Below are positions 1 to 64,000 of a stretch of DNA of 64,000 nucleotides, piece by piece. The translations under genes were made by a program, and so were the position numbers. How positions within the stretch are numbered: position 1 is the stretch's first letter; every line of letters starts with the position of its first letter. The notes under the pieces were generated by a model. It did not search any database and was not told where the DNA came from. It worked only from the letters and a program-made list of their open reading frames with translations. Origin of the DNA: a virus (Duplodnaviria; Caudoviricetes); IMG/VR virus record IMGVR_UViG_3300042691_041259, positions 128,001-192,000 of that record. One strand, 5' to 3'.

Positions 1-3000
1 TAGTTCAATTGCGTAGGTGGAGTCCAACCAGCAGAACTGTCATAGCCACCTACGTAGCCAGTACCGGTACCGGTGTTATCACCTGCATAGTCGGTCATTC
101 TGAATTGATATATGATAGGAATCTGAATTGCATTTGCTTCACCAGTTCCAAGATCTTTTACAGCTCGATAGTCAGTTCCATCTACTAGAAGTTGATCAAA
201 TGTAGCAGGCGCCAATAAGAGATAAGATCCACAAGTATTTTTTCCAATCAAATAACGGTCGCCATCAATGAATCCAAATTTATCTGGCAGCAAATCTACG
301 CTAGGCGTAAATACTGGGTTTGGTGGAATCGGTGGAATTGTTCCGGCTGGAGTTGCACCTGAATTTTCATACCAATTATTCTTGTATTGTAACTGTCTTA
401 CATCATCGGCAGACGTATTAAAATTGTAAGCATGTCTAAAGGTAGAAACGCTTTCAGCCGATGTAGGATAGCCATCCACCGTAGTTGAAAAAATCTGCGG
501 TGATTGCAAATATATTGGTAGCGTTCCTGTTTGAATTGCTGGATGCTGAATATGCACGCAGAAATCGTTTATCTGTCCGCCGCCTTGCGGTGCACCACCT
601 GAATATGCTCCATTCCATATATACGACTGAATTGGAGCGGCTCCATTGATATTAGGCAGCAATCTTCTAGCAGCGTCAGTTCTGGGTTCTACATAAAGTG
701 GCGTCGCCAAGCCTATATCAGTATATCTACTATAGAGATATTGCGATCTCAGCTGACCGCTTTGATAAAAAGCGGAGCTGAATTTGTTTGCATTGTTAGT
801 ATCCGCTCTTGCAATTGTTGTATTTACAATTGGAACAAGATCGTACTTTCTAGCATAAATGTAATCATAGTCATTGAACGTAGTAGTAAGACCGCTATCT
901 GGCAAATCCTGCCCAATACCGCCAGGGAATCTTGAAACAAGTTCCAGCGTTGCAGCAATAGGATTTTCCAGAGAGAGTATATAGACTTTGTTAATTACTG
1001 CGCCTCTTTGAGAAGAAGACGGAAGCAACGCTACGTAATCCGTATAATAGCCTGCAAAAAGTTTGATAGTCGAACCGTTTTGTATTTCGGTTTTTGAACT
1101 TGCATCTTTGTCTATTACAAAAACGTGTAATTCTCCTTTTGCTTGAGAAATTTTGTTTTGTATCTCCTGGATTGCAATATCTAATGCTTTTAATTTTTCA
1201 TACAGGGAAATAACTACTCCTGAAGAATCGTAAAATGATGAAGATATTACATCAGCGCTGTGAGCATAGTATTGTTCGCCAGAATTAAATGAAGAACTAA
1301 GGTGAACATCAAGTCCTTTGGCAGCCAAATCAGATTCCAATTGAACTTTTACAGCCTCTTGTCTTGCTTGAGCCAGCGCTAGTAACGCCTCGTCTTCGCC
1401 AGTGAAATCCTGTGGAAACTCAATACTAACAATGTTTGACGGAACAGAAAGCAACGGTGATACTGGCCATCCTGCTTCAGAAACTGCCACAATGTAAAAC
1501 TCAACCTTTTCGCCTTTAGTGATAGGAATATCTACCTGGTTGACGTTGATAGTGTCCGGATTTTCAATGTCCTCGCTATCCCATACGTATTTTCCAACAG
1601 TGGTATTGTAGCTTTTTGTGCGAATATCCGACTTTACCTGTTGCCAGTTGCTGAAACTTGCTCTGACTGTTTTACCAGTCGTTGAAGCTATATCAAACTG
1701 TTTTGTATCCGATGCGTTTCCTGCTGGATTAACATAACGGTAATACACATAGAATTGTATTACATTTTGGAATCCAGTCTTATCGCTATACTTTGGTGTT
1801 GGAATATCGAAGAATCCACGAACCCTGTATTTTGGAGTATCTAACGCGGCAGGCGCATCTTGTGAAGTTGCTGCAAGTTCGTTTACAATACTCGCATATA
1901 GAGAAGATTGGCTGTTCTTTTCTCGAATCAACGAATCCAACTCGTTCTTTACGCCACGACGATCTGTCTCAGAAGCAAAGTTTGTTGTATTGAGTTCTTG
2001 AGTTTTCTTATCTATTGAACTCTGTAGCTGAGTAATTAAAGCCTCAATTCTTACTTTGTCGGCAGCCTTTTTACGTATAGAAACTATTTGTGCTTGATCC
2101 AGTTTATGTTCATTAACTTGCACAACTTTAAAGTTTGCTGCATTAAGCTCAGGCGCATCAGGAGTTATACCATCCATTACTGAAATGGTATTGTTTTTGG
2201 TTGCGGCTAAGAGCTGCGATCCAAAGTCCATTACACGAGTTTGATAGTAATCTACCAGGCTTGTTGTGCCTTCTGCCAAGTCAACTGACAGATCGTTGGA
2301 ATAAAATGCAACTCCAGGAGAATACTTTGTGGATATTAAGTTTTCTTCATCATTTACATTTTTGAAGAACACTACTTGTCTTTCATCAAATCCAACTCCC
2401 ACGTTAGCGAGTTTTGGAGAAAACCGAGGTGAATAAATTGAAACAGGTTCACCTGCTACAAGAGGCTCATAGCCACGAAGCCTTTTTATTCCCACGTATC
2501 GGGTTTCGCTATTAACCTCATTGACTTCGTATATAGTCTCGCCTTTGATCAATTGATCTCCGACTTTTAAAGTCATGGTATTCTGTTGTATCGAGAGGTT
2601 ATCTGTGTATCTTAGACTGTTGAAAAGATATCTCCTTTTGGTTACCACAGTACCGTCTTGTAGAGTGACCTGTTGGTCACGATATGAAACAACAGTAAAT
2701 TCACCACTGTATCGGACTACTGAAAGAGGTAAATCGATAACTTCCTCGTCTACATAAAAAGTGTAATTGAGCCTTTGCAGTTCAATCAGAAAGTTTACGT
2801 AGTCAATATCATTTCTGCCTTTGATGTTTCCATCAAAGTATGTGATTTTTTCTTGAGTATCCGTATTGATGATGAGCCTTTTTACACCAATTTTGGATTC
2901 TTGCTGTGCAACATATTTTGTAACATTAAAGCTAACTTTAAGAGCCGGAGTCATCATTGACTCAAAGAACCAATTAGTTTCTGGTACAAATTTAGATGGC

Positions 3001-3335
3001 ACTTTCAAAGAACCTATTGGTGCTGGATCCGTAGGCGTTTTTGTTTGATAAATCCGCTTAAAAGATCCGTCAGGCATTCTGACATACGCCTCTGAGTCAA
3101 ACCCCATTAAAGTAGTTAGCGTATTATCAATTCGCGAAAGCGAACCTCGGATTCCCGAAAAGGATGGAATTGTGTATGTGCTGGTAGTCCCGTCAGCATT
3201 TGTTGTAGTTACCTGAACTACATCCGCGTCTGTTGTGACTGCTTGAGATTGTTTTGCGATAATCTCCAGAGCATTATTCTGAAGCCTAACAAACTCCGCT
3301 AGAATTGTTGAAAAACTATTACTGGTCTCTGCCAT
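1..3335 (-). CDS. Large putative virion structural protein (>1100 aa, runs off the left edge; absent from the ORF track)
   Basis: ATG at 3335 (MAETSNSFSTILAEFVRLQNNALE...). My manual translation stays open to the window edge (...GWTPPTQLN). GATAAATA lies 20 nt upstream. It contains a coiled-coil segment and sits among structural genes. Confidence 0.8.
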   Translation of the reverse strand, partial: MAETSNSFSTILAEFVRLQNNALEIIAKQSQAVTTDADVVQVTTTNADGTTSTYTIPSFSGIRGSLSRIDNTLTTLMGFDSEAYVRMPDGSFKRIYQTKTPTDPAPIGSLKVPSKFVPETNWFFESMMTPALKVSFNVTKYVAQQESKIGVKRLIINTDTQEKITYFDGNIKGRNDIDYVNFLIELQRLNYTFYVDEEVIDLPLSVVRYSGEFTVVSYRDQQVTLQDGTVVTKRRYLFNSLRYTDNLSIQQNTMTLKVGDQLIKGETIYEVNEVNSETRYVGIKRLRGYEPLVAGEPVSIYSPRFSPKLANVGVGFDERQVVFFKNVNDEENLISTKYSPGVAFYSNDLSVDLAEGTTSLVDYYQTRVMDFGSQLLAATKNNTISVMDGITPDAPELNAANFKVVQVNEHKLDQAQIVSIRKKAADKVRIEALITQLQSSIDKKTQELNTTNFASETDRRGVKNELDSLIREKNSQSSLYASIVNELAATSQDAPAALDTPKYRVRGFFDIPTPKYSDKTGFQNVIQFYVYYRYVNPAGNASDTKQFDIASTTGKTVRASFSNWQQVKSDIRTKSYNTTVGKYVWDSEDIENPDTINVNQVDIPITKGEKVEFYIVAVSEAGWPVSPLLSVPSNIVSIEFPQDFTGEDEALLALAQARQEAVKVQLESDLAAKGLDVHLSSSFNSGEQYYAHSADVISSSFYDSSGVVISLYEKLKALDIAIQEIQNKISQAKGELHVFVIDKDASSKTEIQNGSTIKLFAGYYTDYVALLPSSSQRGAVINKVYILSLENPIAATLELVSRFPGGIGQDLPDSGLTTTFNDYDYIYARKYDLVPIVNTTIARADTNNANKFSSAFYQSGQLRSQYLYSRYTDIGLATPLYVEPRTDAARRLLPNINGAAPIQSYIWNGAYSGGAPQGGGQINDFCVHIQHPAIQTGTLPIYLQSPQIFSTTVDGYPTSAESVSTFRHAYNFNTSADDVRQLQYKNNWYENSGATPAGTIPPIPPNPVFTPSVDLLPDKFGFIDGDRYLIGKNTCGSYLLLAPATFDQLLVDGTDYRAVKDLGTGEANAIQIPIIYQFRMTDYAGDNTGTGTGYVGGYDSSAGWTPPTQLN

Positions 3336-3354
3336 TTTGACCCTATTTTTGTTT

Positions 3355-3362
3355 TATTTATC
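3355..3362 (-). promoter_or_regulatory. Late-promoter-like motif GATAAATA
   Basis: Resembles the T4 late promoter TATAAATA; 20 nt upstream of the ATG at 3335; recurs before other structural genes. Confidence 0.6.
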
Positions 3363-3384
3363 CCAGCGGTTTCTAAAGGTGAAT

Positions 3385-5625
3385 TTAGAAAATGTCCACT
3401 GAGAATGTGTATGTTGCTGGGTCTAAGCAGATAAGTTCAATAATTGGATTGTCGCCCTTGGCTATGAACTGTGCGTAAGTAATAAAGCCAATTTCTGCTG
3501 AATAAGGGAACCCCGTGTTCAATGTATCAAGAGCATCTGAGTATATGATAAAATTGAAATTGCCATTGGTATTGGACATATCAATTCCATTTTCAAAAGC
3601 TATTCTAAATACTTGTCCAGGCTGCCACTTATTGATAGTATCATCAAGGTATATGATGATATCTCTGTCAGTTACAGGAAGCGCGCTTGGTGTTCCTCCA
3701 AGTATTTTAAGGTAATTGTTATATTCTAATAGCTTACGAAGGTAACTATAAGAATTTCCATTTGTTGTAAAGTCCATTGTTCCAGAAGGAACATTGAAGT
3801 ATACCAAAGTCTTATCGGTCGGAGATGTTGCATCCCCAATAGTAAAGAGTTCTCGAGTATTGTTAATCTTCGCTCTTCCCGGATTTGACTTGTCAATAAA
3901 AATACCAGGACCTGCCTCTAAAAGATCTAAGTTATATGCGACTTCTACACTAGTCAGTCCTTTGTAGATATTATTGATTTCTTCATAGTTTCTCTCAATT
4001 AGGCCTACCAAATTTTGATTGTTGATGAAGACCTGTTGAGATTCTTGGATAAGTACAGTCAGCTCATCAAGACGTATTTGAATTTCAGCAGCAGTTTGCG
4101 AATTGATAAGTTGATTTTCAATATCATTTACCTGAGCTTGCAAAGCTATCAGTTGATCCTGGTTTGCATTAAGCAAGTCTGAAGAATTTAGAAGCTGATT
4201 GATTGCTTCCATAAACTGCGACAACGAGTACGGGTTGTAGTCATTGATGCTTGTTTCAATAGATGTATCTTGTGAGTTTACATCAAACTTAATGTTGACA
4301 CGGAAAGCAAAAGAATTACCATTGTCTCCAGTTAATGAATTAGGCTTATACTTTGTATATGTAGGAATGTATCCGCCACCACCTGTTTTTGGATCTACAT
4401 TGTCTAAGAAAAGAACGCCAAAAAGATTGGTGGTAGAATCTGTAGCATTATTCGGATCATACAGATCATAATAAAGCAAAACTGCATTAAACTCAAAAGA
4501 TTGCGCTACGGCTTGCTCGTTATATTTACCAAACTCTGTAATGTTTTGATTAGCCATGCCTGCATACGCATCAGTGCTGTAAATAAGGCTAATGCCATCA
4601 AGTCGGCTTCGAACATATTCTACTAGCTTGTTTACACTTTCAATTTTGTATCGGTCATTTCGACTATCGTTAAATGTGGTGGCAGGCTCTGTAAAGTATG
4701 TATTTGCATACGGGTTTAGTCCAAACCACCAGCTAAAAAGAGGATTTGCTGAATCTACATATGTTGCTGAAGTTGGATCGTAATAATAAAAGGTTGCAAG
4801 AGCGCCAAACGGATCGTTTACTGTAAACGTATTAAGTACTGAATCATAATATGCTTCAATACTTAGTCCTGCTGGTGAAACAGTATTAGTGTCTCTTCCA
4901 AAAAGATATGGAGCATTGAGAGGATTTGACGGGTTATTTTGAAACGCGCCAGTCTTAGGGTAGTTTGCGTCATCAACAGAATTAAACAAAACTACCGGAG
5001 TATTTCCATGGCTTGTTGGAAGATATAAATAAACCTCAGAAAAAGCATTAAAACTATTTCGAACAGAATTTATGATACTTACATCTCCAAGATACTTAAC
5101 AACCTTTTTGTAAAATATGCTATCGTCTTCTTCTACATAAACTGTAGGATTGCTAGTAACGGGACTAATTGCAGGATATTTAGTTGGATTAGATGTAATT
5201 ACGCTTTGAACGTATTCAGATGTGTTGGCTTCCCGAAAACGAATTGCACCAATTTCTTTTAGCCACTTAAAGAAAACTCTTTCTGAAACTGTTAAAGATG
5301 TGTTAGGATCATAATTTGTTTGGCCAGATAGAGTGGATTCTAAGTTCAAACAATAATTCTGGAACGATTCAGCAAAGAAATCGTTCCATGTCTTGGTTCC
5401 ATCAACCTGTTCAAATCCGCCAGGAACATTAGACAAACCTATTGTATTGATGAAAGACGGAGACGTATTTTCAATTGGTGGCAGATTCATCAAAGCATAT
5501 TTCGAAAAACGAAACTTCTTTTGTGAATCATTGAATGTTAAGCCCAAGTCTTCAGACGCAGAAGAGAACGTATAAAACGTTCCTCCTTGTAGTCTTATTG
5601 GTCTTATGAGTGGTGCAACAGCCAT
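3385..5625 (-). CDS. Putative virion structural protein (746 aa)
   Basis: Long ORF with beta-rich N/T/S composition and a central coiled coil (QLIALQAQVNDIENQL); structural gene context. Confidence 0.6.
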   Translation of the reverse strand: MAVAPLIRPIRLQGGTFYTFSSASEDLGLTFNDSQKKFRFSKYALMNLPPIENTSPSFINTIGLSNVPGGFEQVDGTKTWNDFFAESFQNYCLNLESTLSGQTNYDPNTSLTVSERVFFKWLKEIGAIRFREANTSEYVQSVITSNPTKYPAISPVTSNPTVYVEEDDSIFYKKVVKYLGDVSIINSVRNSFNAFSEVYLYLPTSHGNTPVVLFNSVDDANYPKTGAFQNNPSNPLNAPYLFGRDTNTVSPAGLSIEAYYDSVLNTFTVNDPFGALATFYYYDPTSATYVDSANPLFSWWFGLNPYANTYFTEPATTFNDSRNDRYKIESVNKLVEYVRSRLDGISLIYSTDAYAGMANQNITEFGKYNEQAVAQSFEFNAVLLYYDLYDPNNATDSTTNLFGVLFLDNVDPKTGGGGYIPTYTKYKPNSLTGDNGNSFAFRVNIKFDVNSQDTSIETSINDYNPYSLSQFMEAINQLLNSSDLLNANQDQLIALQAQVNDIENQLINSQTAAEIQIRLDELTVLIQESQQVFINNQNLVGLIERNYEEINNIYKGLTSVEVAYNLDLLEAGPGIFIDKSNPGRAKINNTRELFTIGDATSPTDKTLVYFNVPSGTMDFTTNGNSYSYLRKLLEYNNYLKILGGTPSALPVTDRDIIIYLDDTINKWQPGQVFRIAFENGIDMSNTNGNFNFIIYSDALDTLNTGFPYSAEIGFITYAQFIAKGDNPIIELICLDPATYTFSVDIF

Positions 5626-5645
5626 TAAAGTGCTTTATCTATTTT

Positions 5646-6452
5646 TTAGAAGTAGGTTACGTCTCCGTGAGCTCCTACAACTTTCCAACCATTAGCTCCA
5701 GCGGCTAAGTCAATCCAAATACCGGTAAATTTAGCATCGGTTTGTGAATTAAGTGTTGTATTTAAGATGATATTTGATCCAACTGCAGTATTGTCAAAGG
5801 CCGGATCGAAATTGGTAGTGTTATCCAATTCAAACTGTAGGTTTGAAGGTGCATTAGTGTCAAATACAAGTGTGACAAGCTGACCAGCGTTCACAGTGCC
5901 TACAGCAGGTAGAGTTAAAACGTTAAACGATGAAGCGGTAGAAACATCTAGGTGCATAACCCTAACGGTGTCTAATATAGGTAGAACTCCTGTTGCAACC
6001 TCTGTGTTTACGGCTGGACTCTTACTATTAGCAGCAGACCATTGTTCATTTGTTTCAGAGTCATTTCCTATATACTGTAAGTCATTAACAAATGTATCAG
6101 TATTTGCGGTGTTATTAAATGTAACTGCTCCGTCAACAGTTAGTGTACTGCTAATTGTAGCCGCGCCCGTCAGACCCAGCGTTGAGCTGTTTGTTGGTGT
6201 TCCTAAATTAAGATTTCCGTCAATCTGTGCCGAACCCTGGCACAGGAAAAGATTGACTGACGCTGCTCTATTGTATCGCAGCACTTGAACATCGCCTACA
6301 TTCAAAGATCCGCCAGGTACATATGAAGTGTTAAGACGCGTTTCAAGAGTATTGATTGCGTTTTGAAGGAGTGTGAAATTGTTATTCAGAACAATTCTTG
6401 AGGCGGCAATGTTATCTCCGCCTAAGATTTCTGTGATAGTTACTGTTGCCAT
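5646..6452 (-). CDS. Putative tail fibre/baseplate-associated protein (268 aa)
   Basis: N-terminal ITEILGGDNIAASRIVLNNNF followed by a short coiled coil and G/T/N-rich beta repeats, typical of phage fibre anchors. Confidence 0.5.
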   Translation of the reverse strand: MATVTITEILGGDNIAASRIVLNNNFTLLQNAINTLETRLNTSYVPGGSLNVGDVQVLRYNRAASVNLFLCQGSAQIDGNLNLGTPTNSSTLGLTGAATISSTLTVDGAVTFNNTANTDTFVNDLQYIGNDSETNEQWSAANSKSPAVNTEVATGVLPILDTVRVMHLDVSTASSFNVLTLPAVGTVNAGQLVTLVFDTNAPSNLQFELDNTTNFDPAFDNTAVGSNIILNTTLNSQTDAKFTGIWIDLAAGANGWKVVGAHGDVTYF

Positions 6453-6481
6453 TTTTTCGTATTTTTTGTGCTTTTTCTAAA

Positions 6482-6490
6482 CTATATATC
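6482..6490 (-). promoter_or_regulatory. Late-promoter-like motif GATATATAG (overlaps the TAG of the upstream gene)
   Basis: 30 nt upstream of the ATG at 6452; same motif family. Confidence 0.5.
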
Positions 6491-7348
6491 TCCTTCAATT
6501 CCTTTTGTGTTTGACCGCTTATATGCCGCCGGAACGTTTTCTTCCCAGCGTGGGTCATACCAGAATCTTCTGCCAGTTTTGTCAATCACCGAATTGCCTT
6601 TACCATAAACCTGCATCCATGCACCAAATCCATCAGCAGGGACACCATTAGGGTTTACCCAGTCTTTTAGCTGTCCACCACCAAGAGTGTATGCATCTCT
6701 TACGCATAGGTGTGTGACTTTTAGAATTTCTTCTAACTGATCACGAGTAAGATCTTTTGCAATGGTAAAAGGCATAACGTTGGTTCGATAAAGAATCTCA
6801 GCTCTGAGGTAATTTCCAACTCCGTTAAAATAGCCTTGATTCATTAAGAGCTCATTTACCGGAGAGTTAAATGCTTTAGATGTTTGCCAATTTGCTCGAA
6901 CTGAGTTTGCAAACTCATTAAATTCTGTAAGAGGGCACGGACCTCTGTCAGAATTCCAGGTACCCCATCTCCACTTTGCAAAACGTCGAACATCATGTAA
7001 AACCAATAGATCTCCACGATTAGTGATTAGCCTCAAGTGAGCGTGCTTTAAGACTTCGTCTTTCTTTGGACTGTCATGCCGTACCATCGCCCAGGATCCG
7101 CTCATTCCAAGAGATACCATCAGATAACGTTTATCTTCACCGGTAGGCCCTCCTCCAACAAGCTCAAGCTCAAGCATCAATTCCTTTCCTCGGCTAGCGG
7201 CTTTAACGGTAAAAAGACCACCATCAAAGGCAGTAAGTTCAGTTTTTACTTTTGAGACGGGTGATTTTTCAATCTTCTCAAAGAATTGATTAGTAGCGAC
7301 CATGTTAATAAAGTCGCCCATGATTTTAACTTCGGCTAATTCAGGCAT
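6482..7348 (-). CDS. nei: Fpg/Nei-family DNA glycosylase/AP lyase, NEIL1-like (no zinc finger)
   Basis: N-terminal MPELAE catalytic Pro-Glu; RGKEL, LGMSG, DVRRF and H2TH motif LLMNQGYFNGVGNYLRAEILY; no C4 zinc finger at the C-terminus. Confidence 0.93.
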   Translation of the reverse strand: MPELAEVKIMGDFINMVATNQFFEKIEKSPVSKVKTELTAFDGGLFTVKAASRGKELMLELELVGGGPTGEDKRYLMVSLGMSGSWAMVRHDSPKKDEVLKHAHLRLITNRGDLLVLHDVRRFAKWRWGTWNSDRGPCPLTEFNEFANSVRANWQTSKAFNSPVNELLMNQGYFNGVGNYLRAEILYRTNVMPFTIAKDLTRDQLEEILKVTHLCVRDAYTLGGGQLKDWVNPNGVPADGFGAWMQVYGKGNSVIDKTGRRFWYDPRWEENVPAAYKRSNTKGIEGDI

Positions 7349-8067
7349 TATAGAGTATTGCTTTGTAAAGTTTGTGGCTGATATATGTTGTAGATCTTTT
7401 CGGCTAAGAGAATCATTGATTTTACATCCTTTTCACAGTATGTAGTTACACGATCAATTTCACCAGCATAAAATGTGGAATGAACCTGACTGCCATCAAT
7501 ATCATCTTTTGGAGTTGGGATTCCCATGCCAAAACAAGCCTCTTCAAATGTAACATCCAATGAAGATCCGCTTTTCCACATTTCTTTCATATCAAAGATA
7601 TTCATTTCCCAAGGCTTCTTTTCATAAGAACTTAAACAATCAGGAACTTGGATTCCATTTATTAGCAGCCGGCGGACAATCCATGGAACGTCAAAGTTTT
7701 TAATGTTCCATCCGGTAGGTATTAAACCTGCGGAGTCTGCTTTATGAAATAGATTTGCAATCTTCTTTAGCATTGTGACTTCATCACTATCAGAAATTGT
7801 TTGGATTTGCATTTCGCCATCCTTCCAGATTCCATAAGAAAGACATGCAATTCTTCCAAATTCAGGAAAGAGCGCCACATTGTTTGGGTAGTCTTTATGA
7901 AGATCGCCTGTCCAGCTCTTTCCATTGTGGAGTCGGCTGCTTTTCTTTTCAAATATACCAACCGCTTCGGGACCTTTGTCATCAATCATGGATTGAAAGT
8001 CTGGATATTGACCGCAAGTCTCAATGTCAAAAAATAAGAATTTCTTAAACTTTTCTCGTGAATACAT
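7348..8067 (-). CDS. 3'-5' exonuclease, PolB-exonuclease-like stand-alone DEDD family
   Basis: Exo I FFDIET, Exo II GWNIKNFDVPWI, Exo III YCEKDV motifs. Confidence 0.88.
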   Translation of the reverse strand: MYSREKFKKFLFFDIETCGQYPDFQSMIDDKGPEAVGIFEKKSSRLHNGKSWTGDLHKDYPNNVALFPEFGRIACLSYGIWKDGEMQIQTISDSDEVTMLKKIANLFHKADSAGLIPTGWNIKNFDVPWIVRRLLINGIQVPDCLSSYEKKPWEMNIFDMKEMWKSGSSLDVTFEEACFGMGIPTPKDDIDGSQVHSTFYAGEIDRVTTYCEKDVKSMILLAEKIYNIYQPQTLQSNTL

Positions 8068-8087
8068 AGTTTTACTTTATTTGATTA

Positions 8088-8113
8088 TTCTATACACAAA
8101 GAGATAAAGGTTT
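8088..8113 (-). promoter_or_regulatory. Early/middle-promoter-like motif AAAC-N14-GTATAGAA
   Basis: Same spacing as six other intergenic copies; upstream of the exonuclease gene. Confidence 0.5.
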
Positions 8114-8117
8114 TCTG

Positions 8118-8143
8118 AAACTTTTGTCAAGAGCTGTATAAAA
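8118..8143 (+). promoter_or_regulatory. Early/middle-promoter-like motif AAAC-N14-GTATAAAA (divergent partner)
   Basis: Back-to-back with the minus-strand copy; upstream of the only plus-strand operon in the left half. Confidence 0.5.
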
Positions 8144-8199
8144 TTAGTATCAGAAGAAAGGAGGATAAGACTATTCTCTATGACAAATAAACACTCAAT

Positions 8200-8466
8200 A
8201 TGGACCAGAACGATCTCAGAAACGCTATGCAGTCACCACAGATTGACTTAAGCACGGCTCCTTGGCACGGTTGTGAGCAAGGTAATTTTATGTTTGACAA
8301 TGCTACAATGTTCAAGCGCATTTCTCCACTAGTTTCTCCTACAGGAAACGAAGAGTTTGCAGCTGCTGAAGTTATAGTTTGTCGCAAGTGTGGAAAGATT
8401 CCGCCCTTCTTTGCTGAAAAAATGGGCGATTGTCCAGCTGAACACGTTTCAGAGTGCAAGAAGTAA
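8200..8466 (+). CDS. Small zinc-ribbon-like protein (88 aa)
   Basis: CEQG...CRKCG cysteine pattern; downstream of the promoter motif. Confidence 0.6.
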   Translation: MDQNDLRNAMQSPQIDLSTAPWHGCEQGNFMFDNATMFKRISPLVSPTGNEEFAAAEVIVCRKCGKIPPFFAEKMGDCPAEHVSECKK

Positions 8467-8870
8467 AACACTATCAAAAGATCTCAGTTAGACGCTCCTC
8501 CCTACATGGGTGGGGCGTTTTTGCTGATGAAGTTATTCTGCCAAATGAAATGGTGGAAGTTGCGCCTGGCGTTCTTTTACAACAAAGCTTTTTAAACGCT
8601 TGCCACTACGTTGCAACTGCCGAAGGAATGCCACCCGAAGAGATCATGTTAGATCAATATGGGATTGGCTGGACCGATGGCCGAGCTTTCTTTCCTTTAG
8701 GATGGGTAGGTTTATACAACCACTCCGACAATCCTTCAGCAGAATTTGTGTACGTAAGCGATGAACTTGTTGGAATCCGCTCTCTTAAAGAGATCTCTCC
8801 CGACCAAGAAATTACCGTTAACTATGGGGATCACTGGTGGAGGCAGAAGGGTTACCTCCAGAAGGCTTAG
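8454..8870 (+). CDS. SET-domain protein (putative lysine methyltransferase)
   Basis: SSLHGWGVFA, YNHSDNPSA and EITVNYG motifs; no post-SET cysteines. Confidence 0.9.
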   Translation: MQEVKHYQKISVRRSSLHGWGVFADEVILPNEMVEVAPGVLLQQSFLNACHYVATAEGMPPEEIMLDQYGIGWTDGRAFFPLGWVGLYNHSDNPSAEFVYVSDELVGIRSLKEISPDQEITVNYGDHWWRQKGYLQKA

Positions 8871-9591
8871 ACTCATAACGCTCAAACTCGTCTTCAATCT
8901 CAATGATAATGGGATTTCTTACAATATCTTCGCGATTGAAGTGCATTATTCCAAATTGAGTCTTGCTTTCAAATAGTCTCATCACAATTTCAAGCGATGA
9001 CATCTTTTTGTCTTTAAGGTCAATTTGTTTGGTGTCTCCAATAATGATCATTTTGCTGTCTTCGCCAATACGAGTCATGGTAGTTCTCATATTCTTTAGA
9101 GAGATATTTTGAGCCTCGTCTACAATAATAATCGTGTTATCAATAGAACGACCTCTAATATACGCCAAAGGTAGTACCTCAATAATTTCATGCTCGATAA
9201 GTTTTTGTGTAAGAGGCTTGCCAATAATTTTGTAAAAATTGTCAAGAAAAGATTCCATAAATGGCTCCATCTTTTCTTTAAGGCTTCCTTTAAGATATCC
9301 AATGTCTTCTCCTTCTGTGACAGTTACGCTTTTGGCAAGAATAATTTTCTTGTAAAAGTTTTCCGAATTTGCTAACAGCTTGAGAGCCTCAGCACAAGCA
9401 ACATAAGTCTTGCCCGTTCCGGCGGGACCTCCGCAGATAACTATATCTTTATTTTTGATAAGCCTACTCAGAAGCTTTTGATTTTCTGTCTTTGGTAAAA
9501 AACTGACTTTTACTCTGGCAGTTGAAAATTCTTCTCTCACATATTGAGGTTTTTCTTCTGCGGATTGTTGGTTTGGTTTTCTTCTTGCCAT
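8818..9591 (-). CDS. phoH: PhoH-family ATPase
   Basis: GPAGTGKT Walker A; LAYIRGRS, IIVDEAQN, GDTKQID and DIVRNP motifs. Confidence 0.95.
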   Translation of the reverse strand: MARRKPNQQSAEEKPQYVREEFSTARVKVSFLPKTENQKLLSRLIKNKDIVICGGPAGTGKTYVACAEALKLLANSENFYKKIILAKSVTVTEGEDIGYLKGSLKEKMEPFMESFLDNFYKIIGKPLTQKLIEHEIIEVLPLAYIRGRSIDNTIIIVDEAQNISLKNMRTTMTRIGEDSKMIIIGDTKQIDLKDKKMSSLEIVMRLFESKTQFGIMHFNREDIVRNPIIIEIEDEFERYESKPSGGNPSASTSDPHS

Positions 9592-10145
9592 TATACTTTT
9601 ACGGTTTGAACTTTTACATCTTTTTCTTTCTCTAACTCTTTTGCGTGATCAAGATTTTCTTGATTGTCATCGAAAAAGATAAAGTCATAATATCCTTGTG
9701 ATATGAGGTCTTTTAGTGCCTCAGATTTCTTTTGTGCAATACTTCCTTGATATGAATACTTTGGATCATTAACAGCTATCACCAAGTCGGGGTGAATGTC
9801 TATACCATTCTCTAAAAAGAACGTTCTTATCATATTAGAAGATGAACGAGCAGTGAGTATACACACATGTACTCCTCTTCTATAAAAGTCATTGAGTTTA
9901 TCCAGTACATGAGTAATAAACTCAGCGTTCCTTAGCACGTCTAGGCTTTCAAAATCTTTAAAAGAAAGACTGTGTTTCTTGGGATCGTGTTTAAAAAAAT
10001 TAAACTCAGCAGGCGTAAGACTTTTAATTACTTTGCCTTTTCGGTCAAGAACCTGTATTTTTGCGGTAGATATAACTAACGTATCGTCCAGGTCAAAGAC
10101 CGCAAGTCTTCCTTTGGAAGTTCCTTTTATATTTGCTTCGTTCAT
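9591..10145 (-). CDS. HAD-superfamily hydrolase
   Basis: Motif I VFDLDDTL, motif II ILTAR, motif III K, motif IV FFDDNQEN. Confidence 0.8.
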   Translation of the reverse strand: MNEANIKGTSKGRLAVFDLDDTLVISTAKIQVLDRKGKVIKSLTPAEFNFFKHDPKKHSLSFKDFESLDVLRNAEFITHVLDKLNDFYRRGVHVCILTARSSSNMIRTFFLENGIDIHPDLVIAVNDPKYSYQGSIAQKKSEALKDLISQGYYDFIFFDDNQENLDHAKELEKEKDVKVQTVKV

Positions 10146-10150
10146 ATACT

Positions 10151-10158
10151 TATTTATC
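10151..10158 (-). promoter_or_regulatory. Late-promoter-like motif GATAAATA (overlaps the upstream TAA)
   Basis: Immediately upstream of the ATG at 10145. Confidence 0.5.
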
Positions 10159-13100
10159 CTTCATTACGATCTGCCATATAGACTTCTATATAGTCCTTGT
10201 TGTATCGGCTTTGCGTATTACCATTGGTATCGGTAATTTCCAATTCCAAGTCGTATAGGCCAGTCTCCAGGAAAGTCCACATAAAGTCAGAATCTTCTAT
10301 TGAACAAACTTTAGTTCCATCATGATATAGGTTCCATAAGAAATGTGTTTTTCCTGCAATATCTGATGCGTCTGATGAAAATAATACCGAGCATCCAGCA
10401 GGGATTTTTCTTTCACGCAATGATATTGTAGTGTCTTCCCATGTAAATGCCGAGTTTATAGAACTCTCATATTGCAGTCTCATTGAATCCCATTGCTCTG
10501 TACTGCTCCAAAGTTGTCTTGTGACTGGCTGGATTTTTATATTTAGATCTAACGGGGTGTACGCATAAAAGACTGCTGTAGCTGCTGAATCAATAGGTAT
10601 GTCAATATTGATTAAACTATTTTTGTTATCAACGCTAATAATTTTTGTCTTAAACTGATTTGTAAGAACTGGTCCGCCTGAAACTTCGCCTATAACCATT
10701 CCAGACTTAAGAGATTCAATAGGACTTGGCATTAAAGCAGGTGTAAATGGAGCTGTCGGCTGCGTTATGCTGGTAATTTGATAAGTTTCCGGATCAAATA
10801 TGAGAGCCCCATCAATGTTTGTAGTTCCATTAAAATACACTGCGTTTCTTCCTATTAAACCAGTTTGAGGATTAACCACAACAGCTTCAATAGTTAAAGT
10901 TTCTGAGCTTACTGGCGAAGCTGCCGAGTTGTAAACATTTGAAGCAAATTTTATCACTATAGGAATAGGATACTGGTCCCAGTTAGAATAATTGGCTGCA
11001 AAAAAAGTGCTAGTTGAAAAATCAAAAGGAGAACCTGCGTTGTATATAGTGGCTTGTCCATCAAAAAATGAATTTAGAACTAAATATAAATCGTCAGGCG
11101 TTGGCGGAACTATTGCGTTGCCGTTTACATCAAATATAGAAACTACAGTTCCAGGTTTATACAAGTTAGGAAAAGTATTTGCAATTGGTGTTAAAAACGG
11201 AAAACCATCAACCTGGCCATTAGGAGAGCTCCATGACTTAGAAGGGTACCATCCTCCATTAACAGCATTGTAGTCGCTGTAACGATTCTCCCCTCCCTCA
11301 TAAATGTAGGTTTGTATGTTTCTATACGGCTGAGCAAATTGCAGAAGACTATTTTCTAAGCCTGCACCATAAAATATATCTCTATTTTGAACCCAATTAT
11401 AGTAATTTCCAAGAGGAAAAGTATGGTTCCACTCGGTAAGATCACTGACTCCAGGCTCGTATATGTAATGATTTGACACAAATAAATTATTAGTATTGGA
11501 TCTAACGTATCCTAAAGAATCTGCACCCGGAGACTTTGCATACGCATTAATTACTATATCAGGATCGGAAGCCGGCGTTGACAATATAAATTTCACAGAG
11601 CCGGCTCTTTTTGGATATACCTCCATACAAAAGCTTTCAACTGTTGTCGCGGCAGGTGCAAACATAGTTAGCGTAGTAACAAAACCACTGTTCTCGTTGA
11701 TAAGGCCAATGCCAGGTCCAAATTCACCAATTATAGTTAATGCATTTGGATCCCACAACCAGCCTGCAAGAGGAAGATCTGATTGATACCCTACTATATT
11801 GCTAACAACTTTGCTGCCAGCTACCATATCACCGTGTATTACACATGCAGGAATCCATGGAATAGCTCCTCCAACAGTAAACGCTCCAGAAGAACCGAGA
11901 GTTACCTGTCCAGCTCCAGCGCCTGAAACTTCCCATCCTGGCTGTATATTTGTTCCAAGAACAAAATCCCCAACAGCAGCAATGGTATCATCACCATAAA
12001 GATTAGAATCAGTAGGATCGCCCCAAGTGTAAAAACCTTGATCAACCGCTCCTATAGTATCAGAAGACACTTCATAATAAAACTTTGAAAGACCGGGATT
12101 GTCATTTTTGCCCCAGTAACCTGATACGTCGTATATGTTATTGTTTAAAAAGTTTGTGGCAAATACAGCAATTTCTGGATAACTAACAGCTGGCATATCA
12201 TAGTAAAGCGGATCATATTCATTAAATTGTAAAAATGTTTCTCCCGAATTCTCTGCTACAAATCGGAAATTTGCTGAAAGACTATACGGCCAGTCAATGG
12301 TGTTCCATGTCTGCGAACACATTGCATCCCAATCAAGATTCAAAACTTCACTCCAACCAAGTTTTACTCCTAAATGAGTATCTGCATAGTCTTCATCAAA
12401 GTCTCGTGCTTTAAGCTTAAATGTAGAATCACAGCGATAGAGTTCGTGATTAGGGTCTTTTACCGTCACAATAGACCATCCTGGAATTTGATAAAATTCT
12501 CCAACATTTATTATTTCTTGTGAATACTCGCCTTCAGAAATTCCCCAATCAAAGAACCACCCTCTTCCTGTGTATGGTTCTGCTGGAAATACTATGCTAT
12601 TTTCAAATTCACCAAGAATTGGACGAGTATTAAAGTCCATAGTTATATCAAGATTTCCTGTAATACCATTTTGGAGAGATGTGTAAGTTCTTGTTGGAAA
12701 CACATTATATTTGTACTCAATCCAACCAAATATGTCAATGTCGTCAATTTGCCCTAGCCAATTATTGAGCTCGTCAAATTTCTTTCCTTCTAGCGCTGTG
12801 GCTTCTATACAAATTATGGAAGACTCGCCAGCGCTCCATATATTCCAAGGACTACCTTGATTGCTAGAGTCCTCATACATATCAATAGTTCGGAAATGCT
12901 GCTCATATAGAGTCGTTCCCTCATTAAAGATTTTTCCTTTAATTTCATAAAGTGCAAATATTCCTCCAATTTGATATGTTACCCATACGGAATTAGTAAC
13001 GGGATTATACACCATTACTCTAAATACTCCTGGCACTGTAGGATTTATTGTGTACACTGGAGTTGAAAGATCAAAAAAGCTGTACACATCAATTCTTGGA

Positions 13101-16100
13101 GTTCCACCAACATTTCTAGAAACCCACCAGTGACCATCAGCTTCATGATATGCAAGAGCGGTAACAGTATTCCAGTTTGCTGAAATGTTTTTATTAGTAC
13201 GCGTATACGGATAACTGCATTCCAACTCATAATAAACAGTGGTAGCAACCGATAAATTAAAGGCTATGATTCTATCAATATGTTCTACATAACGAATGCC
13301 AAGAACTGCTGCTGGAAGAGATACCGTGTCAATGATAGTATTCCAATTTGGTGAATTTGGATCTGCATCAATTATTGAAAGCGGTGAATTGTCTCCTGCT
13401 AACACCCAAATCCTTTTTCTTACAGGATCATAAGTAATACCGGAACAACTAGTATTAGGGGTTGTATCTATTTGAGCAATTATTGAACCTGTATTAGCGT
13501 CTACGCAATACGCAAATTCGTCAGAAGTTGCACAATAAAGCATATCGTAACCTGATCCGCCATCTCTTACAAATACCATGTTAGCGTTTGTAGAATTAGC
13601 GCTGGTTAATGTAGTAAATAAAGATGCTGTATTTGTATTGGGATCCAAGGTATAAATGTCGTTACCGATAGTTTGCCCTTCTGGATAAAAAAAGCGGTCA
13701 AGTTCTCTTACATAAAATAGTTTTTTTACATTTGCGGCAATTGATATGTTATTCTGTGTAGCGGCTTCTAAATCAATATAATATGCGTTATTTGTAGACG
13801 GTGGAACATACACACCGTAAATAAATCCAGGGCCTCCATCAGGGCTAGGGCGATACGCGCCAGCACCGGTAAAAATACTTATTGGCTGAATAAGTGGCGG
13901 AGATATTTCAGGATCAAGTGGATCGAACGCCCACCAAAAAGTTTTATCAGGTTGCGTAATTACAAGATCAAACTCAGTAAAACCAGGACGGACTTCTTTT
14001 AATAAGTCAGCAGTAGTTGCATACGTATTTGTATTTGTATTGTTTACATAAAACATTGCTCGATTTCCCCAATTTGCCTCAGTAGGGCTATCAAGAGTCT
14101 CAACTACTACAGGTGCCGGATTGCCTAAAACTCCTAAATTCAAATTACCGTTCTCATAAGATTGGTTTCGGTAGTTATAGATTTGCCCACTTACCCATTG
14201 CTCGGTTATCGGCGAAGTGCCATCTGTGATGATTCCTGAATATAGTGTTGTAACAGGATCTACATTTTTTGCATATATAGGTATACCCCATGAAGCAAGT
14301 GGATGATCTAAATTCCACCGGCTATCATTTAGTGGAGTATTATTGTCTCCTTTAAGAGTAACATATTGTCCAGGAATCAAAGTTTTCCCGTTTTCTGGAG
14401 TATATAAATCATCTTGAATAACAATAGTATTTGCAACTTCTCTCAGGACTTCCCAAGCAGTAGGGTTTGCCTCAAAACTTGATGGCCATGCAGGCACAGA
14501 ACTAATTGTGTATTCAACATATGTCACAAAATCAGTAGCGCTAGTTGCTTCCACCGGAAACACAGATCCATCTCTACGAAGATACACAATTTCTGCACCA
14601 AAGCTTGTAGCAATTGGTCGATTCTGCACATCAGAAAGCTCCACTGTGACTACACCTGTAATAGGATTAAACTCAGTGACTTTACCTACAAGGCTATCAT
14701 AAGCAGATACTTTCCATACGTCATAATCAGGAGCTTTTGGATAGTTCCAATTGTTTTCCTGGCTAAGAGGTGTTACATTCAAGGTATCCCATAGGATATC
14801 ACAATCATCCCACACAGTCCATGTTTTAATATGATTGATCCAACGGCCCCAAAACTCGTCCCACATATAAAAAGCTTCATCCCACGTGTCTACACAATTT
14901 TGTTCCATCTGTAGAATGTTTGACTCTTGGCCAGATCCATCATAAACGCCTGGTGTGTCTGACGGGCCGATATATCGTGTAGCAAACGAAGACAATGCCT
15001 CAGGCATATATACTTCTACGTAGTCTCTTTTTATCTCGTTTACCCAATTGTTATCTGTGTCATATACAATCAGCTCTACTTTATAGAAACCTTTATACGG
15101 CAAAGGAACCGTGTGAGTAATAAGTTTGTCAATAGATTTTTGTCCAGAAGTATAAATGAAATTGCTGGTTCCTGGCTCAGATGTAACTTTCCATTCCATG
15201 TCATAAAAGTTTCCACGACCAATTTCATCCCAAGTATATAAGGTTGAAGTATGCCCGCCGGTAAGTTTTACTTCTGGCGTGGAAGTATAAGCTGACCCAC
15301 TGCTGTTAATTTCAATAGCGTGTATCTGTATGTTAAAATTTCCTGGAACCGAATTAAAGCTTGTGGAAATATCAACGTAGTTTCCGCCTACCGTATCATA
15401 AGCAAGTACAACACATGGCTTATCCAAAGAATTTCCACCAGTATCAGTACCAACTACAAACATTGTTGGAAGTATCTGGACCTGTAAAGGAAACACTGCT
15501 TGTGGAGTTGCAAAAAATGCTCGAGCAGAGGTTGGCGAAAGCGCATTAATTGAAGTTACTTCAAGATCTAAAATCTTCACTTCACCGTTTCTCATATATG
15601 CAGTAGCTGTGGCATTTATGCCATCGCCACCAATAAAGTCTACGGTTGGAGTACGTGTATAACCGCTACCTGGATCTATAATTTCAATTGCTTCAATTGC
15701 GCCGGTGCCCGCTGGAAGAGGGCTAACATAGGCTTTTAGAGTTGCCTCGGTAGCGCTCCATAAGTTATCCCATGAAAATATCATTTCATCCCAGGTAACA
15801 TCGAATCCAGTTGCCTCAAGCTCAAGAAAAGCAGCTACTGGAGCATATGGCTCATTGGTAAGAACTTCTAATTGTGTCCCTTGATCAAAGTATCCTACAT
15901 ACGGTCCTTGAACTGTTGTGAGATTAAAATTGTACGTACATACTATTGGAAGACCTGTATCTGGATCTGCTGGCGTAAATACTGGAGGATCTAAGATTGG
16001 GTAACCCTTTCCTTGTGTGGTTGTTTTAACGCCTTCCAACACATATTGAATATCTTGTTGATCAAGTTTAAATCCTCTGCCTACCCCTGAATAGTAAATG

Positions 16101-18616
16101 TTGTTTACTAAATCTTCACTTGCAACATATGTTTGTGAAAATGTTGGCGGCAGCACAAAATAACGACTTCCTTGTGTAAGCCCTGTAACCACTTCAATGT
16201 CAACTACGTCGCCTGATCCTCCAACCGTAATTACTTTTACTCTAATTGGAGTGGAGAAAACACCACCACCCAGAGTAATAATGTCGCCTACGCTATAATC
16301 CACGCCGCCATCGGAATTCCCCGATAGCGTATATAGAGACGGGGCGGCTTTTACAAATGCAACACCATTCCAAAGTTTTGATGGCGAAGCATTTCCCGAA
16401 GTCGAACCTACGGATAGCACTGGGATTTTGTTTACTGTGGCGAGTGGAGCCTCAATGTTTACACCTTTGATTGTATAAGTAGCAAAGTATGATTGCAAAG
16501 TATCTGTTCCTGGTGAATACGAATAAGCAATTTCGTTAGTATCGTATCGGCGAGCATCCTCAATAGGAATGCGAGTATCATTGGCATTAAAGTCAACTTT
16601 CCGCGTAAGTTCCACCACAAATTGTTCTACTCGGTCATTCCAAGTATTGGCAGCGTATCTTTCATAGTATACGCCTTCTCCAACAATATCAACAATCTTG
16701 GCATTCAGTGGTATGAAACCACCTTCCAAGTATTGTTTTAAAGCAAACAGCTTAATTAGAATTTCATGATTGCTAAATTGAAATGCATCAATAGTCTGTG
16801 GAACGCCATTTTCATCAAGAACTCCGCTTTCCTTATTTAAGTCGTAGAAGAGACCGAATTTATTGGTCTTTTTGTAAACTCTGCTTGGCATCATTTCCAA
16901 GCTTCCATAAGGAACTCCTCGTTCTTCTAATTGAAACGGAATCTGGACCTGCTTGTATTTTCTATAGTAAACATCCTGCTTATTAACATTAAGCCAATAC
17001 TCTTTAATTCGTATATCATAATAGCCAAACCAATTGACAATATTTACCAATCCTTTATATGCTCCAAGATAAGGCCAAATTTGGTCTCCTTGCAAAAGCA
17101 TTTCTTTTCTCTTTTGATTGAGAAGCAGAAAGTTTGGCATGTCTTCAAAAACATCGCTATCTCTAAAGATCAATTCTTGGTTTTCGGTAACGTCTCTTCC
17201 AAAATTCTGTAACAATCTGCCTAGTCTTTCATCTTCTCCTTGTGCCTCGGCTCTAAGAGAGATTTGCGATATTAACACAGGTGCATAAGGAAACGTAACA
17301 TCTTCAAGTACAAAAACGCGAATATAGCTACCTTCAGTTCCTGCAGAAAAACCAAGATGGAATTGCATAAGTCGCTCATCCCATTCTTCGGTCACTTGTC
17401 TAAATTGATAACCAGGAACGCTAGCACCGGAAAAGTTTCCAACTGCCGGAAGTCCAGTAATTCCTGCTGTGAATGCGTCAGGCGATGTAAGATTTGTAGT
17501 ATCTGTAGGGGTATGAACAAAAGAACTGACTTTGGTAATTACTGGAAAATCTTCTTCGTACTTCACAGTAAACATAAATATCTCATCTTCCAATCCAACC
17601 ATTCTGCCACGCCACTTGGGAACCGCTCTAAAAAACATAGTTACCGGAGCAGCGGTATTTGCAATTACAGGAATAGTATTTGGCGTAGAAAAGTATACAA
17701 TTCTATTTGATACCTGAACAACATCATAAGTTCCCGCGATCAAAAGAGGTGCCGCTGCATCATATACGCGGATTGACATGCCCGCTACAAATCCGTGAGG
17801 CACATATGCTTCTAAAGCAGTACCAGAACCATTTTGGGTAGGAGCGGAATCTATAGTAATTTGTGTAAGACTGTCTACAGAAACAATTTTAGTTCCTGCG
17901 GGTATTCCAGTTCCTTCAACAAACATACCAGCCGCCAAACTGGCAGTACTGGCTATGCTAAAGATTTTTTTCTGGCCAGCAATAAAACTTCCGTTAAATG
18001 AATTTATGAATACTGAAACCGAACCAACACCAGTGCTAGATTCAATAGCGTCCACAGCTATTTTGTTATTATAGAATCCTACAGGGTTGGCAGGTCCTTC
18101 ATTAGCTCTTGGAAAGCTGTAACCATAATTAAGACTTCCAGGAGTTTGTGGCGACGCTACAACTTGCTCCAAAACAAAAATGTCTTGGTTTTCAATTAGA
18201 CCTGTAGAAACAATATCAAAGTACATTTCTCCAAGCCATGTAACATTTGGATAAGCAAATTTGGTATTTCCAGGTTTCCAATCAGAATTACCAGTAAACG
18301 ATAGACCATTAAATCCAATAATAGTTCCAGTTAGTGGATCGACTACTAAATCAGCGGGATCGCTATTCCATACGTATTTTGTAATAAGATTTTCAAAACG
18401 CAAGTATGCGCTTCCTGTGATGTCATAATTGTATCCTCCACTTGTAATTTCTAGAGAAACAATTCTACCTTCTGGGCTGGTATACACATTAAATGTAGCG
18501 CCGTATCCTCCAGAATTGGTAGGATCCACAACAGTTACCAGCGTAACTGTTTGCGGAAGAAGGTTAATTTCATTACCCTTCTTATCAAAGAAATTGAGCC
18601 TGTTTGTTAAAAGCAT
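10154..18616 (-). CDS. Giant virion (baseplate/tail) protein, 2820 aa, with PKD-like domains and a beta-propeller-like insert
   Basis: GSGY-x-P-x-V-x-x-x-GG repeats (IEIIDPGSGYTRTPTVDFIGGDG) seen in T4-like wedge proteins; PKD-like ends (GFYKVELIVYD, GLYDLELEITDTNG); lies downstream of the gp6-like gene. Confidence 0.75.
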   Translation of the reverse strand: MLLTNRLNFFDKKGNEINLLPQTVTLVTVVDPTNSGGYGATFNVYTSPEGRIVSLEITSGGYNYDITGSAYLRFENLITKYVWNSDPADLVVDPLTGTIIGFNGLSFTGNSDWKPGNTKFAYPNVTWLGEMYFDIVSTGLIENQDIFVLEQVVASPQTPGSLNYGYSFPRANEGPANPVGFYNNKIAVDAIESSTGVGSVSVFINSFNGSFIAGQKKIFSIASTASLAAGMFVEGTGIPAGTKIVSVDSLTQITIDSAPTQNGSGTALEAYVPHGFVAGMSIRVYDAAAPLLIAGTYDVVQVSNRIVYFSTPNTIPVIANTAAPVTMFFRAVPKWRGRMVGLEDEIFMFTVKYEEDFPVITKVSSFVHTPTDTTNLTSPDAFTAGITGLPAVGNFSGASVPGYQFRQVTEEWDERLMQFHLGFSAGTEGSYIRVFVLEDVTFPYAPVLISQISLRAEAQGEDERLGRLLQNFGRDVTENQELIFRDSDVFEDMPNFLLLNQKRKEMLLQGDQIWPYLGAYKGLVNIVNWFGYYDIRIKEYWLNVNKQDVYYRKYKQVQIPFQLEERGVPYGSLEMMPSRVYKKTNKFGLFYDLNKESGVLDENGVPQTIDAFQFSNHEILIKLFALKQYLEGGFIPLNAKIVDIVGEGVYYERYAANTWNDRVEQFVVELTRKVDFNANDTRIPIEDARRYDTNEIAYSYSPGTDTLQSYFATYTIKGVNIEAPLATVNKIPVLSVGSTSGNASPSKLWNGVAFVKAAPSLYTLSGNSDGGVDYSVGDIITLGGGVFSTPIRVKVITVGGSGDVVDIEVVTGLTQGSRYFVLPPTFSQTYVASEDLVNNIYYSGVGRGFKLDQQDIQYVLEGVKTTTQGKGYPILDPPVFTPADPDTGLPIVCTYNFNLTTVQGPYVGYFDQGTQLEVLTNEPYAPVAAFLELEATGFDVTWDEMIFSWDNLWSATEATLKAYVSPLPAGTGAIEAIEIIDPGSGYTRTPTVDFIGGDGINATATAYMRNGEVKILDLEVTSINALSPTSARAFFATPQAVFPLQVQILPTMFVVGTDTGGNSLDKPCVVLAYDTVGGNYVDISTSFNSVPGNFNIQIHAIEINSSGSAYTSTPEVKLTGGHTSTLYTWDEIGRGNFYDMEWKVTSEPGTSNFIYTSGQKSIDKLITHTVPLPYKGFYKVELIVYDTDNNWVNEIKRDYVEVYMPEALSSFATRYIGPSDTPGVYDGSGQESNILQMEQNCVDTWDEAFYMWDEFWGRWINHIKTWTVWDDCDILWDTLNVTPLSQENNWNYPKAPDYDVWKVSAYDSLVGKVTEFNPITGVVTVELSDVQNRPIATSFGAEIVYLRRDGSVFPVEATSATDFVTYVEYTISSVPAWPSSFEANPTAWEVLREVANTIVIQDDLYTPENGKTLIPGQYVTLKGDNNTPLNDSRWNLDHPLASWGIPIYAKNVDPVTTLYSGIITDGTSPITEQWVSGQIYNYRNQSYENGNLNLGVLGNPAPVVVETLDSPTEANWGNRAMFYVNNTNTNTYATTADLLKEVRPGFTEFDLVITQPDKTFWWAFDPLDPEISPPLIQPISIFTGAGAYRPSPDGGPGFIYGVYVPPSTNNAYYIDLEAATQNNISIAANVKKLFYVRELDRFFYPEGQTIGNDIYTLDPNTNTASLFTTLTSANSTNANMVFVRDGGSGYDMLYCATSDEFAYCVDANTGSIIAQIDTTPNTSCSGITYDPVRKRIWVLAGDNSPLSIIDADPNSPNWNTIIDTVSLPAAVLGIRYVEHIDRIIAFNLSVATTVYYELECSYPYTRTNKNISANWNTVTALAYHEADGHWWVSRNVGGTPRIDVYSFFDLSTPVYTINPTVPGVFRVMVYNPVTNSVWVTYQIGGIFALYEIKGKIFNEGTTLYEQHFRTIDMYEDSSNQGSPWNIWSAGESSIICIEATALEGKKFDELNNWLGQIDDIDIFGWIEYKYNVFPTRTYTSLQNGITGNLDITMDFNTRPILGEFENSIVFPAEPYTGRGWFFDWGISEGEYSQEIINVGEFYQIPGWSIVTVKDPNHELYRCDSTFKLKARDFDEDYADTHLGVKLGWSEVLNLDWDAMCSQTWNTIDWPYSLSANFRFVAENSGETFLQFNEYDPLYYDMPAVSYPEIAVFATNFLNNNIYDVSGYWGKNDNPGLSKFYYEVSSDTIGAVDQGFYTWGDPTDSNLYGDDTIAAVGDFVLGTNIQPGWEVSGAGAGQVTLGSSGAFTVGGAIPWIPACVIHGDMVAGSKVVSNIVGYQSDLPLAGWLWDPNALTIIGEFGPGIGLINENSGFVTTLTMFAPAATTVESFCMEVYPKRAGSVKFILSTPASDPDIVINAYAKSPGADSLGYVRSNTNNLFVSNHYIYEPGVSDLTEWNHTFPLGNYYNWVQNRDIFYGAGLENSLLQFAQPYRNIQTYIYEGGENRYSDYNAVNGGWYPSKSWSSPNGQVDGFPFLTPIANTFPNLYKPGTVVSIFDVNGNAIVPPTPDDLYLVLNSFFDGQATIYNAGSPFDFSTSTFFAANYSNWDQYPIPIVIKFASNVYNSAASPVSSETLTIEAVVVNPQTGLIGRNAVYFNGTTNIDGALIFDPETYQITSITQPTAPFTPALMPSPIESLKSGMVIGEVSGGPVLTNQFKTKIISVDNKNSLINIDIPIDSAATAVFYAYTPLDLNIKIQPVTRQLWSSTEQWDSMRLQYESSINSAFTWEDTTISLRERKIPAGCSVLFSSDASDIAGKTHFLWNLYHDGTKVCSIEDSDFMWTFLETGLYDLELEITDTNGNTQSRYNKDYIEVYMADRNEG

Positions 18617-18891
18617 TAAGAGTGTACTTTATAGTTTTTATCTACTGTGTAATTGAAAGCCTTCTTAATACTTCCTATGTAATTGATGAGATAAACAAGC
18701 ATTGTTTGAAATTGCAAAAACGTATATTCTTTTCTTGAATCCACCAATAAGTATTTAGAAGTTGTTTTTTCCAACAAGCGCTCTTCATAATCAAACCCTT
18801 GATTTTTCAGGATGTCTTGTTGATGTATCATCCAATTGTAATAACTGGGTCTTCCTAAATGAGGCCCGGGTTTTGGTGTTTCGGTTATCAT
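18616..18891 (-). CDS. Hypothetical protein (91 aa), baseplate operon
   Basis: Translationally coupled (short overlaps) with both neighbours. Confidence 0.65.
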   Translation of the reverse strand: MITETPKPGPHLGRPSYYNWMIHQQDILKNQGFDYEERLLEKTTSKYLLVDSRKEYTFLQFQTMLVYLINYIGSIKKAFNYTVDKNYKVHS

Positions 18892-20588
18892 ACGCTCTTT
18901 TTGATATTATTTACTTCAATTCGGTGAAGCTCCATATTTAGAGATCTTGGTGTATCTTTTTTGGTGAATGTGATATTTAGAGTTGACGGCTTTCCAGTCT
19001 CAATTCCCGTATTGAAGTACTCTCCATATCGATTAGCCCAGCCTCCACGAATAACTACAAGTTCTCCTCGATCCATTATGATATCACCAAATTCATCCAA
19101 CCCAATATCTTTCTTTGCAGCATTATTTGGATCTTTTTTGAATTGCTCATTTTTTTCACATACAAAGTATACGTTAACTGAGTCAACTCCTTCAACAGAT
19201 TCAATTACTGCTATGAGATCGGATTTTGGAATTCGATCTCTTCTACGGTTATTAAGAAAATAGTCAGAGCATTTAGAAATTATTTGCTGTCGAATAATAT
19301 CTTTGTTGAACCCTTCAAATGCTGTAACGTTTACCATCATCACGTATCTACTAATAATAGGATCCACAACTTTGTTTACCACTGTCATTATTTTTTGGCC
19401 ACTCCGTTCTATCAATTCGTACACCTTTCTCTTTTCGTCACTAGTGAGTCTAAATAAGTTAATTGGAACAGAAAAATAGTCATCAGAACTTTTTTTCCTT
19501 TTATTTACATCGGGTATGAGAAAGAGATACACGGTATTGTCATCCTCAAGATTTTCATCACCGAGAGTATTAAATGCATCAATTACCGAGAAAAAATTAA
19601 ACTTCTGAAAAAAGTATACGTAGTTGTCGGTATTGGCCAATACGTAAGATCTGCTGGTTTTTGGTGCAAGCAATTTTGTAAGAGCTATCGGTTCTGCATC
19701 GGATCCAAAAGAAAACGGCTCGATCATGGCTATACTAAGTATCTTATTTAGATCTACTTCTTCACCAGCAATATCATAGCCTTGCTGTAAAAATTTGAAT
19801 GGCGGAGACGAGTCGGTAATGATATTTCCAGCATTTCCTGAAGTTGTCATATATTCAACCCGGATAACTGCACCTAATGGCGGCTGAGCTCCAAAGTACG
19901 TATTGCCAAAAAATACATCTATTCCGCTATCAATACCGGTTTTTACAATGCATGCATTTTCATTATAGCTTATGTCATAAAGAGAATCGTACTTCTTCCA
20001 CTCTTCATTGTTTACATAGACTTTAACAAAAAAGTTGTCAATGATAAAGTTTTTCTTTGGAGTTGTAGTAAACGATTGAAGAGCTGCACCGGTTCCCGTG
20101 AAAGACTGTGCCTCTATTGCGCCTTGCATTGTATAGACCTCAATAGTATTTTTCCCACTTAGGTCTATTGTCACAGCTTCTTGATCCATTACCAAGGTAT
20201 ACGTAAGACCATTAGTACCACATTGTAAAGTGGTAAAATTAGGAATCACAACGGTATTACCGTACATGTCAACCTTTGCACCATTGTAAGTAAACTTTAA
20301 AGTGCCAGTTGCGGCAATTGCCCGAGTGGGATTGTGGCCGGCAATTCTTGCCAAACCTCTAATAGAATTAGGACGCTGCGCTGTGTATATGTTCAGCTCA
20401 TTAATGCTGTCTTCTACATAATAGAACATCAGCCTACCCATGTCAAGAATCACTTGTAATAGCTGACCGTATGGGCTAGCGGGTGAGAAAACTTGATCGG
20501 ATTGCTGATACTTTGATTCCAGAAAAGACTTTACATCAGTATACATCTGACTGTAAGTTATTCTGGTAAGTTTGAATATCTCTAGCAT
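18888..20588 (-). CDS. Baseplate wedge protein, T4 gp6/baseplate-J-like
   Basis: N-terminal ASPYGQLLQVIL...TAQRPNSIRGLARIAGHNPTRA, GSDAEP and IESVEGVDSVNV patterns; next to the gp25-like gene. Confidence 0.82.
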   Translation of the reverse strand: MLEIFKLTRITYSQMYTDVKSFLESKYQQSDQVFSPASPYGQLLQVILDMGRLMFYYVEDSINELNIYTAQRPNSIRGLARIAGHNPTRAIAATGTLKFTYNGAKVDMYGNTVVIPNFTTLQCGTNGLTYTLVMDQEAVTIDLSGKNTIEVYTMQGAIEAQSFTGTGAALQSFTTTPKKNFIIDNFFVKVYVNNEEWKKYDSLYDISYNENACIVKTGIDSGIDVFFGNTYFGAQPPLGAVIRVEYMTTSGNAGNIITDSSPPFKFLQQGYDIAGEEVDLNKILSIAMIEPFSFGSDAEPIALTKLLAPKTSRSYVLANTDNYVYFFQKFNFFSVIDAFNTLGDENLEDDNTVYLFLIPDVNKRKKSSDDYFSVPINLFRLTSDEKRKVYELIERSGQKIMTVVNKVVDPIISRYVMMVNVTAFEGFNKDIIRQQIISKCSDYFLNNRRRDRIPKSDLIAVIESVEGVDSVNVYFVCEKNEQFKKDPNNAAKKDIGLDEFGDIIMDRGELVVIRGGWANRYGEYFNTGIETGKPSTLNITFTKKDTPRSLNMELHRIEVNNIKKSV

Positions 20589-20604
20589 TGATTGACTTTT
20601 AATG

Positions 20605-20967
20605 TTACACGGCTACCAGCCCAAAGGCCTTGGTACCATTAACATATATATCAATGTAAGCAACATCCCTGACAGTTCCAGGGACAAAATTGATTTCTAA
20701 TTTAAGATTGAATGCGCTGGCTTCGGGTATGTAACTAGCAATTTGTTGGTCAAAAGCCTGCTTTAATTCGTTTGCGCTAAACCCAAAGTCAAATAAGAGA
20801 TCCTCAAGACTAATACCAAATTGCGGATCCCCAAGAATTTCACCCTTTCGAGTAAACATAATCATTTTAAGCTTCTGTATGAGAATACGCAAAGAGTCTC
20901 TCTCTTCAATTTTAAACGCCTCATACCCAGGCTCATTTTGATTGATTATGTATATGTCCTTAATCAT
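20605..20967 (-). CDS. Baseplate wedge subunit, T4 gp25-like
   Basis: FTRKGEILGDPQFGISLEDLLF motif; probable start MIKDIY at 20967 (the track gives 20988). Confidence 0.82.
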   Translation of the reverse strand: MIKDIYIINQNEPGYEAFKIEERDSLRILIQKLKMIMFTRKGEILGDPQFGISLEDLLFDFGFSANELKQAFDQQIASYIPEASAFNLKLEINFVPGTVRDVAYIDIYVNGTKAFGLVAV

Positions 20968-21698
20968 TAGTGGAAGATGTAGAACCAATCTGGGCTATTT
21001 TCATCGTCAATCCTTTGTTTGATTTGTTCAAGTTCTTCTTTTCCTTCCTCTTTAATAGTGTCCGCATTTACTTGAACACCTCCTGGAAGATTAAACGTAA
21101 AGAAACCAAGGATTCTACCTAATGAGATTTTAGCCTGCGCAGTAACCCATCTTTGGAAAAACCAATCGTCGTAAAGTTTGTTCTCCTCAATTTTAACATA
21201 GGTTTGTACCGCGCAATTTCTTTTTGGATTTCTACCAATAATTTTCAGTCTCTTTGTATTTCGATTAAAGTCGTACGAAACTCTTTCTAAGATAAACGCC
21301 TGGGTCAAGTCCCAGTAAGAATATTGTGCAGCCCTAAGAACCAAGTCATCCGACGCAAATGGCGAGAGAAAAAGTTCTGCTGCTAATAAACGGTTGTCAT
21401 AAAAGTCAGCATCAATAGTGCCCAATCGGCCGGCTCCTTGTATTTCTCTAATTTCGTAAACGGATATTACGCAGTCGGGCATAAGTATGGAACGAGTCTT
21501 CCTAAAGTCTTCTTGCTGAAACCAGTCTTTAGTTATCACATAGTATTGTGTTTCAACCGCGGGTCCATAATTGACATAAAACCAGTTAAGAGCTTGATCA
21601 ATAACCCGCTCCATTTCTCTTTCAGGAACTGAATACGGGAGTGAACAAGATCCGGTGATCTCATTATTTACCATTTCGATAAGTTCTGCTCTGGTCAT
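20967..21698 (-). CDS. Neck protein, T4 gp13-like
   Basis: C-terminal AKISLGRILGFFTFNLPGGVQVNADTIKEEGKEEL resembles the gp13 LPGG motif; N-terminal VIDQALNWF. Confidence 0.75.
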   Translation of the reverse strand: MTRAELIEMVNNEITGSCSLPYSVPEREMERVIDQALNWFYVNYGPAVETQYYVITKDWFQQEDFRKTRSILMPDCVISVYEIREIQGAGRLGTIDADFYDNRLLAAELFLSPFASDDLVLRAAQYSYWDLTQAFILERVSYDFNRNTKRLKIIGRNPKRNCAVQTYVKIEENKLYDDWFFQRWVTAQAKISLGRILGFFTFNLPGGVQVNADTIKEEGKEELEQIKQRIDDENSPDWFYIFH

Positions 21699-21722
21699 TT
21701 GTGTTTTCTTATTTTTCTCCGA

Positions 21723-22070
21723 TTATTCAAAATCGGGCAAAAAGCCAAGACTATTCATACAGTCTTGATTAAAGTATGCCTGTTGTGATCTTGGATATTT
21801 GTTACTAAAAATAATTTTATCATCTTTAGCGACATCCAAAAAGTATACCCCTCCACCAATACCGGCTGTGATTGCCCATTCGGCGCCAGATCCACGTTCT
21901 TTTGCTACGTAAACATCCACTTGATCAAAGCGATTGTCATCGTCAAGCGTTTCTTCGCTTCTTTCCGCATCTCTGTCAAAGCTTATTCCACCAAGTCTTA
22001 ATTGTTTTTCAATATCAAAAGGTAAATGCGCTTCGCCAACAAACGCCTCAAACGTTTTTAAGTGCTTCAT
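21723..22070 (-). CDS. Putative internal head protein (N-terminal MKHLKTFEAFVGE)
   Basis: N-terminus resembles the T4 capsid-targeting sequence; late operon. Confidence 0.55.
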   Translation of the reverse strand: MKHLKTFEAFVGEAHLPFDIEKQLRLGGISFDRDAERSEETLDDDNRFDQVDVYVAKERGSGAEWAITAGIGGGVYFLDVAKDDKIIFSNKYPRSQQAYFNQDCMNSLGFLPDFE

Positions 22071-23470
22071 TTCTTTTCTTTCTTTTTATCTTTTTCCTTG
22101 GATTCATCCTTGTAACTACCTGGAGATTCTACGGGTTCTTTCTCTTCAACAATCATGGTTTCTTTAGAAACATTGGCAAGTTTTCCAATCTCCCCGTTAC
22201 GTATTACCCCTCTCACGACTTGGCAATTAATGATATTTGACTTGTTTTCAATAAAGCAATCATTACAAGCATTTTCAACATGTAATGGAGATTCCACTAT
22301 CTTTGAAAAGTCAACCGTGTTTCCTTTTGGAAATACGCTAAATCCAATACGGCTATTCTTAATTTTACAACCGTAAAAAGAACAACGATCCATAACACCT
22401 TCAAGTTCGCAATCAATTATTTCTAAATCGGTAAGCCTACAATTTTTTAATTTGGTGCTCTTTAATTGAAAACGACCAATTTCACTATCCAAATTAAACT
22501 CGCCTTTGGTCATACCGCCAGAAACAATAATTTCAAATAGTTTGTCTCTAAGATTGATCCAAACGCCTTCGAGTACATCATCATTGTCGTTCATATCTAA
22601 TGTTACCTTAATATCAGGGAACTCCTTTTTAAACGACGCATATTTTACAAAAGCTTGCGATATTTTATTTTGCTTTTCAATCATTTTCTTGAACTCTCGC
22701 ACTTCCGATGACGTGAAATCCATGAAATTAAGAACAGAATGCATATGCGTAATAAAGTAAGAAACCAGATCTAAAATCTTCTTGGTTTTCTTTTCATAAT
22801 CCGCGCCACCCATGTAACGATATTCCAAGTAGTTCTTTTCGAGTTTGAGGAAATTTACGCCATAATACTTTTCAAATGGAGTTTGGAAAGCATTTCTGCT
22901 GTAAACTGTGCTATCTTTATTGATAAAGAAGGCTGACTTATTTGGAAGAATTTCTTTAATGCTTCGAGCATAAACAGAATCTCTTCTCTTTGGAAAAACT
23001 GAGTACACGTTTTCTTCATCAAAAGAAAGAATGAACTTTAGAACATTCATATTTTTGATGTCAAATATGGTTGGAAGCTGAACATCGTCAATAGAAATGT
23101 TGACGTGAATGGAGCATCTTTCCGTGGTGTACCCATTATTGCTAATCCATTCCAGCACTTTAATAATGACATTCCGGGCTTCTGTATATTTCATTGGCCC
23201 AGTCACTAATTCGCACATAGTCTTTCCACCGGAATAGTCCGGTTCGAGCTTAAAAATCTCATCGGTTGGTGCTACTGGAGAGTGGTACAGCGGTTTAGGT
23301 TCTTTAATATCGGAAAGGGCCATTGGAACAACAACCCGTTTCCCGATATATTTTGATATTGACCGCGCTGTCTCTAAATGGCCTTTCAAATTAGAATAGA
23401 ATTCAAATTCTATCCCAATCTTTCCTGCCTCTAAAATTTCTGCAGGGCTATAGTTCTTCTTAATTTTCAT
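22067..23470 (-). CDS. Putative amidoligase (COOH-NH2 ligase) with C-terminal beta-solenoid
   Basis: IGIEFEF, ELVTGP, CSIHVNIS, KYYGVNF and LEYRYMGG motifs; the C-terminus has short Cys/Ile-rich repeats. Confidence 0.8.
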   Translation of the reverse strand: MKIKKNYSPAEILEAGKIGIEFEFYSNLKGHLETARSISKYIGKRVVVPMALSDIKEPKPLYHSPVAPTDEIFKLEPDYSGGKTMCELVTGPMKYTEARNVIIKVLEWISNNGYTTERCSIHVNISIDDVQLPTIFDIKNMNVLKFILSFDEENVYSVFPKRRDSVYARSIKEILPNKSAFFINKDSTVYSRNAFQTPFEKYYGVNFLKLEKNYLEYRYMGGADYEKKTKKILDLVSYFITHMHSVLNFMDFTSSEVREFKKMIEKQNKISQAFVKYASFKKEFPDIKVTLDMNDNDDVLEGVWINLRDKLFEIIVSGGMTKGEFNLDSEIGRFQLKSTKLKNCRLTDLEIIDCELEGVMDRCSFYGCKIKNSRIGFSVFPKGNTVDFSKIVESPLHVENACNDCFIENKSNIINCQVVRGVIRNGEIGKLANVSKETMIVEEKEPVESPGSYKDESKEKDKKKEKK

Positions 23471-23489
23471 TTAAACAGCTTTCTTTTTA

Positions 23490-23497
23490 TATTTATC
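23490..23497 (-). promoter_or_regulatory. Late-promoter-like motif GATAAATA
   Basis: 20 nt upstream of the ATG at 23470. Confidence 0.6.
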
Positions 23498-23511
23498 TCA
23501 GTATGAGTAAC

Positions 23512-24726
23512 TTATTCTTCGTTAGGGATTGTCAAAAAGATTTTATCATTGTGTACGCGTTCAACGGACACCATTACGTGGTCACCTACCGCGTAATTCT
23601 TCTTTTTGATTTTTATTTCTTTCTTGGAAATTAAGCCTACAATATCTTTCTGCAGCTTTACCAAAGTACCAAACGGCTGAATTGAAACAACTTCGCCACC
23701 TGTGATCACTCCTAAATGTTTTTCTTTGAACTCTTCAAGCTCTTTCATACGAATGCTTGGATCTTCATCGGTAAGAATAATTTTCTTATCTGGCGTAATT
23801 TCTTTAATCCAGAATTGAACGGTATTTCCTGCCGAAAATACGCCACTCTTAAAGTCTTCCCGCATTTCAGGAGTCATTTTACTTGTATGTATAAGACCTG
23901 TGAAGATCTCATTAAATTCTACAAATACACCAAACTTGGCAGTACCAGTGACTGTTCCTGTATATTTTTCTTCCAGGCTAAGGCTTTCAATTTTTGAAGG
24001 CAATACGTGTGAAAGATATTTTTTGTGGCTGAATACAAATGTTCCAGCGTCTCTGAGGTAATCTTCCACCATTACGTATATTTCTTTGCCCAGCATTGAA
24101 TCAAAGTCTCTTACAATATTAGCCGCTGCCAAAGAACCAGGTAAGAAACCTTCTATACCGGCAACGTTAACCAGGAATCCACCACCATTTCTGCTGATGA
24201 TTTTTGCGGTGTACGCGCTGGTAGGCTTTTCAATTTGTTGGAAGAACTCAGAACGAATGCTTTGAGAATGTCCTTTGCTTAGAGAAGCTATTGTATAAGG
24301 CTTTATGGTTTCAATTACCACTTTTTTGCCTTCAGCTCCAATAAATCCTGAAAAAGCGCCCTCGGTGTTTTTCATCCAGTCTACAAAAGACTCTTGATTC
24401 ATACCAACAGTCTTAAAGTATGGCTTTTCTTTTTCCAATTGAATCACAGCGTCAATCATACCTGAAAGGGTAACTACCATTTCAGTGTCATTGATACTAA
24501 CCACGGAAGTGATTGCGTGATATTCCCCAACTTTTGGTTCTTTTACGCCGCCAGCTGTGGATTTTTCATAGCGGAGATACATTTCTTCTGCACCGCTGTC
24601 ATGTCTCCAAATCTTTACTCCATATTTCTTTAGGAGAACGGGATTTGGGATTCTTCTTGCTTGACGGTCTTCTGCTTCAAAAGCCGCCCAGTCAAAGTCG
24701 AGTGTTGTGTTATTTTTGATTTGCAT
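23512..24726 (-). CDS. rpsA: Ribosomal protein S1-like protein (about 4 S1/OB repeats)
   Basis: Repeated S1 signatures: NGGGFLVNVAGIEGFLPGS, GTAKFGVFVEFNEIFTGLIHTSKM, QPFGTLVKLQKDIVGLISKKE. Confidence 0.85.
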   Translation of the reverse strand: MQIKNNTTLDFDWAAFEAEDRQARRIPNPVLLKKYGVKIWRHDSGAEEMYLRYEKSTAGGVKEPKVGEYHAITSVVSINDTEMVVTLSGMIDAVIQLEKEKPYFKTVGMNQESFVDWMKNTEGAFSGFIGAEGKKVVIETIKPYTIASLSKGHSQSIRSEFFQQIEKPTSAYTAKIISRNGGGFLVNVAGIEGFLPGSLAAANIVRDFDSMLGKEIYVMVEDYLRDAGTFVFSHKKYLSHVLPSKIESLSLEEKYTGTVTGTAKFGVFVEFNEIFTGLIHTSKMTPEMREDFKSGVFSAGNTVQFWIKEITPDKKIILTDEDPSIRMKELEEFKEKHLGVITGGEVVSIQPFGTLVKLQKDIVGLISKKEIKIKKKNYAVGDHVMVSVERVHNDKIFLTIPNEE

Positions 24727-24745
24727 ATTTATAGGTTTTCTATGT

Positions 24746-24754
24746 CTATATATC
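24746..24754 (-). promoter_or_regulatory. Late-promoter-like motif GATATATAG
   Basis: 20 nt upstream of the S1 gene ATG at 24726. Confidence 0.55.
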
Positions 24755-24756
24755 TT

Positions 24757-27700
24757 TTACGGAATTGCTTGATAGCCTGTAGCCGCCAAGTATGTGGAAC
24801 CAAGTCCTGACTTTCTTTGAGCTGTTGCTACTAATTGGTCTAGCCAAATTACAAAAGGAACATTCTTATCGCTTAGGCCTTCCCAAGTTGGGAGTTTTTC
24901 GAGAGGCTTAGTCGGATGTAATTTTGTAAAGGCAAGCCTTGCCGGAGAAAAACTGCAGGCTAGTAGTTTTACAATCAATGGCGTATTGTTAAAAAGCAGA
25001 GGCAGCACTGAATTTAGCAAAGGCTCTAAAATAGGCTTAAACAGCTCCCAACTTACATCGTAAAAAGGCCCGTCCTTTCCAGGAAGACTGAGTTTTGGCG
25101 GAAATTGGAAAAGCTCAATAATACTTAAAAACGGAAAGCTTCCTAACGCATTTATTGTGTTAATTAACGTAGAAACGCCGTCAAGCGCAGGATACACCGT
25201 TGATTCAAGAACTCCTCCTATAAAGCTTTTTATATCGCTACCTTTAATATCAGACAGACCAACGCCAAAGAGCGCTTTAACAATTAAAGAAACGGCAATT
25301 AGCTTCTGTACATTTTCTGAGGAAACGGCTTCATAAATTTTTGCCATGATAGTTGCTTTAATTGAATCAAAGGCTACTTGTGCGGCTTCTTTCATAAGAG
25401 TTTTAATAAGAGACCCGGGTATCACAATTTGAGAAGGTAATCCAATCTTTCCTGGAAGTGGAACTTTAAACTTAAAAGGTATTTGCTTAACCATGTCAAT
25501 AGTCTGCTTAAGCATATTGTAGCTTTCTGGATCGGGTATCACAAGTTCTGGAACCGCATCAAGCAAACCATTGATGGTGTTGTAAAACAATCTCTCCGCC
25601 GAAGGAAGATTTCCGCTAAGATCTAGTTCAAAAGACACTAGGTTTGCTATTTGTTCAAGCGGCAATGCATCAATAATAGAAGGCGCCGCTTTGAAAGCGC
25701 CTATCAGTACATATATGTATGGCGGAACTACCGGTAGCTGAATGTTTGTGTAACATGGAAATGGAAGAACCAGCGCGTCCACTGTTTTTGAGACAAACCC
25801 AAGAATTTCAGGGTTTATCTTTTTAGCAGCTTCCTCTAAAGGTTTCTTTATCAGCTTTTTAATTATTTTTGCTCGCTCTCGCACTTTTTCATCTAGAGAA
25901 GTATCAAAAGACAGCCTAGATTCTAATTCGTCAATTTCTGCATCGATTTCTCTAAAAAATCTTTTCACATTAGGGGTATCAACTTGCTGCAGTACCTGCT
26001 CACGAAGCTTTTTCTTTATATTGATAGTAGGTATCCCAATTCCTAGAGCTTTAAGCAGCTCGCTTTGTAACTCCGCCGGTGCTGAAGTGACTGTATCAAT
26101 TGCCTTATTGAGATTGTCCATAATTTCTCCTGGCCCTAAAGTTTTTAGCAACAACTTTTTATCATCTTTAGGAAATTTAATAGAATTTACTTTAATGCCA
26201 TCTATAGCTTTTACCGCACCAGCAAACACTTCTGTTAAAGCCGCTTCAATTTCTGCAGGATTTGGCGGTAGGCCTTCAAAAGCTTCCCTGATTTGTTGTC
26301 TCTTAGCACGTGCTGCCGCAGAATTGCCACCTATTGAAGGCGGATCCGGTATTTCCAATTGCGAATAAGAAGACTTAATCTTCTCTTTAAGCTTATCAAT
26401 GATATTTTTTCCGCTGTCTGGATTTCCAACATCGTTATTAGCATTGCCTACTAATAGTTTTCCTAATGGCGAAGACAGATTGATCTTGACTCCGCCTGGA
26501 GGCAACAATATGTCTAATAAAGACTTTTCTTCAAGTGGATTGACTCCAGCCACCGTAGGGTGTGGTATTGAACATGGTCCTCGAGATGTCAACATAAATG
26601 TTGCATCCCCCTTTTCATCAATAAACATAATAAACGGAGCTGGAATAAATCCAGCAAGAGCAATCCAAATAACAATTGTTCCTAAAGGAGTACTGATAGT
26701 TATGATATGTTTCCAAAGAAGAGGCAGAGGTATGCTAATTAAAGGATCGGGTATCCCAAGAGCAAGCGTAGGTATGGCCGGTATTGGAGGTATTGGAAAT
26801 TGAATAGCCACTGGATAGTATCGAAAAAGCCTGACACTAAAATTGGTAGGATCCAATTCAGGTACCGGTAGCACACTTACCTTTTGCATTATTTTTGTGT
26901 ACTCTTTCCAGTAACAGTTCTTAATAAATGTAGGACATCGGCCATCAGATGGTCTTTGACCTACTGGATCTGAACCCAATTTATCCTTGCATTCTTTCTC
27001 TAAATTTGTAGAGTCACCTCCATCAACAGGGGCTCCAAGTTTTTTAGCTGTATTTTCAATGTTTGCTTGATTCTCTTCAACACAAATTTGACAGCTTTCC
27101 ATTAAAGCATCTAGTGAAGCCAGTTCTTCTTGCAATTTTTCGTAATATGTGCGGGCAACAAATGATTTTCTAGAAAAATCGTCTATATTACTAATTGAAT
27201 ACAGTTGGATCAGATCGTCTAAAAACCCGCGGTTTTCAATGTTATCAAAGAAAACAAGCGCTGCTTCCCTTTTTGCTGCTTGGTCAATCGGGCCATTGAT
27301 AAAATTTGCATACGCAGCAGAGTTTTCAATGTCTTGAGCTTTTTGGATAACCTTTTCACGAGTTTTTTTATCTAGGTTTTCTAAAAAATCTTGTGCTATC
27401 TCATCATTACTTTTCAAATCTTGAGAGGCTGCCGGAACCTGTATTATGACTTCCTCTTCCAGACCATTTTTTACCACTTTATTAACTGTTTCGCCTACAG
27501 GCTCTCCTCTATCATTAAACTGTGGCTTTGGCTGTGTGTAGCCTTGCTCTTGATATGTAAAGAAGTAGTCTATTCTTTTTGCTGAGAAGAACGGCTTCCA
27601 TATGCCAACTTCAAAAAGACCTTGCCTATCTTTTACTAGGTTTTCTCCAGAATACTCTGGAACGTCAATGGGTATGATGTAATTCACTAGCGGTTCAGAA

Positions 27701-29628
27701 ATGCCTGTGATTGTGTTAAGCTTTCCGCCTAATGATGTCCCCGTTCCTGATATGTATGACGGATTCCAGACTGTACTAGGTGTATTGATAGACTCTTGCC
27801 AAAGCTCTTGACAGCGCCCTCTAACATCATAATAAGAATCCGTTTCCGCGGTTATTTTAAGAATTCCCGGAGCTTTAATGCTCCATTGATTAAATTGCGT
27901 AGGTAAGTACCCTACCAAATTACTCAGTGGATTTGTGTCTATGTTTAGCCCCTGGCGAATTTGCTGGAGGTTTCCATTTGCAATATTGTTAAGTTCATCT
28001 TTAAATCCATTAAATTGGGTTTCAACCGCAATTAGATTTTCATTTTCATCATTGATTGTTAATGTATAAATTCCTTGTCCTTCATAATTAAGATAAGTCA
28101 AAGCTTCCACCCCGCTAAGAAAATCTTCTGAATTAGTGTACACTCCATTTGTTAGGGATGAGTAATCAGTAGACTCTGCTATAACAGCGTCGCGATCTCT
28201 AATAATCGCAATCAATTGATTATTGAAAAAATCTATGTAATCTTTTAGCCTATCAAAATACTGGATTGTTATCTTGTGTAAAATTGCATGCGAGTAGAAC
28301 GCATACCATTTATTACTTGCGTCTCCTTTCTGCGCTCCACATTTTTGCATCTGCTGAGAAAAAGCATCAATTTCAGAAAGAACTTCTTGAACTTTATTGA
28401 GCTCCCCTTCCTGTGAAGGAATTTCTACATTTGGATAATCCACTGCTACCGATCCATCTTCACCCACACTCGCAAACCCTGATATGTCGGCTGCTATTCC
28501 AGCAGCTCCAGCAGCCCCACTTTCATCACCATCTGTAGGAACTTTGCAAGTCTCGTCATGAATTTTTTGAATCTCTTCCTCCCTATACGCAGATGGCTTA
28601 GGTGTTACATCCGCACATTTATTGATAACCTTTCCTATTTGTGATGGATACGTATCCTCAGGGTCCGGCAAGCCTATTTGTGTTGTGACATTACTTACAG
28701 GGTCAGACAATCCTGCTTCTTGTGCTGCACCATTGTTTACAAGGTCAGGCAATCCTATTATGGATTGAACATTTAATTCTTTTATTTGCTTTTCATTTTC
28801 AAAAAAAGTTTGAGCCTCTTTTTCAATATCAACGTCCTTTACTAAGTTTACTCCAAGTATTTTAGTCTGCTCAAAAAATTCAACTTTGTCCTTTGCATTT
28901 TTCAGAGCATTTTTTACAGATGGCACTCCTAAAAATTGCTCTTTTGCGAGATTTTGCAGCTCTTCAAGTTCTTCTGGCCCAGATTCCGATAAGAGTTTTT
29001 TGTATGTTACACCTGCCAAATTTTGCAAAGCCTCTTCAGCAGAACCAAATTTTGCATCGGGTGCCCATGCAAATGTTCCAATTCCTATTTTGAATCTTAC
29101 GCCAAGCTCAATTGGACCAAACTTAAAACCTAGCACAGCATCAATAGTAGGTATTGTGATAGCTATTTTTAACTTTGAAAACGCGTTTAAATCAATTCCA
29201 CTCAAATCCATTACCTTTGTAATATCAATGTTTGGATTTTCTGTGATTTCAGTAATTTTGAATTTGCCAACCTTCTTTTCCGGATCCGTGATTTTTACAT
29301 CATCAAAATTGACATCGCCATCGGGAAGGCTAAAAAGCGTTTCCACTAATTTTGTAAGCTGCGACATTTTTCCAAGAGGGTCAACTTTCCCAATAAATCG
29401 CTCTTCAATAGGAATTTCGGGATACTCGTTGTAGTCGCTGGATGTTACTGTTTGACTGAACAGATTTTCTATTTCTTTGGCTTTTTTGATGACCGCTTGT
29501 TTTGGAGCAAGCACGCCATCAGGCACGGCTTCGTTTAGAATCTTGTTTATTTCGTCAAGAAGCTCTTTTGCTTCTTTTGATTTTGATTCACAACATGTAC
29601 AATTGATACCGTGAATTTCACTCTTCAT
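24757..29628 (-). CDS. Large putative tail/baseplate protein (1623 aa) with Pro-rich hydrophobic C-terminal half
   Basis: Coupled to the gp5-like gene (1-nt overlap); helical coiled regions and hydrophobic segments. Confidence 0.55.
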   Translation of the reverse strand: MKSEIHGINCTCCESKSKEAKELLDEINKILNEAVPDGVLAPKQAVIKKAKEIENLFSQTVTSSDYNEYPEIPIEERFIGKVDPLGKMSQLTKLVETLFSLPDGDVNFDDVKITDPEKKVGKFKITEITENPNIDITKVMDLSGIDLNAFSKLKIAITIPTIDAVLGFKFGPIELGVRFKIGIGTFAWAPDAKFGSAEEALQNLAGVTYKKLLSESGPEELEELQNLAKEQFLGVPSVKNALKNAKDKVEFFEQTKILGVNLVKDVDIEKEAQTFFENEKQIKELNVQSIIGLPDLVNNGAAQEAGLSDPVSNVTTQIGLPDPEDTYPSQIGKVINKCADVTPKPSAYREEEIQKIHDETCKVPTDGDESGAAGAAGIAADISGFASVGEDGSVAVDYPNVEIPSQEGELNKVQEVLSEIDAFSQQMQKCGAQKGDASNKWYAFYSHAILHKITIQYFDRLKDYIDFFNNQLIAIIRDRDAVIAESTDYSSLTNGVYTNSEDFLSGVEALTYLNYEGQGIYTLTINDENENLIAVETQFNGFKDELNNIANGNLQQIRQGLNIDTNPLSNLVGYLPTQFNQWSIKAPGILKITAETDSYYDVRGRCQELWQESINTPSTVWNPSYISGTGTSLGGKLNTITGISEPLVNYIIPIDVPEYSGENLVKDRQGLFEVGIWKPFFSAKRIDYFFTYQEQGYTQPKPQFNDRGEPVGETVNKVVKNGLEEEVIIQVPAASQDLKSNDEIAQDFLENLDKKTREKVIQKAQDIENSAAYANFINGPIDQAAKREAALVFFDNIENRGFLDDLIQLYSISNIDDFSRKSFVARTYYEKLQEELASLDALMESCQICVEENQANIENTAKKLGAPVDGGDSTNLEKECKDKLGSDPVGQRPSDGRCPTFIKNCYWKEYTKIMQKVSVLPVPELDPTNFSVRLFRYYPVAIQFPIPPIPAIPTLALGIPDPLISIPLPLLWKHIITISTPLGTIVIWIALAGFIPAPFIMFIDEKGDATFMLTSRGPCSIPHPTVAGVNPLEEKSLLDILLPPGGVKINLSSPLGKLLVGNANNDVGNPDSGKNIIDKLKEKIKSSYSQLEIPDPPSIGGNSAAARAKRQQIREAFEGLPPNPAEIEAALTEVFAGAVKAIDGIKVNSIKFPKDDKKLLLKTLGPGEIMDNLNKAIDTVTSAPAELQSELLKALGIGIPTINIKKKLREQVLQQVDTPNVKRFFREIDAEIDELESRLSFDTSLDEKVRERAKIIKKLIKKPLEEAAKKINPEILGFVSKTVDALVLPFPCYTNIQLPVVPPYIYVLIGAFKAAPSIIDALPLEQIANLVSFELDLSGNLPSAERLFYNTINGLLDAVPELVIPDPESYNMLKQTIDMVKQIPFKFKVPLPGKIGLPSQIVIPGSLIKTLMKEAAQVAFDSIKATIMAKIYEAVSSENVQKLIAVSLIVKALFGVGLSDIKGSDIKSFIGGVLESTVYPALDGVSTLINTINALGSFPFLSIIELFQFPPKLSLPGKDGPFYDVSWELFKPILEPLLNSVLPLLFNNTPLIVKLLACSFSPARLAFTKLHPTKPLEKLPTWEGLSDKNVPFVIWLDQLVATAQRKSGLGSTYLAATGYQAIP

Positions 29629-30392
29629 TATTGAGATAGTTTAACATTCTTTGACGTAGAAAGCTGCTCAAAAGAAGACGCAGCGCCAGTCATTATACCA
29701 GGCGTTGAAGGCAATTTTGCATCAATAGCGCCTGCCATCATTTTTAAAAAGGTCCATAAAGGCTCTGCCAATACACCAGAATAAACTGGCGCAGGCCCGA
29801 GTTTGGTGGCGGCGGTTCCATTCATCGCAACTTCTGAAGATTCCCCTTTTATTAGAGAATTTGAAGTAATGTTAATTGTGCTATTTGCTGTGATATTGAT
29901 GGTTGTACCAACAAGCTCAATTATACTTTGGCTATCTTTATGTTCAATAGTTATACTGCTATCTGGATTGATTGTAATATGAGAATCTTTGTGAAAGATT
30001 TCCATACCATTACCAGGAGTGTAGTAGACTTTTAATTGCTCATCCTCATCGTATGCAAGCACATGACTATTAAGATAGGTGTCACTAATATCAGATTGCA
30101 TAGCCCGGTTAATTGTCTGAATACCATAGTATTCGGGAGAATACAGATTGCCTTCAGAAAATTGGACTCTTACAATTGCGCCGATTTTTGGAATGGAAAG
30201 ACTTCCAAATCCGCCAGGGCCACCTGCAAATACAGTGTTCGTTACTGGGAAAGCCCAAGGAACGTTTTCGTCTTCTACATCATCAAAAAGACTGAAGACT
30301 TTGATTTTGCATCTGCCTAATTTTTCGGGATCATTATTGTCAACGACTGGGCCTACCCAAATTCTGTCTCTTAGTTCTGCTTTTGTTGCCAT
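29628..30392 (-). CDS. Baseplate central spike, gp5/VgrG OB-fold protein (no lysozyme domain)
   Basis: WVGPVVDNNDPEKLGRCKIKVF...VPWAFP...IPKIGAIVRVQFSEGN motif followed by beta-helix-like ITI repeats. Confidence 0.9.
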   Translation of the reverse strand: MATKAELRDRIWVGPVVDNNDPEKLGRCKIKVFSLFDDVEDENVPWAFPVTNTVFAGGPGGFGSLSIPKIGAIVRVQFSEGNLYSPEYYGIQTINRAMQSDISDTYLNSHVLAYDEDEQLKVYYTPGNGMEIFHKDSHITINPDSSITIEHKDSQSIIELVGTTINITANSTINITSNSLIKGESSEVAMNGTAATKLGPAPVYSGVLAEPLWTFLKMMAGAIDAKLPSTPGIMTGAASSFEQLSTSKNVKLSQ

Positions 30393-30397
30393 TTACC

Positions 30398-33247
30398 TTA
30401 TTTATCGGTGTTTGTAGGTGGTGCTTCTTGTGAAGAATTACCCAGAGATCCGGGTGTTTCAATGTTTATATTTGGACCATTTAGACCAGTGCTTTTTTCG
30501 TTTATGACATCATTTTGTTGAGGCGCCTTTTGATCTACCTTGCCAATTTCTGTATAGTTTGTAATTTCAAGGTCTTTTGAAGGCGTGCTCATAATAACCT
30601 TTCCAAGAGGCTGTTTTAAGATTCTTTCACCTTCTAGTTCTGTCTTACCAAGTTCTGGATTATCACTATTTACAGGAGCCCCCAACAGTATTACCGGATT
30701 AAGATATTTATCTATAGTTTCTGGCCCAACGAGCGGTTCTGTTCCAAGTATTTTTTCTGGAATAGAAGGCCCTTCAAGCGGAACTGCTCCAAAATCTGGA
30801 GTTAAACCAAAATTGCCTTCTCTTGCAATTTCAGGTGATGGCGGTGCTTCTAAATTAACGCTTGTTGGTCTAGTATTACTTAGAGTTGGAGCTGTGAGAT
30901 TCACGGGATCTGGTATAACATTAGAAACCGCCGGCGCTTCTAATTCAGTCTTGGAAACTACGCTCTTTGGAACTGGAGCCCCCGTAAGCTCAGCATTAGC
31001 TGGCATATCCTTACTTGGCTCGGCACCTTCCAGATCAACTTCATTTGCTGCCAGATTTTTTTGAATTTTAGGACCGTCCAAAGAAACATTGCCACCCGTT
31101 CCATCCATGCTAGCCCCACCGTCCTCAAATGAAACATTTGTTGCAGAAGCCGAAGCAACTGGTGGAGCATTTAGATCTACTACTTTTACTGTGATTGGCG
31201 TAGTTGGAACAGAAGTCAAATCCACATTAGTGACTTGATTTGGAGCAACTGGTGGAGCATTTAGATCTACTACTTTTACTGTGATTGGCGTAGTTGGAAC
31301 AGAAGTCAAATCCACATTAGTGACTTGATTTGGAGCAACTGGTGGAGCTTGCAGATCTACCGAATCGACCCTTCCAGTTTCTGATGGCGGAGCTTGTAAA
31401 TCTGTTTGGCCAGGCGGCGAATCTATAATTGCTGGACCTTGAAGATCAACAGCCGTTCCAGTTAAGCCATTGATTTGCGGTTCTACCAGAATAACGCTAG
31501 TTGAGGATGGCGGTCCTAATATAGGGCCTTCCAACGCTACTACTTTATCTGGTGAAGGGCTTATTAAAGGTTCTTCCAATGAAACAGTTGTAGAAGACGC
31601 TGAACCTGCTGGAGGAGCCGCCAACTCTACAGATCCTGCTGGACTATCACTTACGGCTGCCCCTTCAAAAGGAACATTAGTGGCAGTCGGCGCACCTACT
31701 GGAGCGGATTCAAATGGAACCGTTTCCGGAGCTGCTGGACTTGTAGAAGGCGCTATAAAAACTACAGTACCGCCACCTTCTGATATTGGAGGAGCCACTA
31801 AATCTTGTACCGCTGGCGACACCGGTCCTTCTGTTGTTGCTCCATTACTTTCCAGAGCAATATTTGTCAATAGGCTTTCAATAAATGGTGGAGCTTCTAA
31901 TTGAACTTGTTGCGCAATTGCTTGCGCAACTTCTGGAGGAAACGAATCCGCAAACGCGTTTCCAAGAAGAACTCCAGCAACTGCGCCTTGAACGGCATCG
32001 CTAAGCTGCGCGGTTGCAATAGTTGAAACGGTTCCAAGAAGTCCTCCAAGAATTCCGTTTAGCCGGGTATTTTCTTCTCTTAACTGGTTTTGATGTACAG
32101 TTTGTTGCGAGTTGTTAAACACCTCATTTTTTATACCCGATATGTAGCCAATTTCTCTTGAAGGTACACCTCTATCAGCAGGATCCCAAAAATATGATTC
32201 TACCCGATCTTGATTTCGATCAAGCAGCCCTTGTGTATCTTTCAATATCGCTCCCAGAAGACCATAAGTGTTTCTCTCACGAATAATAGGCGTCTTTATC
32301 ACAAATTTGTTTGTAGCTTCTTTATCGGGAAACTTTCCAAGAGCTCCAAAATATGTAGGTGCCTCTTCAAACATATCAAATTCACAGTGTGCAAATTCAA
32401 AAACTAAAAATGTAGCAAGCTCATCAAAATCCTTCATAAGAATAGGATAGTTGGAGTAGTTTCCGGGATCCCTTTGAAGAGTGCTAATAAGCGCATTACT
32501 TAAGCCTGACGCCCACTGTGTATTTGGGACTTGTGCGCTCACCGCACTTTGTATGCCTCTTTCCCCCAAGCCGGGTATGTCTATATTCCCAATTGGTGGA
32601 GCCTGTATTGGATTTTGAAAATTTGCAGCATCTTGAGTTATGTTAGGATCGTTAGTCGCAGGCAATGCATCCGCTGGTCTTTGCATGGAACGTATCTCAG
32701 TAATCACCAGTTCCATCTCAAACTTTCTTAAATTTTCAGGAAGCATCCACCGCATATACACCGAGTCATAACATGCTTTTCTGTATAAATCTATCAAATA
32801 AGTCATTTTTAAATCAATAGATTCAAGAGTTTCAAATGTCAATTTCTTGTCCTTTCCACGAAAACTTTCTGCTGGATTGATTTTCCAAATGTCTTCTAGA
32901 CCAGAAACTTTAGTAATAAACCAAGGCATTCTTTGAATGTTTTGAATACCTTCTATAAATTCTCTGAGCATTTGAGCTCGGGTATATTCTCCTATGTTTT
33001 TAAGGTACTTTATTGCTGAATCTGGATGATCCTCATTGTAAAATAAGCCGCCTGGCCAAGTATCAAAATCGCCCGTCACATCTTTATATGGAAGCTGATT
33101 AAGATCTTTGAATCTTACATAAAACCCAATGTAAGTAGGATCTTCATAATCCTTGAACTTATTTGGACGCGTAGTTGCGTACTCATTTCTCCAAGAAGGA
33201 GAACTGTATTGTAAGAACTTTCTGGTGACCGAGTCGGTAAATTGCAT
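30398..33247 (-). CDS. Tail-tube-fold/baseplate protein with long 15-aa repeat C-terminal region (949 aa)
   Basis: The N-terminal ~320 aa look like a tube-type fold (LESIDLKMTYLIDLYRKACYD, FLVFEFAHCEFD); the C-terminal half has more than 20 xxVxL(E/Q)(G/A)P repeats. Confidence 0.6.
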   Translation of the reverse strand: MQFTDSVTRKFLQYSSPSWRNEYATTRPNKFKDYEDPTYIGFYVRFKDLNQLPYKDVTGDFDTWPGGLFYNEDHPDSAIKYLKNIGEYTRAQMLREFIEGIQNIQRMPWFITKVSGLEDIWKINPAESFRGKDKKLTFETLESIDLKMTYLIDLYRKACYDSVYMRWMLPENLRKFEMELVITEIRSMQRPADALPATNDPNITQDAANFQNPIQAPPIGNIDIPGLGERGIQSAVSAQVPNTQWASGLSNALISTLQRDPGNYSNYPILMKDFDELATFLVFEFAHCEFDMFEEAPTYFGALGKFPDKEATNKFVIKTPIIRERNTYGLLGAILKDTQGLLDRNQDRVESYFWDPADRGVPSREIGYISGIKNEVFNNSQQTVHQNQLREENTRLNGILGGLLGTVSTIATAQLSDAVQGAVAGVLLGNAFADSFPPEVAQAIAQQVQLEAPPFIESLLTNIALESNGATTEGPVSPAVQDLVAPPISEGGGTVVFIAPSTSPAAPETVPFESAPVGAPTATNVPFEGAAVSDSPAGSVELAAPPAGSASSTTVSLEEPLISPSPDKVVALEGPILGPPSSTSVILVEPQINGLTGTAVDLQGPAIIDSPPGQTDLQAPPSETGRVDSVDLQAPPVAPNQVTNVDLTSVPTTPITVKVVDLNAPPVAPNQVTNVDLTSVPTTPITVKVVDLNAPPVASASATNVSFEDGGASMDGTGGNVSLDGPKIQKNLAANEVDLEGAEPSKDMPANAELTGAPVPKSVVSKTELEAPAVSNVIPDPVNLTAPTLSNTRPTSVNLEAPPSPEIAREGNFGLTPDFGAVPLEGPSIPEKILGTEPLVGPETIDKYLNPVILLGAPVNSDNPELGKTELEGERILKQPLGKVIMSTPSKDLEITNYTEIGKVDQKAPQQNDVINEKSTGLNGPNINIETPGSLGNSSQEAPPTNTDK
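30399..30406 (-). promoter_or_regulatory. Late-promoter-like motif GATAAATA (overlaps the upstream TAA)
   Basis: 7 nt upstream of the gp5-like ATG. Confidence 0.5.
31154..31348. repeat. Perfect 90-bp tandem duplication (2 units plus 15 nt)
   Basis: agcaactggtggagcatttagatctac... recurs identically at 31154 and 31244 and partially at 31334; encodes APPVAPNQVTNVDLTSVPTTPITVKVVDLN twice. Confidence 0.95.
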
Positions 33248-33262
33248 TCAGGCTATATATTT

Positions 33263-34780
33263 TTATATTGGGGTTGGCCATTCTCTACGAGTAAGAACCA
33301 TAGTTTGTGTAAAACCAGGAGATTCGCCAGCATTTATGTCTGACGAAACTGTTTTGCTTTGTGGACTATAATTTATTCTCATGCCGGAAACCATGTAGTA
33401 GCCGCTATAAAATTTATCAGGAAGCATTGGCGGATACGCAGCAGAAACGTTCCCAGCCTCGGGCGGCGTTGCTACTGTTTGGTATCGCAAATCTCCACCT
33501 ACAAAAATAATCAATGGCAGTCTTTCTCCTCTATAGATATTAAAGTTTCCATTCTCGAGTTGCGCTTCCACATACATTTTTTGAAGTTCCGCATTGTTTC
33601 TTAAGTTCCAATTTTTTGCAAAATTGTATTTTTGATGACAGTTTCCTTCAGGAGCAGAGTATTGTATGCCTTCCCAGCGATATCGATTTTGTGTTTTCCA
33701 ATACTCTTCTTTAGGTGCACCAGGTTTTGTAGCCCGCCCTTTAAGTATTATTTTGTCAGCTTCCGCTCCATCGGTAGTAAGCGGATCCGTAAATAGTGAC
33801 CAATATTGTTCCGAGTTTTGTTCAAAAAACATTGTGTATGTTTTGTATCCATGCTCTTGGTTTACTACATTACTGGCATTTTTCATGTTAAAATAATGAA
33901 TATACGCCGAGGTGCCTTTAAGATCTTCCCAATTTGACAGCATCTTAGGAACTTCGCCCGTCGCCTTTTCCAGCGTTTTTCCCATAAGCTCTGCATTTAT
34001 AGAGTCGTTAAATTTCAAATTTGTCAGCAATTGCATATCAAGATCCGTGCTTTCATTAAATTGGTTATTGACGTTTACAAAATTTAAGTTGTAGTAAAGA
34101 TCAATAAACACGTTAAAGAAACTTTTTTCATCTTTCCATGCGTGATCCGCAATATCGTTAATTAAATTGTAGTAGTCGCCTCCTGGGTTAATCCACACTT
34201 GGCTGTCATCAGTTTCTGTATCATTGGAAGCAAACCCTAGCTGCAATTCTTTTGCAATTTCTTTTAGTACTTCATAGCTTGTTCCCTTGTAAGATTTGAT
34301 GATCTCATCATATAAATGTGGAACAAAAAGTTCTCCGCTAATTGTAAAAACTGCATTGCGGCCTTCCTGGTTACCATCGGTAGAACGTACACTAGTTATA
34401 CGGTAATCATTTCTAATAGGCTTAAATGCATTATTTCTAGCCCTGATAAAGACTGACATAATGTCGCCATCTTTAGGTATTGCTTGAGAGGTAAACGTTT
34501 TTGATTTTACGCCAGCCTTCATTCTTACTGTTGGAATAAAAGAATTGCAATTTATCTCAAACGTTTCAATTTCAGTGTTAGCAAATATGTAATTGTTAAT
34601 ACTTACAAATGGATAATTTGTACCAAGATCTTTACTTTGTTGAATACTTTTGTCATAGCCTGCTAGACCAGCTTCTGTGGATTGCTCACTCGTACCTGTG
34701 TCTAGATCTCCGATTGACATTGTGTCCAGCGGAATTGCTGGATCTACTAAAGATCTTATGATGGATTTTTCCTGCTGCAT
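33263..34780 (-). CDS. Baseplate hub protein, gp27/GpD-like
   Basis: KGTSYEVLKEIAKELQLGF and YSGYYMVSGMRINY...QTMVLTRREW patterns; position between the LysM/gp53-like and spike genes. Confidence 0.65.
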   Translation of the reverse strand: MQQEKSIIRSLVDPAIPLDTMSIGDLDTGTSEQSTEAGLAGYDKSIQQSKDLGTNYPFVSINNYIFANTEIETFEINCNSFIPTVRMKAGVKSKTFTSQAIPKDGDIMSVFIRARNNAFKPIRNDYRITSVRSTDGNQEGRNAVFTISGELFVPHLYDEIIKSYKGTSYEVLKEIAKELQLGFASNDTETDDSQVWINPGGDYYNLINDIADHAWKDEKSFFNVFIDLYYNLNFVNVNNQFNESTDLDMQLLTNLKFNDSINAELMGKTLEKATGEVPKMLSNWEDLKGTSAYIHYFNMKNASNVVNQEHGYKTYTMFFEQNSEQYWSLFTDPLTTDGAEADKIILKGRATKPGAPKEEYWKTQNRYRWEGIQYSAPEGNCHQKYNFAKNWNLRNNAELQKMYVEAQLENGNFNIYRGERLPLIIFVGGDLRYQTVATPPEAGNVSAAYPPMLPDKFYSGYYMVSGMRINYSPQSKTVSSDINAGESPGFTQTMVLTRREWPTPI

Positions 34781-34785
34781 ATACT

Positions 34786-35397
34786 TTATCTGTTAATACG
34801 GTTCTTAATAAGTTTTGCCAAAAATTCGCTTTTAGTTAGCGGCTCCTCACATTCGTTTCCATTTTTGCTTACGTTAGGACCAAAGAAGATTTTGCCCCCT
34901 TTGATTTCAATTTCCTTGTCTCCAATATTTGCAAAATTTGGAGGTAGCGCTGGAGCGGTTTTAGAAGGATCTGCTGCTTTTGGCTTATCTCTCTTGTCAT
35001 ATTTTCCAAGATTTGGATCAAGACTGGAAGCCTTTCCAGGATCAATATATTGACTACGAATGTCTTGCTTTTGTTTTTGGTTTCCTGCTGTAGAAGACAT
35101 ATTCATATTTGCATTCATCAAATCAGGAACATATAACAAGTCTCCGGTATCAATTGTAAACGGATTGCTAATGCCGTTCATTTTAAGCATTTTCTCAGAA
35201 TGATTTAATGAGCCTAAAGTAATTTGCGAAATTAAATCAATTCTCATCTCAGTTTCGTCGTTCACTAATATGTAATTTGTGAACAATATGGGAGTAGTTA
35301 TATTGACAGACGCTTGCGTCAAATCAACAATATCGTCACCATTTTCCAATCGAATGATTGGTTTTTTGTCAATTGTTGCGGGAAGTTCTATTGGCAT
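34786..35397 (-). CDS. Baseplate protein, gp53/LysM-like
   Basis: MRIDLISQITLGSLNHSEKMLKMNGISNPFTIDTGDLLYVP is a LysM-like motif. Confidence 0.75.
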   Translation of the reverse strand: MPIELPATIDKKPIIRLENGDDIVDLTQASVNITTPILFTNYILVNDETEMRIDLISQITLGSLNHSEKMLKMNGISNPFTIDTGDLLYVPDLMNANMNMSSTAGNQKQKQDIRSQYIDPGKASSLDPNLGKYDKRDKPKAADPSKTAPALPPNFANIGDKEIEIKGGKIFFGPNVSKNGNECEEPLTKSEFLAKLIKNRINR

Positions 35398-35399
35398 TG

Positions 35400-37610
35400 T
35401 TATGCTATACTCTTTTTATTATATCCTAATCCGGTTTTGGCAGCAAATTCAGAGTAAACTTTCTTTGCACCAGTAATTGCGGCATTTGCTCCACGATCCG
35501 CATCAGTAGGGTCTCCAAAGAGAATACCTCTGCGTGTTCTATTTCCGTTTGGCGTAGGGCTACCAGTTCCGGTAGAGCCTTCTCCGTTTCTACCAAGAGT
35601 ATTATTGTACCCGCCACCAGGACCGTATCCTCCGCCTGCCCCTACATTACCATTACTATTGCTACTGCCGCCTGTAAACGGATCCACGTTTGATTGCGAT
35701 GATGAAGACCATGTTTTTTCATATCCGGGAGGCAGAGAATAAAGTCGGCCACCACCGCCATTAAACATAGATTCAATAGCGTCACGATCCCGAGGCCTTC
35801 CGTGTTCTAGGGATATTGTGGCTTTAAGTTCTGTAGGAAAGTCGTCAGGGCCTAGCTCATCACTAAATTCAAATTTGCATCCAGTGCAGATTAAATTTCC
35901 TATCATCATCATCGGATTGAAAGGGTTTCCCACGGTTAAGTGCCATTCACCGGTTGGCTCTCCTGTAAGAATTGCTTTAATACCCGACGCAAATCCACCT
36001 TTTTGAGTTGTATTTTTCATATGGAGTTGCATACCTCCAGCCGCTAATCCTTTAAGCGCCTCAATAGGATCTTCCATCGCTGCGTTAAGAAAGTCGGAAA
36101 TTGCGCCGGCTGCTTTTTCAAATTGGCTCGCAACCGTTTCTAAGAATCCTCCCACATCCCCTCTCATCCAAGCAGCACGGCCAGCAGGCCCGCCAAGAAA
36201 AGGAGCCGTATTTCCAGGAGCTCCTGGGCGAAAGCGGTTAGAACCTCCCCAAAATGTTGCGGTGGCGGTTGTAAGCATCATTAAGTTAGACATTATATCT
36301 AGCATTGCTGCTTTGGTGTTTATGCCACCAATACTTCGAGCACTGTATTCAAAAACCAAATCAATTTTGTGAGTAAATTTCAATCCGCGCTCTCGGGCTT
36401 TAACACTATCTATCACATTAACGTGACCTATGATTTTGTTATTCCAAGGGCCATCTTCATACGGATCTGGCGGCGCTTGCCCATTAGTTGCATTTTTTGT
36501 CTGACCGTAGTCTCCGGATACTAATCCTAAAAAAGATGCGATACCGGGAAACGGACCCCCACCTTCTACGTCTCCAGGACTGCCTGGCGTAACCACATTA
36601 ACTTGTGCTGTAAGGTCCTTCCATTTTAGACCGGTTTCAATCGGTCCAAGAATTGTGGATATCTTGTTTCCAGTAGTTTCTCCTAACCAGGTAACGGCTT
36701 GCGCAATTGGTCTTAGAGTTTCTGGAGTATAACCCGAAGTATTTCGTGGGTTGTTTTCGCCTTCCGCTTCTAGGTTATCTGATGTTGGAAACGGAAATCT
36801 TCTCAATGTAATTAGGTAATTGTTTGGAACCAGGTTCCAGTATTTGCAATATGCAAAATCTTGAAAGCGATACGGCTTTTTATTTACATTGTCAGGCTCC
36901 TGGCTCCATGCTACAATTTCAGTGACAGATGGAGATTTGTAACGATGCAGTCTTTGTTGATTTGCCTGGTCCACCTCATACCATCGAGGCTGATTTTCCT
37001 GGTCCATCAATTTTGCTAAATAATCTTGATCTTTTGAACCTTTGAATTGCTGGAAACCAATGTAAGCGTTTGGATTCATCAGTGCGGGAACGCCTCTAAA
37101 TTGCTCGACCCCTGGTCGCTTTTCAATATCCTCTTCAGGTAGATTCTGAGCAGATACAAGTGCCCCGGTTTGCTGAGTGTCTGCAGCATCTTGCGGAAAA
37201 ACAAAACCTTCAACTAGCGGCTTAGCCTCTTCCGCGCTAAAGCTATATACCAATTTCTCTGAGGCATTACTGTAAATCAATCGAGGATCAGTTGGAATAA
37301 GAGTTAACGCCCCAGGTGTTTGACCAGATCCATCATTGGTTATTCCTCCCAATGCTTGTGGCGTTTCAGACACTGGTTGATACCCAGAAACGTTTTCAGT
37401 TAAAAAGTCAATTGCCAAAAACTCGTTTTCAATCAGACGATAGCCATCTGGCGGAAAAAGCAGTTTGTCTGCCTCAAAAATTGCTGGATCCGTTGATCTG
37501 TAATAAACGGATTCACCTTCGCGTCTCACAAATGTAAACGGCTTTGAAGAAAGGTTTACAGCCGTATTTGCTGCGTTGATAGCATCTGTTAACGTACTAA
37601 AATTAGGCAT
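35400..37610 (-). CDS. Putative tail tube initiator/baseplate protein (736 aa)
   Basis: WHLTVGNPFNPMMMIGNLICTGCKFEFSDELGPDDFPTELKATISL resembles tube-initiator C-terminal domains; first gene after a late motif. Confidence 0.55.
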   Translation of the reverse strand: MPNFSTLTDAINAANTAVNLSSKPFTFVRREGESVYYRSTDPAIFEADKLLFPPDGYRLIENEFLAIDFLTENVSGYQPVSETPQALGGITNDGSGQTPGALTLIPTDPRLIYSNASEKLVYSFSAEEAKPLVEGFVFPQDAADTQQTGALVSAQNLPEEDIEKRPGVEQFRGVPALMNPNAYIGFQQFKGSKDQDYLAKLMDQENQPRWYEVDQANQQRLHRYKSPSVTEIVAWSQEPDNVNKKPYRFQDFAYCKYWNLVPNNYLITLRRFPFPTSDNLEAEGENNPRNTSGYTPETLRPIAQAVTWLGETTGNKISTILGPIETGLKWKDLTAQVNVVTPGSPGDVEGGGPFPGIASFLGLVSGDYGQTKNATNGQAPPDPYEDGPWNNKIIGHVNVIDSVKARERGLKFTHKIDLVFEYSARSIGGINTKAAMLDIMSNLMMLTTATATFWGGSNRFRPGAPGNTAPFLGGPAGRAAWMRGDVGGFLETVASQFEKAAGAISDFLNAAMEDPIEALKGLAAGGMQLHMKNTTQKGGFASGIKAILTGEPTGEWHLTVGNPFNPMMMIGNLICTGCKFEFSDELGPDDFPTELKATISLEHGRPRDRDAIESMFNGGGGRLYSLPPGYEKTWSSSSQSNVDPFTGGSSNSNGNVGAGGGYGPGGGYNNTLGRNGEGSTGTGSPTPNGNRTRRGILFGDPTDADRGANAAITGAKKVYSEFAAKTGLGYNKKSIA

Positions 37611-37624
37611 ATATGAGCAATTAC

Positions 37625-37678
37625 TTTTTTCTATATATCATCTAATTGATAGAATGTATCTCTGATATATAGAAAAAA
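37625..37678. promoter_or_regulatory. Divergent late-promoter pair forming a perfect 16-bp inverted repeat
   Basis: ttttttctatatatca (37625-37640) and tgatatatagaaaaaa (37663-37678) with a 22-nt spacer, between divergent genes. Confidence 0.7.
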
Positions 37679-37687
37679 TTCAATAGC

Positions 37688-37960
37688 ATGAGCACAAAAA
37701 CCTATAACGAGTTCTTCAAAAGAGTCAACGAGGAGGAGGAAGGCAGAATGTATCTTAATGATCTTCAGGAGATTTCTACCTTTGCCGCGCAAATTCGCGA
37801 AATGATCGCGCCAGAAGACGAATTGGAAGCTTGGGTCCAGGACAAAATCACGATTGCTCATCATAACATGGACGCCATTTTAGGTTACCTTAAGTCTCTT
37901 GAAAAGGGAGGGACTAATTCAACTTCTGTTGGCGGTTCTACCAATATGAATCTAGGCTAA
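37688..37960 (+). CDS. Small putative internal head protein (MSTKTYNEFFKRVNE; LEAWVQDKIT domain)
   Basis: N-terminus very close to T4 MKTYQEFIAE; preceded by a late motif. Confidence 0.7.
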   Translation: MSTKTYNEFFKRVNEEEEGRMYLNDLQEISTFAAQIREMIAPEDELEAWVQDKITIAHHNMDAILGYLKSLEKGGTNSTSVGGSTNMNLG

Positions 37961-37962
37961 CC

Positions 37963-38124
37963 ATGAAAAGATCCTTGCGATTTGGTAAAGATATGATGCC
38001 TAGGAAAGAGAAGCCAAAAACGGTGCTTTCTAAAAAGCCCAGGCCTTTTCGCAAAATGAAAAGAGTCTCCATTAAAATGGAGACTCTGAATTTGCAAAAG
38101 GATCTTGAGGATGACGCAGCTTAG
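37963..38124 (+). CDS. Small basic protein (53 aa, MKRSLRFGKDMMPRKEKPK...), below the ORF-track cutoff
   Basis: ATG 2 nt after the preceding stop; open to TAG at 38122-38124; Lys/Arg-rich. Confidence 0.4.
   Translation: MKRSLRFGKDMMPRKEKPKTVLSKKPRPFRKMKRVSIKMETLNLQKDLEDDAA
38053..38087 (-). terminator. Rho-independent terminator at a convergent junction
   Basis: Perfect 11-bp stem AGAGTCTCCAT/ATGGAGACTCT followed on the minus strand by TTTCATTTT. Confidence 0.65.
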
Positions 38125-38570
38125 TATTCATCGGGAAGCTCATCTATCCATTTCAGTAGGCTGTTATCAGCAGTTCTGCAGTCTACAATATGAATCTTTT
38201 TCATGGATGGAAAGAACGTGACTCCATCAAAGAGCTCAAAGTAGTTTTCATCTTTATTCTCTTCAGTCAAAAAATACACGCTTTCGATATCCGTGCTTTC
38301 ATTTACGTAAAAGATTATGAATCTTATGATATCCTCATTTAGATTGGGATTGCAGTAAATGATTGAGTGGGCTCTTCTTGCTCTGGAAACCGCGCGGATT
38401 TGATTTTTGATCTCTTCGTTTACCAAAAAGCTGGTATAACTGTCGAGTTCCTGTTCACCATACCCCATCTGCTCAATGATTTCTGAAACAGAAATCACAT
38501 GCTGCTTTCTCATATTTAAGAAAGCTTTTTTTAGCTTTTCACGTGGTGCCCGAGTAATATAGAGTTTCAT
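38121..38570 (-). CDS. Hypothetical protein (149 aa)
   Basis: ORF in operon; no motif recognised. Confidence 0.65.
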   Translation of the reverse strand: MKLYITRAPREKLKKAFLNMRKQHVISVSEIIEQMGYGEQELDSYTSFLVNEEIKNQIRAVSRARRAHSIIYCNPNLNEDIIRFIIFYVNESTDIESVYFLTEENKDENYFELFDGVTFFPSMKKIHIVDCRTADNSLLKWIDELPDEY

Positions 38571-38591
38571 AAGAGGATTTTCTTAATATAT

Positions 38592-38924
38592 TCACCCTCT
38601 CATTTGAACCTTTCGTGCTTCTTCTTTTGCACGTTTTTTCTCGGCTTTTTTCTGCTCTACTTGACGATTGTTTTCCAATATGGCTTCAGCAGCTTCGCGT
38701 GTATATCCGCTGCTAACCAGGCTTTCAATTTGCTTTGAATGCAGTTCAGCCTCTTCGTTAATTCGAAGATTTTCCTGTTCCTGCTTTTTCATTAAGACAG
38801 CCTGCTTAACGTACTCAAGCTTTCTTCTTTTGATTTCTTCTTGCTGTTCGCGTGGAAGGACCTTTTCCATTTTGTGAAGGCCCATTTGCTTTTCGGTGAG
38901 TCTGCGCTCTTTTCTATTTTGCAT
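38592..38924 (-). CDS. Hypothetical coiled-coil protein (110 aa)
   Basis: E/K/R/Q-rich helical ORF in operon. Confidence 0.65.
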   Translation of the reverse strand: MQNRKERRLTEKQMGLHKMEKVLPREQQEEIKRRKLEYVKQAVLMKKQEQENLRINEEAELHSKQIESLVSSGYTREAAEAILENNRQVEQKKAEKKRAKEEARKVQMRG

Positions 38925-39450
38925 TTTTGAAAGATTTACGATACATAATGTTAAACAGTCTCAAAAAGGATCCTAGAACTAGGAGCTCATTAGTGAGCAC
39001 TGCCTCATTGACATCTGTCATTTTTAGTGTAGATTTGCTCTCTTGTGAAGAACCATCGGTTGACGGCGATCCTTGCTCCATACCGGTTACGTCCACTGCA
39101 AAAGTTGGAATTTCTCGATTGGAATCTTTGGAATCATGAAAGGTTCCTAGAAATAGCCATTTGTCAGGAGATTCACCGCGCATATCAAATCCGCCTTCTT
39201 CAAAAAGTTCTCTAACAGCGGTAGCGTACGCATCCTCATCAGAATCATCAATACTACCAGTGATCAGGGTATTTGCATAATTGCCTTCGCGCAATGTATT
39301 CCACTCATGAAGAATACCAATCTGCTCCACAATTCCATTTGCGTCTACGGTATATGGCAATACCGCTACAGAATTTCTCTTAATAAGCAATCCGTGCTTA
39401 TCTCCGGTATTGACAAAATCAAAAAACGGAGTTTCAAACAATACTTTCAT
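38914..39450 (-). CDS. Nudix hydrolase
   Basis: Nudix box GSIDDSDEDAYATAVRELFEEGG. Confidence 0.9.
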   Translation of the reverse strand: MKVLFETPFFDFVNTGDKHGLLIKRNSVAVLPYTVDANGIVEQIGILHEWNTLREGNYANTLITGSIDDSDEDAYATAVRELFEEGGFDMRGESPDKWLFLGTFHDSKDSNREIPTFAVDVTGMEQGSPSTDGSSQESKSTLKMTDVNEAVLTNELLVLGSFLRLFNIMYRKSFKNAK

Positions 39451-39973
39451 TTGCTTTCTTTCTTTTCTTTGTTACCTCTTCTACTTTTTTGAAGAGAATT
39501 GCTTCCACTTGTTTCATTAGTACATTTTGATCCACGGAATCTACCAGGTATTCGCCAATTAAACGAGTGCCGTTTTCGTACGAATCATCAATTACTTTAA
39601 TAAGCTCATCGGAAGGCATACTTACTGTGATGGATATTTCCATCTTTACGTTTTTCTTTTTGCTTCTATTCAGCAGGTCAAAAACTGGATTTGATCCAGC
39701 CTGCTGTTGTGTTGCTACCGGTGATTCGGTTCTTTGAGTATGTCTCATTATTTGATTTGGTTGAGGATCCACAACAAATGCAGCGTTTGCTGCGCTTTCA
39801 ATTGGAACAATCCACTCTCCAACAAGTTGCATATTGCATTGAGAACCATCTTCAAATATGAGATACTCAATGTTATCGTCAATGATGGTTTCTCCTGTTG
39901 ACTTTATGATTTGTCCCATTCGTTCTCCTCGAACCCATTGGAACATTCCTGGTTTAGTTACGTCTTTAATCAT
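39434..39973 (-). CDS. Hypothetical protein (about 179 aa; start MIKDVTKPG)
   Basis: The track's 85-codon N-terminal extension overlaps another gene; 39973 is the parsimonious start. Confidence 0.6.
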   Translation of the reverse strand: MIKDVTKPGMFQWVRGERMGQIIKSTGETIIDDNIEYLIFEDGSQCNMQLVGEWIVPIESAANAAFVVDPQPNQIMRHTQRTESPVATQQQAGSNPVFDLLNRSKKKNVKMEISITVSMPSDELIKVIDDSYENGTRLIGEYLVDSVDQNVLMKQVEAILFKKVEEVTKKRKKANESIV

Positions 39974-39992
39974 TTCAAGGTTATTTGAGGTC

Positions 39993-40322
39993 TTAGAGTT
40001 TGACCCATTTATTGTACTCGTTGAAGTATTCTCGTGTCCACTCGGCTTCGATTTTTTGGAAAATCCATCCCAGCATTTCTTCACGAAATCCTTCCAAGAA
40101 TTTTTCGATTTGTTCTTCATAGCTGCCTCCACTGGTTTGGTGGTTAAGTTCGGAAACAGAGACCCTAAAGGTATGTCGGGTTTCTTTAATTCTCCAGAAG
40201 AAAAATTGGGCCCCTCCGATGTCATCATATCCGTATTCTATTGTAAGGGGTTCCCAGCCATCAGGTTGCAGCGGGAATTCTCCTCGGTAATAAAGCTCAT
40301 CAAAATCTTTATGATAAGGCAT
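39993..40322 (-). CDS. Hypothetical protein (start MPYHKDF)
   Basis: Natural composition; start chosen to minimise overlap with the upstream gene. Confidence 0.6.
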   Translation of the reverse strand: MPYHKDFDELYYRGEFPLQPDGWEPLTIEYGYDDIGGAQFFFWRIKETRHTFRVSVSELNHQTSGGSYEEQIEKFLEGFREEMLGWIFQKIEAEWTREYFNEYNKWVKL

Positions 40323-40548
40323 TCTCTTGATCTTTAGCGTCTTTGGATTGGTATTCATCCTCGAGAGCCTGGACCAGCATTTCCATAACTTCGCCTCGGT
40401 TAGCGCTGTGGTTTTTGGCCATTGCTTCGAGATCTTGTCTCATCATTTTGATGTTGGCGAGACCTGTGTCTCCATTGTTCAACTGGACAATGATACAATC
40501 CCAATCTTCATAGGATTTGTTGATGTAGTTTTTCTTTTCGGTACTCAT
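40309..40548 (-). CDS. Hypothetical protein (79 aa)
   Basis: First gene after the early-type promoter motif at 40570-40595. Confidence 0.6.
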   Translation of the reverse strand: MSTEKKNYINKSYEDWDCIIVQLNNGDTGLANIKMMRQDLEAMAKNHSANRGEVMEMLVQALEDEYQSKDAKDQENALS

Positions 40549-40569
40549 TGTAATATATGTTTGCTATAT

Positions 40570-40595
40570 TTATATTCGCTCATAGAAAAAAGTTT
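40570..40595 (-). promoter_or_regulatory. Early/middle-promoter-like motif AAAC-N14-GAATATAA
   Basis: Directly downstream of a terminator and upstream of a gene start. Confidence 0.6.
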
Positions 40596-40599
40596 TTTG

Positions 40600-40641
40600 C
40601 AAAAAAAGAAAGCCCCCGATGATAGCGAGTCCCGGGGGCTT
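40600..40641 (-). terminator. Rho-independent terminator
   Basis: GC-rich stem AAGCCCC.../...GGGGCTT followed on the minus strand by TCTTTTTTT, after the nuclease gene. Confidence 0.7.
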
Positions 40642-40681
40642 AGTAGTTTTGCAACTACAACGGTCCTAAGTCCGTATATTT

Positions 40682-41827
40682 TTATTTATTGACTTTCTTC
40701 CACTTCTCAAGTCCACGAATAACACCGTTATTGTCTTGAGCCCAGATTCCGAATCTCGCATTTTCGAAACCAAAAGTTCCTCCTTGTCCGGATCTCATTG
40801 AAACGTATAAAGCTGGCCAATACGGATCCGATTGCTTAAGTTCTAGACTACCACCTGTGATAGCAGGGTTATACATTGCGTGCCCGGTAGGCTTTATGGA
40901 ATACCCGTTTTCAAAAGGCTCCCCAGCAGGAATAAATTCAATTGCACCTTGCATGACAACCTGAACGTTATCAGCGGACCACTCTTTATTGCTAGTGGTT
41001 GCTAGGTTTCCAAAGATTGCACGAATTCCAAGATCTATGTGTTCTGGCGGTATTACCACAGCAAATTCGTTCTCTGGCCAATTCTTAGCGTTGCTCCCAA
41101 ATTTTTCCATGATTGCGTTTAAGAAATCTCTCACAAATGGATGATCTGCGCATTGGCTAATCCCGCCATACTGCTGAAAGTCTTTTGCACTCTTTCCATC
41201 TTTATGAGATATGTAGATTGAAGGATCGCCTTTGATTTCCAATATAAAGTCCGCCTTTGGAACGCCTGACACTTTATCAGCCCCTTCCATTTCAACTTCA
41301 CGCAGACCAGATGAATTATACATTTCGCCTTTTACAACAAGCCTAACAGATTCATTAGGTCCCTTGAGCTTGTCAAATTGACTTTGAATGTTTTGAAGAG
41401 CAATCGTCTCTTTTTTAAGTGAGTCTTTAGGTGACCAAAAAATTGCTTCAGGCTTGTAACCCATAAGGAATGCCACAAAGCAGATTGCTTTTTCGAATTT
41501 GTTTGTTGCGTCCTCTCCGTTTTTCAAGGCTTCCATTTCAGCGTTTAAATCTTTTCCGCTTTTTGGAAATTCTTCTAGACGGCTACCATCTTTACTGCTT
41601 CTAATTTTGATAGTTGTCGGGTAAACGGTTACGTAGGCTTCACCACTCAAAACGGCTTTTGCTCCTGGGGAAGAGAAATTCTCCCCAGTTACAATAACCT
41701 TTTCGATGTTCTTGGTATCGCCGCTATACTTGAAGTCTTCGAAAGATCTTCTCAAGGTCTCGCCGTCAACACCTTCGTTTAGAATTGATTCATTAAGAAT
41801 AAAACTTTTGTAGTCTAGCAAGCCCAT
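40682..41827 (-). CDS. PD-(D/E)XK restriction-endonuclease-like protein with capsid-targeting-like N-terminus
   Basis: PKADFILE...IYISHKDG...FQQYGG catalytic pattern; N-terminus MGLLDYKSFILNESILNE. Confidence 0.65.
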   Translation of the reverse strand: MGLLDYKSFILNESILNEGVDGETLRRSFEDFKYSGDTKNIEKVIVTGENFSSPGAKAVLSGEAYVTVYPTTIKIRSSKDGSRLEEFPKSGKDLNAEMEALKNGEDATNKFEKAICFVAFLMGYKPEAIFWSPKDSLKKETIALQNIQSQFDKLKGPNESVRLVVKGEMYNSSGLREVEMEGADKVSGVPKADFILEIKGDPSIYISHKDGKSAKDFQQYGGISQCADHPFVRDFLNAIMEKFGSNAKNWPENEFAVVIPPEHIDLGIRAIFGNLATTSNKEWSADNVQVVMQGAIEFIPAGEPFENGYSIKPTGHAMYNPAITGGSLELKQSDPYWPALYVSMRSGQGGTFGFENARFGIWAQDNNGVIRGLEKWKKVNK

Positions 41828-41890
41828 TCTGTGTACTTTTCTTTTTCTTTTTATGGTTATTTTATCACAATATTGTTAATGACTCTATGA

Positions 41891-42109
41891 TCACTCTATG
41901 ATTAACTCCGGTCCGCCGATGTACTCGGTAATACCGGATTTTGCAACGGAACGAATTTCATAGTCAAAAGTGGTTCCGCGGAAGCGGTCACGCACCTTTG
42001 CTTGGGATTCCTCAATTGTTTCTGCATTTACGAGGTATGTCTCAGTAACGCTACGGAGTTTTCCGTCGTCCTCATAACTTGTCTTTACTCTTACTGTCCA
42101 ATGTGCCAT
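41891..42109 (-). CDS. DUF4494-like small protein
   Basis: WTVRVKTSYEDDGKLRSVTETYLVNAETIEESQAKV matches my recollection of DUF4494. Confidence 0.65.
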   Translation of the reverse strand: MAHWTVRVKTSYEDDGKLRSVTETYLVNAETIEESQAKVRDRFRGTTFDYEIRSVAKSGITEYIGGPELIIE

Positions 42110-42132
42110 ATATGATTGTTTTAGTGTTGCTA

Positions 42133-42140
42133 TATTTATC
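42133..42140 (-). promoter_or_regulatory. Late-promoter-like motif GATAAATA (overlaps the upstream TAA)
   Basis: 24 nt upstream of the ATG at 42109. Confidence 0.5.
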
Positions 42141-43941
42141 CTTCCAATAAGTTGTTTTCAAAAATGATTTTGCAAATTTCTCGTGAAATCTCTGTATCTG
42201 ACGGATAGTGAATTCCAGTTAATTCGCGGGTGTTGGCAATTCTTTCTCCTAGCGCTTTCAGTTCTACTGTGGCATCCGGATACTTTCTCGAGTAGTATTC
42301 GCTCATCATAAATCCAGCAAGCGCATGACCACTAGGATACGAAGCATGATTTGCATCAGTACTCAAAAGTGGGCGGATCGGCATATTGTAATACCAGCTC
42401 AACTGAAATGGTCTGGGACGATTGATTGAGTCTTTGAGAAAATAAAGAGTTGGGTCGGTTTGGCCATCTGCTTTAAAAAAGTTTTCCATGGTTTCTACAT
42501 ATCCGTACTCCGCTAGGAGATCAATAAATGATTGAGCCAAATTTGAAAAGTCTTCTACATATTTTGCAAATGAGAGTTCTTCTTGAGTTGCATTTTTCAT
42601 TTTCTCAATAAGAATTTCCATATCTTTGCGTGTAATCTCGCTGTCATTAGCAGGCGCCTCTGCACATATCTTTTCTGCAATGCCTTTTTCAATGAACCAA
42701 TTCTTAATGCGGTCATCAGGCCGTTGCGCTAACAAAAATTGTTCAGCCGCGCAATTTCCGTATCGCACCTCATTAATGTTAATAGGCGCGTCAACTACAC
42801 CATATTGCGCTTCGTAGACTTCTGTTTTCTTTTTCTTACCTTTATCAGGGCCGCCTTCATGCGGTATCATACCCTGTGCAATAAGAGAAGTTTTTACGCC
42901 AAAAGGGATTTCTTTTCCGGCTTCATATTCCGCCTTATACTTTTGTAGAGTCTCCTCTTTGTACGGTGATTCTTTCTCGTTAACAAATTCTTCAAAAGTC
43001 TGAAAGGATTCCCATGATCTCATAATTTGTTTTCCAGACCTCTCAAAGTTTCCGGAAAAAGAGAGAACATAACCTTCCGGCGTTTCAATAAGCCGGTATT
43101 TTTCTCGAGTGTTTAGTTTTTTGAACGCCTTTTCAATGTATGCCAAGTAGAGCTTTCCTCTGCGCGAGTCTCTGCCAGCCTGACCTTCTTTATCGGTCTT
43201 AGGGTTCATCTGAAATTCAGCAATTCGTACCAGACCGGGAATGCTTATTATCGTGTTAATAAAGTCCAGTGCGCATTCAGTAACAGTAGCCAACACGCGG
43301 TATTGTTCTCCCAGATTAGTCTCGGGTTCTACTTTGGCGCTTCTCGCCGATTCCACGTTAAAAGACGATCCTAGCCACATTGAAAAACTTTTGAAATCGG
43401 GCTGCTTTCGTCCAAACTGAAAGTTCCTGCCAATCAGCCCTTCAATCTTCATGTAGTAGGTCTCTCCGGTTTTGTCCGATTTGAAAGAGTACTCTACTGG
43501 CGATACTCGGGTATACATTTCATCAGTAGATCCTTGAAGCGGATTGTCTTTGGCTTTATCGCATTCCTCCTGTACCCAGCTCTTCACATTTTTATTTACT
43601 GTCCACTTGAAAGGATTTGTAGAGTCGCCGATCTCATTGAGAACACCTTCGCTCTCTAGGAGGTCTTCTCGACCCAATTGTCGATACACTTCTTTACGAG
43701 TCTTCTCCATTTTTTCAGCATAATCAGGATCATCATTCCGATTAAACACAATCTGCTGAGTAAGACTGCCACTAATCTTCTTTAAATCCTTGTCTCGAGT
43801 TTTGATAAGCCATGCTGCAAGGTCCTTGATACTCAGGTCACGAAAGCGCCCTTCTGCATCCGGCGCATCGCTGTCTTTCCACTTGGGAGCGCCTGCTGGC
43901 TTTTTTTCATTCAAAAAGTCGTTAAAAGATACGTGTTTCAT
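42136..43941 (-). CDS. Multi-module putative head protein with C-terminal PAP2/acid-phosphatase domain
   Basis: PAP2 motifs KDSINRPRP, SYPSGH and TRELTGIHYPSD; N-terminus MKHVSFNDFLNE; internal VLNE, FEEFVNE and ININE sites. Confidence 0.8.
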   Translation of the reverse strand: MKHVSFNDFLNEKKPAGAPKWKDSDAPDAEGRFRDLSIKDLAAWLIKTRDKDLKKISGSLTQQIVFNRNDDPDYAEKMEKTRKEVYRQLGREDLLESEGVLNEIGDSTNPFKWTVNKNVKSWVQEECDKAKDNPLQGSTDEMYTRVSPVEYSFKSDKTGETYYMKIEGLIGRNFQFGRKQPDFKSFSMWLGSSFNVESARSAKVEPETNLGEQYRVLATVTECALDFINTIISIPGLVRIAEFQMNPKTDKEGQAGRDSRRGKLYLAYIEKAFKKLNTREKYRLIETPEGYVLSFSGNFERSGKQIMRSWESFQTFEEFVNEKESPYKEETLQKYKAEYEAGKEIPFGVKTSLIAQGMIPHEGGPDKGKKKKTEVYEAQYGVVDAPININEVRYGNCAAEQFLLAQRPDDRIKNWFIEKGIAEKICAEAPANDSEITRKDMEILIEKMKNATQEELSFAKYVEDFSNLAQSFIDLLAEYGYVETMENFFKADGQTDPTLYFLKDSINRPRPFQLSWYYNMPIRPLLSTDANHASYPSGHALAGFMMSEYYSRKYPDATVELKALGERIANTRELTGIHYPSDTEISREICKIIFENNLLEG

Positions 43942-43947
43942 GAAATT

Positions 43948-44325
43948 TTATTGAGGATCTTTGTTTTTACATTGGCAGCCTTCTGTGCAACCACATTCTT
44001 CTGAAATAGCAACCTCCTCAGAGGGAACCTGCGGAGTTTCCACCACAGGTTCCTCGTTCTTTGGAGAAGAAAGAGCCTCTTTGATTCCTTTTTTCATATC
44101 GGAGAATCGATCAATGGATGACAATCCTAGGCAACCGAAAGCCAGGAGAGCCACCGCATCAATGATGTGTTCGTCCGGAGCTTTTTCCAGGAAGAGACAT
44201 ACACAGAGGCTTGCACCGCAAGCTACTCCTACAATTCTCTTGGATGATGGAAGTTTATTGGAATCTTCAAAGATACCAAAGATCCAATTTTTGATAGAAT
44301 CAAAAAACTTAATCAAGGCTTTCAT
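43948..44325 (-). CDS. Small two-TM membrane protein (holin-like candidate)
   Basis: SSKRIVG followed by two hydrophobic stretches and an acidic tail. Confidence 0.45.
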   Translation of the reverse strand: MKALIKFFDSIKNWIFGIFEDSNKLPSSKRIVGVACGASLCVCLFLEKAPDEHIIDAVALLAFGCLGLSSIDRFSDMKKGIKEALSSPKNEEPVVETPQVPSEEVAISEECGCTEGCQCKNKDPQ

Positions 44326-44672
44326 TTCTTTGCAGTCTTTTTATCAACTAATCTGTAAATGGTGTATTCTTCTTGACGAGCTTGATTCCGTGCAACTAAA
44401 TCTCCGGTAGGCATTATTGTGTATTCCACAGCCTCTCCAAAGTCGTTAATGCAATAGTAACGATGGTTTCGTTTTTCTACCACATTTTTTGGAATATCAA
44501 ACCCGTCCTCCCATTTTACTAGAGTAGAGTCTCCGCAAACCCACATTCCTTTATCGGGAAGAGTTCTGCGTTTAATGCCATCCCAATCAATCACTTGATT
44601 GTAGTACAGCGTGTCTTGTCCCAGCGAAAAAAGTGTCATCGCCATGAACGTCATTGAAAGAATAATTTTCAT
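44322..44672 (-). CDS. Hypothetical protein with signal peptide
   Basis: MKIILSMTFMAMTLFSLG-Q is a Sec-type signal. Confidence 0.6.
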   Translation of the reverse strand: MKIILSMTFMAMTLFSLGQDTLYYNQVIDWDGIKRRTLPDKGMWVCGDSTLVKWEDGFDIPKNVVEKRNHRYYCINDFGEAVEYTIMPTGDLVARNQARQEEYTIYRLVDKKTAKK

Positions 44673-45744
44673 TGAGTAATTGTTTAATTTTTGATGTGTA
44701 ATCCGCTACCAGTGCTTTGACCTTATCGGCCGCTGCCTGCGCTGCGGGTGTCGTAATCTTATCAAATTTACTGCTACTTGCAGCAGTTTCCATCTTTTCA
44801 ATATAGCGGTCTTTTACCGCGTTTAGTAAAGCCGTTGCGCTATTATATTTCAAAACTGTGCCAAATTCGCCAAGCTGTTCCAGAGTCTGTGCTACACCTA
44901 CAATGCCATCGCAAAGATCCTCAAATCTAGGATTTGCTGGATCAATACCTTTCCAGGAAGAGAGTTTACTGCTTTCCTTGTATGGTTTATCAGTTCCGCT
45001 TTGTTCCCAAAAGAACTTGGCAATATCATGCATAAAGGTAGAGATATTGGCTGATAGAAGTTTATCTTCTACGCCAGCCCGCTTGCTATAGGCCACCATT
45101 GAGGTTCCTGCAAACTTGGCCCGTACTCCACGAGGCTGTATGCTTAATTCCAAGACTTCTCCAAATGAGGAGTATAGGTTTCCCAGAACAAATCCTTTTA
45201 CGTTTCGGATTGGAGTCATTCTAAAAATTGCCCACTCTTTATAGCCGCTATGCGTAACTACCAAATCAACTTGTACCCAACCTTCACCTTCAGGTGTTTC
45301 CACCTGCATAATAAGCTTTAGCGAACTTGGGTCAGAGACTGATACAGTTTCTTCATAATCAATGAACGCGTAGGACTTATTTTTTAAAAATTGCAACAGC
45401 TCTTTGTTATAGAGTTTTACTGATGCAATCTCATTAGAACGCTCGTCCTTTCCATCAAGTTCCAGCGTAGGATATGCTACCATGAAGTCAATATCTCCAT
45501 AAACCTTGTCAGGCTGCGAGACGATATCATCTTCATACCAGGTTCCACTGCCGATAGGTTTGCTAAATTCCAGCGGAGGCAATTCAATGCCTTTACAGTG
45601 AATTGCAAACTCTTTCCCTATGACGTTAAGTTTCTTTACGCCATCCGCGATGATCTTGGGTTTGATGAGGGTGGACTGAGTTTTTGTGCTCGCCCATCCA
45701 CCCTCAACTAGCCATTGCTCAAAAAGTTTGACGTAATTGGCCAT
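44587..45744 (-). CDS. Pol-beta-superfamily nucleotidyltransferase with capsid-targeting-like N-terminus
   Basis: IGSG...YGDIDF and a third acidic residue in VQVDLV; N-terminus MANYVKLFEQWLVE. Confidence 0.7.
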   Translation of the reverse strand: MANYVKLFEQWLVEGGWASTKTQSTLIKPKIIADGVKKLNVIGKEFAIHCKGIELPPLEFSKPIGSGTWYEDDIVSQPDKVYGDIDFMVAYPTLELDGKDERSNEIASVKLYNKELLQFLKNKSYAFIDYEETVSVSDPSSLKLIMQVETPEGEGWVQVDLVVTHSGYKEWAIFRMTPIRNVKGFVLGNLYSSFGEVLELSIQPRGVRAKFAGTSMVAYSKRAGVEDKLLSANISTFMHDIAKFFWEQSGTDKPYKESSKLSSWKGIDPANPRFEDLCDGIVGVAQTLEQLGEFGTVLKYNSATALLNAVKDRYIEKMETAASSSKFDKITTPAAQAAADKVKALVADYTSKIKQLLNENYSFNDVHGDDTFFAGTRHAVLQSSD

Positions 45745-45751
45745 CTCAATT

Positions 45752-46303
45752 TTATTTTTCTTCAGCTACTACTACAGCAACCACCGGTTCTTCTGCGGGA
45801 GCAGATTGATCAACTACATTCTCTTGACCGTAAACATCCTGATTCACTTGGTGAGTGATTGGAACATTACGGAGAACTTCTGAACCCAACATATTATTAT
45901 AGCTTGGGTACAGAGCAAAATTTTCTGAAAGGAAGCTTTCAAAGTCCATCACAGACTCATTGGTCTTCTTTTTCTCAGCAATCTTATAGGTTTTGCCTTT
46001 AAATTCAAATTCCTCTTTTCCTTCCAGTTTAGCCTTGTGAAGAGCACTGTGGAATGCGCTTTCAGAAACCTCGTCCTCTTCAAGTTCATCCTCAACATCG
46101 TCGTTGGTATCATCTGCTTGGTCAGACGCTGGAGTATCGCTATCTTCAGCCTTTTCGGGTTCTGCTTCCGGTTCATCAGCAGTATCTTCAGCAGGTGTAT
46201 CTGTATCTGCTGCTGGAGCATTCTTGGTTTCTGGCTCTCTTTCAGAATCCGCCGCGGGATTCTCATCAGCCATGAATTCGTCGAACTTTTTTACGTGTTT
46301 CAT
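45752..46303 (-). CDS. Acidic putative head core/internal protein
   Basis: MKHVKKFDEF start, D/E/A/P low-complexity linker, ESAFHSALHKAKLEGKEEFEFKGKTYKI module and internal DFESFLSE. Confidence 0.6.
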   Translation of the reverse strand: MKHVKKFDEFMADENPAADSEREPETKNAPAADTDTPAEDTADEPEAEPEKAEDSDTPASDQADDTNDDVEDELEEDEVSESAFHSALHKAKLEGKEEFEFKGKTYKIAEKKKTNESVMDFESFLSENFALYPSYNNMLGSEVLRNVPITHQVNQDVYGQENVVDQSAPAEEPVVAVVVAEEK

Positions 46304-46334
46304 TTATGTGTCTTTTTTTAGAAAATTACCTAGA

Positions 46335-46343
46335 CTATATATC
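46335..46343 (-). promoter_or_regulatory. Late-promoter-like motif GATATATAG
   Basis: Just downstream of a terminator; heads the operon of capsid-targeting-motif genes. Confidence 0.6.
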
Positions 46344-46356
46344 TAGGAGCACCACA

Positions 46357-46385
46357 TAAAAAAAGGCTGGGCATAAACCCAGCCT
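46357..46385 (-). terminator. Rho-independent terminator
   Basis: AGGCTGGG-tttatg-CCCAGCCT followed by TTTTTT. Confidence 0.85.
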
Positions 46386-46406
46386 ACAAGTGTGTTAATC
46401 GAGCGG

Positions 46407-47540
46407 TTAGAACATAGTTTCCATGCGCTTATACTCAACCTTTACGGGAGTTGCAACGTCTTCCAAATCAAGCTCTTGTTTAAACAAAAGGTTGGAAGCC
46501 TGAATTTGCAGTTTCAAACGATCTTCATGATCCATTTTTACCATGTCTGGGTGTGAAGCCAACCATGTGAGATGGTTAAAGAAGTCGTATGCATTGATTC
46601 CGCTATTTGCGGTAGTTTTCCACTTGTGACTCTTGGCTTTGATATCCAAACCGTACGCTTGATAGAATGGCTTTTCATCAAAGTATTTTCCAATCAGCGA
46701 ATCATAACGGCCATTCTCATTACGGCTTTCAAAGAAATTCTTGTAAGCATAGAATTCAGCAAGAGACGCATTGTTAGATTTGAGGTGGGTTACCGCCTGG
46801 TTAAGCATAACTGGGATATCGCCATTACGATCAACAATTGCTTTACGAATGGCTTGTTCAATCTTTTGGTTGTTATACTTCTGCTTGCTGATGTCAGTGC
46901 CAAAACCATACTGTCGAGCAGTATTACCGTTTGAGCAAACAAGTCGTTCAAAGAACGGAGCGTAATTGAAATAGAGACCAGAGAATGTGAAACGCTGGCC
47001 GCCTTTCCACATATCCAATCCAGTATTGAATACATCAAGTTCAGTGTCCTGCTCCAGAAGAGTCAAAGTAAACTTGTCTTCTTTATCGTTGAAGTGGAAG
47101 TCTTTCAAGGAGTATTCCTTTTCGCTTTCACCCAATGAATTAGTCAACCAGTTGAAATAGTTCTCATAGTTTACCTGATCGTCAGAACGCTTTTTGTTCT
47201 CATTGGCATCATATGCCCAAGAGATTTCGCGGGTTTCGCCTTCGCCTGTGATAGCACCGTGAAGTTTTACCTCGCCTTCAGCCTGCTTTAACTTATATGA
47301 AACAGCTGACCAATCCTCGGGAGACATTTTGTGGCCAATTTCCGCAAAATTCTTTTTTACGCGGAGTGTGCCAAGAATTTTGGCAGCTGCCTGGCCACGT
47401 ACCGGAATACCGCGAAGGGAAATTCCCTGTTCAAAATCAAGGTCTCGAAGAGAGAACTCAGTGAAACTACGATCCTTTTTTCCAGAAAGAATAGTCTCAG
47501 ACTTCTCTCGGATTTGTTCGATGACTTTAGTATTGTTCAT
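46407..47540 (-). CDS. DUF932-like protein (377 aa)
   Basis: FERLVCSNG matches the RxxCxNG motif of DUF932; monocistronic between an early promoter and a terminator. Confidence 0.55.
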   Translation of the reverse strand: MNNTKVIEQIREKSETILSGKKDRSFTEFSLRDLDFEQGISLRGIPVRGQAAAKILGTLRVKKNFAEIGHKMSPEDWSAVSYKLKQAEGEVKLHGAITGEGETREISWAYDANENKKRSDDQVNYENYFNWLTNSLGESEKEYSLKDFHFNDKEDKFTLTLLEQDTELDVFNTGLDMWKGGQRFTFSGLYFNYAPFFERLVCSNGNTARQYGFGTDISKQKYNNQKIEQAIRKAIVDRNGDIPVMLNQAVTHLKSNNASLAEFYAYKNFFESRNENGRYDSLIGKYFDEKPFYQAYGLDIKAKSHKWKTTANSGINAYDFFNHLTWLASHPDMVKMDHEDRLKLQIQASNLLFKQELDLEDVATPVKVEYKRMETMF

Positions 47541-47558
47541 TTTTGAATTATTTGATGA

Positions 47559-47584
47559 TTATATTCGTTAAGTGATTAAGGTTT
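47559..47584 (-). promoter_or_regulatory. Early/middle-promoter-like motif AAAC-N14-GAATATAA
   Basis: Contains TATAAT; 19 nt upstream of the ATG at 47540. Confidence 0.6.
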
Positions 47585-47992
47585 TCTCAACTTAATAACA
47601 TTTAATTCCTGCGTGTAGTATTCCGTTTGATAGCTTCCCATTTCAACCTGTAAGTTTTGAGCTCGTGAAGAATCATATGAAGCAATATGCTTTTCAATTC
47701 GAGGCTCTTCCTCAGTGTCAAAACGAGCGTCCATTTCTCGAAGTACGTATATCGGAAGTTTGATCTTTTCAGAAAGTTTGAGGATCTTTTCGCCATCAAA
47801 AGTTAGGTCCAAATCTCCATGCCAAATTTTAGAGAACCCATCGCCTTCGGGAACTATTAAATTTGCATTGAAAAGCGCAACATTTTCTGGATATGTTTTG
47901 CAATAACCCGACTTAGAGCCAGTCATCATTCTGCCTGGAAGACCTACCGTGATCTCCAGGATTTTGTTACTTACTGTTGTTTGCGTATTCAT
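47576..47992 (-). CDS. Hypothetical protein (138 aa)
   Basis: ORF in operon (WHGDLDL motif); no family recognised. Confidence 0.65.
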   Translation of the reverse strand: MNTQTTVSNKILEITVGLPGRMMTGSKSGYCKTYPENVALFNANLIVPEGDGFSKIWHGDLDLTFDGEKILKLSEKIKLPIYVLREMDARFDTEEEPRIEKHIASYDSSRAQNLQVEMGSYQTEYYTQELNVIKLRKP

Positions 47993-48521
47993 TTTCTACA
48001 GGTTCAAATTTAAAATTGTAAACTCTTAAAGCGTATTTGTTGACCAACTTCTTTCCGGTATTGTAACAGCCGAAAACAGTTTTCCAGTCGCCGTATTTAT
48101 CGTGCAGGTATCGAAGGAGTTTCATGCTCGTTCTTACATTAAATTCAATGTCGTTTTTCAAACGCTTATTGGTAAAAGTAGAATCAGGCCACATCCATCG
48201 TGCAGTGGCCGGCATAATCTGCATTGGACCAAGAGCACCTGCACTAGAACCTTGAGCGTGATTGTACTTCCAGTGAAAAGGGCCTTGATATCCAGTCTCC
48301 TCGTGTGCTATTCCATAGGCATAACTTCTTGGAACATTATATTCCACGGAGTACTTTTCAAGGTAATAATAAAGTTGCAAACATGGTGGAGAATCTTTTG
48401 TGACAGATGTGACTTGCGGAAGGTTTTCTACAGTAGGCGCCTCAGTTGTTGCTTTTGCTGCAAGTATTGCAACAAAGGACAACGTAATACCTAAAGAAAT
48501 GATAAGATGTTCTAGTTTCAT
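47967..48521 (-). CDS. Lytic transglycosylase (SLT domain) with N-terminal hydrophobic anchor
   Basis: HEETGY catalytic Glu; GALGPMQIMPATA and CYNTG motifs. Confidence 0.92.
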   Translation of the reverse strand: MKLEHLIISLGITLSFVAILAAKATTEAPTVENLPQVTSVTKDSPPCLQLYYYLEKYSVEYNVPRSYAYGIAHEETGYQGPFHWKYNHAQGSSAGALGPMQIMPATARWMWPDSTFTNKRLKNDIEFNVRTSMKLLRYLHDKYGDWKTVFGCYNTGKKLVNKYALRVYNFKFEPVENEYANNSK

Positions 48522-48544
48522 AGTTTAAGTTTTAAGTGGAACAA

Positions 48545-48919
48545 TTAAGACAACGACTTGCTGCGAACCAGTTTCCCTAGTTCGTTTTCATTAGAAATAT
48601 GATGAATCTCTTCGGAAGTAATAATTACGTCCTTGAATTTGGCTTTGCTAATCTCACGAAATTCAGGAAACATTTCGCAAACATACTCAAAGTTTCCAAA
48701 CTTATAGTCGGTCTGCATAAAGTCACCGTACTCCACCAGGATATGGTATAGTGGACCATTGTCGCTCCAACCAGATTTCATAATGTGTACTGACATTGGT
48801 TCTTCAGACTCGGGTACTAGAGTGTGAGAAATTTGGCTAATGCCTTTGCGAAACGGAATGTTAAACTCGTGAGTTGTAGTTGTTCCGTCTGGATTTTGTG
48901 AGGTTTCTGTGACTTTCAT
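48545..48919 (-). CDS. Hypothetical protein (124 aa)
   Basis: ORF in operon. Confidence 0.6.
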   Translation of the reverse strand: MKVTETSQNPDGTTTTHEFNIPFRKGISQISHTLVPESEEPMSVHIMKSGWSDNGPLYHILVEYGDFMQTDYKFGNFEYVCEMFPEFREISKAKFKDVIITSEEIHHISNENELGKLVRSKSLS

Positions 48920-48923
48920 AAGA

Positions 48924-49199
48924 TTAGTTTTCTGAGATGATTACTGTACCGCTAACTTCAATCAATTTTCCAGTTTTGGAATCCGTGAAATAGTATCCAT
49001 CAGAATGCTCTTCGCTGATGACTTTGCCGCTTGAAACATAAGTGATGATAGTGTCTGGACCAAGAACCTGAACGGTAAAAGAATTCCCGTAGCCTCCGAT
49101 CTTTCCCATTGTTGCGTCAGTGCAAGAAGAGAGTCCAAGCGTTATCATAAGTATTCCTACTGCTGAAACGGCTGAAGTTGTAAAGATGATTTTTTTCAT
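48924..49199 (-). CDS. Putative lipoprotein
   Basis: Signal peptide with lipobox LSSC. Confidence 0.65.
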   Translation of the reverse strand: MKKIIFTTSAVSAVGILMITLGLSSCTDATMGKIGGYGNSFTVQVLGPDTIITYVSSGKVISEEHSDGYYFTDSKTGKLIEVSGTVIISEN

Positions 49200-49231
49200 T
49201 TTGTTTTAATTTGATAGGATAAAAATAATAC

Positions 49232-49260
49232 AAAAAAACCCGAGATGAAAATCTCTGGGT
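49232..49260 (-). terminator. Rho-independent terminator
   Basis: ACCC(A)GAGAT-tttc-ATCTCGGGT followed by TTTTTT, after the GT4 gene. Confidence 0.75.
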
Positions 49261-49269
49261 CAATAGTTA

Positions 49270-50403
49270 TTAACAATTTGGGTAGCGTCGAACTAACCAA
49301 TCAAGGTTTTCTCTTTCATCATAGTCAGAGTACCACCCACCGTTCTTTTTCATTCGAATGAGGTTATCAAAGTACTCCTCGTACATTCTTGCAACTACCT
49401 CGAGAGAGAAGTTATTCATGGCCCATTCACGGCAAGCTTTCGGACTGATTTTATCAATGTTTCGAGTGGCCCAAACAAACTGCTCCATAGTCCTGCATCG
49501 ATAGCCAGTGATTCCGTGCAAATTGTTTTCTGCAAAGCACGCCCAATCTGATGTAATTACTGGAGTTCCCGAGAAGAGAGCCTCGATCATTACACCGCCA
49601 AAAGGTTCAGCATAATATGATGGAACATATAAGCCTTTTGCGCCGGCCAACAGTGCTTTTCTCTTTTCAACATCGGCGTAACCTACAAATTCAACATTGT
49701 CAGGTGGCGTTCCAAAAGTTTTTTCATAATCGCCCTGCCCCGCCACTTTCAGTTTTACGCCAGCTTTCTTTGCAGCAGTCACGGCTACTTGTATTCCTTT
49801 GGTTTCCACAATTCTGCCTAAATAGAGGAAGTAGTCTTCCTTTTCTTCGCGGTACTCAAAATCTGTAGGATCGAAATAGTTCGGAATCACCGCGTCAGTC
49901 CAAGAAGGATTCCCCCATTTCATTTTTTCGTAAGCGATATGAAGGACGCTGTATGATTCAAAGATACGATAAGGAGCAAAAAGCCCTGTGTGATAACCAA
50001 TTCCAGGTTCTACTGGAATGAGGTCAGAATGCGCCTTTGAGATTTCTTCATGCCCAAATCCCCAAAAGCATAGGAGAAGATCGCCAGGCTGTTTATGCTT
50101 GGCGATCTCCGCTATGGCATTTTTGTTGAACGTCTGTTGAGCTTTGTCATTAATGTTATGAACAAACTGGTTTCGTTTCCAGTCATATTCACCATAGGTT
50201 TCAATTAAGATTTGATCATTAGTCACCGGTATGAGAACGTCGCATTCAGCGTCGGAGCGGTCATGGGCATACAGGTAGATCGTGTGCCCACGCTCTTTCA
50301 TCATCTTACAGAATTTTACAACCTTTTGCGTATACGCGCAAGAGAGATATTCTTTAGATGTTACCGTGTGTGGTAGAGCAAGTACGTGAAACCTATGTTT
50401 CAT
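49270..50403 (-). CDS. Glycosyltransferase, GT-B/GT4 family
   Basis: YLGRIVETKG, and EPFGGVMIEALFSGTPVI (EX7E motif). Confidence 0.92.
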   Translation of the reverse strand: MKHRFHVLALPHTVTSKEYLSCAYTQKVVKFCKMMKERGHTIYLYAHDRSDAECDVLIPVTNDQILIETYGEYDWKRNQFVHNINDKAQQTFNKNAIAEIAKHKQPGDLLLCFWGFGHEEISKAHSDLIPVEPGIGYHTGLFAPYRIFESYSVLHIAYEKMKWGNPSWTDAVIPNYFDPTDFEYREEKEDYFLYLGRIVETKGIQVAVTAAKKAGVKLKVAGQGDYEKTFGTPPDNVEFVGYADVEKRKALLAGAKGLYVPSYYAEPFGGVMIEALFSGTPVITSDWACFAENNLHGITGYRCRTMEQFVWATRNIDKISPKACREWAMNNFSLEVVARMYEEYFDNLIRMKKNGGWYSDYDERENLDWLVRRYPNC

Positions 50404-50846
50404 TAGGCAGCTGGACTTTCAACGTTTTTTGGACGGCGTGGACCACGACGAGTCTTAGAAGCCGTAGCCTTTTCAGTTTTTGTTGTTTCAGAAGAATTTG
50501 CTTTCGGAGCCTTTGGTCCGCGCTTCTTCTTCTCGGTAGAAACTGGTGTGCTAGCTTGTACTTCTACTGTTTTCTCAACTACATTCTCTTTTGGTCTGTA
50601 GATGTAACTCATGTGATAGAAGTCACTGTTTCTCAAATGCAATGGAAATACTTGGTCTCCGATGGTCTTCTTTCCGGTCAGGATTGCCCATGCTGCGCCC
50701 AAGCGCTGTCCGAAGCCCATTTTTGGTGTTTCCATGTCAACTGCCGATACTTCGGTAGTTCCACGTACAGCGTCACGCTTAAACTCAAGCGTGTACGATC
50801 TGTTGGTTGCTTTCATCCCGAAAGCTTTGTTAGGATCAATACTCAT
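50403..50846 (-). CDS. Hypothetical protein with basic low-complexity tail
   Basis: K/R/P/A-rich C-terminus; coupled to the GT4 gene. Confidence 0.6.
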   Translation of the reverse strand: MSIDPNKAFGMKATNRSYTLEFKRDAVRGTTEVSAVDMETPKMGFGQRLGAAWAILTGKKTIGDQVFPLHLRNSDFYHMSYIYRPKENVVEKTVEVQASTPVSTEKKKRGPKAPKANSSETTKTEKATASKTRRGPRRPKNVESPAA

Positions 50847-50866
50847 GTTGATTGTTTATTGGTTGT

Positions 50867-51133
50867 TTAGAAAAAAATTGTCTTTTTATAGTGCTCGAGA
50901 GTATACCACATTGCATTTGAAAGATGCGGGTCATTCTCAAATTTTGAGGTTGGTATTGCTACATAAATTTCTCCAAGAGAAGATTTGCCAATTGCTTGCA
51001 TTCCACAGCCTTCACAGAGAACTATTTCATATGTGTCCTCTTTAAGCTCTTTTGATATTGCTGTAACATCAATATCAGGGGTTGCAGCATCGCCAAACAT
51101 TTTAATGGCACAATATGTACAAAAATCAGCCAT
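50867..51133 (-). CDS. Small zinc-finger-like protein (MADFCTYC...CEGCG)
   Basis: Two CxxC pairs; start trimmed from 51217. Confidence 0.65.
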   Translation of the reverse strand: MADFCTYCAIKMFGDAATPDIDVTAISKELKEDTYEIVLCEGCGMQAIGKSSLGEIYVAIPTSKFENDPHLSNAMWYTLEHYKKTIFF

Positions 51134-51419
51134 TGTAGTTTGTATAGTTAGGATCTCCTCCAGCGGTTGATGTAGAAACCCAGTATTTACTCGGGCCTTC
51201 ATCTTTCTCATCTTCAAAGTGTTCTACCGACAGGAACTCTCCTGAATCCAGAACTCTCTTGTAAGTAACCCACGTACCTACGACTTCCATATAAATGGTG
51301 TCATCGTTTTCATGATAGTGAATCACCTGTCCTGGATCTGGAGAATCAAAGATCGTATCCATTGATGTTTTTAGATTGTCTTTCTTTGTAGAAATAAAGA
51401 TTTCTATTGGTTTTTCCAT
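51126..51419 (-). CDS. Hypothetical protein
   Basis: Follows the promoter motif at 51425-51450. Confidence 0.55.
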   Translation of the reverse strand: MEKPIEIFISTKKDNLKTSMDTIFDSPDPGQVIHYHENDDTIYMEVVGTWVTYKRVLDSGEFLSVEHFEDEKDEGPSKYWVSTSTAGGDPNYTNYNG

Positions 51420-51424
51420 ATTTG

Positions 51425-51450
51425 TTATATTCAAGGATTTGAAAAAGTTT
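51425..51450 (-). promoter_or_regulatory. Early/middle-promoter-like motif AAAC-N14-GAATATAA
   Basis: Intergenic copy of the recurring motif. Confidence 0.6.
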
Positions 51451-51686
51451 TAAGACTCTTTTTCTACAGGCTGCTCTAGTATCTCTTCCCTCACTTTTTG
51501 TATTCCAGTGTAGAGCATACAACGAGCCTCAATTTCCTCACACATCATCTTTAACGCATAGAATTTTTCCAGCGGCTGCAGAGTTTTAAGATCATCTCCA
51601 AGCATAATTGCTAGCTCGGTCATTGCTGTGTTGAGTTCATCCGTGTACTCAACTTCAAAGTTTTCATTTATGATTATTTTCTTCAT
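51450..51686 (-). CDS. Hypothetical protein (78 aa)
   Basis: ORF in operon. Confidence 0.55.
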   Translation of the reverse strand: MKKIIINENFEVEYTDELNTAMTELAIMLGDDLKTLQPLEKFYALKMMCEEIEARCMLYTGIQKVREEILEQPVEKES

Positions 51687-51690
51687 ATTC

Positions 51691-52368
51691 TTACCATTCA
51701 GGTCCTTTGTGATCGTCTACATAAGCAATGTTTCGTTTGCTCATGATTTCGTGTATTTCTTCAAAAGAGTATGGACGAAATTCTGGGTGTGTATCAACAC
51801 CTACGTCCATAGTCTTTCCATTTGCATGCATTTTTTCGTGGGTTCCACTTGCCAATTGACGAAGTTCATCATACCGCTTTTTATCCAGCAATTCATTAAC
51901 TATATGGCCCGAGATTGATGGCTCTAGAGAACCGTGACTGTGTCCGTGCAACATCCAGGCTCCTTCGTGTGAGCGATTCCAAACCCGAAAGCCATAGTGA
52001 CTCATAACAATCTTCTGACCATTAAAGGTAGCCTCTCGATAAAAAGAACATTCAGTAAAGAGACTTTGAAGTTCTTCACGATTCTTTATGATCCACTCAT
52101 CATGATTTCCGTAAATGAGGTAGATGTTTTGACAATTGATTCTTGAGCGGAACTCGCGGTAGTACATAATGTCTCCAAAGGAGAAGTCTCCCATGTGAAA
52201 GAGCACATCATTTACTCCTACCGTCTTATTGATGCCATCTACAATGGCAGTGTCCATGTCCTGCAAGAGTTCGTAATCTCTGCAGTTTTCTTTATTTTGC
52301 CAGGTTGAGCAGCCTCGGCAGATGTTTTTATGGTGATAATGTGTGTCACTTGTAAAATAAATGTTCAT
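51691..52368 (-). CDS. Calcineurin-like metallophosphoesterase
   Basis: SDTH, MGDF, GNHD, SHY and HGHSH motifs. Confidence 0.92.
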   Translation of the reverse strand: MNIYFTSDTHYHHKNICRGCSTWQNKENCRDYELLQDMDTAIVDGINKTVGVNDVLFHMGDFSFGDIMYYREFRSRINCQNIYLIYGNHDEWIIKNREELQSLFTECSFYREATFNGQKIVMSHYGFRVWNRSHEGAWMLHGHSHGSLEPSISGHIVNELLDKKRYDELRQLASGTHEKMHANGKTMDVGVDTHPEFRPYSFEEIHEIMSKRNIAYVDDHKGPEW

Positions 52369-52658
52369 ACTTTTGCTTTTTCGTCAAGCGGGTCTTCAAC
52401 TCGTTCCAGTACCCAGCCTTTTCTTTGATGGTGATCAATTACGGCTGGTATGTCTTTTGCAATAAAAATGCTGCGGTCCGATACTTTTTGAGACTTACGA
52501 TCGACAGTGTACTCAAAAATAAACCACGGGTCAAGTGGATCTTCTGTGTAGACGAGTTCCGTCTTGGCCCGTGGCTTTTTCATTCTAAAAATTACTCTTC
52601 CAGTGACAATAGTCCGTGCTGGATTGTCAGGAAGCGTCCATTGTTTCTTACCCTTCAT
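52365..52658 (-). CDS. Hypothetical protein (start MKGKKQW)
   Basis: Start trimmed so that it overlaps the upstream gene by 11 nt. Confidence 0.55.
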   Translation of the reverse strand: MKGKKQWTLPDNPARTIVTGRVIFRMKKPRAKTELVYTEDPLDPWFIFEYTVDRKSQKVSDRSIFIAKDIPAVIDHHQRKGWVLERVEDPLDEKAKV

Positions 52659-52833
52659 TGTCCTTGAGCAATACGTAGGTTTGATAAGGAATTGATACTT
52701 TGGCCTGGTCAGCTCTCTCTTGGTGATAAGTCCAACGGCCTCGAACTGCTTGATTACAGTTTTGGCCATTGCTCTGGAAAAATTTCCACATCACTTCCAA
52801 GGCATCAATGTCAATGTAGAGTTCGATTCTCAT
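52648..52833 (-). CDS. Hypothetical protein (61 aa)
   Basis: Short overlaps with both neighbours. Confidence 0.5.
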   Translation of the reverse strand: MRIELYIDIDALEVMWKFFQSNGQNCNQAVRGRWTYHQERADQAKVSIPYQTYVLLKDNEG

Positions 52834-53288
52834 TCTGCGTCTTCGATAAATTGAGCGTATACTTGACTAGTGTCAGTCTGCAATTTATTGATTGTTTCAT
52901 TTACCATTGTCTCAAACTGGGTGCCTTCCCAAGTGTTTCCAGTCTCTAGAGATGAGCGACGAAATACCGGGAAGATCACGGCTTCATTTTTCATTGGAGA
53001 GATTTCCGTTACCTCAAAAACCGACAAAGCATAACCATGTTTATCTTGGAATGCTTTAGAAATGTAGTCGCCTACTGAAATTGGAACAAGCGCCTGCTTC
53101 TCAGAATTCTTCTTCATAAAGAGGGCTTTCTTGTGGCTGCTATCACTGTTGTAAACAACAGTAGCTCTGCGTAGGTCAGAAAAGTCTGTTGAACTTTCCC
53201 ATAAGCACGGAACACCTGTGCGGGTACGTGCAATCTTAATTGTTTTGGTGGAGACGCCTTCCGCAGAAGGCTTTTGGATGTTTTCCAT
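52830..53288 (-). CDS. Hypothetical protein (152 aa)
   Basis: ORF in operon. Confidence 0.6.
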   Translation of the reverse strand: MENIQKPSAEGVSTKTIKIARTRTGVPCLWESSTDFSDLRRATVVYNSDSSHKKALFMKKNSEKQALVPISVGDYISKAFQDKHGYALSVFEVTEISPMKNEAVIFPVFRRSSLETGNTWEGTQFETMVNETINKLQTDTSQVYAQFIEDAE

Positions 53289-53300
53289 AAATTTGGATTG

Positions 53301-54203
53301 TTATTGAATTAAAAAAATTGTTTGTAATGCATTTTTGCATGCCTGCTGGGTTATTTCCCCGCTCTTAACTATTATATCCATGGTTTCTTTAAACTTCTGT
53401 GCATCCGGAGTATATTCCAAACCATCAGGGTGTATAATGAAAAGCGGTTCTTTCATATAGAAGAAGTGCGGCGGATTTTCTTCGTGATTTTCGGAAAGGA
53501 TTTTCTCGGCAAGATCAAAATGACGTTCATAGTAGTGAATGTTATCTGCGCAATGATAGTACTTTCCAAGTTGTAGATCTGGATACGTTTTACGCAAATT
53601 ATGCCACATTGTTTGCATTACCACTGCAAAGAACGGAACATCATAAGTAAAGCCATAAAACAAATCGTTAGAGCGCATTTGAACTTTCATATTCAGCTCG
53701 CCATTTCGGATCCAGAAGTTGAGGTACACGGTACAGACAAAATCTTTATTGCCTTCATACTGAAAGTCGGGATGACTAATAAAGGAAATTGCCTGGCGAC
53801 TGTTAATGTCTTTTACCAAGGATTCATATGCCCAAATCATTTGGTTTCCAAAGAGGCGGCTGCCATAGTTGGAATTGACGGTACCATCAGAATTCTGTAA
53901 GCCTTTCCAAAAGTTGGAAAAGTTATCAATGTAGTCCGTGTGACGCTCGCATGTCATATACCAGGCAAGTTCGCCTGCAAAGTATTTCCAATTAAACTCG
54001 CGATTTTGAAAATCCACAAGAGGAAACGTTGGACTGATTGTAAGCGTTTCCAGAAAAAGCTCACGGACTTTTTGTCCTCGAGGAGCTGATTCCATTCCTT
54101 CGGTTTTACATTTATGGAGAGTTTCTGCGAAAACGTCAGAAGCCGATGAAACCCCGGATTTCTTGAAGTATTTCGTCAAAATCTCTGTATTGGTCTTGAT
54201 CAT
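53301..54203 (-). CDS. dCMP hydroxymethylase-like enzyme (T4 gp42-type, thymidylate synthase superfamily)
   Basis: ELAWY, NSNYG, DFVCT (catalytic Cys), MRSNDLFYGFTYD with Asp at the base-specificity position, IHYYERHF. Confidence 0.85.
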   Translation of the reverse strand: MIKTNTEILTKYFKKSGVSSASDVFAETLHKCKTEGMESAPRGQKVRELFLETLTISPTFPLVDFQNREFNWKYFAGELAWYMTCERHTDYIDNFSNFWKGLQNSDGTVNSNYGSRLFGNQMIWAYESLVKDINSRQAISFISHPDFQYEGNKDFVCTVYLNFWIRNGELNMKVQMRSNDLFYGFTYDVPFFAVVMQTMWHNLRKTYPDLQLGKYYHCADNIHYYERHFDLAEKILSENHEENPPHFFYMKEPLFIIHPDGLEYTPDAQKFKETMDIIVKSGEITQQACKNALQTIFLIQ

Positions 54204-54693
54204 TTACTTTAATTGTGATTTTGTTGATGATTTTACTATTGTCTACAGCACTTTGAAAGGCTTCAATTTCTTCAACTTTCTTTTCAACCTTGTCAGAATA
54301 TGACAGCCCATCGTCTTTCTTTACAATAAACTCTGCATCCGCAGTTAAGTGTATGAGGTAGACTTCTCTATCTTTATCCAGCGAATAACTCCGTTCCAAT
54401 TGAGGAACCCAAGAGTCGGGATTGCTGTCACGATAGATTTTACCGTACACCAGCTCACCTAAGTGAGCGCGGTTCCAAAACAATACGTGATCTGAAAAAT
54501 TGGCTCGAAGAAATATGAAATGAGCAAATTCATTATGAAATGTACTGATTTGCCACTTGGTCTTTTCGTCATTGGTAGTTCCATGTGGAAAAGACCAGTG
54601 CCTAATGCTGTAATTTCTTAAGCCTTCTGAAAGTTTTTGAATGTAGCTGTCTTTTCCACAGCGATCCATTCCTTCAAAAATGATTAACTTCAT
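54136..54693 (-). CDS. dNMP (thymidylate-kinase-like) kinase
   Basis: P-loop IIFEGMDRCGKDS; WNRAHLGELVYG motif. Confidence 0.85.
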   Translation of the reverse strand: MKLIIFEGMDRCGKDSYIQKLSEGLRNYSIRHWSFPHGTTNDEKTKWQISTFHNEFAHFIFLRANFSDHVLFWNRAHLGELVYGKIYRDSNPDSWVPQLERSYSLDKDREVYLIHLTADAEFIVKKDDGLSYSDKVEKKVEEIEAFQSAVDNSKIINKITIKVNDQDQYRDFDEILQEIRGFIGF

Positions 54694-54710
54694 TAGTTGT
54701 TATTTGTTGA

Positions 54711-54737
54711 TTATATTCAATCAGCTGAAAAAGGTTT
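54711..54737 (-). promoter_or_regulatory. Early/middle-promoter-like motif AAAC-N15-GAATATAA
   Basis: Upstream of the kinase and gp42-like pair. Confidence 0.6.
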
Positions 54738-55415
54738 TAACAAAAAGGTTGTCACAAAGGGAAAATGATCTGATAGATCTGAGTGAAAGACCTCTTGTCT
54801 TACTGGTTCAAGACGGCCTCTTCCCATGCAGTAATCAATCCTTCCCATGGGATGAGTCTTTCGTGTTCCAATATCCATGAATTCGCGCATAAGTATTTCC
54901 GCCTCAGAAGAGGTGTCAAACACATTGAGATCACCACCAATGATTGCGTTATCTGGAAGTTCCATTTCATTCAAAGAGTTCCAGGCAGTATCTACGTGTT
55001 TTGATCCCGCGTGACCTTCATAAGGCATATGTATATTGAACACTGATATTAAATTGGTATCCACATCTACTAATGACTCTTGTACATAGCATTTTTCAGA
55101 AAAAACATCAGACAGCATGTGGTGTCGAGTTTTGAAAATGGGATACCTTGCATAGGTGGCAAGTCCGTAGGAACCTGTCCATCCAAGAGAACACCTTTTA
55201 GTCCAGCTGCCAAACCATTCATGTCCTAGATGCTGCTTAAATTCTGTGTATTGATCGGCATAACCGCTTCTTTTAGCAAGACGATCAACCTCCTGCAGCA
55301 GTATTACATCAGCATTAAATCTTGGAAGCTCCTTGATGAATGCTTGAATATCCACTCCGGCTTTGTCTGTTAGTCCATGGCGAATATTCCAGGACAGTAC
55401 TCGTATTTCAGTCAT
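54717..55415 (-). CDS. Endonuclease/exonuclease/phosphatase (EEP) family protein
   Basis: SWNI, LLQEVD, GGDLN, RIDY and SDHFP motifs. Confidence 0.9.
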   Translation of the reverse strand: MTEIRVLSWNIRHGLTDKAGVDIQAFIKELPRFNADVILLQEVDRLAKRSGYADQYTEFKQHLGHEWFGSWTKRCSLGWTGSYGLATYARYPIFKTRHHMLSDVFSEKCYVQESLVDVDTNLISVFNIHMPYEGHAGSKHVDTAWNSLNEMELPDNAIIGGDLNVFDTSSEAEILMREFMDIGTRKTHPMGRIDYCMGRGRLEPVRQEVFHSDLSDHFPFVTTFLLKPFSAD

Positions 55416-56223
55416 TCAGATATTGTGAGGCCACCCATGAAAAAGAACACCCTTCTGGGTTCTCTTTAATACGCTCTTCCGTCCAGTCCTCAATTTTTTT
55501 ATGGTTGACAGATGTATCATAGAGATGTACACTGTAGGTGATTGGCTTGATTAGTTCCGGCAAAAACTTATTGTAGATCTTCTCGGACTCAGTATAGCGA
55601 TACGGATAGAATGCTTCCCATGGAACTATTTTATAGTGCCCTTGTAGGCTTTCCCGAGCTACAAGAGTGCTGTGCATTTTAACACTATGCTCATCCCAGA
55701 AAGTATCCTTTCCTTTGCTGCGGAACCATGTATATTCTTGGTACCACTCCTGAAGGTACTTGGAATTTGGTGGGCTAATAAGAACTCCGTTTCCGTATTT
55801 CCAGTCTCGGGATCCTAGTTTTCCAACTACAAACTTTTCCTCAGCAAGGAGATCATCAAAAGACTTGATAGTAATAGTATCAAAATCCGAGTAGACTCCG
55901 CCTTGTTCATTAAGTATCTGGATCCGAAATACATCAGAGGCATGTGCTGGATGCACCAATGGGTTTCCAAAAACTTCTGTTGGCGGATCTACTAAGTGAA
56001 CTTTTACGTAGTCTGAGACTCGTTCCCAATACTTACCAGTAGGCTGTTCATTGGTGTAGAAGTTGATTTCGTAATCAGGATTGTGTTTATGAAATGACTT
56101 GGCAGCCAAGAATCTCATCAAATCCCATTCTGCGTTTCGTTTGCTTTTGTCATTGTAAAAGTAGATAAAATGCATCTTCTTATACAATGGGTTAGGTTCT
56201 TTTGTTTCAAAAAGCTTCATCAA
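55408..56223 (-). CDS. DxD-type glycosyltransferase (GT32/Gly_transf_sug-like)
   Basis: AHASDVFRIQILNEQGGVYSDFD motif. Confidence 0.85.
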   Translation of the reverse strand: MMKLFETKEPNPLYKKMHFIYFYNDKSKRNAEWDLMRFLAAKSFHKHNPDYEINFYTNEQPTGKYWERVSDYVKVHLVDPPTEVFGNPLVHPAHASDVFRIQILNEQGGVYSDFDTITIKSFDDLLAEEKFVVGKLGSRDWKYGNGVLISPPNSKYLQEWYQEYTWFRSKGKDTFWDEHSVKMHSTLVARESLQGHYKIVPWEAFYPYRYTESEKIYNKFLPELIKPITYSVHLYDTSVNHKKIEDWTEERIKENPEGCSFSWVASQYLND

Positions 56224-57425
56224 AAGAGTATTTTAGACGTTTGTTTGATCGGAGTATCTATCCGCTGTGCAATGTTGTCCTGTTTGAAGTAATCAACACC
56301 GCTGTCCTGCAAATGTCCAAAAAGCCATTTTATCACTTGCCCAGTCCAATCAGTTGCGGTATTTACCGGAACGTTTTGCGAGATTTGCTGATACCCTTCA
56401 TGCGCCAAATTAAAGTTGCCGTCTATTCCCATGAGCCACATAAGTTCTTGTACGTTCATCCATCGGTGTTCGGTTGGATGCGTTGACAATTGTAAAGTTC
56501 TGCCTACAACCGCGGTAATATCATTTGCATTAATGTGCGGAGTGCTATCCCATACTCTTTTGCGAGTTGCACGTTCTAATAATGCCAAGTATTTCTTGGA
56601 CTTTGCATCCTCCCTATTTGCAAGGTAATCCATCGCCTTAGTAATTCTTTCCTGTTCACGGAAAATGTAAATAAGAATAGAACGGTTTCCTTCCAAGGCA
56701 GCTTCATGTGGAGTTTTCTTTTCTTCCTGCGTAAGCCACTGGTACAGCGGATCTTCGGTCAGTGGATCCTTCATAAAGTACTTGTCGGTATACGGTCCAG
56801 CTGGTGTTCTTTCAATGTATGTTTCCAGCGGTAGCGTAATTCGGTTGCACCACTCCAGGATCGGAGCAGATTCAGCCTTCCAAAAGAAATAAAAAGATCG
56901 TACCCTGTTTTGCGGAATCCCATGCAGCGCTGTGGAAGTCTTGATCATACTGAAAGAATACCCGTGCTTCTTTCCAATTTCATAAAGTTTGTCCGCAACT
57001 TTCTTTCCTAATGCCGTATAGAGTCCAGGCGCGTTTTCACCCCAGAGAACTTTTGGCTTTACATTCTCGAGAACATACTCGGAAGACTTATACATCCATT
57101 CGTTTTGGATTGCATCCGCTCCACGAGCCTTTTCGCTACCTTCCTTTGTTGATGAATTCAATGCAGATAACCCTGCGCATGGACACAGACTTACTACCAT
57201 GTCTACGCCTTCAATTTCCTCATTAAAGGGACGGTCCCAAGCAATTCCGCTGTCTTCTATCAGGCCGTAAGGAATTTCTGGAAAGTTTGCCCGACAGTGA
57301 CTGTCATTGCTTTGGAAAGCATCGTAAGAGAGTATATACTCTGGATCTTTACCGGTCGCCCGTTTGGCTCCCAGGACCATCCCTCCAATGAGAGGTACTA
57401 TAGCTGCATATTTAAAAGTTTCCAT
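56220..57425 (-). CDS. C5-cytosine methyltransferase-like protein, paralog 2 (atypical SAM motifs)
   Basis: CPCAGLS (IV), GENAPGL (VI), GIPQNRVR (VIII), SQNVP (X); motif I reads IVPLIGG. Confidence 0.8.
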   Translation of the reverse strand: METFKYAAIVPLIGGMVLGAKRATGKDPEYILSYDAFQSNDSHCRANFPEIPYGLIEDSGIAWDRPFNEEIEGVDMVVSLCPCAGLSALNSSTKEGSEKARGADAIQNEWMYKSSEYVLENVKPKVLWGENAPGLYTALGKKVADKLYEIGKKHGYSFSMIKTSTALHGIPQNRVRSFYFFWKAESAPILEWCNRITLPLETYIERTPAGPYTDKYFMKDPLTEDPLYQWLTQEEKKTPHEAALEGNRSILIYIFREQERITKAMDYLANREDAKSKKYLALLERATRKRVWDSTPHINANDITAVVGRTLQLSTHPTEHRWMNVQELMWLMGIDGNFNLAHEGYQQISQNVPVNTATDWTGQVIKWLFGHLQDSGVDYFKQDNIAQRIDTPIKQTSKILF

Positions 57426-57426
57426 A

Positions 57427-58668
57427 TCAGAATAGACAAGTTGATTTTTCTTTCACATCAGCTTTTGTAGCTGAGAGATTGCTTTGTCGAAAAAACTTCT
57501 GACCTGAGGACGGAAGTTCTCCTTTAATGTATTTTACTACTTCCAAAGTCCAGTCTCGAGCAGTAGCGGTGGGTACATTTTGTGCAATGTGGTTCCACTG
57601 GTTTTTATCCAGGAGTTCAAAGTCATGAGGTAATCCCATAAGGTGCATATACTCGCGAATTGTAATGAACCGCTTTTCTTCGGGATGCGATCCACAGATC
57701 ATGTTTTTAGAGATCACTGCATTAAAATGGTCGTTTCCTAATCTTGGAGAAACATCCCAAAAGCCTTTTCCTTCGGCAAGTTTCTTTTTAATGTGGTGTA
57801 ATGATCGAGCATCCACAGATCCAGGCAAAACTTTATCTGTGTACTCAATACATTCGTCCAGCCAGCCGTTCTTTACAATATACCAGTTCATGGTACGGCT
57901 GTCCTCGTCGGCCATCATTTCTTTCCAGGAAACTCCTTTAACCTCTTCCACAAACTTAATGATTGGGAGACCTTCAAGTTTCCAGTTGTTAAAAGTTTCC
58001 ATTAGGGAAGCATCCTTTGGAACTTCTGACAGGTATTCACCAAGTTTCTTATGTTCACGATTGTAAGTGTTAAGAACTGGTGCGTACTCACTGTCCCAGA
58101 AGAAGTAGAATGTCCGTGAGCGTTCTTGTGGAATGCCATGGCGGATTGTAGAAGTTTTCATCAAACTCATACTGTAACCATTTTCTTGTGCAATCTCAAA
58201 AAGCTTGTCCACCACACCTTTACCAACTTCTCCATAGAGCCCTGGAGCGTTTTCTCCAAAAAATACTCTGGGTTTAAGAGTTCCCAAAACAAATCGAGCA
58301 GAACGATACATCCACTCATTCTGTGCAGCGTCGGCTCCTCGCGATTTGCTGGTACCACCCTTTGAGTAATTAAGCATTGAAAGACCTGCACACGGACAAG
58401 TGGTACTTACAAAGTCCAATCGATCCTCGGTCACCACCGGCAGGCCGCCGTCCTCATCAAGATTGATGTACGGAACATCTGGCCAATATGCCCTTAGGTG
58501 TTTTTCATTTTCCTGGAACCCATTGTAAGTGTACAAGGCAATTGGCTTATTACCAGTTGCCATTGAGTTTCCAATAGTAAACCCGCCAATGAGTGGCACT
58601 ATTGAAGCATAACGGACTTCTCGTCCATCAATTAGAGCTCCAGCGCTTTCGTTATCGTTTCCTTCCAT
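57427..58668 (-). CDS. C5-cytosine methyltransferase-like protein, paralog 1 (atypical SAM motifs)
   Basis: CPCAGLS, GENAPGL, GIPQERSR, TIREYMHLMGLP (IX), AQNVP; motif I reads IVPLIGG. Confidence 0.8.
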   Translation of the reverse strand: MEGNDNESAGALIDGREVRYASIVPLIGGFTIGNSMATGNKPIALYTYNGFQENEKHLRAYWPDVPYINLDEDGGLPVVTEDRLDFVSTTCPCAGLSMLNYSKGGTSKSRGADAAQNEWMYRSARFVLGTLKPRVFFGENAPGLYGEVGKGVVDKLFEIAQENGYSMSLMKTSTIRHGIPQERSRTFYFFWDSEYAPVLNTYNREHKKLGEYLSEVPKDASLMETFNNWKLEGLPIIKFVEEVKGVSWKEMMADEDSRTMNWYIVKNGWLDECIEYTDKVLPGSVDARSLHHIKKKLAEGKGFWDVSPRLGNDHFNAVISKNMICGSHPEEKRFITIREYMHLMGLPHDFELLDKNQWNHIAQNVPTATARDWTLEVVKYIKGELPSSGQKFFRQSNLSATKADVKEKSTCLF

Positions 58669-60113
58669 TCTTCTAAAAAGTTGTAGTAATTAAAGTGTTC
58701 TTTGAGCTCGTGCATCACTTGAGCTTTTTCTTCAGGATGCGAGTCGTAGTAAGCAATTCTTTCAAGGATTTCTTCGTGGTTATGTACCACAATTTTTTCC
58801 TGAAGCGATGCAGGAATACCCGTGCAGTCTGGATCGTACCGATAGTCAAGTAGAGGGAACACATCCAGAGCAAGGTAAAGAGCTGGCCGCCAGTTAATGA
58901 TATTGTAGCGAGCAATGTTCTTGGCCACGAGCGAGTACTCGTACTGCGCAAGTGTTCGGTTGAGTTCTTGTGTGTCGATATATCCACGGTAGTTTGGGTG
59001 ATTTGAAACCGAATCCCAGAGTTCTGCAATAGTTGAGTCCTCAGTAATTCTTTTTTGCAACCTACCAATGCTTTTGCCTTCTTTTTTTCTTTCTGAAATG
59101 TGTCCATCAACTTTTGGTGGAACATAGAGATCAATGCCTTCGCCTTGAAGATTACGTAGATATGTATTCCAGACATCTTTGCGGGTATTTTTGCTCAAAA
59201 ACACCGTTCCATAGAAGATGAACTTATTCCGCTTTGTCTTGTCAATTTCCCATGGCTTTTCGTATAAAAAGTGTTGCATTTCTGCTACCGGGAAGGCATC
59301 AAAATCTCGGGTTCCGCGGAAGTCCTTTGCTAGCGCAAAGTTTTTGTGAGATGGAGACAATGTATCAAATACTCGGTAAAACGATCCAGGATCCACCACA
59401 AAATAGTATGACTTCTTGAAGTTGCCACTAGTTTTTCCTTCTTCAATATACCAGGCTCCCAAGTTATACAGGAGGTTCTTCATCCAATAGGTAAAGGTGA
59501 GAATCCCTACATGATAGTCGTATCGTTTGCTAATTTTCTTACAATTTTCCAGAATTACTTCACGGATTCGTGGATCATTGCCAATGTAATCGTGGAATTC
59601 ATTGTCGCCATGGATGTTCTCGTGTTGTAGAATTTCTTTTGGCGTTTCGCGTTTTACCCAGTAATCTTTCAGTGGCAGAAAAGCCCAGCGTTCATCAAGC
59701 CACATTACATACTGTGGAAAAACTTTAGGCAATTCTCTTGAAAAGAATTCCTGCACCACATCCCGGTTATGTTCCCAAGAAAGGTTATCTTCCTCGGTCA
59801 TTTCCGCCGCGCGCTTGAACCGCTTTTCTTTAATCTCTTCAAAGTCGTTTTGATTGATTGAATAGATGTTGGAATAACCCATGTCCACCAGTCGAGATGG
59901 ATCATTGTCAACGCCAACCCATACCAGGTTAAATCGTGGAGCAAGTACTTCCTGAATCATGTTGCGGTACCATCCAAGTATATGGTCCTGTTCTTTACAC
60001 AGGATAAGCTTGGAAAACACCAGGATCATTGTCTCCTTTTGAGGATCCAAAGGTTTTACGTTATATGACCGAACAAGTCTGAGTGGCTTTTCGGGTGCGT
60101 CAAATAATGCCAT
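58632..60113 (-). CDS. GT-B glycosyltransferase, T4 beta-glucosyltransferase-like C-terminal domain
   Basis: FDAFPVAE, FIFYGT, VHNHEEILERI and EEWKETITKALEL parallel my recollection of T4 BGT (FEYFPIEQ, VIYGGS, VNNRAELIDRV, AEWQDAFKKAIDL). Confidence 0.6.
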   Translation of the reverse strand: MALFDAPEKPLRLVRSYNVKPLDPQKETMILVFSKLILCKEQDHILGWYRNMIQEVLAPRFNLVWVGVDNDPSRLVDMGYSNIYSINQNDFEEIKEKRFKRAAEMTEEDNLSWEHNRDVVQEFFSRELPKVFPQYVMWLDERWAFLPLKDYWVKRETPKEILQHENIHGDNEFHDYIGNDPRIREVILENCKKISKRYDYHVGILTFTYWMKNLLYNLGAWYIEEGKTSGNFKKSYYFVVDPGSFYRVFDTLSPSHKNFALAKDFRGTRDFDAFPVAEMQHFLYEKPWEIDKTKRNKFIFYGTVFLSKNTRKDVWNTYLRNLQGEGIDLYVPPKVDGHISERKKEGKSIGRLQKRITEDSTIAELWDSVSNHPNYRGYIDTQELNRTLAQYEYSLVAKNIARYNIINWRPALYLALDVFPLLDYRYDPDCTGIPASLQEKIVVHNHEEILERIAYYDSHPEEKAQVMHELKEHFNYYNFLEEWKETITKALEL

Positions 60114-61537
60114 TAGAACAATTTTGTTGCGTTTACTGCTGGAGCTGCTGCCTTAGGAGCGTTCCACTTGACAAATACCTGCTTGGCGCCATCAAGGTAG
60201 CTCAGTTGTTTTCCCATGACTTCCTGGATTCCAAGAGCCGGGATTTTGCCTTCTGCTTCAAACTTTGAAACTTCTTCAGCGTACACCGGACCACAAAGGC
60301 TGGACAGCAATTCGCGTTCGTCGGTATATTTATTGGTGTCCTTTCCCATTGAAAAAATGTGTTCCAAAGTCTCGGGAATTATGCGGTCAGCATTAAATTC
60401 CTGATAGGCCACGTCAAAAGAGGTCTGTTGGTAGCGCTTCATCATTGGAATGTTGTGACTCATTTCCACAATTTTTGCAGCCACTTCTTGTACATCAGTT
60501 CCATCGGAAAGAATACAGAAGTCTGGAATATCTGAAAATAGAGTACCATCAGAGATTCGATTATGTTCTGCCCAGTGACGGTCAAACAGTGGAACTGCTC
60601 CAGTACCAATGATTTCAATTTGTGTATATTCCATGCGGTCTCCATAATTTTGTGGCTGCTTGGGTAGTGAATAAAAAGCAGAACCAAACATATGTGTTGC
60701 AAAGTGATTCAATGCAAAGTCGCGTGTGCATGGTTCCCATGCTTTTACTGGGCCATTACCATATACGCGATTAGGAATTGTTTTATTTACTTTGGTGTAA
60801 GTAGTCCATTCGTGATCAATGATCTGGAATTTGGCGCCGACTGATGCTTCAATACCGTGAATTTCTGTAACAAAGGTTGGATCTATTTGATCCGCCCAGT
60901 AACCAACCTCAACAGTACGGTCAATGTTTTTCAAAGTAGACCAACGGCCAACATAGGTGAGTCCGCGTTTGCGGCTTTCAATAGGATACTTTTCTTTGTA
61001 AGCCAAGAGTTCCTCAAAGTTCATCCACATTTTGAAGCGACACATTCTTTCGTTAGCCTTTTTTGATGGCATCATGGTAATTACTTGCTGAGCCATCCAG
61101 GTATCAGTACCAAAGTGATATACTAAATCAGCATCATTAAGCATTGGAACGAGATAGCAAATCTTGTCAACGTTGGCTTTAGAGATCTCATGTACAAACA
61201 TTACCTTTAAAGCTTGTAGTGGCTTGAAAAGATTATGATAGAACTTTTTAATTGCCTCGTGCTCGTACTTATTGTTAGGGTACGAATTGAAAATTACCAG
61301 GTCATATTTTTCTAAGGCTTGCTTAATTTCATCAACGTTCTCGTGAGTAAAAGATCGGTACGTCAGTTTATGAGAGCCTCTTCGAGTATAAAACTTTTCG
61401 TCATACGAAAAGGTATCCAGTTGGCAACCCACTTTTTTGGACCAGAGCTCCAGCTCTGCTCCTACGCGTGTAACTCCACAGCCTTCAATTCCCTGGCCAT
61501 AAACCACGGCAATTTTCTTTTCTTTCCAATTAGTCAT
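60113..61537 (-). CDS. agt: DNA alpha-glucosyltransferase-like protein (T4 AGT homolog)
   Basis: GIEGCGVT, DLVIFNSYP, YVGRWSTLK and MEYTQIEIIGTGAVPLF correspond to T4 AGT GLEGCGVT, DILIINSVP, WIGRTTTWK and LEYTHLELGACGTIPVF (from memory). Confidence 0.85.
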   Translation of the reverse strand: MTNWKEKKIAVVYGQGIEGCGVTRVGAELELWSKKVGCQLDTFSYDEKFYTRRGSHKLTYRSFTHENVDEIKQALEKYDLVIFNSYPNNKYEHEAIKKFYHNLFKPLQALKVMFVHEISKANVDKICYLVPMLNDADLVYHFGTDTWMAQQVITMMPSKKANERMCRFKMWMNFEELLAYKEKYPIESRKRGLTYVGRWSTLKNIDRTVEVGYWADQIDPTFVTEIHGIEASVGAKFQIIDHEWTTYTKVNKTIPNRVYGNGPVKAWEPCTRDFALNHFATHMFGSAFYSLPKQPQNYGDRMEYTQIEIIGTGAVPLFDRHWAEHNRISDGTLFSDIPDFCILSDGTDVQEVAAKIVEMSHNIPMMKRYQQTSFDVAYQEFNADRIIPETLEHIFSMGKDTNKYTDERELLSSLCGPVYAEEVSKFEAEGKIPALGIQEVMGKQLSYLDGAKQVFVKWNAPKAAAPAVNATKLF

Positions 61538-61542
61538 TTTGA

Positions 61543-63144
61543 TTAGTTATTTTGTGATTCTGATAGTTCTTTAATGAGTTGTTTTCCGCGAACAAACATG
61601 GCCTTTTGGCGGTCCGGATCATCAGCATGAAATGGTATTGCTGTGATAAGCAGCATTACAGCAAGACGCTTAAGAAGATACACTTCGTAACCATGAGACT
61701 CAAGTTCGGCTTCAAGAAACTCAGAAAGCTTCTCGGTACCAGGAACCCAGTTAATTTCAATGGTATCATTTTTATATTCATTCTTTCCCCATGTGTAGCG
61801 TTTAGCCATGATCATGGCATATCCACAGTAAAAGTCTTGTAAGAGTTTTCCCAAGTCATACCGCAAATCGCCTTGCGTCCAGGTTTCTCCAAAGGATCCT
61901 CGTGGATCCACAAATTTTAGGCTGCCACTGTATGGATCATAAATAATGTTACCTAAGTGAGAATCTCCATGCATAACATGAGACCATACCGGATGCTTAC
62001 ACATCATTAATGCGGTGTCTAGTAAAAAGTCTTCGTGCCAACGTGTTATCGGAACGTGCTGGCGAATATCAGCAATCCGTGCTTTGGTCTTTACAAAGTA
62101 ATGTTCAAAGCAGTATTTTGAAGAGTCCTCAGGATTGATTGTTTTTTCTGGATAGTATGAAGCAAATACCTGATGATGTATTTCCAAGATCTTTCGAATG
62201 ATCTCGTGCCAAACATCGGTGCGAAGGTTATCATAAACCAGGACTTCATTCAGAGCAGTTCCAGGCTCGAGAGACATTTTGAGAATTCCATAATCCGACT
62301 CCAGTATTCTTGGACAGAAGAGAGCTTGCTCTTCATCCAGGCCTTTGAACCAACGCTTTTCCGCCTCAATCTTTTCTTCCTTCTTGGGATCATCTGACCA
62401 CTTGGTGACAGTACCATAGAACGTGTCAACCTGTATGTGATTGAAAGACCTGGCGGATTTAGAAAGCAGACGAGCTTTTGATTGGTAATATGTATTAAGT
62501 TCTCCGCAGTCGTACCACTTATTTGTTTCAACAAGTTCCATTGCGCCTTCAGTCTTTACATAGGCCTCGAGTAGCGCGGCTATTTGATACTCGCCTTTGT
62601 GAGTGGGCCTTTTCATGCCTTTAGCCAAAGAACGATTGAATGCTTTGCGATTAACAAAATTATAGACGCCAATCAGCGCCTTGTTAGTTGGTACCTCAGT
62701 ATCGGGCTTATCATACAGGTTTCCATCGCTGTCTACAAGACACCATCGATGTGGATCTGCCACATTATGAACCGCCAGGAAGCTGCGTTGATATGGAAAC
62801 TCTTCTAAACAGATAGTGTCACCAAGCCAGATAGTGATGGCGTTTTCCGCATGCTCCAATGCATTGAATCCAACTTCAATTGCGTGCAGAGGGCCAAGCT
62901 TTTCGGCTTGCACCACGCATTTAATATCAAGTTTAGGATAAACACGTGCTACAAATTCAGCAATATCACCAATCTCGTTTTCCACTATGATTACTTCATT
63001 AACATCAGATTCTTTGAATATGTGTTCAATTACATAGGAGATAAGCGGTCGGCCATTGACAGGTATCATGGCTTTACTTACGCCTTTTGATAAAGGCTTC
63101 ATACGAGTGGCCAAACCGGCCGCTGGAATAATTACGCTTCTCAT
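61543..63144 (-). CDS. Sugar-phosphate nucleotidyltransferase fused to an APH/choline-kinase-like domain
   Basis: IPAAGLATRM, KAMIPVNGRP and WYDCG in the N-terminal domain; HGDSHLGNI and FVDPRG in the C-terminal kinase domain. Confidence 0.9.
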   Translation of the reverse strand: MRSVIIPAAGLATRMKPLSKGVSKAMIPVNGRPLISYVIEHIFKESDVNEVIIVENEIGDIAEFVARVYPKLDIKCVVQAEKLGPLHAIEVGFNALEHAENAITIWLGDTICLEEFPYQRSFLAVHNVADPHRWCLVDSDGNLYDKPDTEVPTNKALIGVYNFVNRKAFNRSLAKGMKRPTHKGEYQIAALLEAYVKTEGAMELVETNKWYDCGELNTYYQSKARLLSKSARSFNHIQVDTFYGTVTKWSDDPKKEEKIEAEKRWFKGLDEEQALFCPRILESDYGILKMSLEPGTALNEVLVYDNLRTDVWHEIIRKILEIHHQVFASYYPEKTINPEDSSKYCFEHYFVKTKARIADIRQHVPITRWHEDFLLDTALMMCKHPVWSHVMHGDSHLGNIIYDPYSGSLKFVDPRGSFGETWTQGDLRYDLGKLLQDFYCGYAMIMAKRYTWGKNEYKNDTIEINWVPGTEKLSEFLEAELESHGYEVYLLKRLAVMLLITAIPFHADDPDRQKAMFVRGKQLIKELSESQNN

Positions 63145-63545
63145 GGGTTTATCAATCTTTTAAGAGTTACAGATTCATAGTCAACTGCATCGTTTCTTAC
63201 AAAATCTGATGGGGAAAGAGCACGGTCGTCAATGTAATAAACATTAGGACCCCATGGCTTTCCAATTTTTATATCATCATAAGGAACGTCGTGACGATGC
63301 AACCAGCTGAGAAGAACCGGCAAAACATTGAGACGGACTTGCTCCACATCACCGCTATAGGTTCGCATTCCGCGAGCCGTATGCAGGATGATTGTGTGAC
63401 CTTCCTCTTTAAGTTTTCGGATCCGTTGAATCACTGGCCAAATCGGTCGAGCGTTTGCATAATCGTTACCGGATTTGCCATTCGGATACTTATCAGCCAC
63501 GCAGATAGTACCATCCACATCCATTACAAAAGTTGACTTTTCCAT
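63141..63545 (-). CDS. HAD phosphatase, capsule-biosynthesis-phosphatase type
   Basis: VMDVDGTIC, LHTARGM, GKPW and YYIDDRA motifs. Confidence 0.9.
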   Translation of the reverse strand: MEKSTFVMDVDGTICVADKYPNGKSGNDYANARPIWPVIQRIRKLKEEGHTIILHTARGMRTYSGDVEQVRLNVLPVLLSWLHRHDVPYDDIKIGKPWGPNVYYIDDRALSPSDFVRNDAVDYESVTLKRLINP

Positions 63546-63564
63546 TTTTTATTCCTTACATAGA

Positions 63565-63591
63565 TTATATTCAACACAGGTAAAAAAGTTT
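63565..63591 (-). promoter_or_regulatory. Early/middle-promoter-like motif AAAC-N15-GAATATAA
   Basis: Heads the HAD, NTP-transferase, AGT, BGT-like, MTase-like operon. Confidence 0.62.
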
Positions 63592-63680
63592 TACTGTTTT
63601 GTATATATGCAGCCAACTTTTTCATAGAATCACCATAGAGCAACTATCTATATTGCGTAAAGTTATACCTTATACACTTC

Positions 63681-63707
63681 AAAAGAATCACTCTATGTGA
63701 TTCTTTT
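63681..63707. terminator. Inverted repeat / probable terminator
   Basis: AAAAGAATCAC-tctat-GTGATTCTTTT, 11-bp stem, 20 nt after a stop codon. Confidence 0.5.
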
Positions 63708-63726
63708 AAGCCCGGTTTCCAAGAAG

Positions 63727-63879
63727 TTAATCTTCTTCTGTAAATTTCAACTTTAGGTATTCAATAGAATCAGATGGCCCAATAAGAGTATCGGCTGCTC
63801 TGTAGTAGCGAATGTTTTCTGGAGAATCTGTTAGCTCAATTTTTAAGCGATCTAATTTTGGTACAATTTTCTTGTTCAT
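63727..63879 (-). CDS. Small hypothetical protein (MNKKIVPKLDRLKIELTDSPENIRYYRAADTLIGPSDSIEYLKLKFTEED)
   Basis: ATGA overlap with the upstream ORF; below the ORF-track cutoff. Confidence 0.5.
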   Translation of the reverse strand: MNKKIVPKLDRLKIELTDSPENIRYYRAADTLIGPSDSIEYLKLKFTEED

Positions 63880-64000
63880 TCCCATAGGATTAGGTGGTTG
63901 GAGAAATTCTTTGAAGCGGAAAGTAGAGCTGACTTCCGGCGGTAATTACCATGATGTTTTCCGGACACTCCTCGTTGTCAAAAATAGCTCGGGCTTGTAC
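63876..64000 (-). CDS. 3' end of a gene entering from the right edge
   Basis: Open frame ...VQARAIFDNEECPENIMVITAGSQLYFSASKNFSNHLILWE-stop. Confidence 0.45.

Follow-up and report, generated by a model that had tools for sequence, protein, structure and literature searches.

A predicted CviJI-type endonuclease with a capsid-targeting-like leader in a T4-type phage carrying a putative DNA hypermodification locus

We analyzed a window of 64,000 nucleotides from the genome of a tailed phage and found that the gene at 40682-41827 (minus strand) encodes a protein, P0001, whose predicted structure places it in the PD-(D/E)XK superfamily and relates it to the chlorovirus endonuclease group of CviJI and Nt.CviQII. 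The protein begins with a leader resembling the T4-type capsid-targeting tag, and the same genome presents a locus for hydroxymethylcytosine (hmC) and sugar modification at 53-63 kb. The best explanation of these observations as a whole, which we advance tentatively, is that P0001 is a tagged endonuclease, packaged beside the modified DNA of the phage itself and injected, that would attack unmodified DNA.

The gene forms a single uninterrupted frame of 381 aa, and only viruses were found to carry its homologs (65 close ones, and 327 that represent clusters). P0001 did not match any entry of Pfam (E up to 1), NCBIfam or the PDB sequences, and the profiles of our two alignments (A1 and A2) did not match the PDB sequences either. 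No Pfam family was assigned (E up to 0.01) to 127 relatives of P0001, and the families PF09208 (Endonuc-MspI) and PF11463 (R-HINP1I) matched neither P0001 nor these relatives. The only match of P0001 in PHROGs is phrog_13937, a family of unknown function.

The first-pass annotation had claimed a PD-(D/E)XK-like core, PKADFILE...ISHK, and had proposed structure prediction as a check. This core is encoded at 41201-41260 (minus strand; translation PKADFILEIKGDPSIYISHK), and a nuclease fold was recovered in the AlphaFold (AF2) model of P0001 (pLDDT 86.8). Secondary structure assignment of the model (DSSP) yielded helix 135-155, strands 175-185, 194-198 and 204-209, helix 230-243 and strand 254-258, in the alpha-beta-beta-beta-alpha-beta topology of the PD-(D/E)XK superfamily. 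The catalytic motif PKAD(193)...IS(207)HK(209) is a PD...SxK variant, with a serine at the first position of (D/E)xK; D193 begins the strand 194-198 and SHK ends the strand 204-209. The first core helix contains E140 (41408-41410, minus strand), the predicted metal-binding glutamate, which is invariant in both alignments. E140, D193, S207 and K209 are all invariant across the 127 representatives of alignment A2, which share 20-50% identity. The enzymes MspI, HinP1I and HhaI follow the same motif pattern as P0001 (AD...SxK): a Glu carried on a helix, an Asp preceded by Ser, Thr or Ala, and an x-K whose first residue is non-acidic or variable. We take HinP1I (SD...QxK) and MspI (TD...NxK) to carry a non-acidic residue at the motif position of S207 and yet to be active, which argues against reading this serine as a sign that P0001 is non-catalytic. 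Overall, we consider it very likely that P0001 is an active DNA endonuclease.

Three regions can be distinguished along the protein. The two-domain endonuclease body (residues 63-364; 40736-41641, minus strand) is supported by structural matches from VIA-align and from Foldseek against BFVD. It is preceded by a three-helix region (residues 20-60; 41648-41770, minus strand), defined from the secondary structure of the model and from alignment A1, where it is confined to the closer orthologs, and by the leader (residues 1-18; 41774-41827, minus strand).

Among 48,161 solved chains, the best matches of the P0001 model were MspI (Z 6.6; 178 residues aligned), HinP1I (Z 6.2) and HhaI (Z 5.9), and the fourth-ranked chain reached a Z of only 3.3 (VIA-align). 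These superpositions cover 148-178 residues with rmsd of 4.1-4.5 and span both the catalytic and the recognition domains, although Z scores below 8, here only about 6, can mirror a common arrangement. Foldseek against the PDB ranked HinP1I first, weakly (E 0.024), and MspI third, and the closest named language-model clusters were those of HinP1I, HaeIII and MspI. P0001 shows no detectable sequence similarity to MspI (C^CGG), HinP1I (G^CGC) or HhaI (GCG^C), which are bacterial enzymes with a methyltransferase alongside, whereas P0001 is viral and has none adjacent.

The top annotated viral structural matches were chlorovirus enzymes, virus-encoded like P0001, which the first-pass annotation had cited as an analogy only and which prove to be structurally related. 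In BFVD (Foldseek, 3Di+AA), R.CviJI (P52283; RG^CY) was matched with E 1.7e-10 (265 columns aligned, 20% identity), the nickase Nt.CviQII (Q0ZLZ5; R^AG) with E 1.9e-7 and the endonuclease M1IJF5 of chlorovirus NYs-1, which may be Nt.CviPII, with E 5.4e-7 (probability 1.00 in all three cases). The likeness to the CviJI group is structure-based only. No named chlorovirus protein was found among the matches of the A2 profile or among those of a cyanophage homolog labelled CviJI by its depositor. P0001 also differs from the chlorovirus enzymes by the bacterial host of its T4-type tailed phage, by its T4-type leader and by its three-helix extension. The P0001 family appears as a virus-only family whose two-domain architecture is common to MspI/HinP1I/HhaI and to R.CviJI/Nt.CviQII.

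We then considered the N-terminus. The first-pass annotation had reported a doubled ILNE leader, and this feature is real since 41774-41827 (minus strand) translates to MGLLDYKSFILNESILNE. The leader presents Y6-x-x-F9-I10 followed by E13 and by a second LNE ending at E18, which makes two hydrophobic-x-Glu sites within residues 1-18. It resembles the N-terminal tag of T4 IPI, IPII, IPIII and Alt (aromatic-x-x-Phe-(Ile/Leu)-x-Glu; 10-18 residues), T4 ipII and ipIII starting with MKTYQEFIAE. The leader of P0001 is one residue longer than the T4 spacing Y-x-x-F-I-x-E, and the exact T4 spacing was found in orthologs such as MSLLNYNDFLNE. About 17-24 proteins of this genome carry the tag MKHVKTFESFLNE, of which the P0001 leader is a divergent copy; unlike in T4, the tag is present on many proteins, and that of P0001 is duplicated at its cleavage end. 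On a matrix derived from 11 further leaders of the genome (null 99th percentile: 6.25 bits), the leader of P0001 scored 9.1 bits, a weaker match than the leaders of its tagged neighbors, and the capsid-targeting sequence TYQEFIAE of T4 scored 15.7 bits. In addition, residues 1-19 present a pLDDT below 50 in the model.

The pair of hydrophobic-x-Glu sites, at E12/13 and E17/18, is conserved in 22 of the 25 full-length orthologs, down to about 40% identity, as compared to 4.7% of internal 24-aa windows. Both the catalytic motif, with four residues unchanged throughout A2, and the leader, with Glu sites fixed in 22/25 orthologs, thus go beyond chance. Across the family, leader-like N-termini were found in 54 of 224 members. 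Many members are leaderless, including those of cultured cyanophages and of three near-complete T4-type genomes (G001-G003), and leaderless relatives start with MANLS..EL.KY, precisely where the tagged ones resume after the Glu. A count of leader gains and losses on the family tree (22 changes over 26 labelled rows, the same as in shuffles) was rejected, as many N-termini that visibly bear the tag are labelled wrongly at the score threshold used. A signal peptide was rejected as well, since the N-terminus of P0001 is not hydrophobic. These results support the identification of the leader, from its sequence, as a T4-type capsid-targeting-like tag. In T4, targeting is governed by residues 4 and 7 of the tag, and processing by residues 8 and 10 (PMC9026906; PMC3012670). 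Because P0001 starts with such a T4-style capsid-loading tag, it probably enters the cell together with the phage genome, where it would attack unmodified DNA; packaging in the virion, the step on which this depends, is a reading of the sequence toward which we lean slightly.

The genomic context of the gene was also analyzed. The nuclease gene is the last of a seven-gene unit in which 4/7 genes are tagged. Its six upstream genes (41891-46303, minus strand) were characterized from their N-termini and with Pfam: they include tagged genes at 45752-46303 and 44587-45744, a tagged PAP2-like gene at 42136-43941 and, directly upstream of the nuclease gene, a DUF4494-like gene at 41891-42109 (all on the minus strand). 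A promoter-like motif, GATATATAG, is located at 46335-46343 (minus strand), 40 nt ahead of the gene that opens the unit. This motif occurs 18 times on the coding strand but twice on the other strand, and 16 of the 18 copies precede a start codon by no more than 100 nt; it was also found upstream of the tail sheath gene and of a head-closure-like gene. The window shows no enrichment of the T4 late promoter TATAAATA (three found against 4.1 expected). Just past the stop codon of the nuclease gene, a terminator-like hairpin followed by a U-run (40601-40640, minus strand; -18.3 kcal/mol, z -3.2) marks the end of the unit, and another terminator-like hairpin (46364-46385, minus strand; -17.4 kcal/mol, z -4.95) closes the preceding one. 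No coding-strand terminator-like site was detected inside the seven-gene unit.

The head genes are of T4 type: the portal was matched at E 2e-65, and the contig ends in a fragment of gp23. The gp21 prohead protease (PF03420) was not found in this record, which stops inside gp23; in T4, gene 21 adjoins the gp23 gene. In three genomes with members of the P0001 family (G001-G003), gp21-type proteases were detected.

Alternatively, the same active endonuclease might not be packaged and might act late inside the infected cell, in the manner of T4 endonucleases II (denA) and IV (denB), degrading the cytosine DNA of the host for nucleotide salvage or the unmodified DNA of superinfecting phages. The N-terminal motif would then be a peculiarity of the lineage that plays no part in sorting P0001. 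The folds of denA and denB are unrelated to that of P0001, and endonucleases II and IV are early enzymes, made after infection, untagged and not packaged. The logic proposed here for P0001 is nonetheless the same, since these enzymes attack cytosine DNA and spare hmC DNA (PMC2984593). The weakness of the P0001 leader relative to those of the other tagged proteins and the many leaderless members of the family are both consistent with an unpackaged enzyme, as is the lack of denA, denB and ndd in T4-like cyanophages, for which an undescribed degradation of host DNA is presumed (PMC2984593). Against this alternative, the leader persists with both Glu sites in distant orthologs, four of the seven genes of the unit are tagged and stand behind a motif common to structural genes, and the first 19 residues are modelled as disordered and detachable. 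Overall, we consider an unpackaged role unlikely.

It is also conceivable, with a similarly low probability, that P0001 is a strand-specific nickase like Nt.CviQII, packaged or not, rather than a double-strand cutter; it would introduce many nicks in unmodified DNA at very short sites, or specific nicks. MspI, HinP1I and HhaI are monomers with one active site, so that the best solved matches are compatible with this reading, and the matches in BFVD include Nt.CviQII and the NYs-1 endonuclease. Nt.CviQII (R^AG) and Nt.CviPII (^CCD) are genuine frequent nickases (PMC3017599). On the other hand, R.CviJI, which cuts both strands, is the better structural match, and a sequence is equally compatible with nicking and with sequential double-strand cutting.

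Two further possibilities appear very improbable. P0001 could be a selfish endonuclease of the homing type, mobile among T4-type phages and of no benefit to the phage: its homologs are patchily distributed among these phages, no partner methyltransferase accompanies the gene, and the homologous gene sits among replication genes in cyanophages. In contrast, the order DUF4494, nuclease, Nudix and baseplate is retained in a relative at 48% identity, the family is large with all four catalytic residues invariant, the sites of characterized relatives are very short (RGCY, R^AG) unlike the long homing sites, and P0001 has a leader and belongs to a late-type operon. Lastly, the serine replacing the usual acidic residue and the DNA-associated internal proteins of T4, which have no enzymatic activity (PMC3012670), could evoke a non-catalytic DNA-binding internal head protein, or an enzyme acting on RNA or another substrate, but the strict conservation of E140, D193, S207 and K209 across so divergent a family makes this hardly credible.

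We further examined how a packaged nuclease could coexist with the DNA of its own phage. The first gene of the modification locus, at 53301-54203 (minus strand), encodes a gp42-like pyrimidine hydroxymethylase (Pfam) that matches the dCMP hydroxymethylase of T4. When aligned with T4 gp42 and with the ThyA of the same genome, this enzyme presents an Asp at the position of T4 D179. This cytosine-specific residue supports the presence of hmC DNA, and the sequence evidence supports the 53-63 kb region, pointed out by the first-pass annotation, as a real hydroxymethylcytosine and sugar locus. The avoidance of AT-only palindromes was also counted toward modification.

The first-pass annotation had also noted the lack of an ordinary methyltransferase beside the nuclease gene. 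Consistently, Pfam identified no methyltransferase among the flanking genes, which are the DUF4494-like and PAP2-like genes, small ORFs and a Nudix gene, and none was found beside the homologs of phiM12, DLP6, S-T4, S-CAM7 and metagenomic orthologs. In the 202.5-kb record, which is about 66% complete, the only methyltransferase-like genes are two of C5 type (56220-58668), and none of N6/N4 or Dam type was found. In G001-G003, whose homologs are leaderless, we detected no methyltransferase of C5, N6/N4 or Dam type, and G002 and G003 gave no thymidylate-synthase-fold enzyme either. Since near-complete relatives without modification genes carry homologs, the pairing of nuclease and modification is not obligatory in the family. 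A co-occurrence comparison of tagged homologs with the gp42-like gene was set aside, as the records it drew on were 8-30% complete. The proposal of a self/non-self attack arm is thus supported for its nuclease fold, its capsid-targeting-like leader and its hmC/sugar locus, whereas a coupling to hypermodification is not a property of the family. The papers on DLP6 and PhiM9 contain no usable statement on DNA modification or on the presence of the homologs in virions. If the nuclease is active, we consider it fairly probable that the DNA of this phage is spared owing to its modification.

In the CviPII system, a methyltransferase gene is adjacent to that of the nuclease. More generally, chlorovirus enzymes have companion methyltransferases, in contrast to the P0001 gene, and chloroviruses package their restriction endonucleases, with which they degrade host DNA within minutes, and not the matching methyltransferases (PMC7019647). 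Here, protection would likely come from wholesale replacement by glycosyl-hmC rather than from a companion methyltransferase.

The statistics of the genomes were also used to search for a recognition site. None of the 4-bp palindromes is absent from G000, G002 or G003, all of which contain members of the family, and genome statistics therefore yield no recognition site. Depleted 6-mers were found, for which host restriction is an equally good cause.

From these observations, we infer a mechanism for how the enzyme would be packaged, processed and directed to its targets while modified DNA is spared. P0001 would be made late, from a unit holding other tagged proteins, and its 18-residue leader of T4 type would bring it into the prohead core, where a gp21-type prohead protease would release the leader by cutting behind Glu13 and/or Glu18. 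The resulting mature form (about residues 19-381), presumably metal-dependent, would sit beside glycosylated-hmC phage DNA that it is unable to cut, and would enter the next cell along with this DNA. There, it would cut or nick unmodified DNA of the host or of competitors at short and frequent sites. In engineered T4, a restriction enzyme rides in a head filled with glucosyl-hmC DNA and gets delivered (PMC9026906), and tag fusions of EcoRI and of staphylococcal nuclease were packaged and delivered by T4 (PMC9026906; PMC3012670). T4 naturally packages small basic proteins, together with the anti-restriction inhibitor IPI* and an enzyme that transfers ADP-ribose, whereas the cargo here would be a natural nuclease.

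Our literature search found no naturally packaged phage endonuclease, and we know of no earlier example of a restriction-type nuclease that a phage packages naturally. It is possible, if still rather doubtful, that hypermodified T4-type phages do in nature what was engineered by Black's laboratory, and load a frequent cutter or nickase of CviJI type into the capsid beside DNA that it cannot cut, injecting it as a pre-made weapon that shreds the DNA of hosts or rivals before the expression of any phage gene. If true, this would be, as far as we know, the first natural restriction-type nuclease packaged by a phage, and the chlorovirus strategy of combining an injected endonuclease with modified DNA of its own would extend to bacterial viruses. 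Virion-delivered restriction would then span bacterial and eukaryotic viruses, because the enzyme family is common to tailed phages and algal giant viruses. The model also assigns a predicted fold and putative catalytic residues to the CviJI group, the fold of CviJI having been listed as unknown in 2008 (PMC2441816). The hundreds of uncharacterized viral relatives constitute a possible source of short-site cutters and nickases, and the P0001 family is a candidate for the undescribed degradation of host DNA in T4-like phages without denA and denB (PMC2984593). Finally, the costly hypermodification of phage DNA would gain a purpose beyond the evasion of host restriction, that of allowing the phage to carry its own weapon.

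The nuclease is encoded by a single ORF of 381 aa (40682-41827, minus strand), and the large genes of the window all lie on the same strand. Translation of 41201-41260 (minus strand) yields PKADFILEIKGDPSIYISHK and translation of 41774-41827 (minus strand) yields MGLLDYKSFILNESILNE, which confirms the PKADFILE...ISHK core motif, the doubled ILNE leader and the coordinates reported in the first-pass annotation. The viral record containing the window (202.5 kb; hereafter G000), of which the window covers bases 128001-192000, is estimated to be 66% complete. The nuclease sequence matched no Pfam family, no NCBIfam family and no solved structure, and its sole PHROG match (PHROG 13937) is of unknown function. 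Homology searches nevertheless retrieved 65 close homologs, and clusters at 50% identity supplied 327 representatives; the language-model clusters nearest to the nuclease were 99-100% viral. Cultured carriers of the family are T4-superfamily phages infecting cyanobacteria (S-T4, S-CAM7, S-SCSM2R and S-8S56), Sinorhizobium (phiM12, phiM7, phiM19 and phiN3) and Stenotrophomonas (DLP6). A gp21-type prohead protease is encoded by all three near-complete uncultured carrier genomes (G001-G003). Across 127 representatives sharing 20-50% identity, the only invariant columns are E140, D193, S207, K209 and G273.

The AlphaFold2 model of the nuclease, computed from a 34-sequence alignment, presents a mean pLDDT of 86.8, with residues 1-19 below 50. 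Its predicted secondary structure (helix 135-155, strands 175-185, 194-198 and 204-209, helix 230-243, strand 254-258) follows the order of the classic restriction-endonuclease core, and the model places E140 on the first helix, D193 at the start of the second strand and S207-H-K209 at the end of the third. Among 48,161 solved chains, the best three matches were MspI (Z 6.6; 178 residues aligned), HinP1I (Z 6.2) and HhaI (Z 5.9), all other chains remaining at Z ≤3.3. These three enzymes form a recognised structural group of monomeric 4-bp cutters. An independent Foldseek search of the PDB ranked HinP1I first, but weakly (E 0.024), and MspI third; the closest named language-model clusters were the HinP1I, HaeIII and MspI families. 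HinP1I and MspI carry a non-acidic residue ahead of x-K and a Glu borne on a helix, and the AD...SxK motif of the target together with E140 agrees with this pattern. The structural matches and the invariant E140, D193, S207 and K209 thus lend good support to the nuclease identity first proposed from the sequence.

The chlorovirus enzymes had initially been invoked as an analogy. Searching the predicted viral structures of BFVD returned 14 matches at E ≤0.001, including cyanophage proteins, Stenotrophomonas-phage proteins and three chlorovirus enzymes: the type II restriction enzyme CviJI (P52283; E 1.7e-10, probability 1.00, 265 columns, 20% identity), the nicking endonuclease Nt.CviQII (E 1.9e-7) and an endonuclease of chlorovirus NYs-1 (E 5.4e-7), which carries no name in the database and may be Nt.CviPII. 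The comparison therefore appears to reflect homology beyond analogy, as judged from predicted structures. The closest characterised relatives of the target are thus very frequent cutters and nickases, with cut sites RG^CY, R^AG and ^CCD. The S-CAM7 homolog had already been labelled "CviJI" by its GenBank depositor, and a 2008 classification of type II enzymes placed CviJI under "unknown superfamily" (PMC2441816).

The gene content of G000 indicates a T4-type phage: the record encodes a T4 portal homolog (E 2e-65), a gp5-like baseplate hub, a tail sheath and, at the extreme end of the contig, a C-terminal fragment of gp23. G000 yielded no gp21, but its contig stops inside gp23; in the T4 gene order, gene 21 adjoins gene 23. 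The nuclease gene is the last of a 5.7-kb unit of seven genes, four of which carry the leader. Terminator-like hairpins flank this unit, a strong one at 46364-46385 (-17.4 kcal/mol, z -4.95) and a second at 40601-40640, directly after the nuclease stop codon (-18.3 kcal/mol, z -3.2). The unit starts with the promoter-like motif GATATATAG (46335-46343), which occurs in 18 coding-strand copies in G000 versus two on the opposite strand. For 16 of the 18, a start codon follows within 100 nt, mostly at 24-45 nt, and copies precede the tail sheath, head-closure-like and first baseplate genes as well as several leader-bearing genes, suggesting a late-type promoter. A second motif, (G)ATAAATA, is also enriched upstream of genes. 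A relative with 48% identity retains the gene order DUF4494-like, nuclease, Nudix, baseplate. The DUF4494-like gene (72 aa; 41891-42109, minus strand) lies directly upstream of the nuclease gene, and occupies the same place in the relative (locus L087, 9765-9986; locus L088, 6862-7083). The leader-bearing 385-aa product of 44587-45744 (minus strand) starts with MANYVKLFEQWLVE, presents a GS...GDIDF pattern and no Pfam match, and looks like a Pol-beta-type nucleotidyltransferase. The 601-aa product of 42136-43941 (minus strand), which also bears the leader, ends in a PAP2-like phosphatase domain scoring 26.7 bits against a Pfam cut-off of 27.2.

Scanning all ORFs of the 202.5-kb record identified 17 further proteins beginning with variants of MKHVKTFESFLNE, three of them encoded within the nuclease's unit; one of the 17 (window 7348-8067), with a score of only 5.0, appears to match by chance. 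With a position matrix built from 11 leaders of G000, leaving out the target, the T4 sequence TYQEFIAE scored 15.7 bits and the best 8-mer of the target (LNESILNE) 9.1 bits, relative to a 99th percentile of 6.25 and a maximum of 10.6 for internal windows. We confirmed that MKTYQEFIAE starts T4 ipII and ipIII. In this T4 tag, capsid targeting is governed by residues 4 and 7, and gp21 cleavage by residues 8 and 10 (PMC9026906). The target leader reads Y6-x-x-F9-I10 then E13, one residue more than the T4 spacing, whereas orthologs such as MSLLNYNDFLNE match that spacing exactly. A second L-N-E ends at E18, and two hydrophobic-x-Glu sites (E12/13 and E17/18) are found in 22 of 25 full-length orthologs (38-83% identity), compared to 4.7% of internal windows. 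The doubled site is thus conserved, and the leader noticed initially is real and T4-like. Redundant cleavage sites are known in propeptides of phiKZ-type phages (PMC9026906). Cleavage of the tag would produce a mature N-terminus at Gly19, which is where confident folding starts in the model.

Across the family, 54 of 224 members present leader-like N-termini, about two being expected with the same matrix. Leaderless members start with MANLS..EL.KYDWR, and in tagged members (e.g., MKSFKAFITE-ASLSTTQL, MKLNEFILLE-AALSIPQI and MVLQLLNILNE-MASLSIPQL) the final Glu of the tag falls exactly at the start point of the untagged proteins. This is the pattern that a detachable address label would be expected to leave. 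In the member proteins P0195 and P0137, a Met immediately follows the last Glu of the leader (...NILNE-MASLS... and ...KLDE-MAALS...), as if the tag had been placed in front of a pre-existing start codon. A count of leader gains and losses on the family tree was rejected because thresholding on the matrix score gave the wrong label to too many of the sequences.

The modification locus claimed at 53-63 kb is real: it encodes a thymidylate-synthase-fold enzyme, a kinase, several glycosyltransferases (one AGT-like), a sugar-nucleotidyltransferase and two C5-methyltransferase-like proteins. The thymidylate-synthase-fold enzyme (53301-54203, minus strand) matches T4 dCMP hydroxymethylase (gp42), and a three-way alignment shows Asp at the position of T4 gp42 D179, where the genome's own ThyA has Asn, which supports cytosine rather than uracil as the likely substrate. 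G000 thus holds a canonical ThyA (9045-10139, minus strand; E 3e-99) besides the divergent gp42-like enzyme (E 2e-18), so that one enzyme seems to serve thymidylate synthesis and the other cytosine hydroxymethylation. G000 strongly avoids A/T-only palindromes (TTATAA, 1 observed versus 43 expected; ATTAAT, 20 versus 82; AATATT, 32 versus 90), and no 4-mer or 6-mer palindrome containing C or G is comparably depleted, the lowest being CATG with a mild 0.69. Such avoidance is expected if modified cytosines already shield all C-containing sites, and it is consistent with a cytosine-modified genome in which host restriction can act only at AT-only sites. The characterised relatives of the nuclease all have C or G in their recognition sites, and MspI is known to be blocked by glucosylated hmC; it is therefore plausible that the phage's own DNA resists the nuclease.

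The proposed pairing of nuclease and hypermodification does not extend to the family as a whole. In G001 (93% complete), G002 and G003 (each 100%), the homologs are leaderless and no PF00145, PF01555 or PF02086 methyltransferase was found; G002 and G003 also lack a thymidylate-synthase-fold enzyme. Cytosine hypermodification is therefore not required by the family. The records that carry tagged homologs are fragmentary. No methyltransferase lies beside the homologs of phiM12, DLP6, S-T4 and S-CAM7. We also observed that G002 (188 kb, T4-type; loci L100-L109) contains no CTTAAG site versus ~36 expected, which may or may not be tied to enzyme tolerance. In G003 (167 kb, T4-type; loci L110-L118), GGCC is depleted (98 versus 356 expected; 0.28), probably because the phage avoids the sites of a HaeIII-type system in its host.

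In the literature searched, we met no phage endonuclease of this kind that is packaged in nature. Packaging of the enzyme, cleavage of its tag, its sequence specificity, its nicking or cutting and its sparing of the phage's own DNA are what we infer here. EcoRI and staphylococcal nuclease, as IPIII or tag fusions, were packaged in T4 heads and delivered (PMC9026906, PMC3012670), so that carrying a nuclease in a head full of glucosyl-hmC DNA is physically workable. The initial observation is confirmed, and its interpretation partly supported: the nuclease fold, the T4-like leader and the modification locus stand, but the coupling to hypermodification is not family-wide. Our results suggest that the target is a solitary, capsid-tagged endonuclease of the CviJI type, as predicted from its modelled structure, in a hypermodified T4-type phage.

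Follow-up and report, generated by a model that had tools for sequence, protein, structure and literature searches.

The closest described counterparts of the locus analyzed here are phage systems that decorate the cytosines of DNA. In the T4 glucosyl-hydroxymethylcytosine (hmC) pathway, the α-glucosyltransferase (α-GT) binds the clamp gp45, whereas the β-GT does not (PMC13216743). A kinase/phosphatase/nucleotidyltransferase supply module was published in 2026 for the arabinosyl-5-hydroxycytosine phages RB69, DLP3 and HY126: the AfhE/AfhF module of RB69 and HY126 makes UDP-arabinose, the RB69/DLP3 counterparts have reported structural matches to LicC (1jyk/1jyl) and MurU (4y7t), and 5-hydroxy-dCMP synthases are marked by D169N, i.e., Asn replacing E. 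coli Asp169, which all tested ones display; no methyltransferase is mentioned (Lee et al. NAR 2026, PMC13326640). Other clusters combine C5-MTases, 5mYOX (TET) enzymes and glycosyltransferases (GTs) (Burke et al. PNAS 2021; bioRxiv 10.1101/2023.12.21.572611), and CmoX of Synechococcus phage S-B43, a DNA cytosine C5-carboxymethyltransferase, features an SPPC motif and Arg350 in place of Asn304 (PMC12783734).

We analyzed a 64,000-nucleotide stretch of DNA (the window) from an uncultivated freshwater T4-like jumbo phage, whose 202-kb contig is ~66% complete, with about a third of the genome missing; UvsX and gp41-, gp44- and gp46/47-like genes provide T4-like replication functions. Positions 53301-63545 of the window hold ten co-oriented minus-strand ORFs that overlap or follow one another closely, and the families that an earlier, sequence-only reading had listed for them are all confirmed by coordinates, profiles and motifs. 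We consider it fairly probable that they constitute a two-promoter cytosine-hypermodification module, which combines hmC supply, a home-made NDP-sugar, its transfer by GTs and clamp-tethered enzymes of the C5-MTase fold. Most likely, this conserved cluster swaps cytosine for hmC and coats the hmC with a phage-made sugar. There are two transcription units, each headed by one copy of a promoter-like motif found repeatedly in this genome. The first copy, P1 (TAAAACTTTTTT..TTGAATATAATC; 63563..63593, minus strand), lies 18 nt upstream of the start codon of the HAD gene, and the second, P2 (54709..54739, minus strand), overlaps the stop codon of the EEP gene and precedes the start of the kinase gene by 16 nt. 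Both contain the exact 11-mer TTGAATATAAT (63564-63574 in P1 and 54710-54720 in P2), as expected from the earlier claim of two copies of one promoter, with TAAAAC(T/C)TTTTT before it and an ATG 16-20 nt after it. About eight sites of this motif class are found genome-wide upstream of genes, the clamp loader among them; a generic sigma-70 scan was uninformative (33 matches vs 32.4 expected).

The modified base is likely supplied by a gp42-type TS homologue (53301..54203, minus strand; PF00303, 3e-17; DFVCT and MRSND....D motifs), a predicted dCMP hydroxymethylase. Its catalytic Cys stands in the DF(M/V)CT context of the gp42 signature, and its DFVCT and MRSNDLFYGFTYD segments align to T4 gp42, which is its closest relative in sequence among solved structures. 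Like T4 gp42, and unlike RB69 gp48, it has Asp at both the E. coli 169 and 177 positions, the latter (T4 Asp179, E. coli Asn177) being the pyrimidine-specificity position of gp42-type enzymes, where Asp is diagnostic. These active-site residues agree with the gp42-like dCMP enzyme of the sequence-only reading, and the protein would convert dCMP to 5-hydroxymethyl-dCMP. At position 169, this protein and all TS homologues with a complete motif near the genes of the methyltransferase-like (MT-like) family described below have Asp (RSND), whereas RB69 gp48 reads RSQN; with the D169N mark of 5-hydroxy-dCMP synthases absent, hmC is the predicted base. An adjacent TMK-like P-loop nucleotide kinase (54136..54693, minus strand; phrog_761, 2e-10), a predicted modified-dCMP kinase of the same gene type as RB69 gp45 and DLP3 gp78, always adjoins the TS homologue in relatives and would start the phosphorylation of 5-hydroxymethyl-dCMP, from which the phage polymerase would build hmC into DNA. 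Complete replacement of cytosine is not established because no dCTPase was found with T4 gp56 or MazG in the ~66%-complete contig, the MazG model also missing the gp56 of T4 and RB69.

The sugar appears to be provided by the first two genes of the longer unit. A small AfhF/GmhB-like HAD phosphatase (63141..63545, minus strand; DVDGT motif; phrog_1238, 5e-23) is predicted, by analogy with the published module (PMC13326640), to be a sugar-bisphosphate phosphatase. It adjoins a fusion protein of AfhE-like architecture (61543..63144, minus strand), in which an N-terminal sugar-1-P nucleotidyltransferase (PF00483, 4e-17) is joined to a C-terminal APH-type anomeric sugar kinase with an HGDxxxxN loop (PF01636, 5e-4, under its cut-off). 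The best PDB sequence match of the fusion protein is LicC 1jyk, and MurU 4y7t also matches. With detectable homology to RB69 gp51 (3e-10; 34% identity to the HAD phosphatase), gp52 (3e-7) and gp53 (1e-3), the two proteins are, judged by sequence, distant homologues of the AfhF/AfhE module of RB69 and HY126, a result that favors the earlier proposal of a phage-built NDP-sugar. By this homology, the kinase domain would phosphorylate a sugar phosphate at C1, the other phosphate would be taken off by the HAD phosphatase and the nucleotidyltransferase domain would produce the NDP-sugar. Arabinofuranose or another pentose is the probable sugar, which is a guess because AfhE-type proteins show just 21-33% identity and no arabinose-5-P isomerase (SIS domain) was found in the 202-kb contig or in the complete phage XG4; the host KdsD could substitute.

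These matching module types (TS homologue, TMK-like kinase, HAD, nucleotidyltransferase/kinase fusion and GT-B enzymes), together with the homology of the HAD and fusion proteins to RB69 gp51-53, could also be read as a cluster whose product is, instead of an hmC derivative, arabinosyl-5-hydroxycytosine, as in RB69, DLP3 and HY126. We deem this unlikely in view of the Asp that all TS homologues of the clade have in place of Asn at E. coli position 169, the closeness in sequence of the TS homologue to T4 gp42 among solved structures, the failure to find the isomerase in the contig and the presence of both a homologue of the hmC-specific T4 α-GT and a β-GT-like fold.

The α-GT homologue (474 aa; 60113..61537, minus strand; phrog_2888, 8e-87) ends in -KLF, a C-terminal tail that is conserved in the related loci L011, L019 and L020. 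Sequence comparison identifies it as a true homologue of T4 α-GT: its only PDB sequence matches are the T4 α-GT entries 1y6f, 1y8z and 1xv5 (E 3e-12, full length; residues 8-384 in the phmmer match to 1y6f), and it belongs to the AGT family (PF11440/phrog_2888), scoring 23.1 bits against Pfam AGT, just below the 25-bit cut-off. A second, 493-aa GT-B enzyme without an LF tail (58632..60113, minus strand; PF13524, 2e-6) is predicted with moderate confidence to fold most like T4 β-GT, which provides six of the seven best Foldseek PDB matches of its AlphaFold model (pLDDT 70.7; E 1e-5 to 1e-4, TM 0.4-0.5). It has no PF09198 (GT63) match and aligns weakly to T4 BGT with hhalign (E 0.085); PF09198 clusters occur among its language-model neighbours. 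The third enzyme is a GT-A glycosyltransferase of the GT32/Gly_transf_sug type with a DXD motif (SDFDT; 55408..56223, minus strand; PF04488, 1e-12), conserved in L011, L019 and L012/13. The α-GT homologue and the β-GT-like enzyme would place the sugar on the hmC hydroxyl in DNA, and the GT-A enzyme, perhaps with a downstream GT4, may lengthen it to an oligosaccharide; we infer the 'multi-layer' or disaccharide modification of the sequence-only reading from the number of GTs only. GT-A (GT32-like) and GT4 families act mostly on glycans and phages often carry surface-glycan genes, which would fit GTs and sugar-nucleotide genes that work in glycosylation of the host surface or the virion, or in making a free nucleotide, with only the TS homologue and the kinase touching the DNA precursor pool. 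We give this very little credence, given that the only solved relatives of the 474-aa enzyme are T4 DNA α-GT, that the 493-aa enzyme has its best match in fold with T4 DNA β-GT, that the α-GT homologue bears a polymerase-type LF tail and that all share one operon with DNA-cytosine enzymes, its order kept in relatives.

The new element here is a pair of C5-MTase-fold paralogues, A (413 aa; 57427..58668; C-terminal -CLF) and B (401 aa; 56220..57425; C-terminal -ILF), both on the minus strand, 41% identical, and displaying PF00145 and the motifs PLIGG/CPCAG/ENA/PQxRxR/QNVP. Their MT-like family, with at least 1,899 protein clusters, comprises puzzling widespread DNA enzymes that are always inside sugar/GT clusters, where they accompany sugar-nucleotide/GT genes of varying sugar pathways and co-occur with gp42-type enzymes. 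The family is described in no paper that we found. Across 49 aligned members, the catalytic motifs IV (PC), VI (EN), VIII (QxRxR) and X (N-x-V/P) are invariant as CPCAG, GENAPG, PQNRVR and QNVP. The cofactor motifs are remodelled (PLIGG, PCA, ENA) and depart from the canonical SAM motifs (FxGxG in motif I, Glu in motif II and a Gln behind the catalytic Cys): the invariant PLIGG of motif I replaces the Phe and first Gly, Ser/Thr occupies the position expected for the ribose-binding Glu of motif II (in a motif alignment, solved MTases being unalignable before residue ~60) and Ala is invariant at the Gln82 and Val121 positions. The N-terminal 60 residues align to no solved MTase, even by profile. 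The model (pLDDT 91.5) finds its best fold matches in DNMT1, M.HaeIII and M.HhaI at 12-17% identity.

It is quite possible, if short of an even chance, that the pair are ordinary SAM-dependent, sequence-specific C5-methyltransferases for restriction evasion, directed at residual or early-replicated cytosines or at host DNA, and that they owe their place in the cluster solely to the tendency of phage DNA-modification genes to move as a group. Their PF00145 match is above the cut-off, motifs IV, VI, VIII, IX and X remain recognizable with the motif X Asn kept, the motif I GG and the acidic residue ending strand 3 are retained and the model shows an intact Rossmann subdomain; further, homologues are annotated in sources as site-specific DNA-cytosine methylase, and with no dCTPase found some cytosine may remain in the DNA. 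Such an activity is harder to reconcile with the family-wide changes in motifs I and II and the two Ala substitutions, the M.HhaI counterpart of one of which (Q82A) lowers methyl transfer about 16-fold (PMC3526304), with the unalignable N-terminus, or with a constant position behind GT/NDP-sugar genes across sugar pathways, unexpected for a stand-alone methylase.

Six of the 202 ORFs of the phage contig end in LF, against an expectation of 0.75 (P about 1e-4), and so do 84 of 118 full-length MT-like family members. Because this ending of both MT-like paralogues is common to the phage's DNA polymerase, sigma factor and α-GT homologue, it suggests clamp tethering. Its presence on the α-GT homologue and absence from the β-GT-like enzyme mirror the gp45-binding pattern of T4. 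The contig codes for a clamp loader; the clamp-tail idea rests on analogy since the sliding clamp gene itself, searched for in the ~66%-complete contig, was not found. As clamp-tethered enzymes, the paralogues would work on the C5 position of cytosines in freshly synthesized phage DNA, having kept the machinery for cytosine flipping and C6 attack (Cys, Glu-Asn and Arg pair) with the cofactor side rebuilt. Most likely, they would modify those cytosines that the replacement missed; only slightly less likely is that they react with hmC or use some cofactor other than SAM. Full replacement of cytosine by hmC would leave a C5 methyltransferase without a substrate. We tentatively raise, and ourselves rather doubt, the reading that the family are not methyltransferases but a novel class of enzymes, tethered to the clamp and acting at C5 of DNA cytosine, that combine a Cys-C6 covalent mechanism with a partner other than SAM. 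Such enzymes might hydroxymethylate leftover cytosine after replication, substitute hmC at its hydroxymethyl or carry out a direct C5 attack on an NDP-sugar (C-glycosylation). If true, the family would be a general, unrecognised component of phage hmC-glycan pathways.

The sequence-only reading had named unlinked genes in relatives as a result that would speak against it; instead, the linkage is conserved. The whole locus is kept in L011 and L019 (50-91% identity), and the core order of MT-like gene, kinase, TS homologue and a 152-aa unknown (u152) in L012/13, L015, L017, L020, L025, L049 and L063, where the sugar genes differ; the cultured Pseudoalteromonas phage XG4 has one compact TS-HAD-nucleotidyltransferase/kinase-GT-GT-MT-like cassette. 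In 41 of 85 loci, the MT-like gene has a TS homologue no more than 10 kb away, on the same strand in all 41, and 40 of them show the gp42 motif, the remaining one being a 101-aa fragment. Five further MT-like contigs have a gp42-type or divergent TS homologue elsewhere, and in loci with a distant TS homologue, the MT-like gene still follows genes for a nucleotidyltransferase, a GT-B enzyme and an enzyme of the 4,6-dehydratase type. The EEP-family nuclease/phosphatase (54717..55415, minus strand; PF03372, 1.5e-16; intact WN..QE..SDH motifs), for which no PDB sequence relative was found, is accessory to the locus and absent from more distant relatives. The locus probably extends further downstream of the TS gene, where four more minus-strand genes are conserved in the same arrangement in the closest relatives. 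These are u152 (52830..53288), which comes after the TS gene in all relatives of the clade; a second small unknown, a conserved 134-aa protein (52365..52769); the metallophosphoesterase (51691..52368; phrog_547), conserved in L011, L019 and L015 and a possible locus member; and the GT4 (49270..50403; phrog_3408, 3e-125), a possible further DNA GT, homologues of which lie no more than 10 kb from the MT-like gene in 14 of the 85 loci (e.g., L030). By alignment, u152 is not gp56-like. Near-identical contigs of the locus are present in freshwater-sediment RNA libraries and may be carried-over DNA.

Among the known systems, CmoX likewise shows a phage C5-MTase fold repurposed for non-methyl chemistry, as the first hypermodification step, and its structure (PDB 8yf3) is among the MT-like fold matches. 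The MT-like family is distinct from CmoX, with CPCAG in place of SPPC and a retained Asn (QNVP), not Arg, at the HhaI Asn304 position. As in the C5-MTase/5mYOX/GT clusters, a C5-MTase-family gene adjoins hmC-decorating DNA GTs; here, however, the cofactor motifs are remodelled, no TET/JBP dioxygenase (PF12851) is found in the 202-kb contig and hmC would come from the TS homologue before replication, so that the MT-like enzyme would not be needed to create the handle. The Afh system of RB69, DLP3 and HY126 shares the TS homologue, TMK-like kinase, several GT-B enzymes and, with detectable sequence homology, the AfhF-like HAD and AfhE-like fusion proteins, whereas the present locus has a TS without D169N, T4 AGT/BGT-type GTs and MT-like proteins, with neither an arabinose-5-P isomerase nor a U32-peptidase-like gene. 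With the T4 pathway, it shares the gp42-type signature, the α-GT homologue, the β-GT-like GT-B, T4-like replication genes and a putative clamp tail on the α-GT type alone. It differs in that gp56 was not found in the ~66%-complete contig, in a TMK-like rather than gp1-like kinase, in its own NDP-sugar in place of host UDP-glucose, and in the GT-A, GT4, EEP and two C5-MTase-fold proteins, of which T4 has none.

All ten ORFs listed in the sequence-only reading of the locus (window 53301-63545) were recovered as tightly packed minus-strand genes, and its family assignments were borne out for each by Pfam, PHROGs and PDB sequence searches. The motifs read in translation are DVDGT in the HAD phosphatase, PAAGLATRMKPLS and HGDSHLGN, respectively, in the nucleotidyltransferase and APH-type kinase domains of the fusion protein, SDFDT in the GT-A enzyme, WN...QE...SDH in the EEP enzyme, EGMDRCGKDS in the P-loop of the TMK-like kinase and DFVCT in the TS homologue. 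The EEP protein has no solved sequence relative among PDB sequences, and its substrate could be DNA or a phosphoester. The promoter-like element said to occur twice at the locus is indeed there as an exact 11-mer, TTGAATATAAT, at window 63564-63574 and 54710-54720, with TAAAAC(T/C)TTTTT before both copies and a start codon within 20 nt after. Genome-wide, a two-part motif, (A/G)AAAC(T/C)TTTT followed after about 8 nt by TTGAATATAA(T/A), is found upstream of about eight minus-strand genes, including that of the clamp loader (window 51424-51434, 54710-54720 and 63564-63574; positions 17189, 51176, 69117, 75811 and 197187 of the 202.5-kb contig, G000). Judged by its sequence, this motif is a phage promoter class that separates the sugar, GT and MT-like genes from the kinase and TS genes as two units; a generic promoter scan did no better than shuffles.

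We predict that the TS homologue makes 5-hydroxymethyl-dCMP, a dCMP methylase being a less likely reading of its sequence. In RB69, DLP3 and other phages, a TS homologue makes 5-hydroxy-dCMP, and in every tested enzyme of this kind Asn replaces E. coli Asp169 (Lee et al., NAR 2026, PMC13326640). In our alignment, the TS homologues of the window, of the cultured Pseudoalteromonas phage vB_Psh_XG4 (XG4) and those linked to the MT-like family have Asp at the positions equivalent to both E. coli 169 and 177, as does T4 gp42; RB69 gp48 has Asn and Asp at these positions, and this phage's own ThyA, a canonical version encoded on the contig besides the TS homologue of the locus, has Asp and Asn. It is the Asp at both positions that leads to the predicted product, and hmC as the base is also favoured by the finding that two hmC-specific DNA GTs have homologues here. 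We rejected the 5-hydroxycytosine route on the Asp at position 169, and a TET route to hmC on the lack of any TET/JBP domain in the 202.5-kb contig. Together with the kinase, the TS homologue would likely supply hmC to the DNA. Searches of the contig with T4 gp56 (two methods) or Pfam MazG found no dCTPase, a result of little weight since the MazG model also misses the gp56 proteins of T4 and RB69. The conserved 152-aa gene after TS (u152) does not align with gp56 and was rejected as its counterpart; family and atlas searches gave no match for it either.

The HAD phosphatase and the nucleotidyltransferase/kinase fusion reproduce the architecture of AfhF/AfhE, the sugar-supply enzymes of the arabinosyl-5-hydroxycytosine phage HY126, whose equivalents are RB69 gp51 and gp52:53 and DLP3 gp81/82 and whose route runs from arabinose-5-P through the 1,5-bisphosphate and the 1-phosphate to UDP-arabinofuranose (PMC13326640). 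We detected distant homology to RB69 gp51, gp52 and gp53 (34%, 33% and 28% local identity; E 3e-10, 3e-7 and 1e-3), and tblastn with the fusion protein reaches RB69ORF052c-type proteins over 82% of its length. The best solved relative of the nucleotidyltransferase domain is LicC (1jyk), and MurU (4y7t) also matches; the structures of both are the published structural matches for the RB69 and DLP3 proteins (PMC13326640). No SIS-domain isomerase was found in the 202.5-kb contig (~66% of the genome) or in the complete XG4 genome. These AfhE/F-like enzymes likely generate an NDP-sugar, for which a route via a sugar bisphosphate can reasonably be inferred; which sugar this would be does not follow.

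Two GT-B enzymes are predicted to act downstream of this supply. For the 474-aa GT (window 60113-61537), T4 alpha-glucosyltransferase is the sole solved sequence relative, matching over the full length (3e-12). The 493-aa GT had been called BGT-like, a reading backed by the fold and hardly by the sequence: six of its seven best Foldseek matches are T4 beta-GT entries, the AlphaFold model being built from nine homologues (pLDDT 70.7), whereas the hhalign profile link to T4 beta-GT is weak. Its only Pfam match is the generic Glyco_trans_1_2, and its language-model neighbours include PF09198 clusters. The GTs of the locus would likely yield glycosylated hmC.

The MT-like proteins A (window 57427-58668) and B (window 56220-57425) share 41% identity and belong to a family of no fewer than 1,899 clusters (clustering at 90% identity; E <= 1e-3; 5.8 billion proteins searched), nearly all of them metagenomic. 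Over 49 aligned members, the invariant motifs are PLIGG, at the place expected for motif I FxGxGG, CPCAGLS, in which Ala replaces M.HhaI Gln82, GENAPGL, in which Ala replaces Val121, PQxRxR, and QNVP, in which Asn304 is retained. By motif alignment, Ser/Thr takes the motif II Glu position, and in comparisons with M.HaeIII and M.HhaI even the profile of the family finds no alignment before about residue 60. The AlphaFold model (pLDDT 91.5) has an intact Rossmann subdomain and a fold matching DNMT1, M.HaeIII, M.HhaI, DNMT2 and CmoX at just 12-17% identity; CmoX-type carboxymethylation is ruled out by the absence of the defining SPPC and Arg350. Gln82 of M.HhaI sits against the transferable group, and the Q82A change lowers methylation ~16-fold and favours bulkier groups (PMC3526304). 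The rebuilt cofactor side of the MT-like family resembles such engineered M.HhaI variants made for bulky-group transfer, and since its altered N-terminal motifs are strictly conserved, the pocket presumably still binds something. We regard ordinary SAM methylation as a possible, tentatively held function of these proteins and new chemistry as a somewhat less likely one, with other roles taking up the rest of the probability.

Gene-neighborhood analysis ties this family to DNA-modification genes. A TS homologue lies within 10 kb of the MT-like gene in 41 of the 85 IMG/VR loci, always on the same strand (41/41), and 40 of these 41 bear the gp42 signature, the remaining one being a 101-aa fragment without the motif region. 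Five contigs lacking a nearby TS have one at a distance, with the gp42 motif confirmed in two and the other three judged by divergent Pfam score only. In a large TS-distant subgroup, the MT-like gene follows a nucleotidyltransferase, a GT-B, a 4,6-dehydratase-type epimerase and a small methyltransferase, in a block adjoining polymerase, GT4 and UvsX genes. As the sugar and GT neighbours persist even with TS distant, the constant partner of the MT-like protein is a sugar-nucleotide/GT module, whatever the sugar. The whole locus is kept in two IMG/VR contigs (L011, L019) at 50-91% protein identity, including two small genes, a metallophosphoesterase and a GT4 downstream. In more distant contigs, the order MT-like, TMK-like kinase, TS and u152 is retained and the sugar part varies: the same HAD and fusion protein with other GTs (L012/13, L015, L020, L025), a plain nucleotidyltransferase with a beta-phosphoglucomutase-type HAD (L017), or UDP-galactopyranose mutase with a GT47-like protein (L014). 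In the last of these, the hmC/Galf-type cluster (UDP-galactopyranose mutase, GT47-like GT, MT-like; L014:11569-13972) is followed by two RimK-type ATP-grasp ligases, which hint at further amino-acid decoration in that phage. XG4 packs TS, HAD, fusion protein, two GTs and an MT-like gene into a single 6.5-kb cassette. In S-TIM5-type cyanophages, whose published maps include a DNA alpha-GT (PMC10087341), the MT-like gene lies 2.4 kb from a 'ThyA' whose specificity position is Asp. In S-TIM5 itself, the protein annotated as ThyA (L004:5781-6617) has this Asp at the position that discriminates dUMP from dCMP (ARSNDMATGVPLD) and may act on dCMP.

A C-terminal Leu-Phe (LF) is found in six of the 202 ORFs of the contig against 0.75 expected (P about 1e-4), namely the C-terminal half of the DNA polymerase (G000 70813-71997), a 140-aa protein of the replication/recombination gene block (G000 67375-67797), the sigma factor encoded immediately upstream of the locus (G000 192179-192796), the alpha-GT homologue (window 60113-61537) and both MT-like proteins (window 56220-58668). 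Among full-length MT-like members, 84 of 118 end in LF and 24 of 118 in (I/V)I; the alpha-GT homologues of L011, L019 and L020 likewise end in LF. T4 polymerase, gp55 and gp33 bind the sliding clamp gp45 via C-terminal tails. T4 alpha-GT, unlike beta-GT, co-purifies with gp45 (PMC13216743). The LF end is probably a common clamp-binding tail and, given the T4 precedents and the shared terminus, we infer that the clamp carries the alpha-GT homologue and the MT-like proteins along newly made DNA. If cytosine replacement is incomplete, clamp-tethered C5 enzymes treating leftover cytosines would make sense; if complete, the MT-like enzymes are left with hmC as their substrate or with some other chemistry. 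A search for the clamp gene with PF02916 gave no match in the 202.5-kb contig (~66% of the genome); a 230-aa ORF upstream of the clamp loader was rejected as it looks like a NIDO/beta-sandwich protein.

The window covers bases 128001-192000 of the IMG/VR contig, whose completeness (~66% by CheckV) implies a phage genome of roughly 300 kb. The minus strand carries nearly all of the genes. The genome encodes T4-type replication and recombination proteins (UvsX/RecA-like, gp41-like helicase, gp46/47-like nuclease subunits, gp44-like clamp loader), together with a topoisomerase II subunit and a gp15-like tail protein. A GIY-YIG gene interrupts the family-B DNA polymerase, whose C-terminal part forms an ORF of its own (394 aa) immediately 3' of this homing-endonuclease gene (G000 70813-72572) and the exonuclease/N-terminal part lies ~13 kb away (about G000 84600-85650), both outside the window. 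Just upstream of the operon are an ECF-like sigma factor and a TROVE/Ro60-like protein (L007:1179-3441 = G000 192179-194441), with TROVE proteins also upstream of the homologous clusters in L015 and L017. Elsewhere, the phage encodes a SET-domain protein (PF00856, 5e-17; L007:7756-8430 = G000 198756-199430) and giant minus-strand ORFs of 2,820, 1,623, 2,187, 2,795, 1,173 and 2,234 aa (window 10154-18616 and 24757-29628; G000 112831-131335 and 30073-36777). None of 50,697 phage records gave a megablast match to the locus, so that no sequenced phage among them is close at the DNA level, and near-identical sequence occurs in public runs labelled as fungus, freshwater sediment, river and lake metagenomes. 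Most of the locus is spanned by contigs from RNA libraries of freshwater sediment, with some stretches 97-99% identical and 26 of 30 bins covered in one run; these are compatible with natural transcription, and DNA carry-over may also account for them. One RNA-library contig (run X9) joins the middle of MT-like B to the middle of A (window 57113-58369), skipping 1,255 bases with 39 other letters between. It may represent a relative with a single hybrid MT-like gene; its short side, at only 27 letters, may derive from another phage.

Hypermodifications of phage DNA determine how encounters with restriction, CRISPR and type IV defence end, and the enzymes installing them are a source for epigenome sequencing and DNA labelling. 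The MT-like family constitutes a very large environmental group of the C5-MTase fold systematically tied to DNA-glycosylation modules; if its members do perform non-methyl chemistry on DNA, they would provide a new biochemical step and a ready-made tool. The compact cassette of the cultured XG4 and the S-TIM5-type cyanophages put this chemistry within direct experimental reach. Published systems comprise T4-type hmC glucosylation, MT/TET/GT clusters and CmoX, and the account of the Afh-type arabinosyl-5hoC system mentions no methyltransferase (PMC13326640); in the literature searched, there is no description of a gp42-type pathway combined with both an AfhE/F-like sugar supply and the MT-like family. 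Two published routes, hmC glucosylation as in T4 and sugar supply by AfhE/AfhF, meet at this locus in an undescribed combination, which may give rise to a new base such as pentosyl- or oligoglycosyl-hmC.
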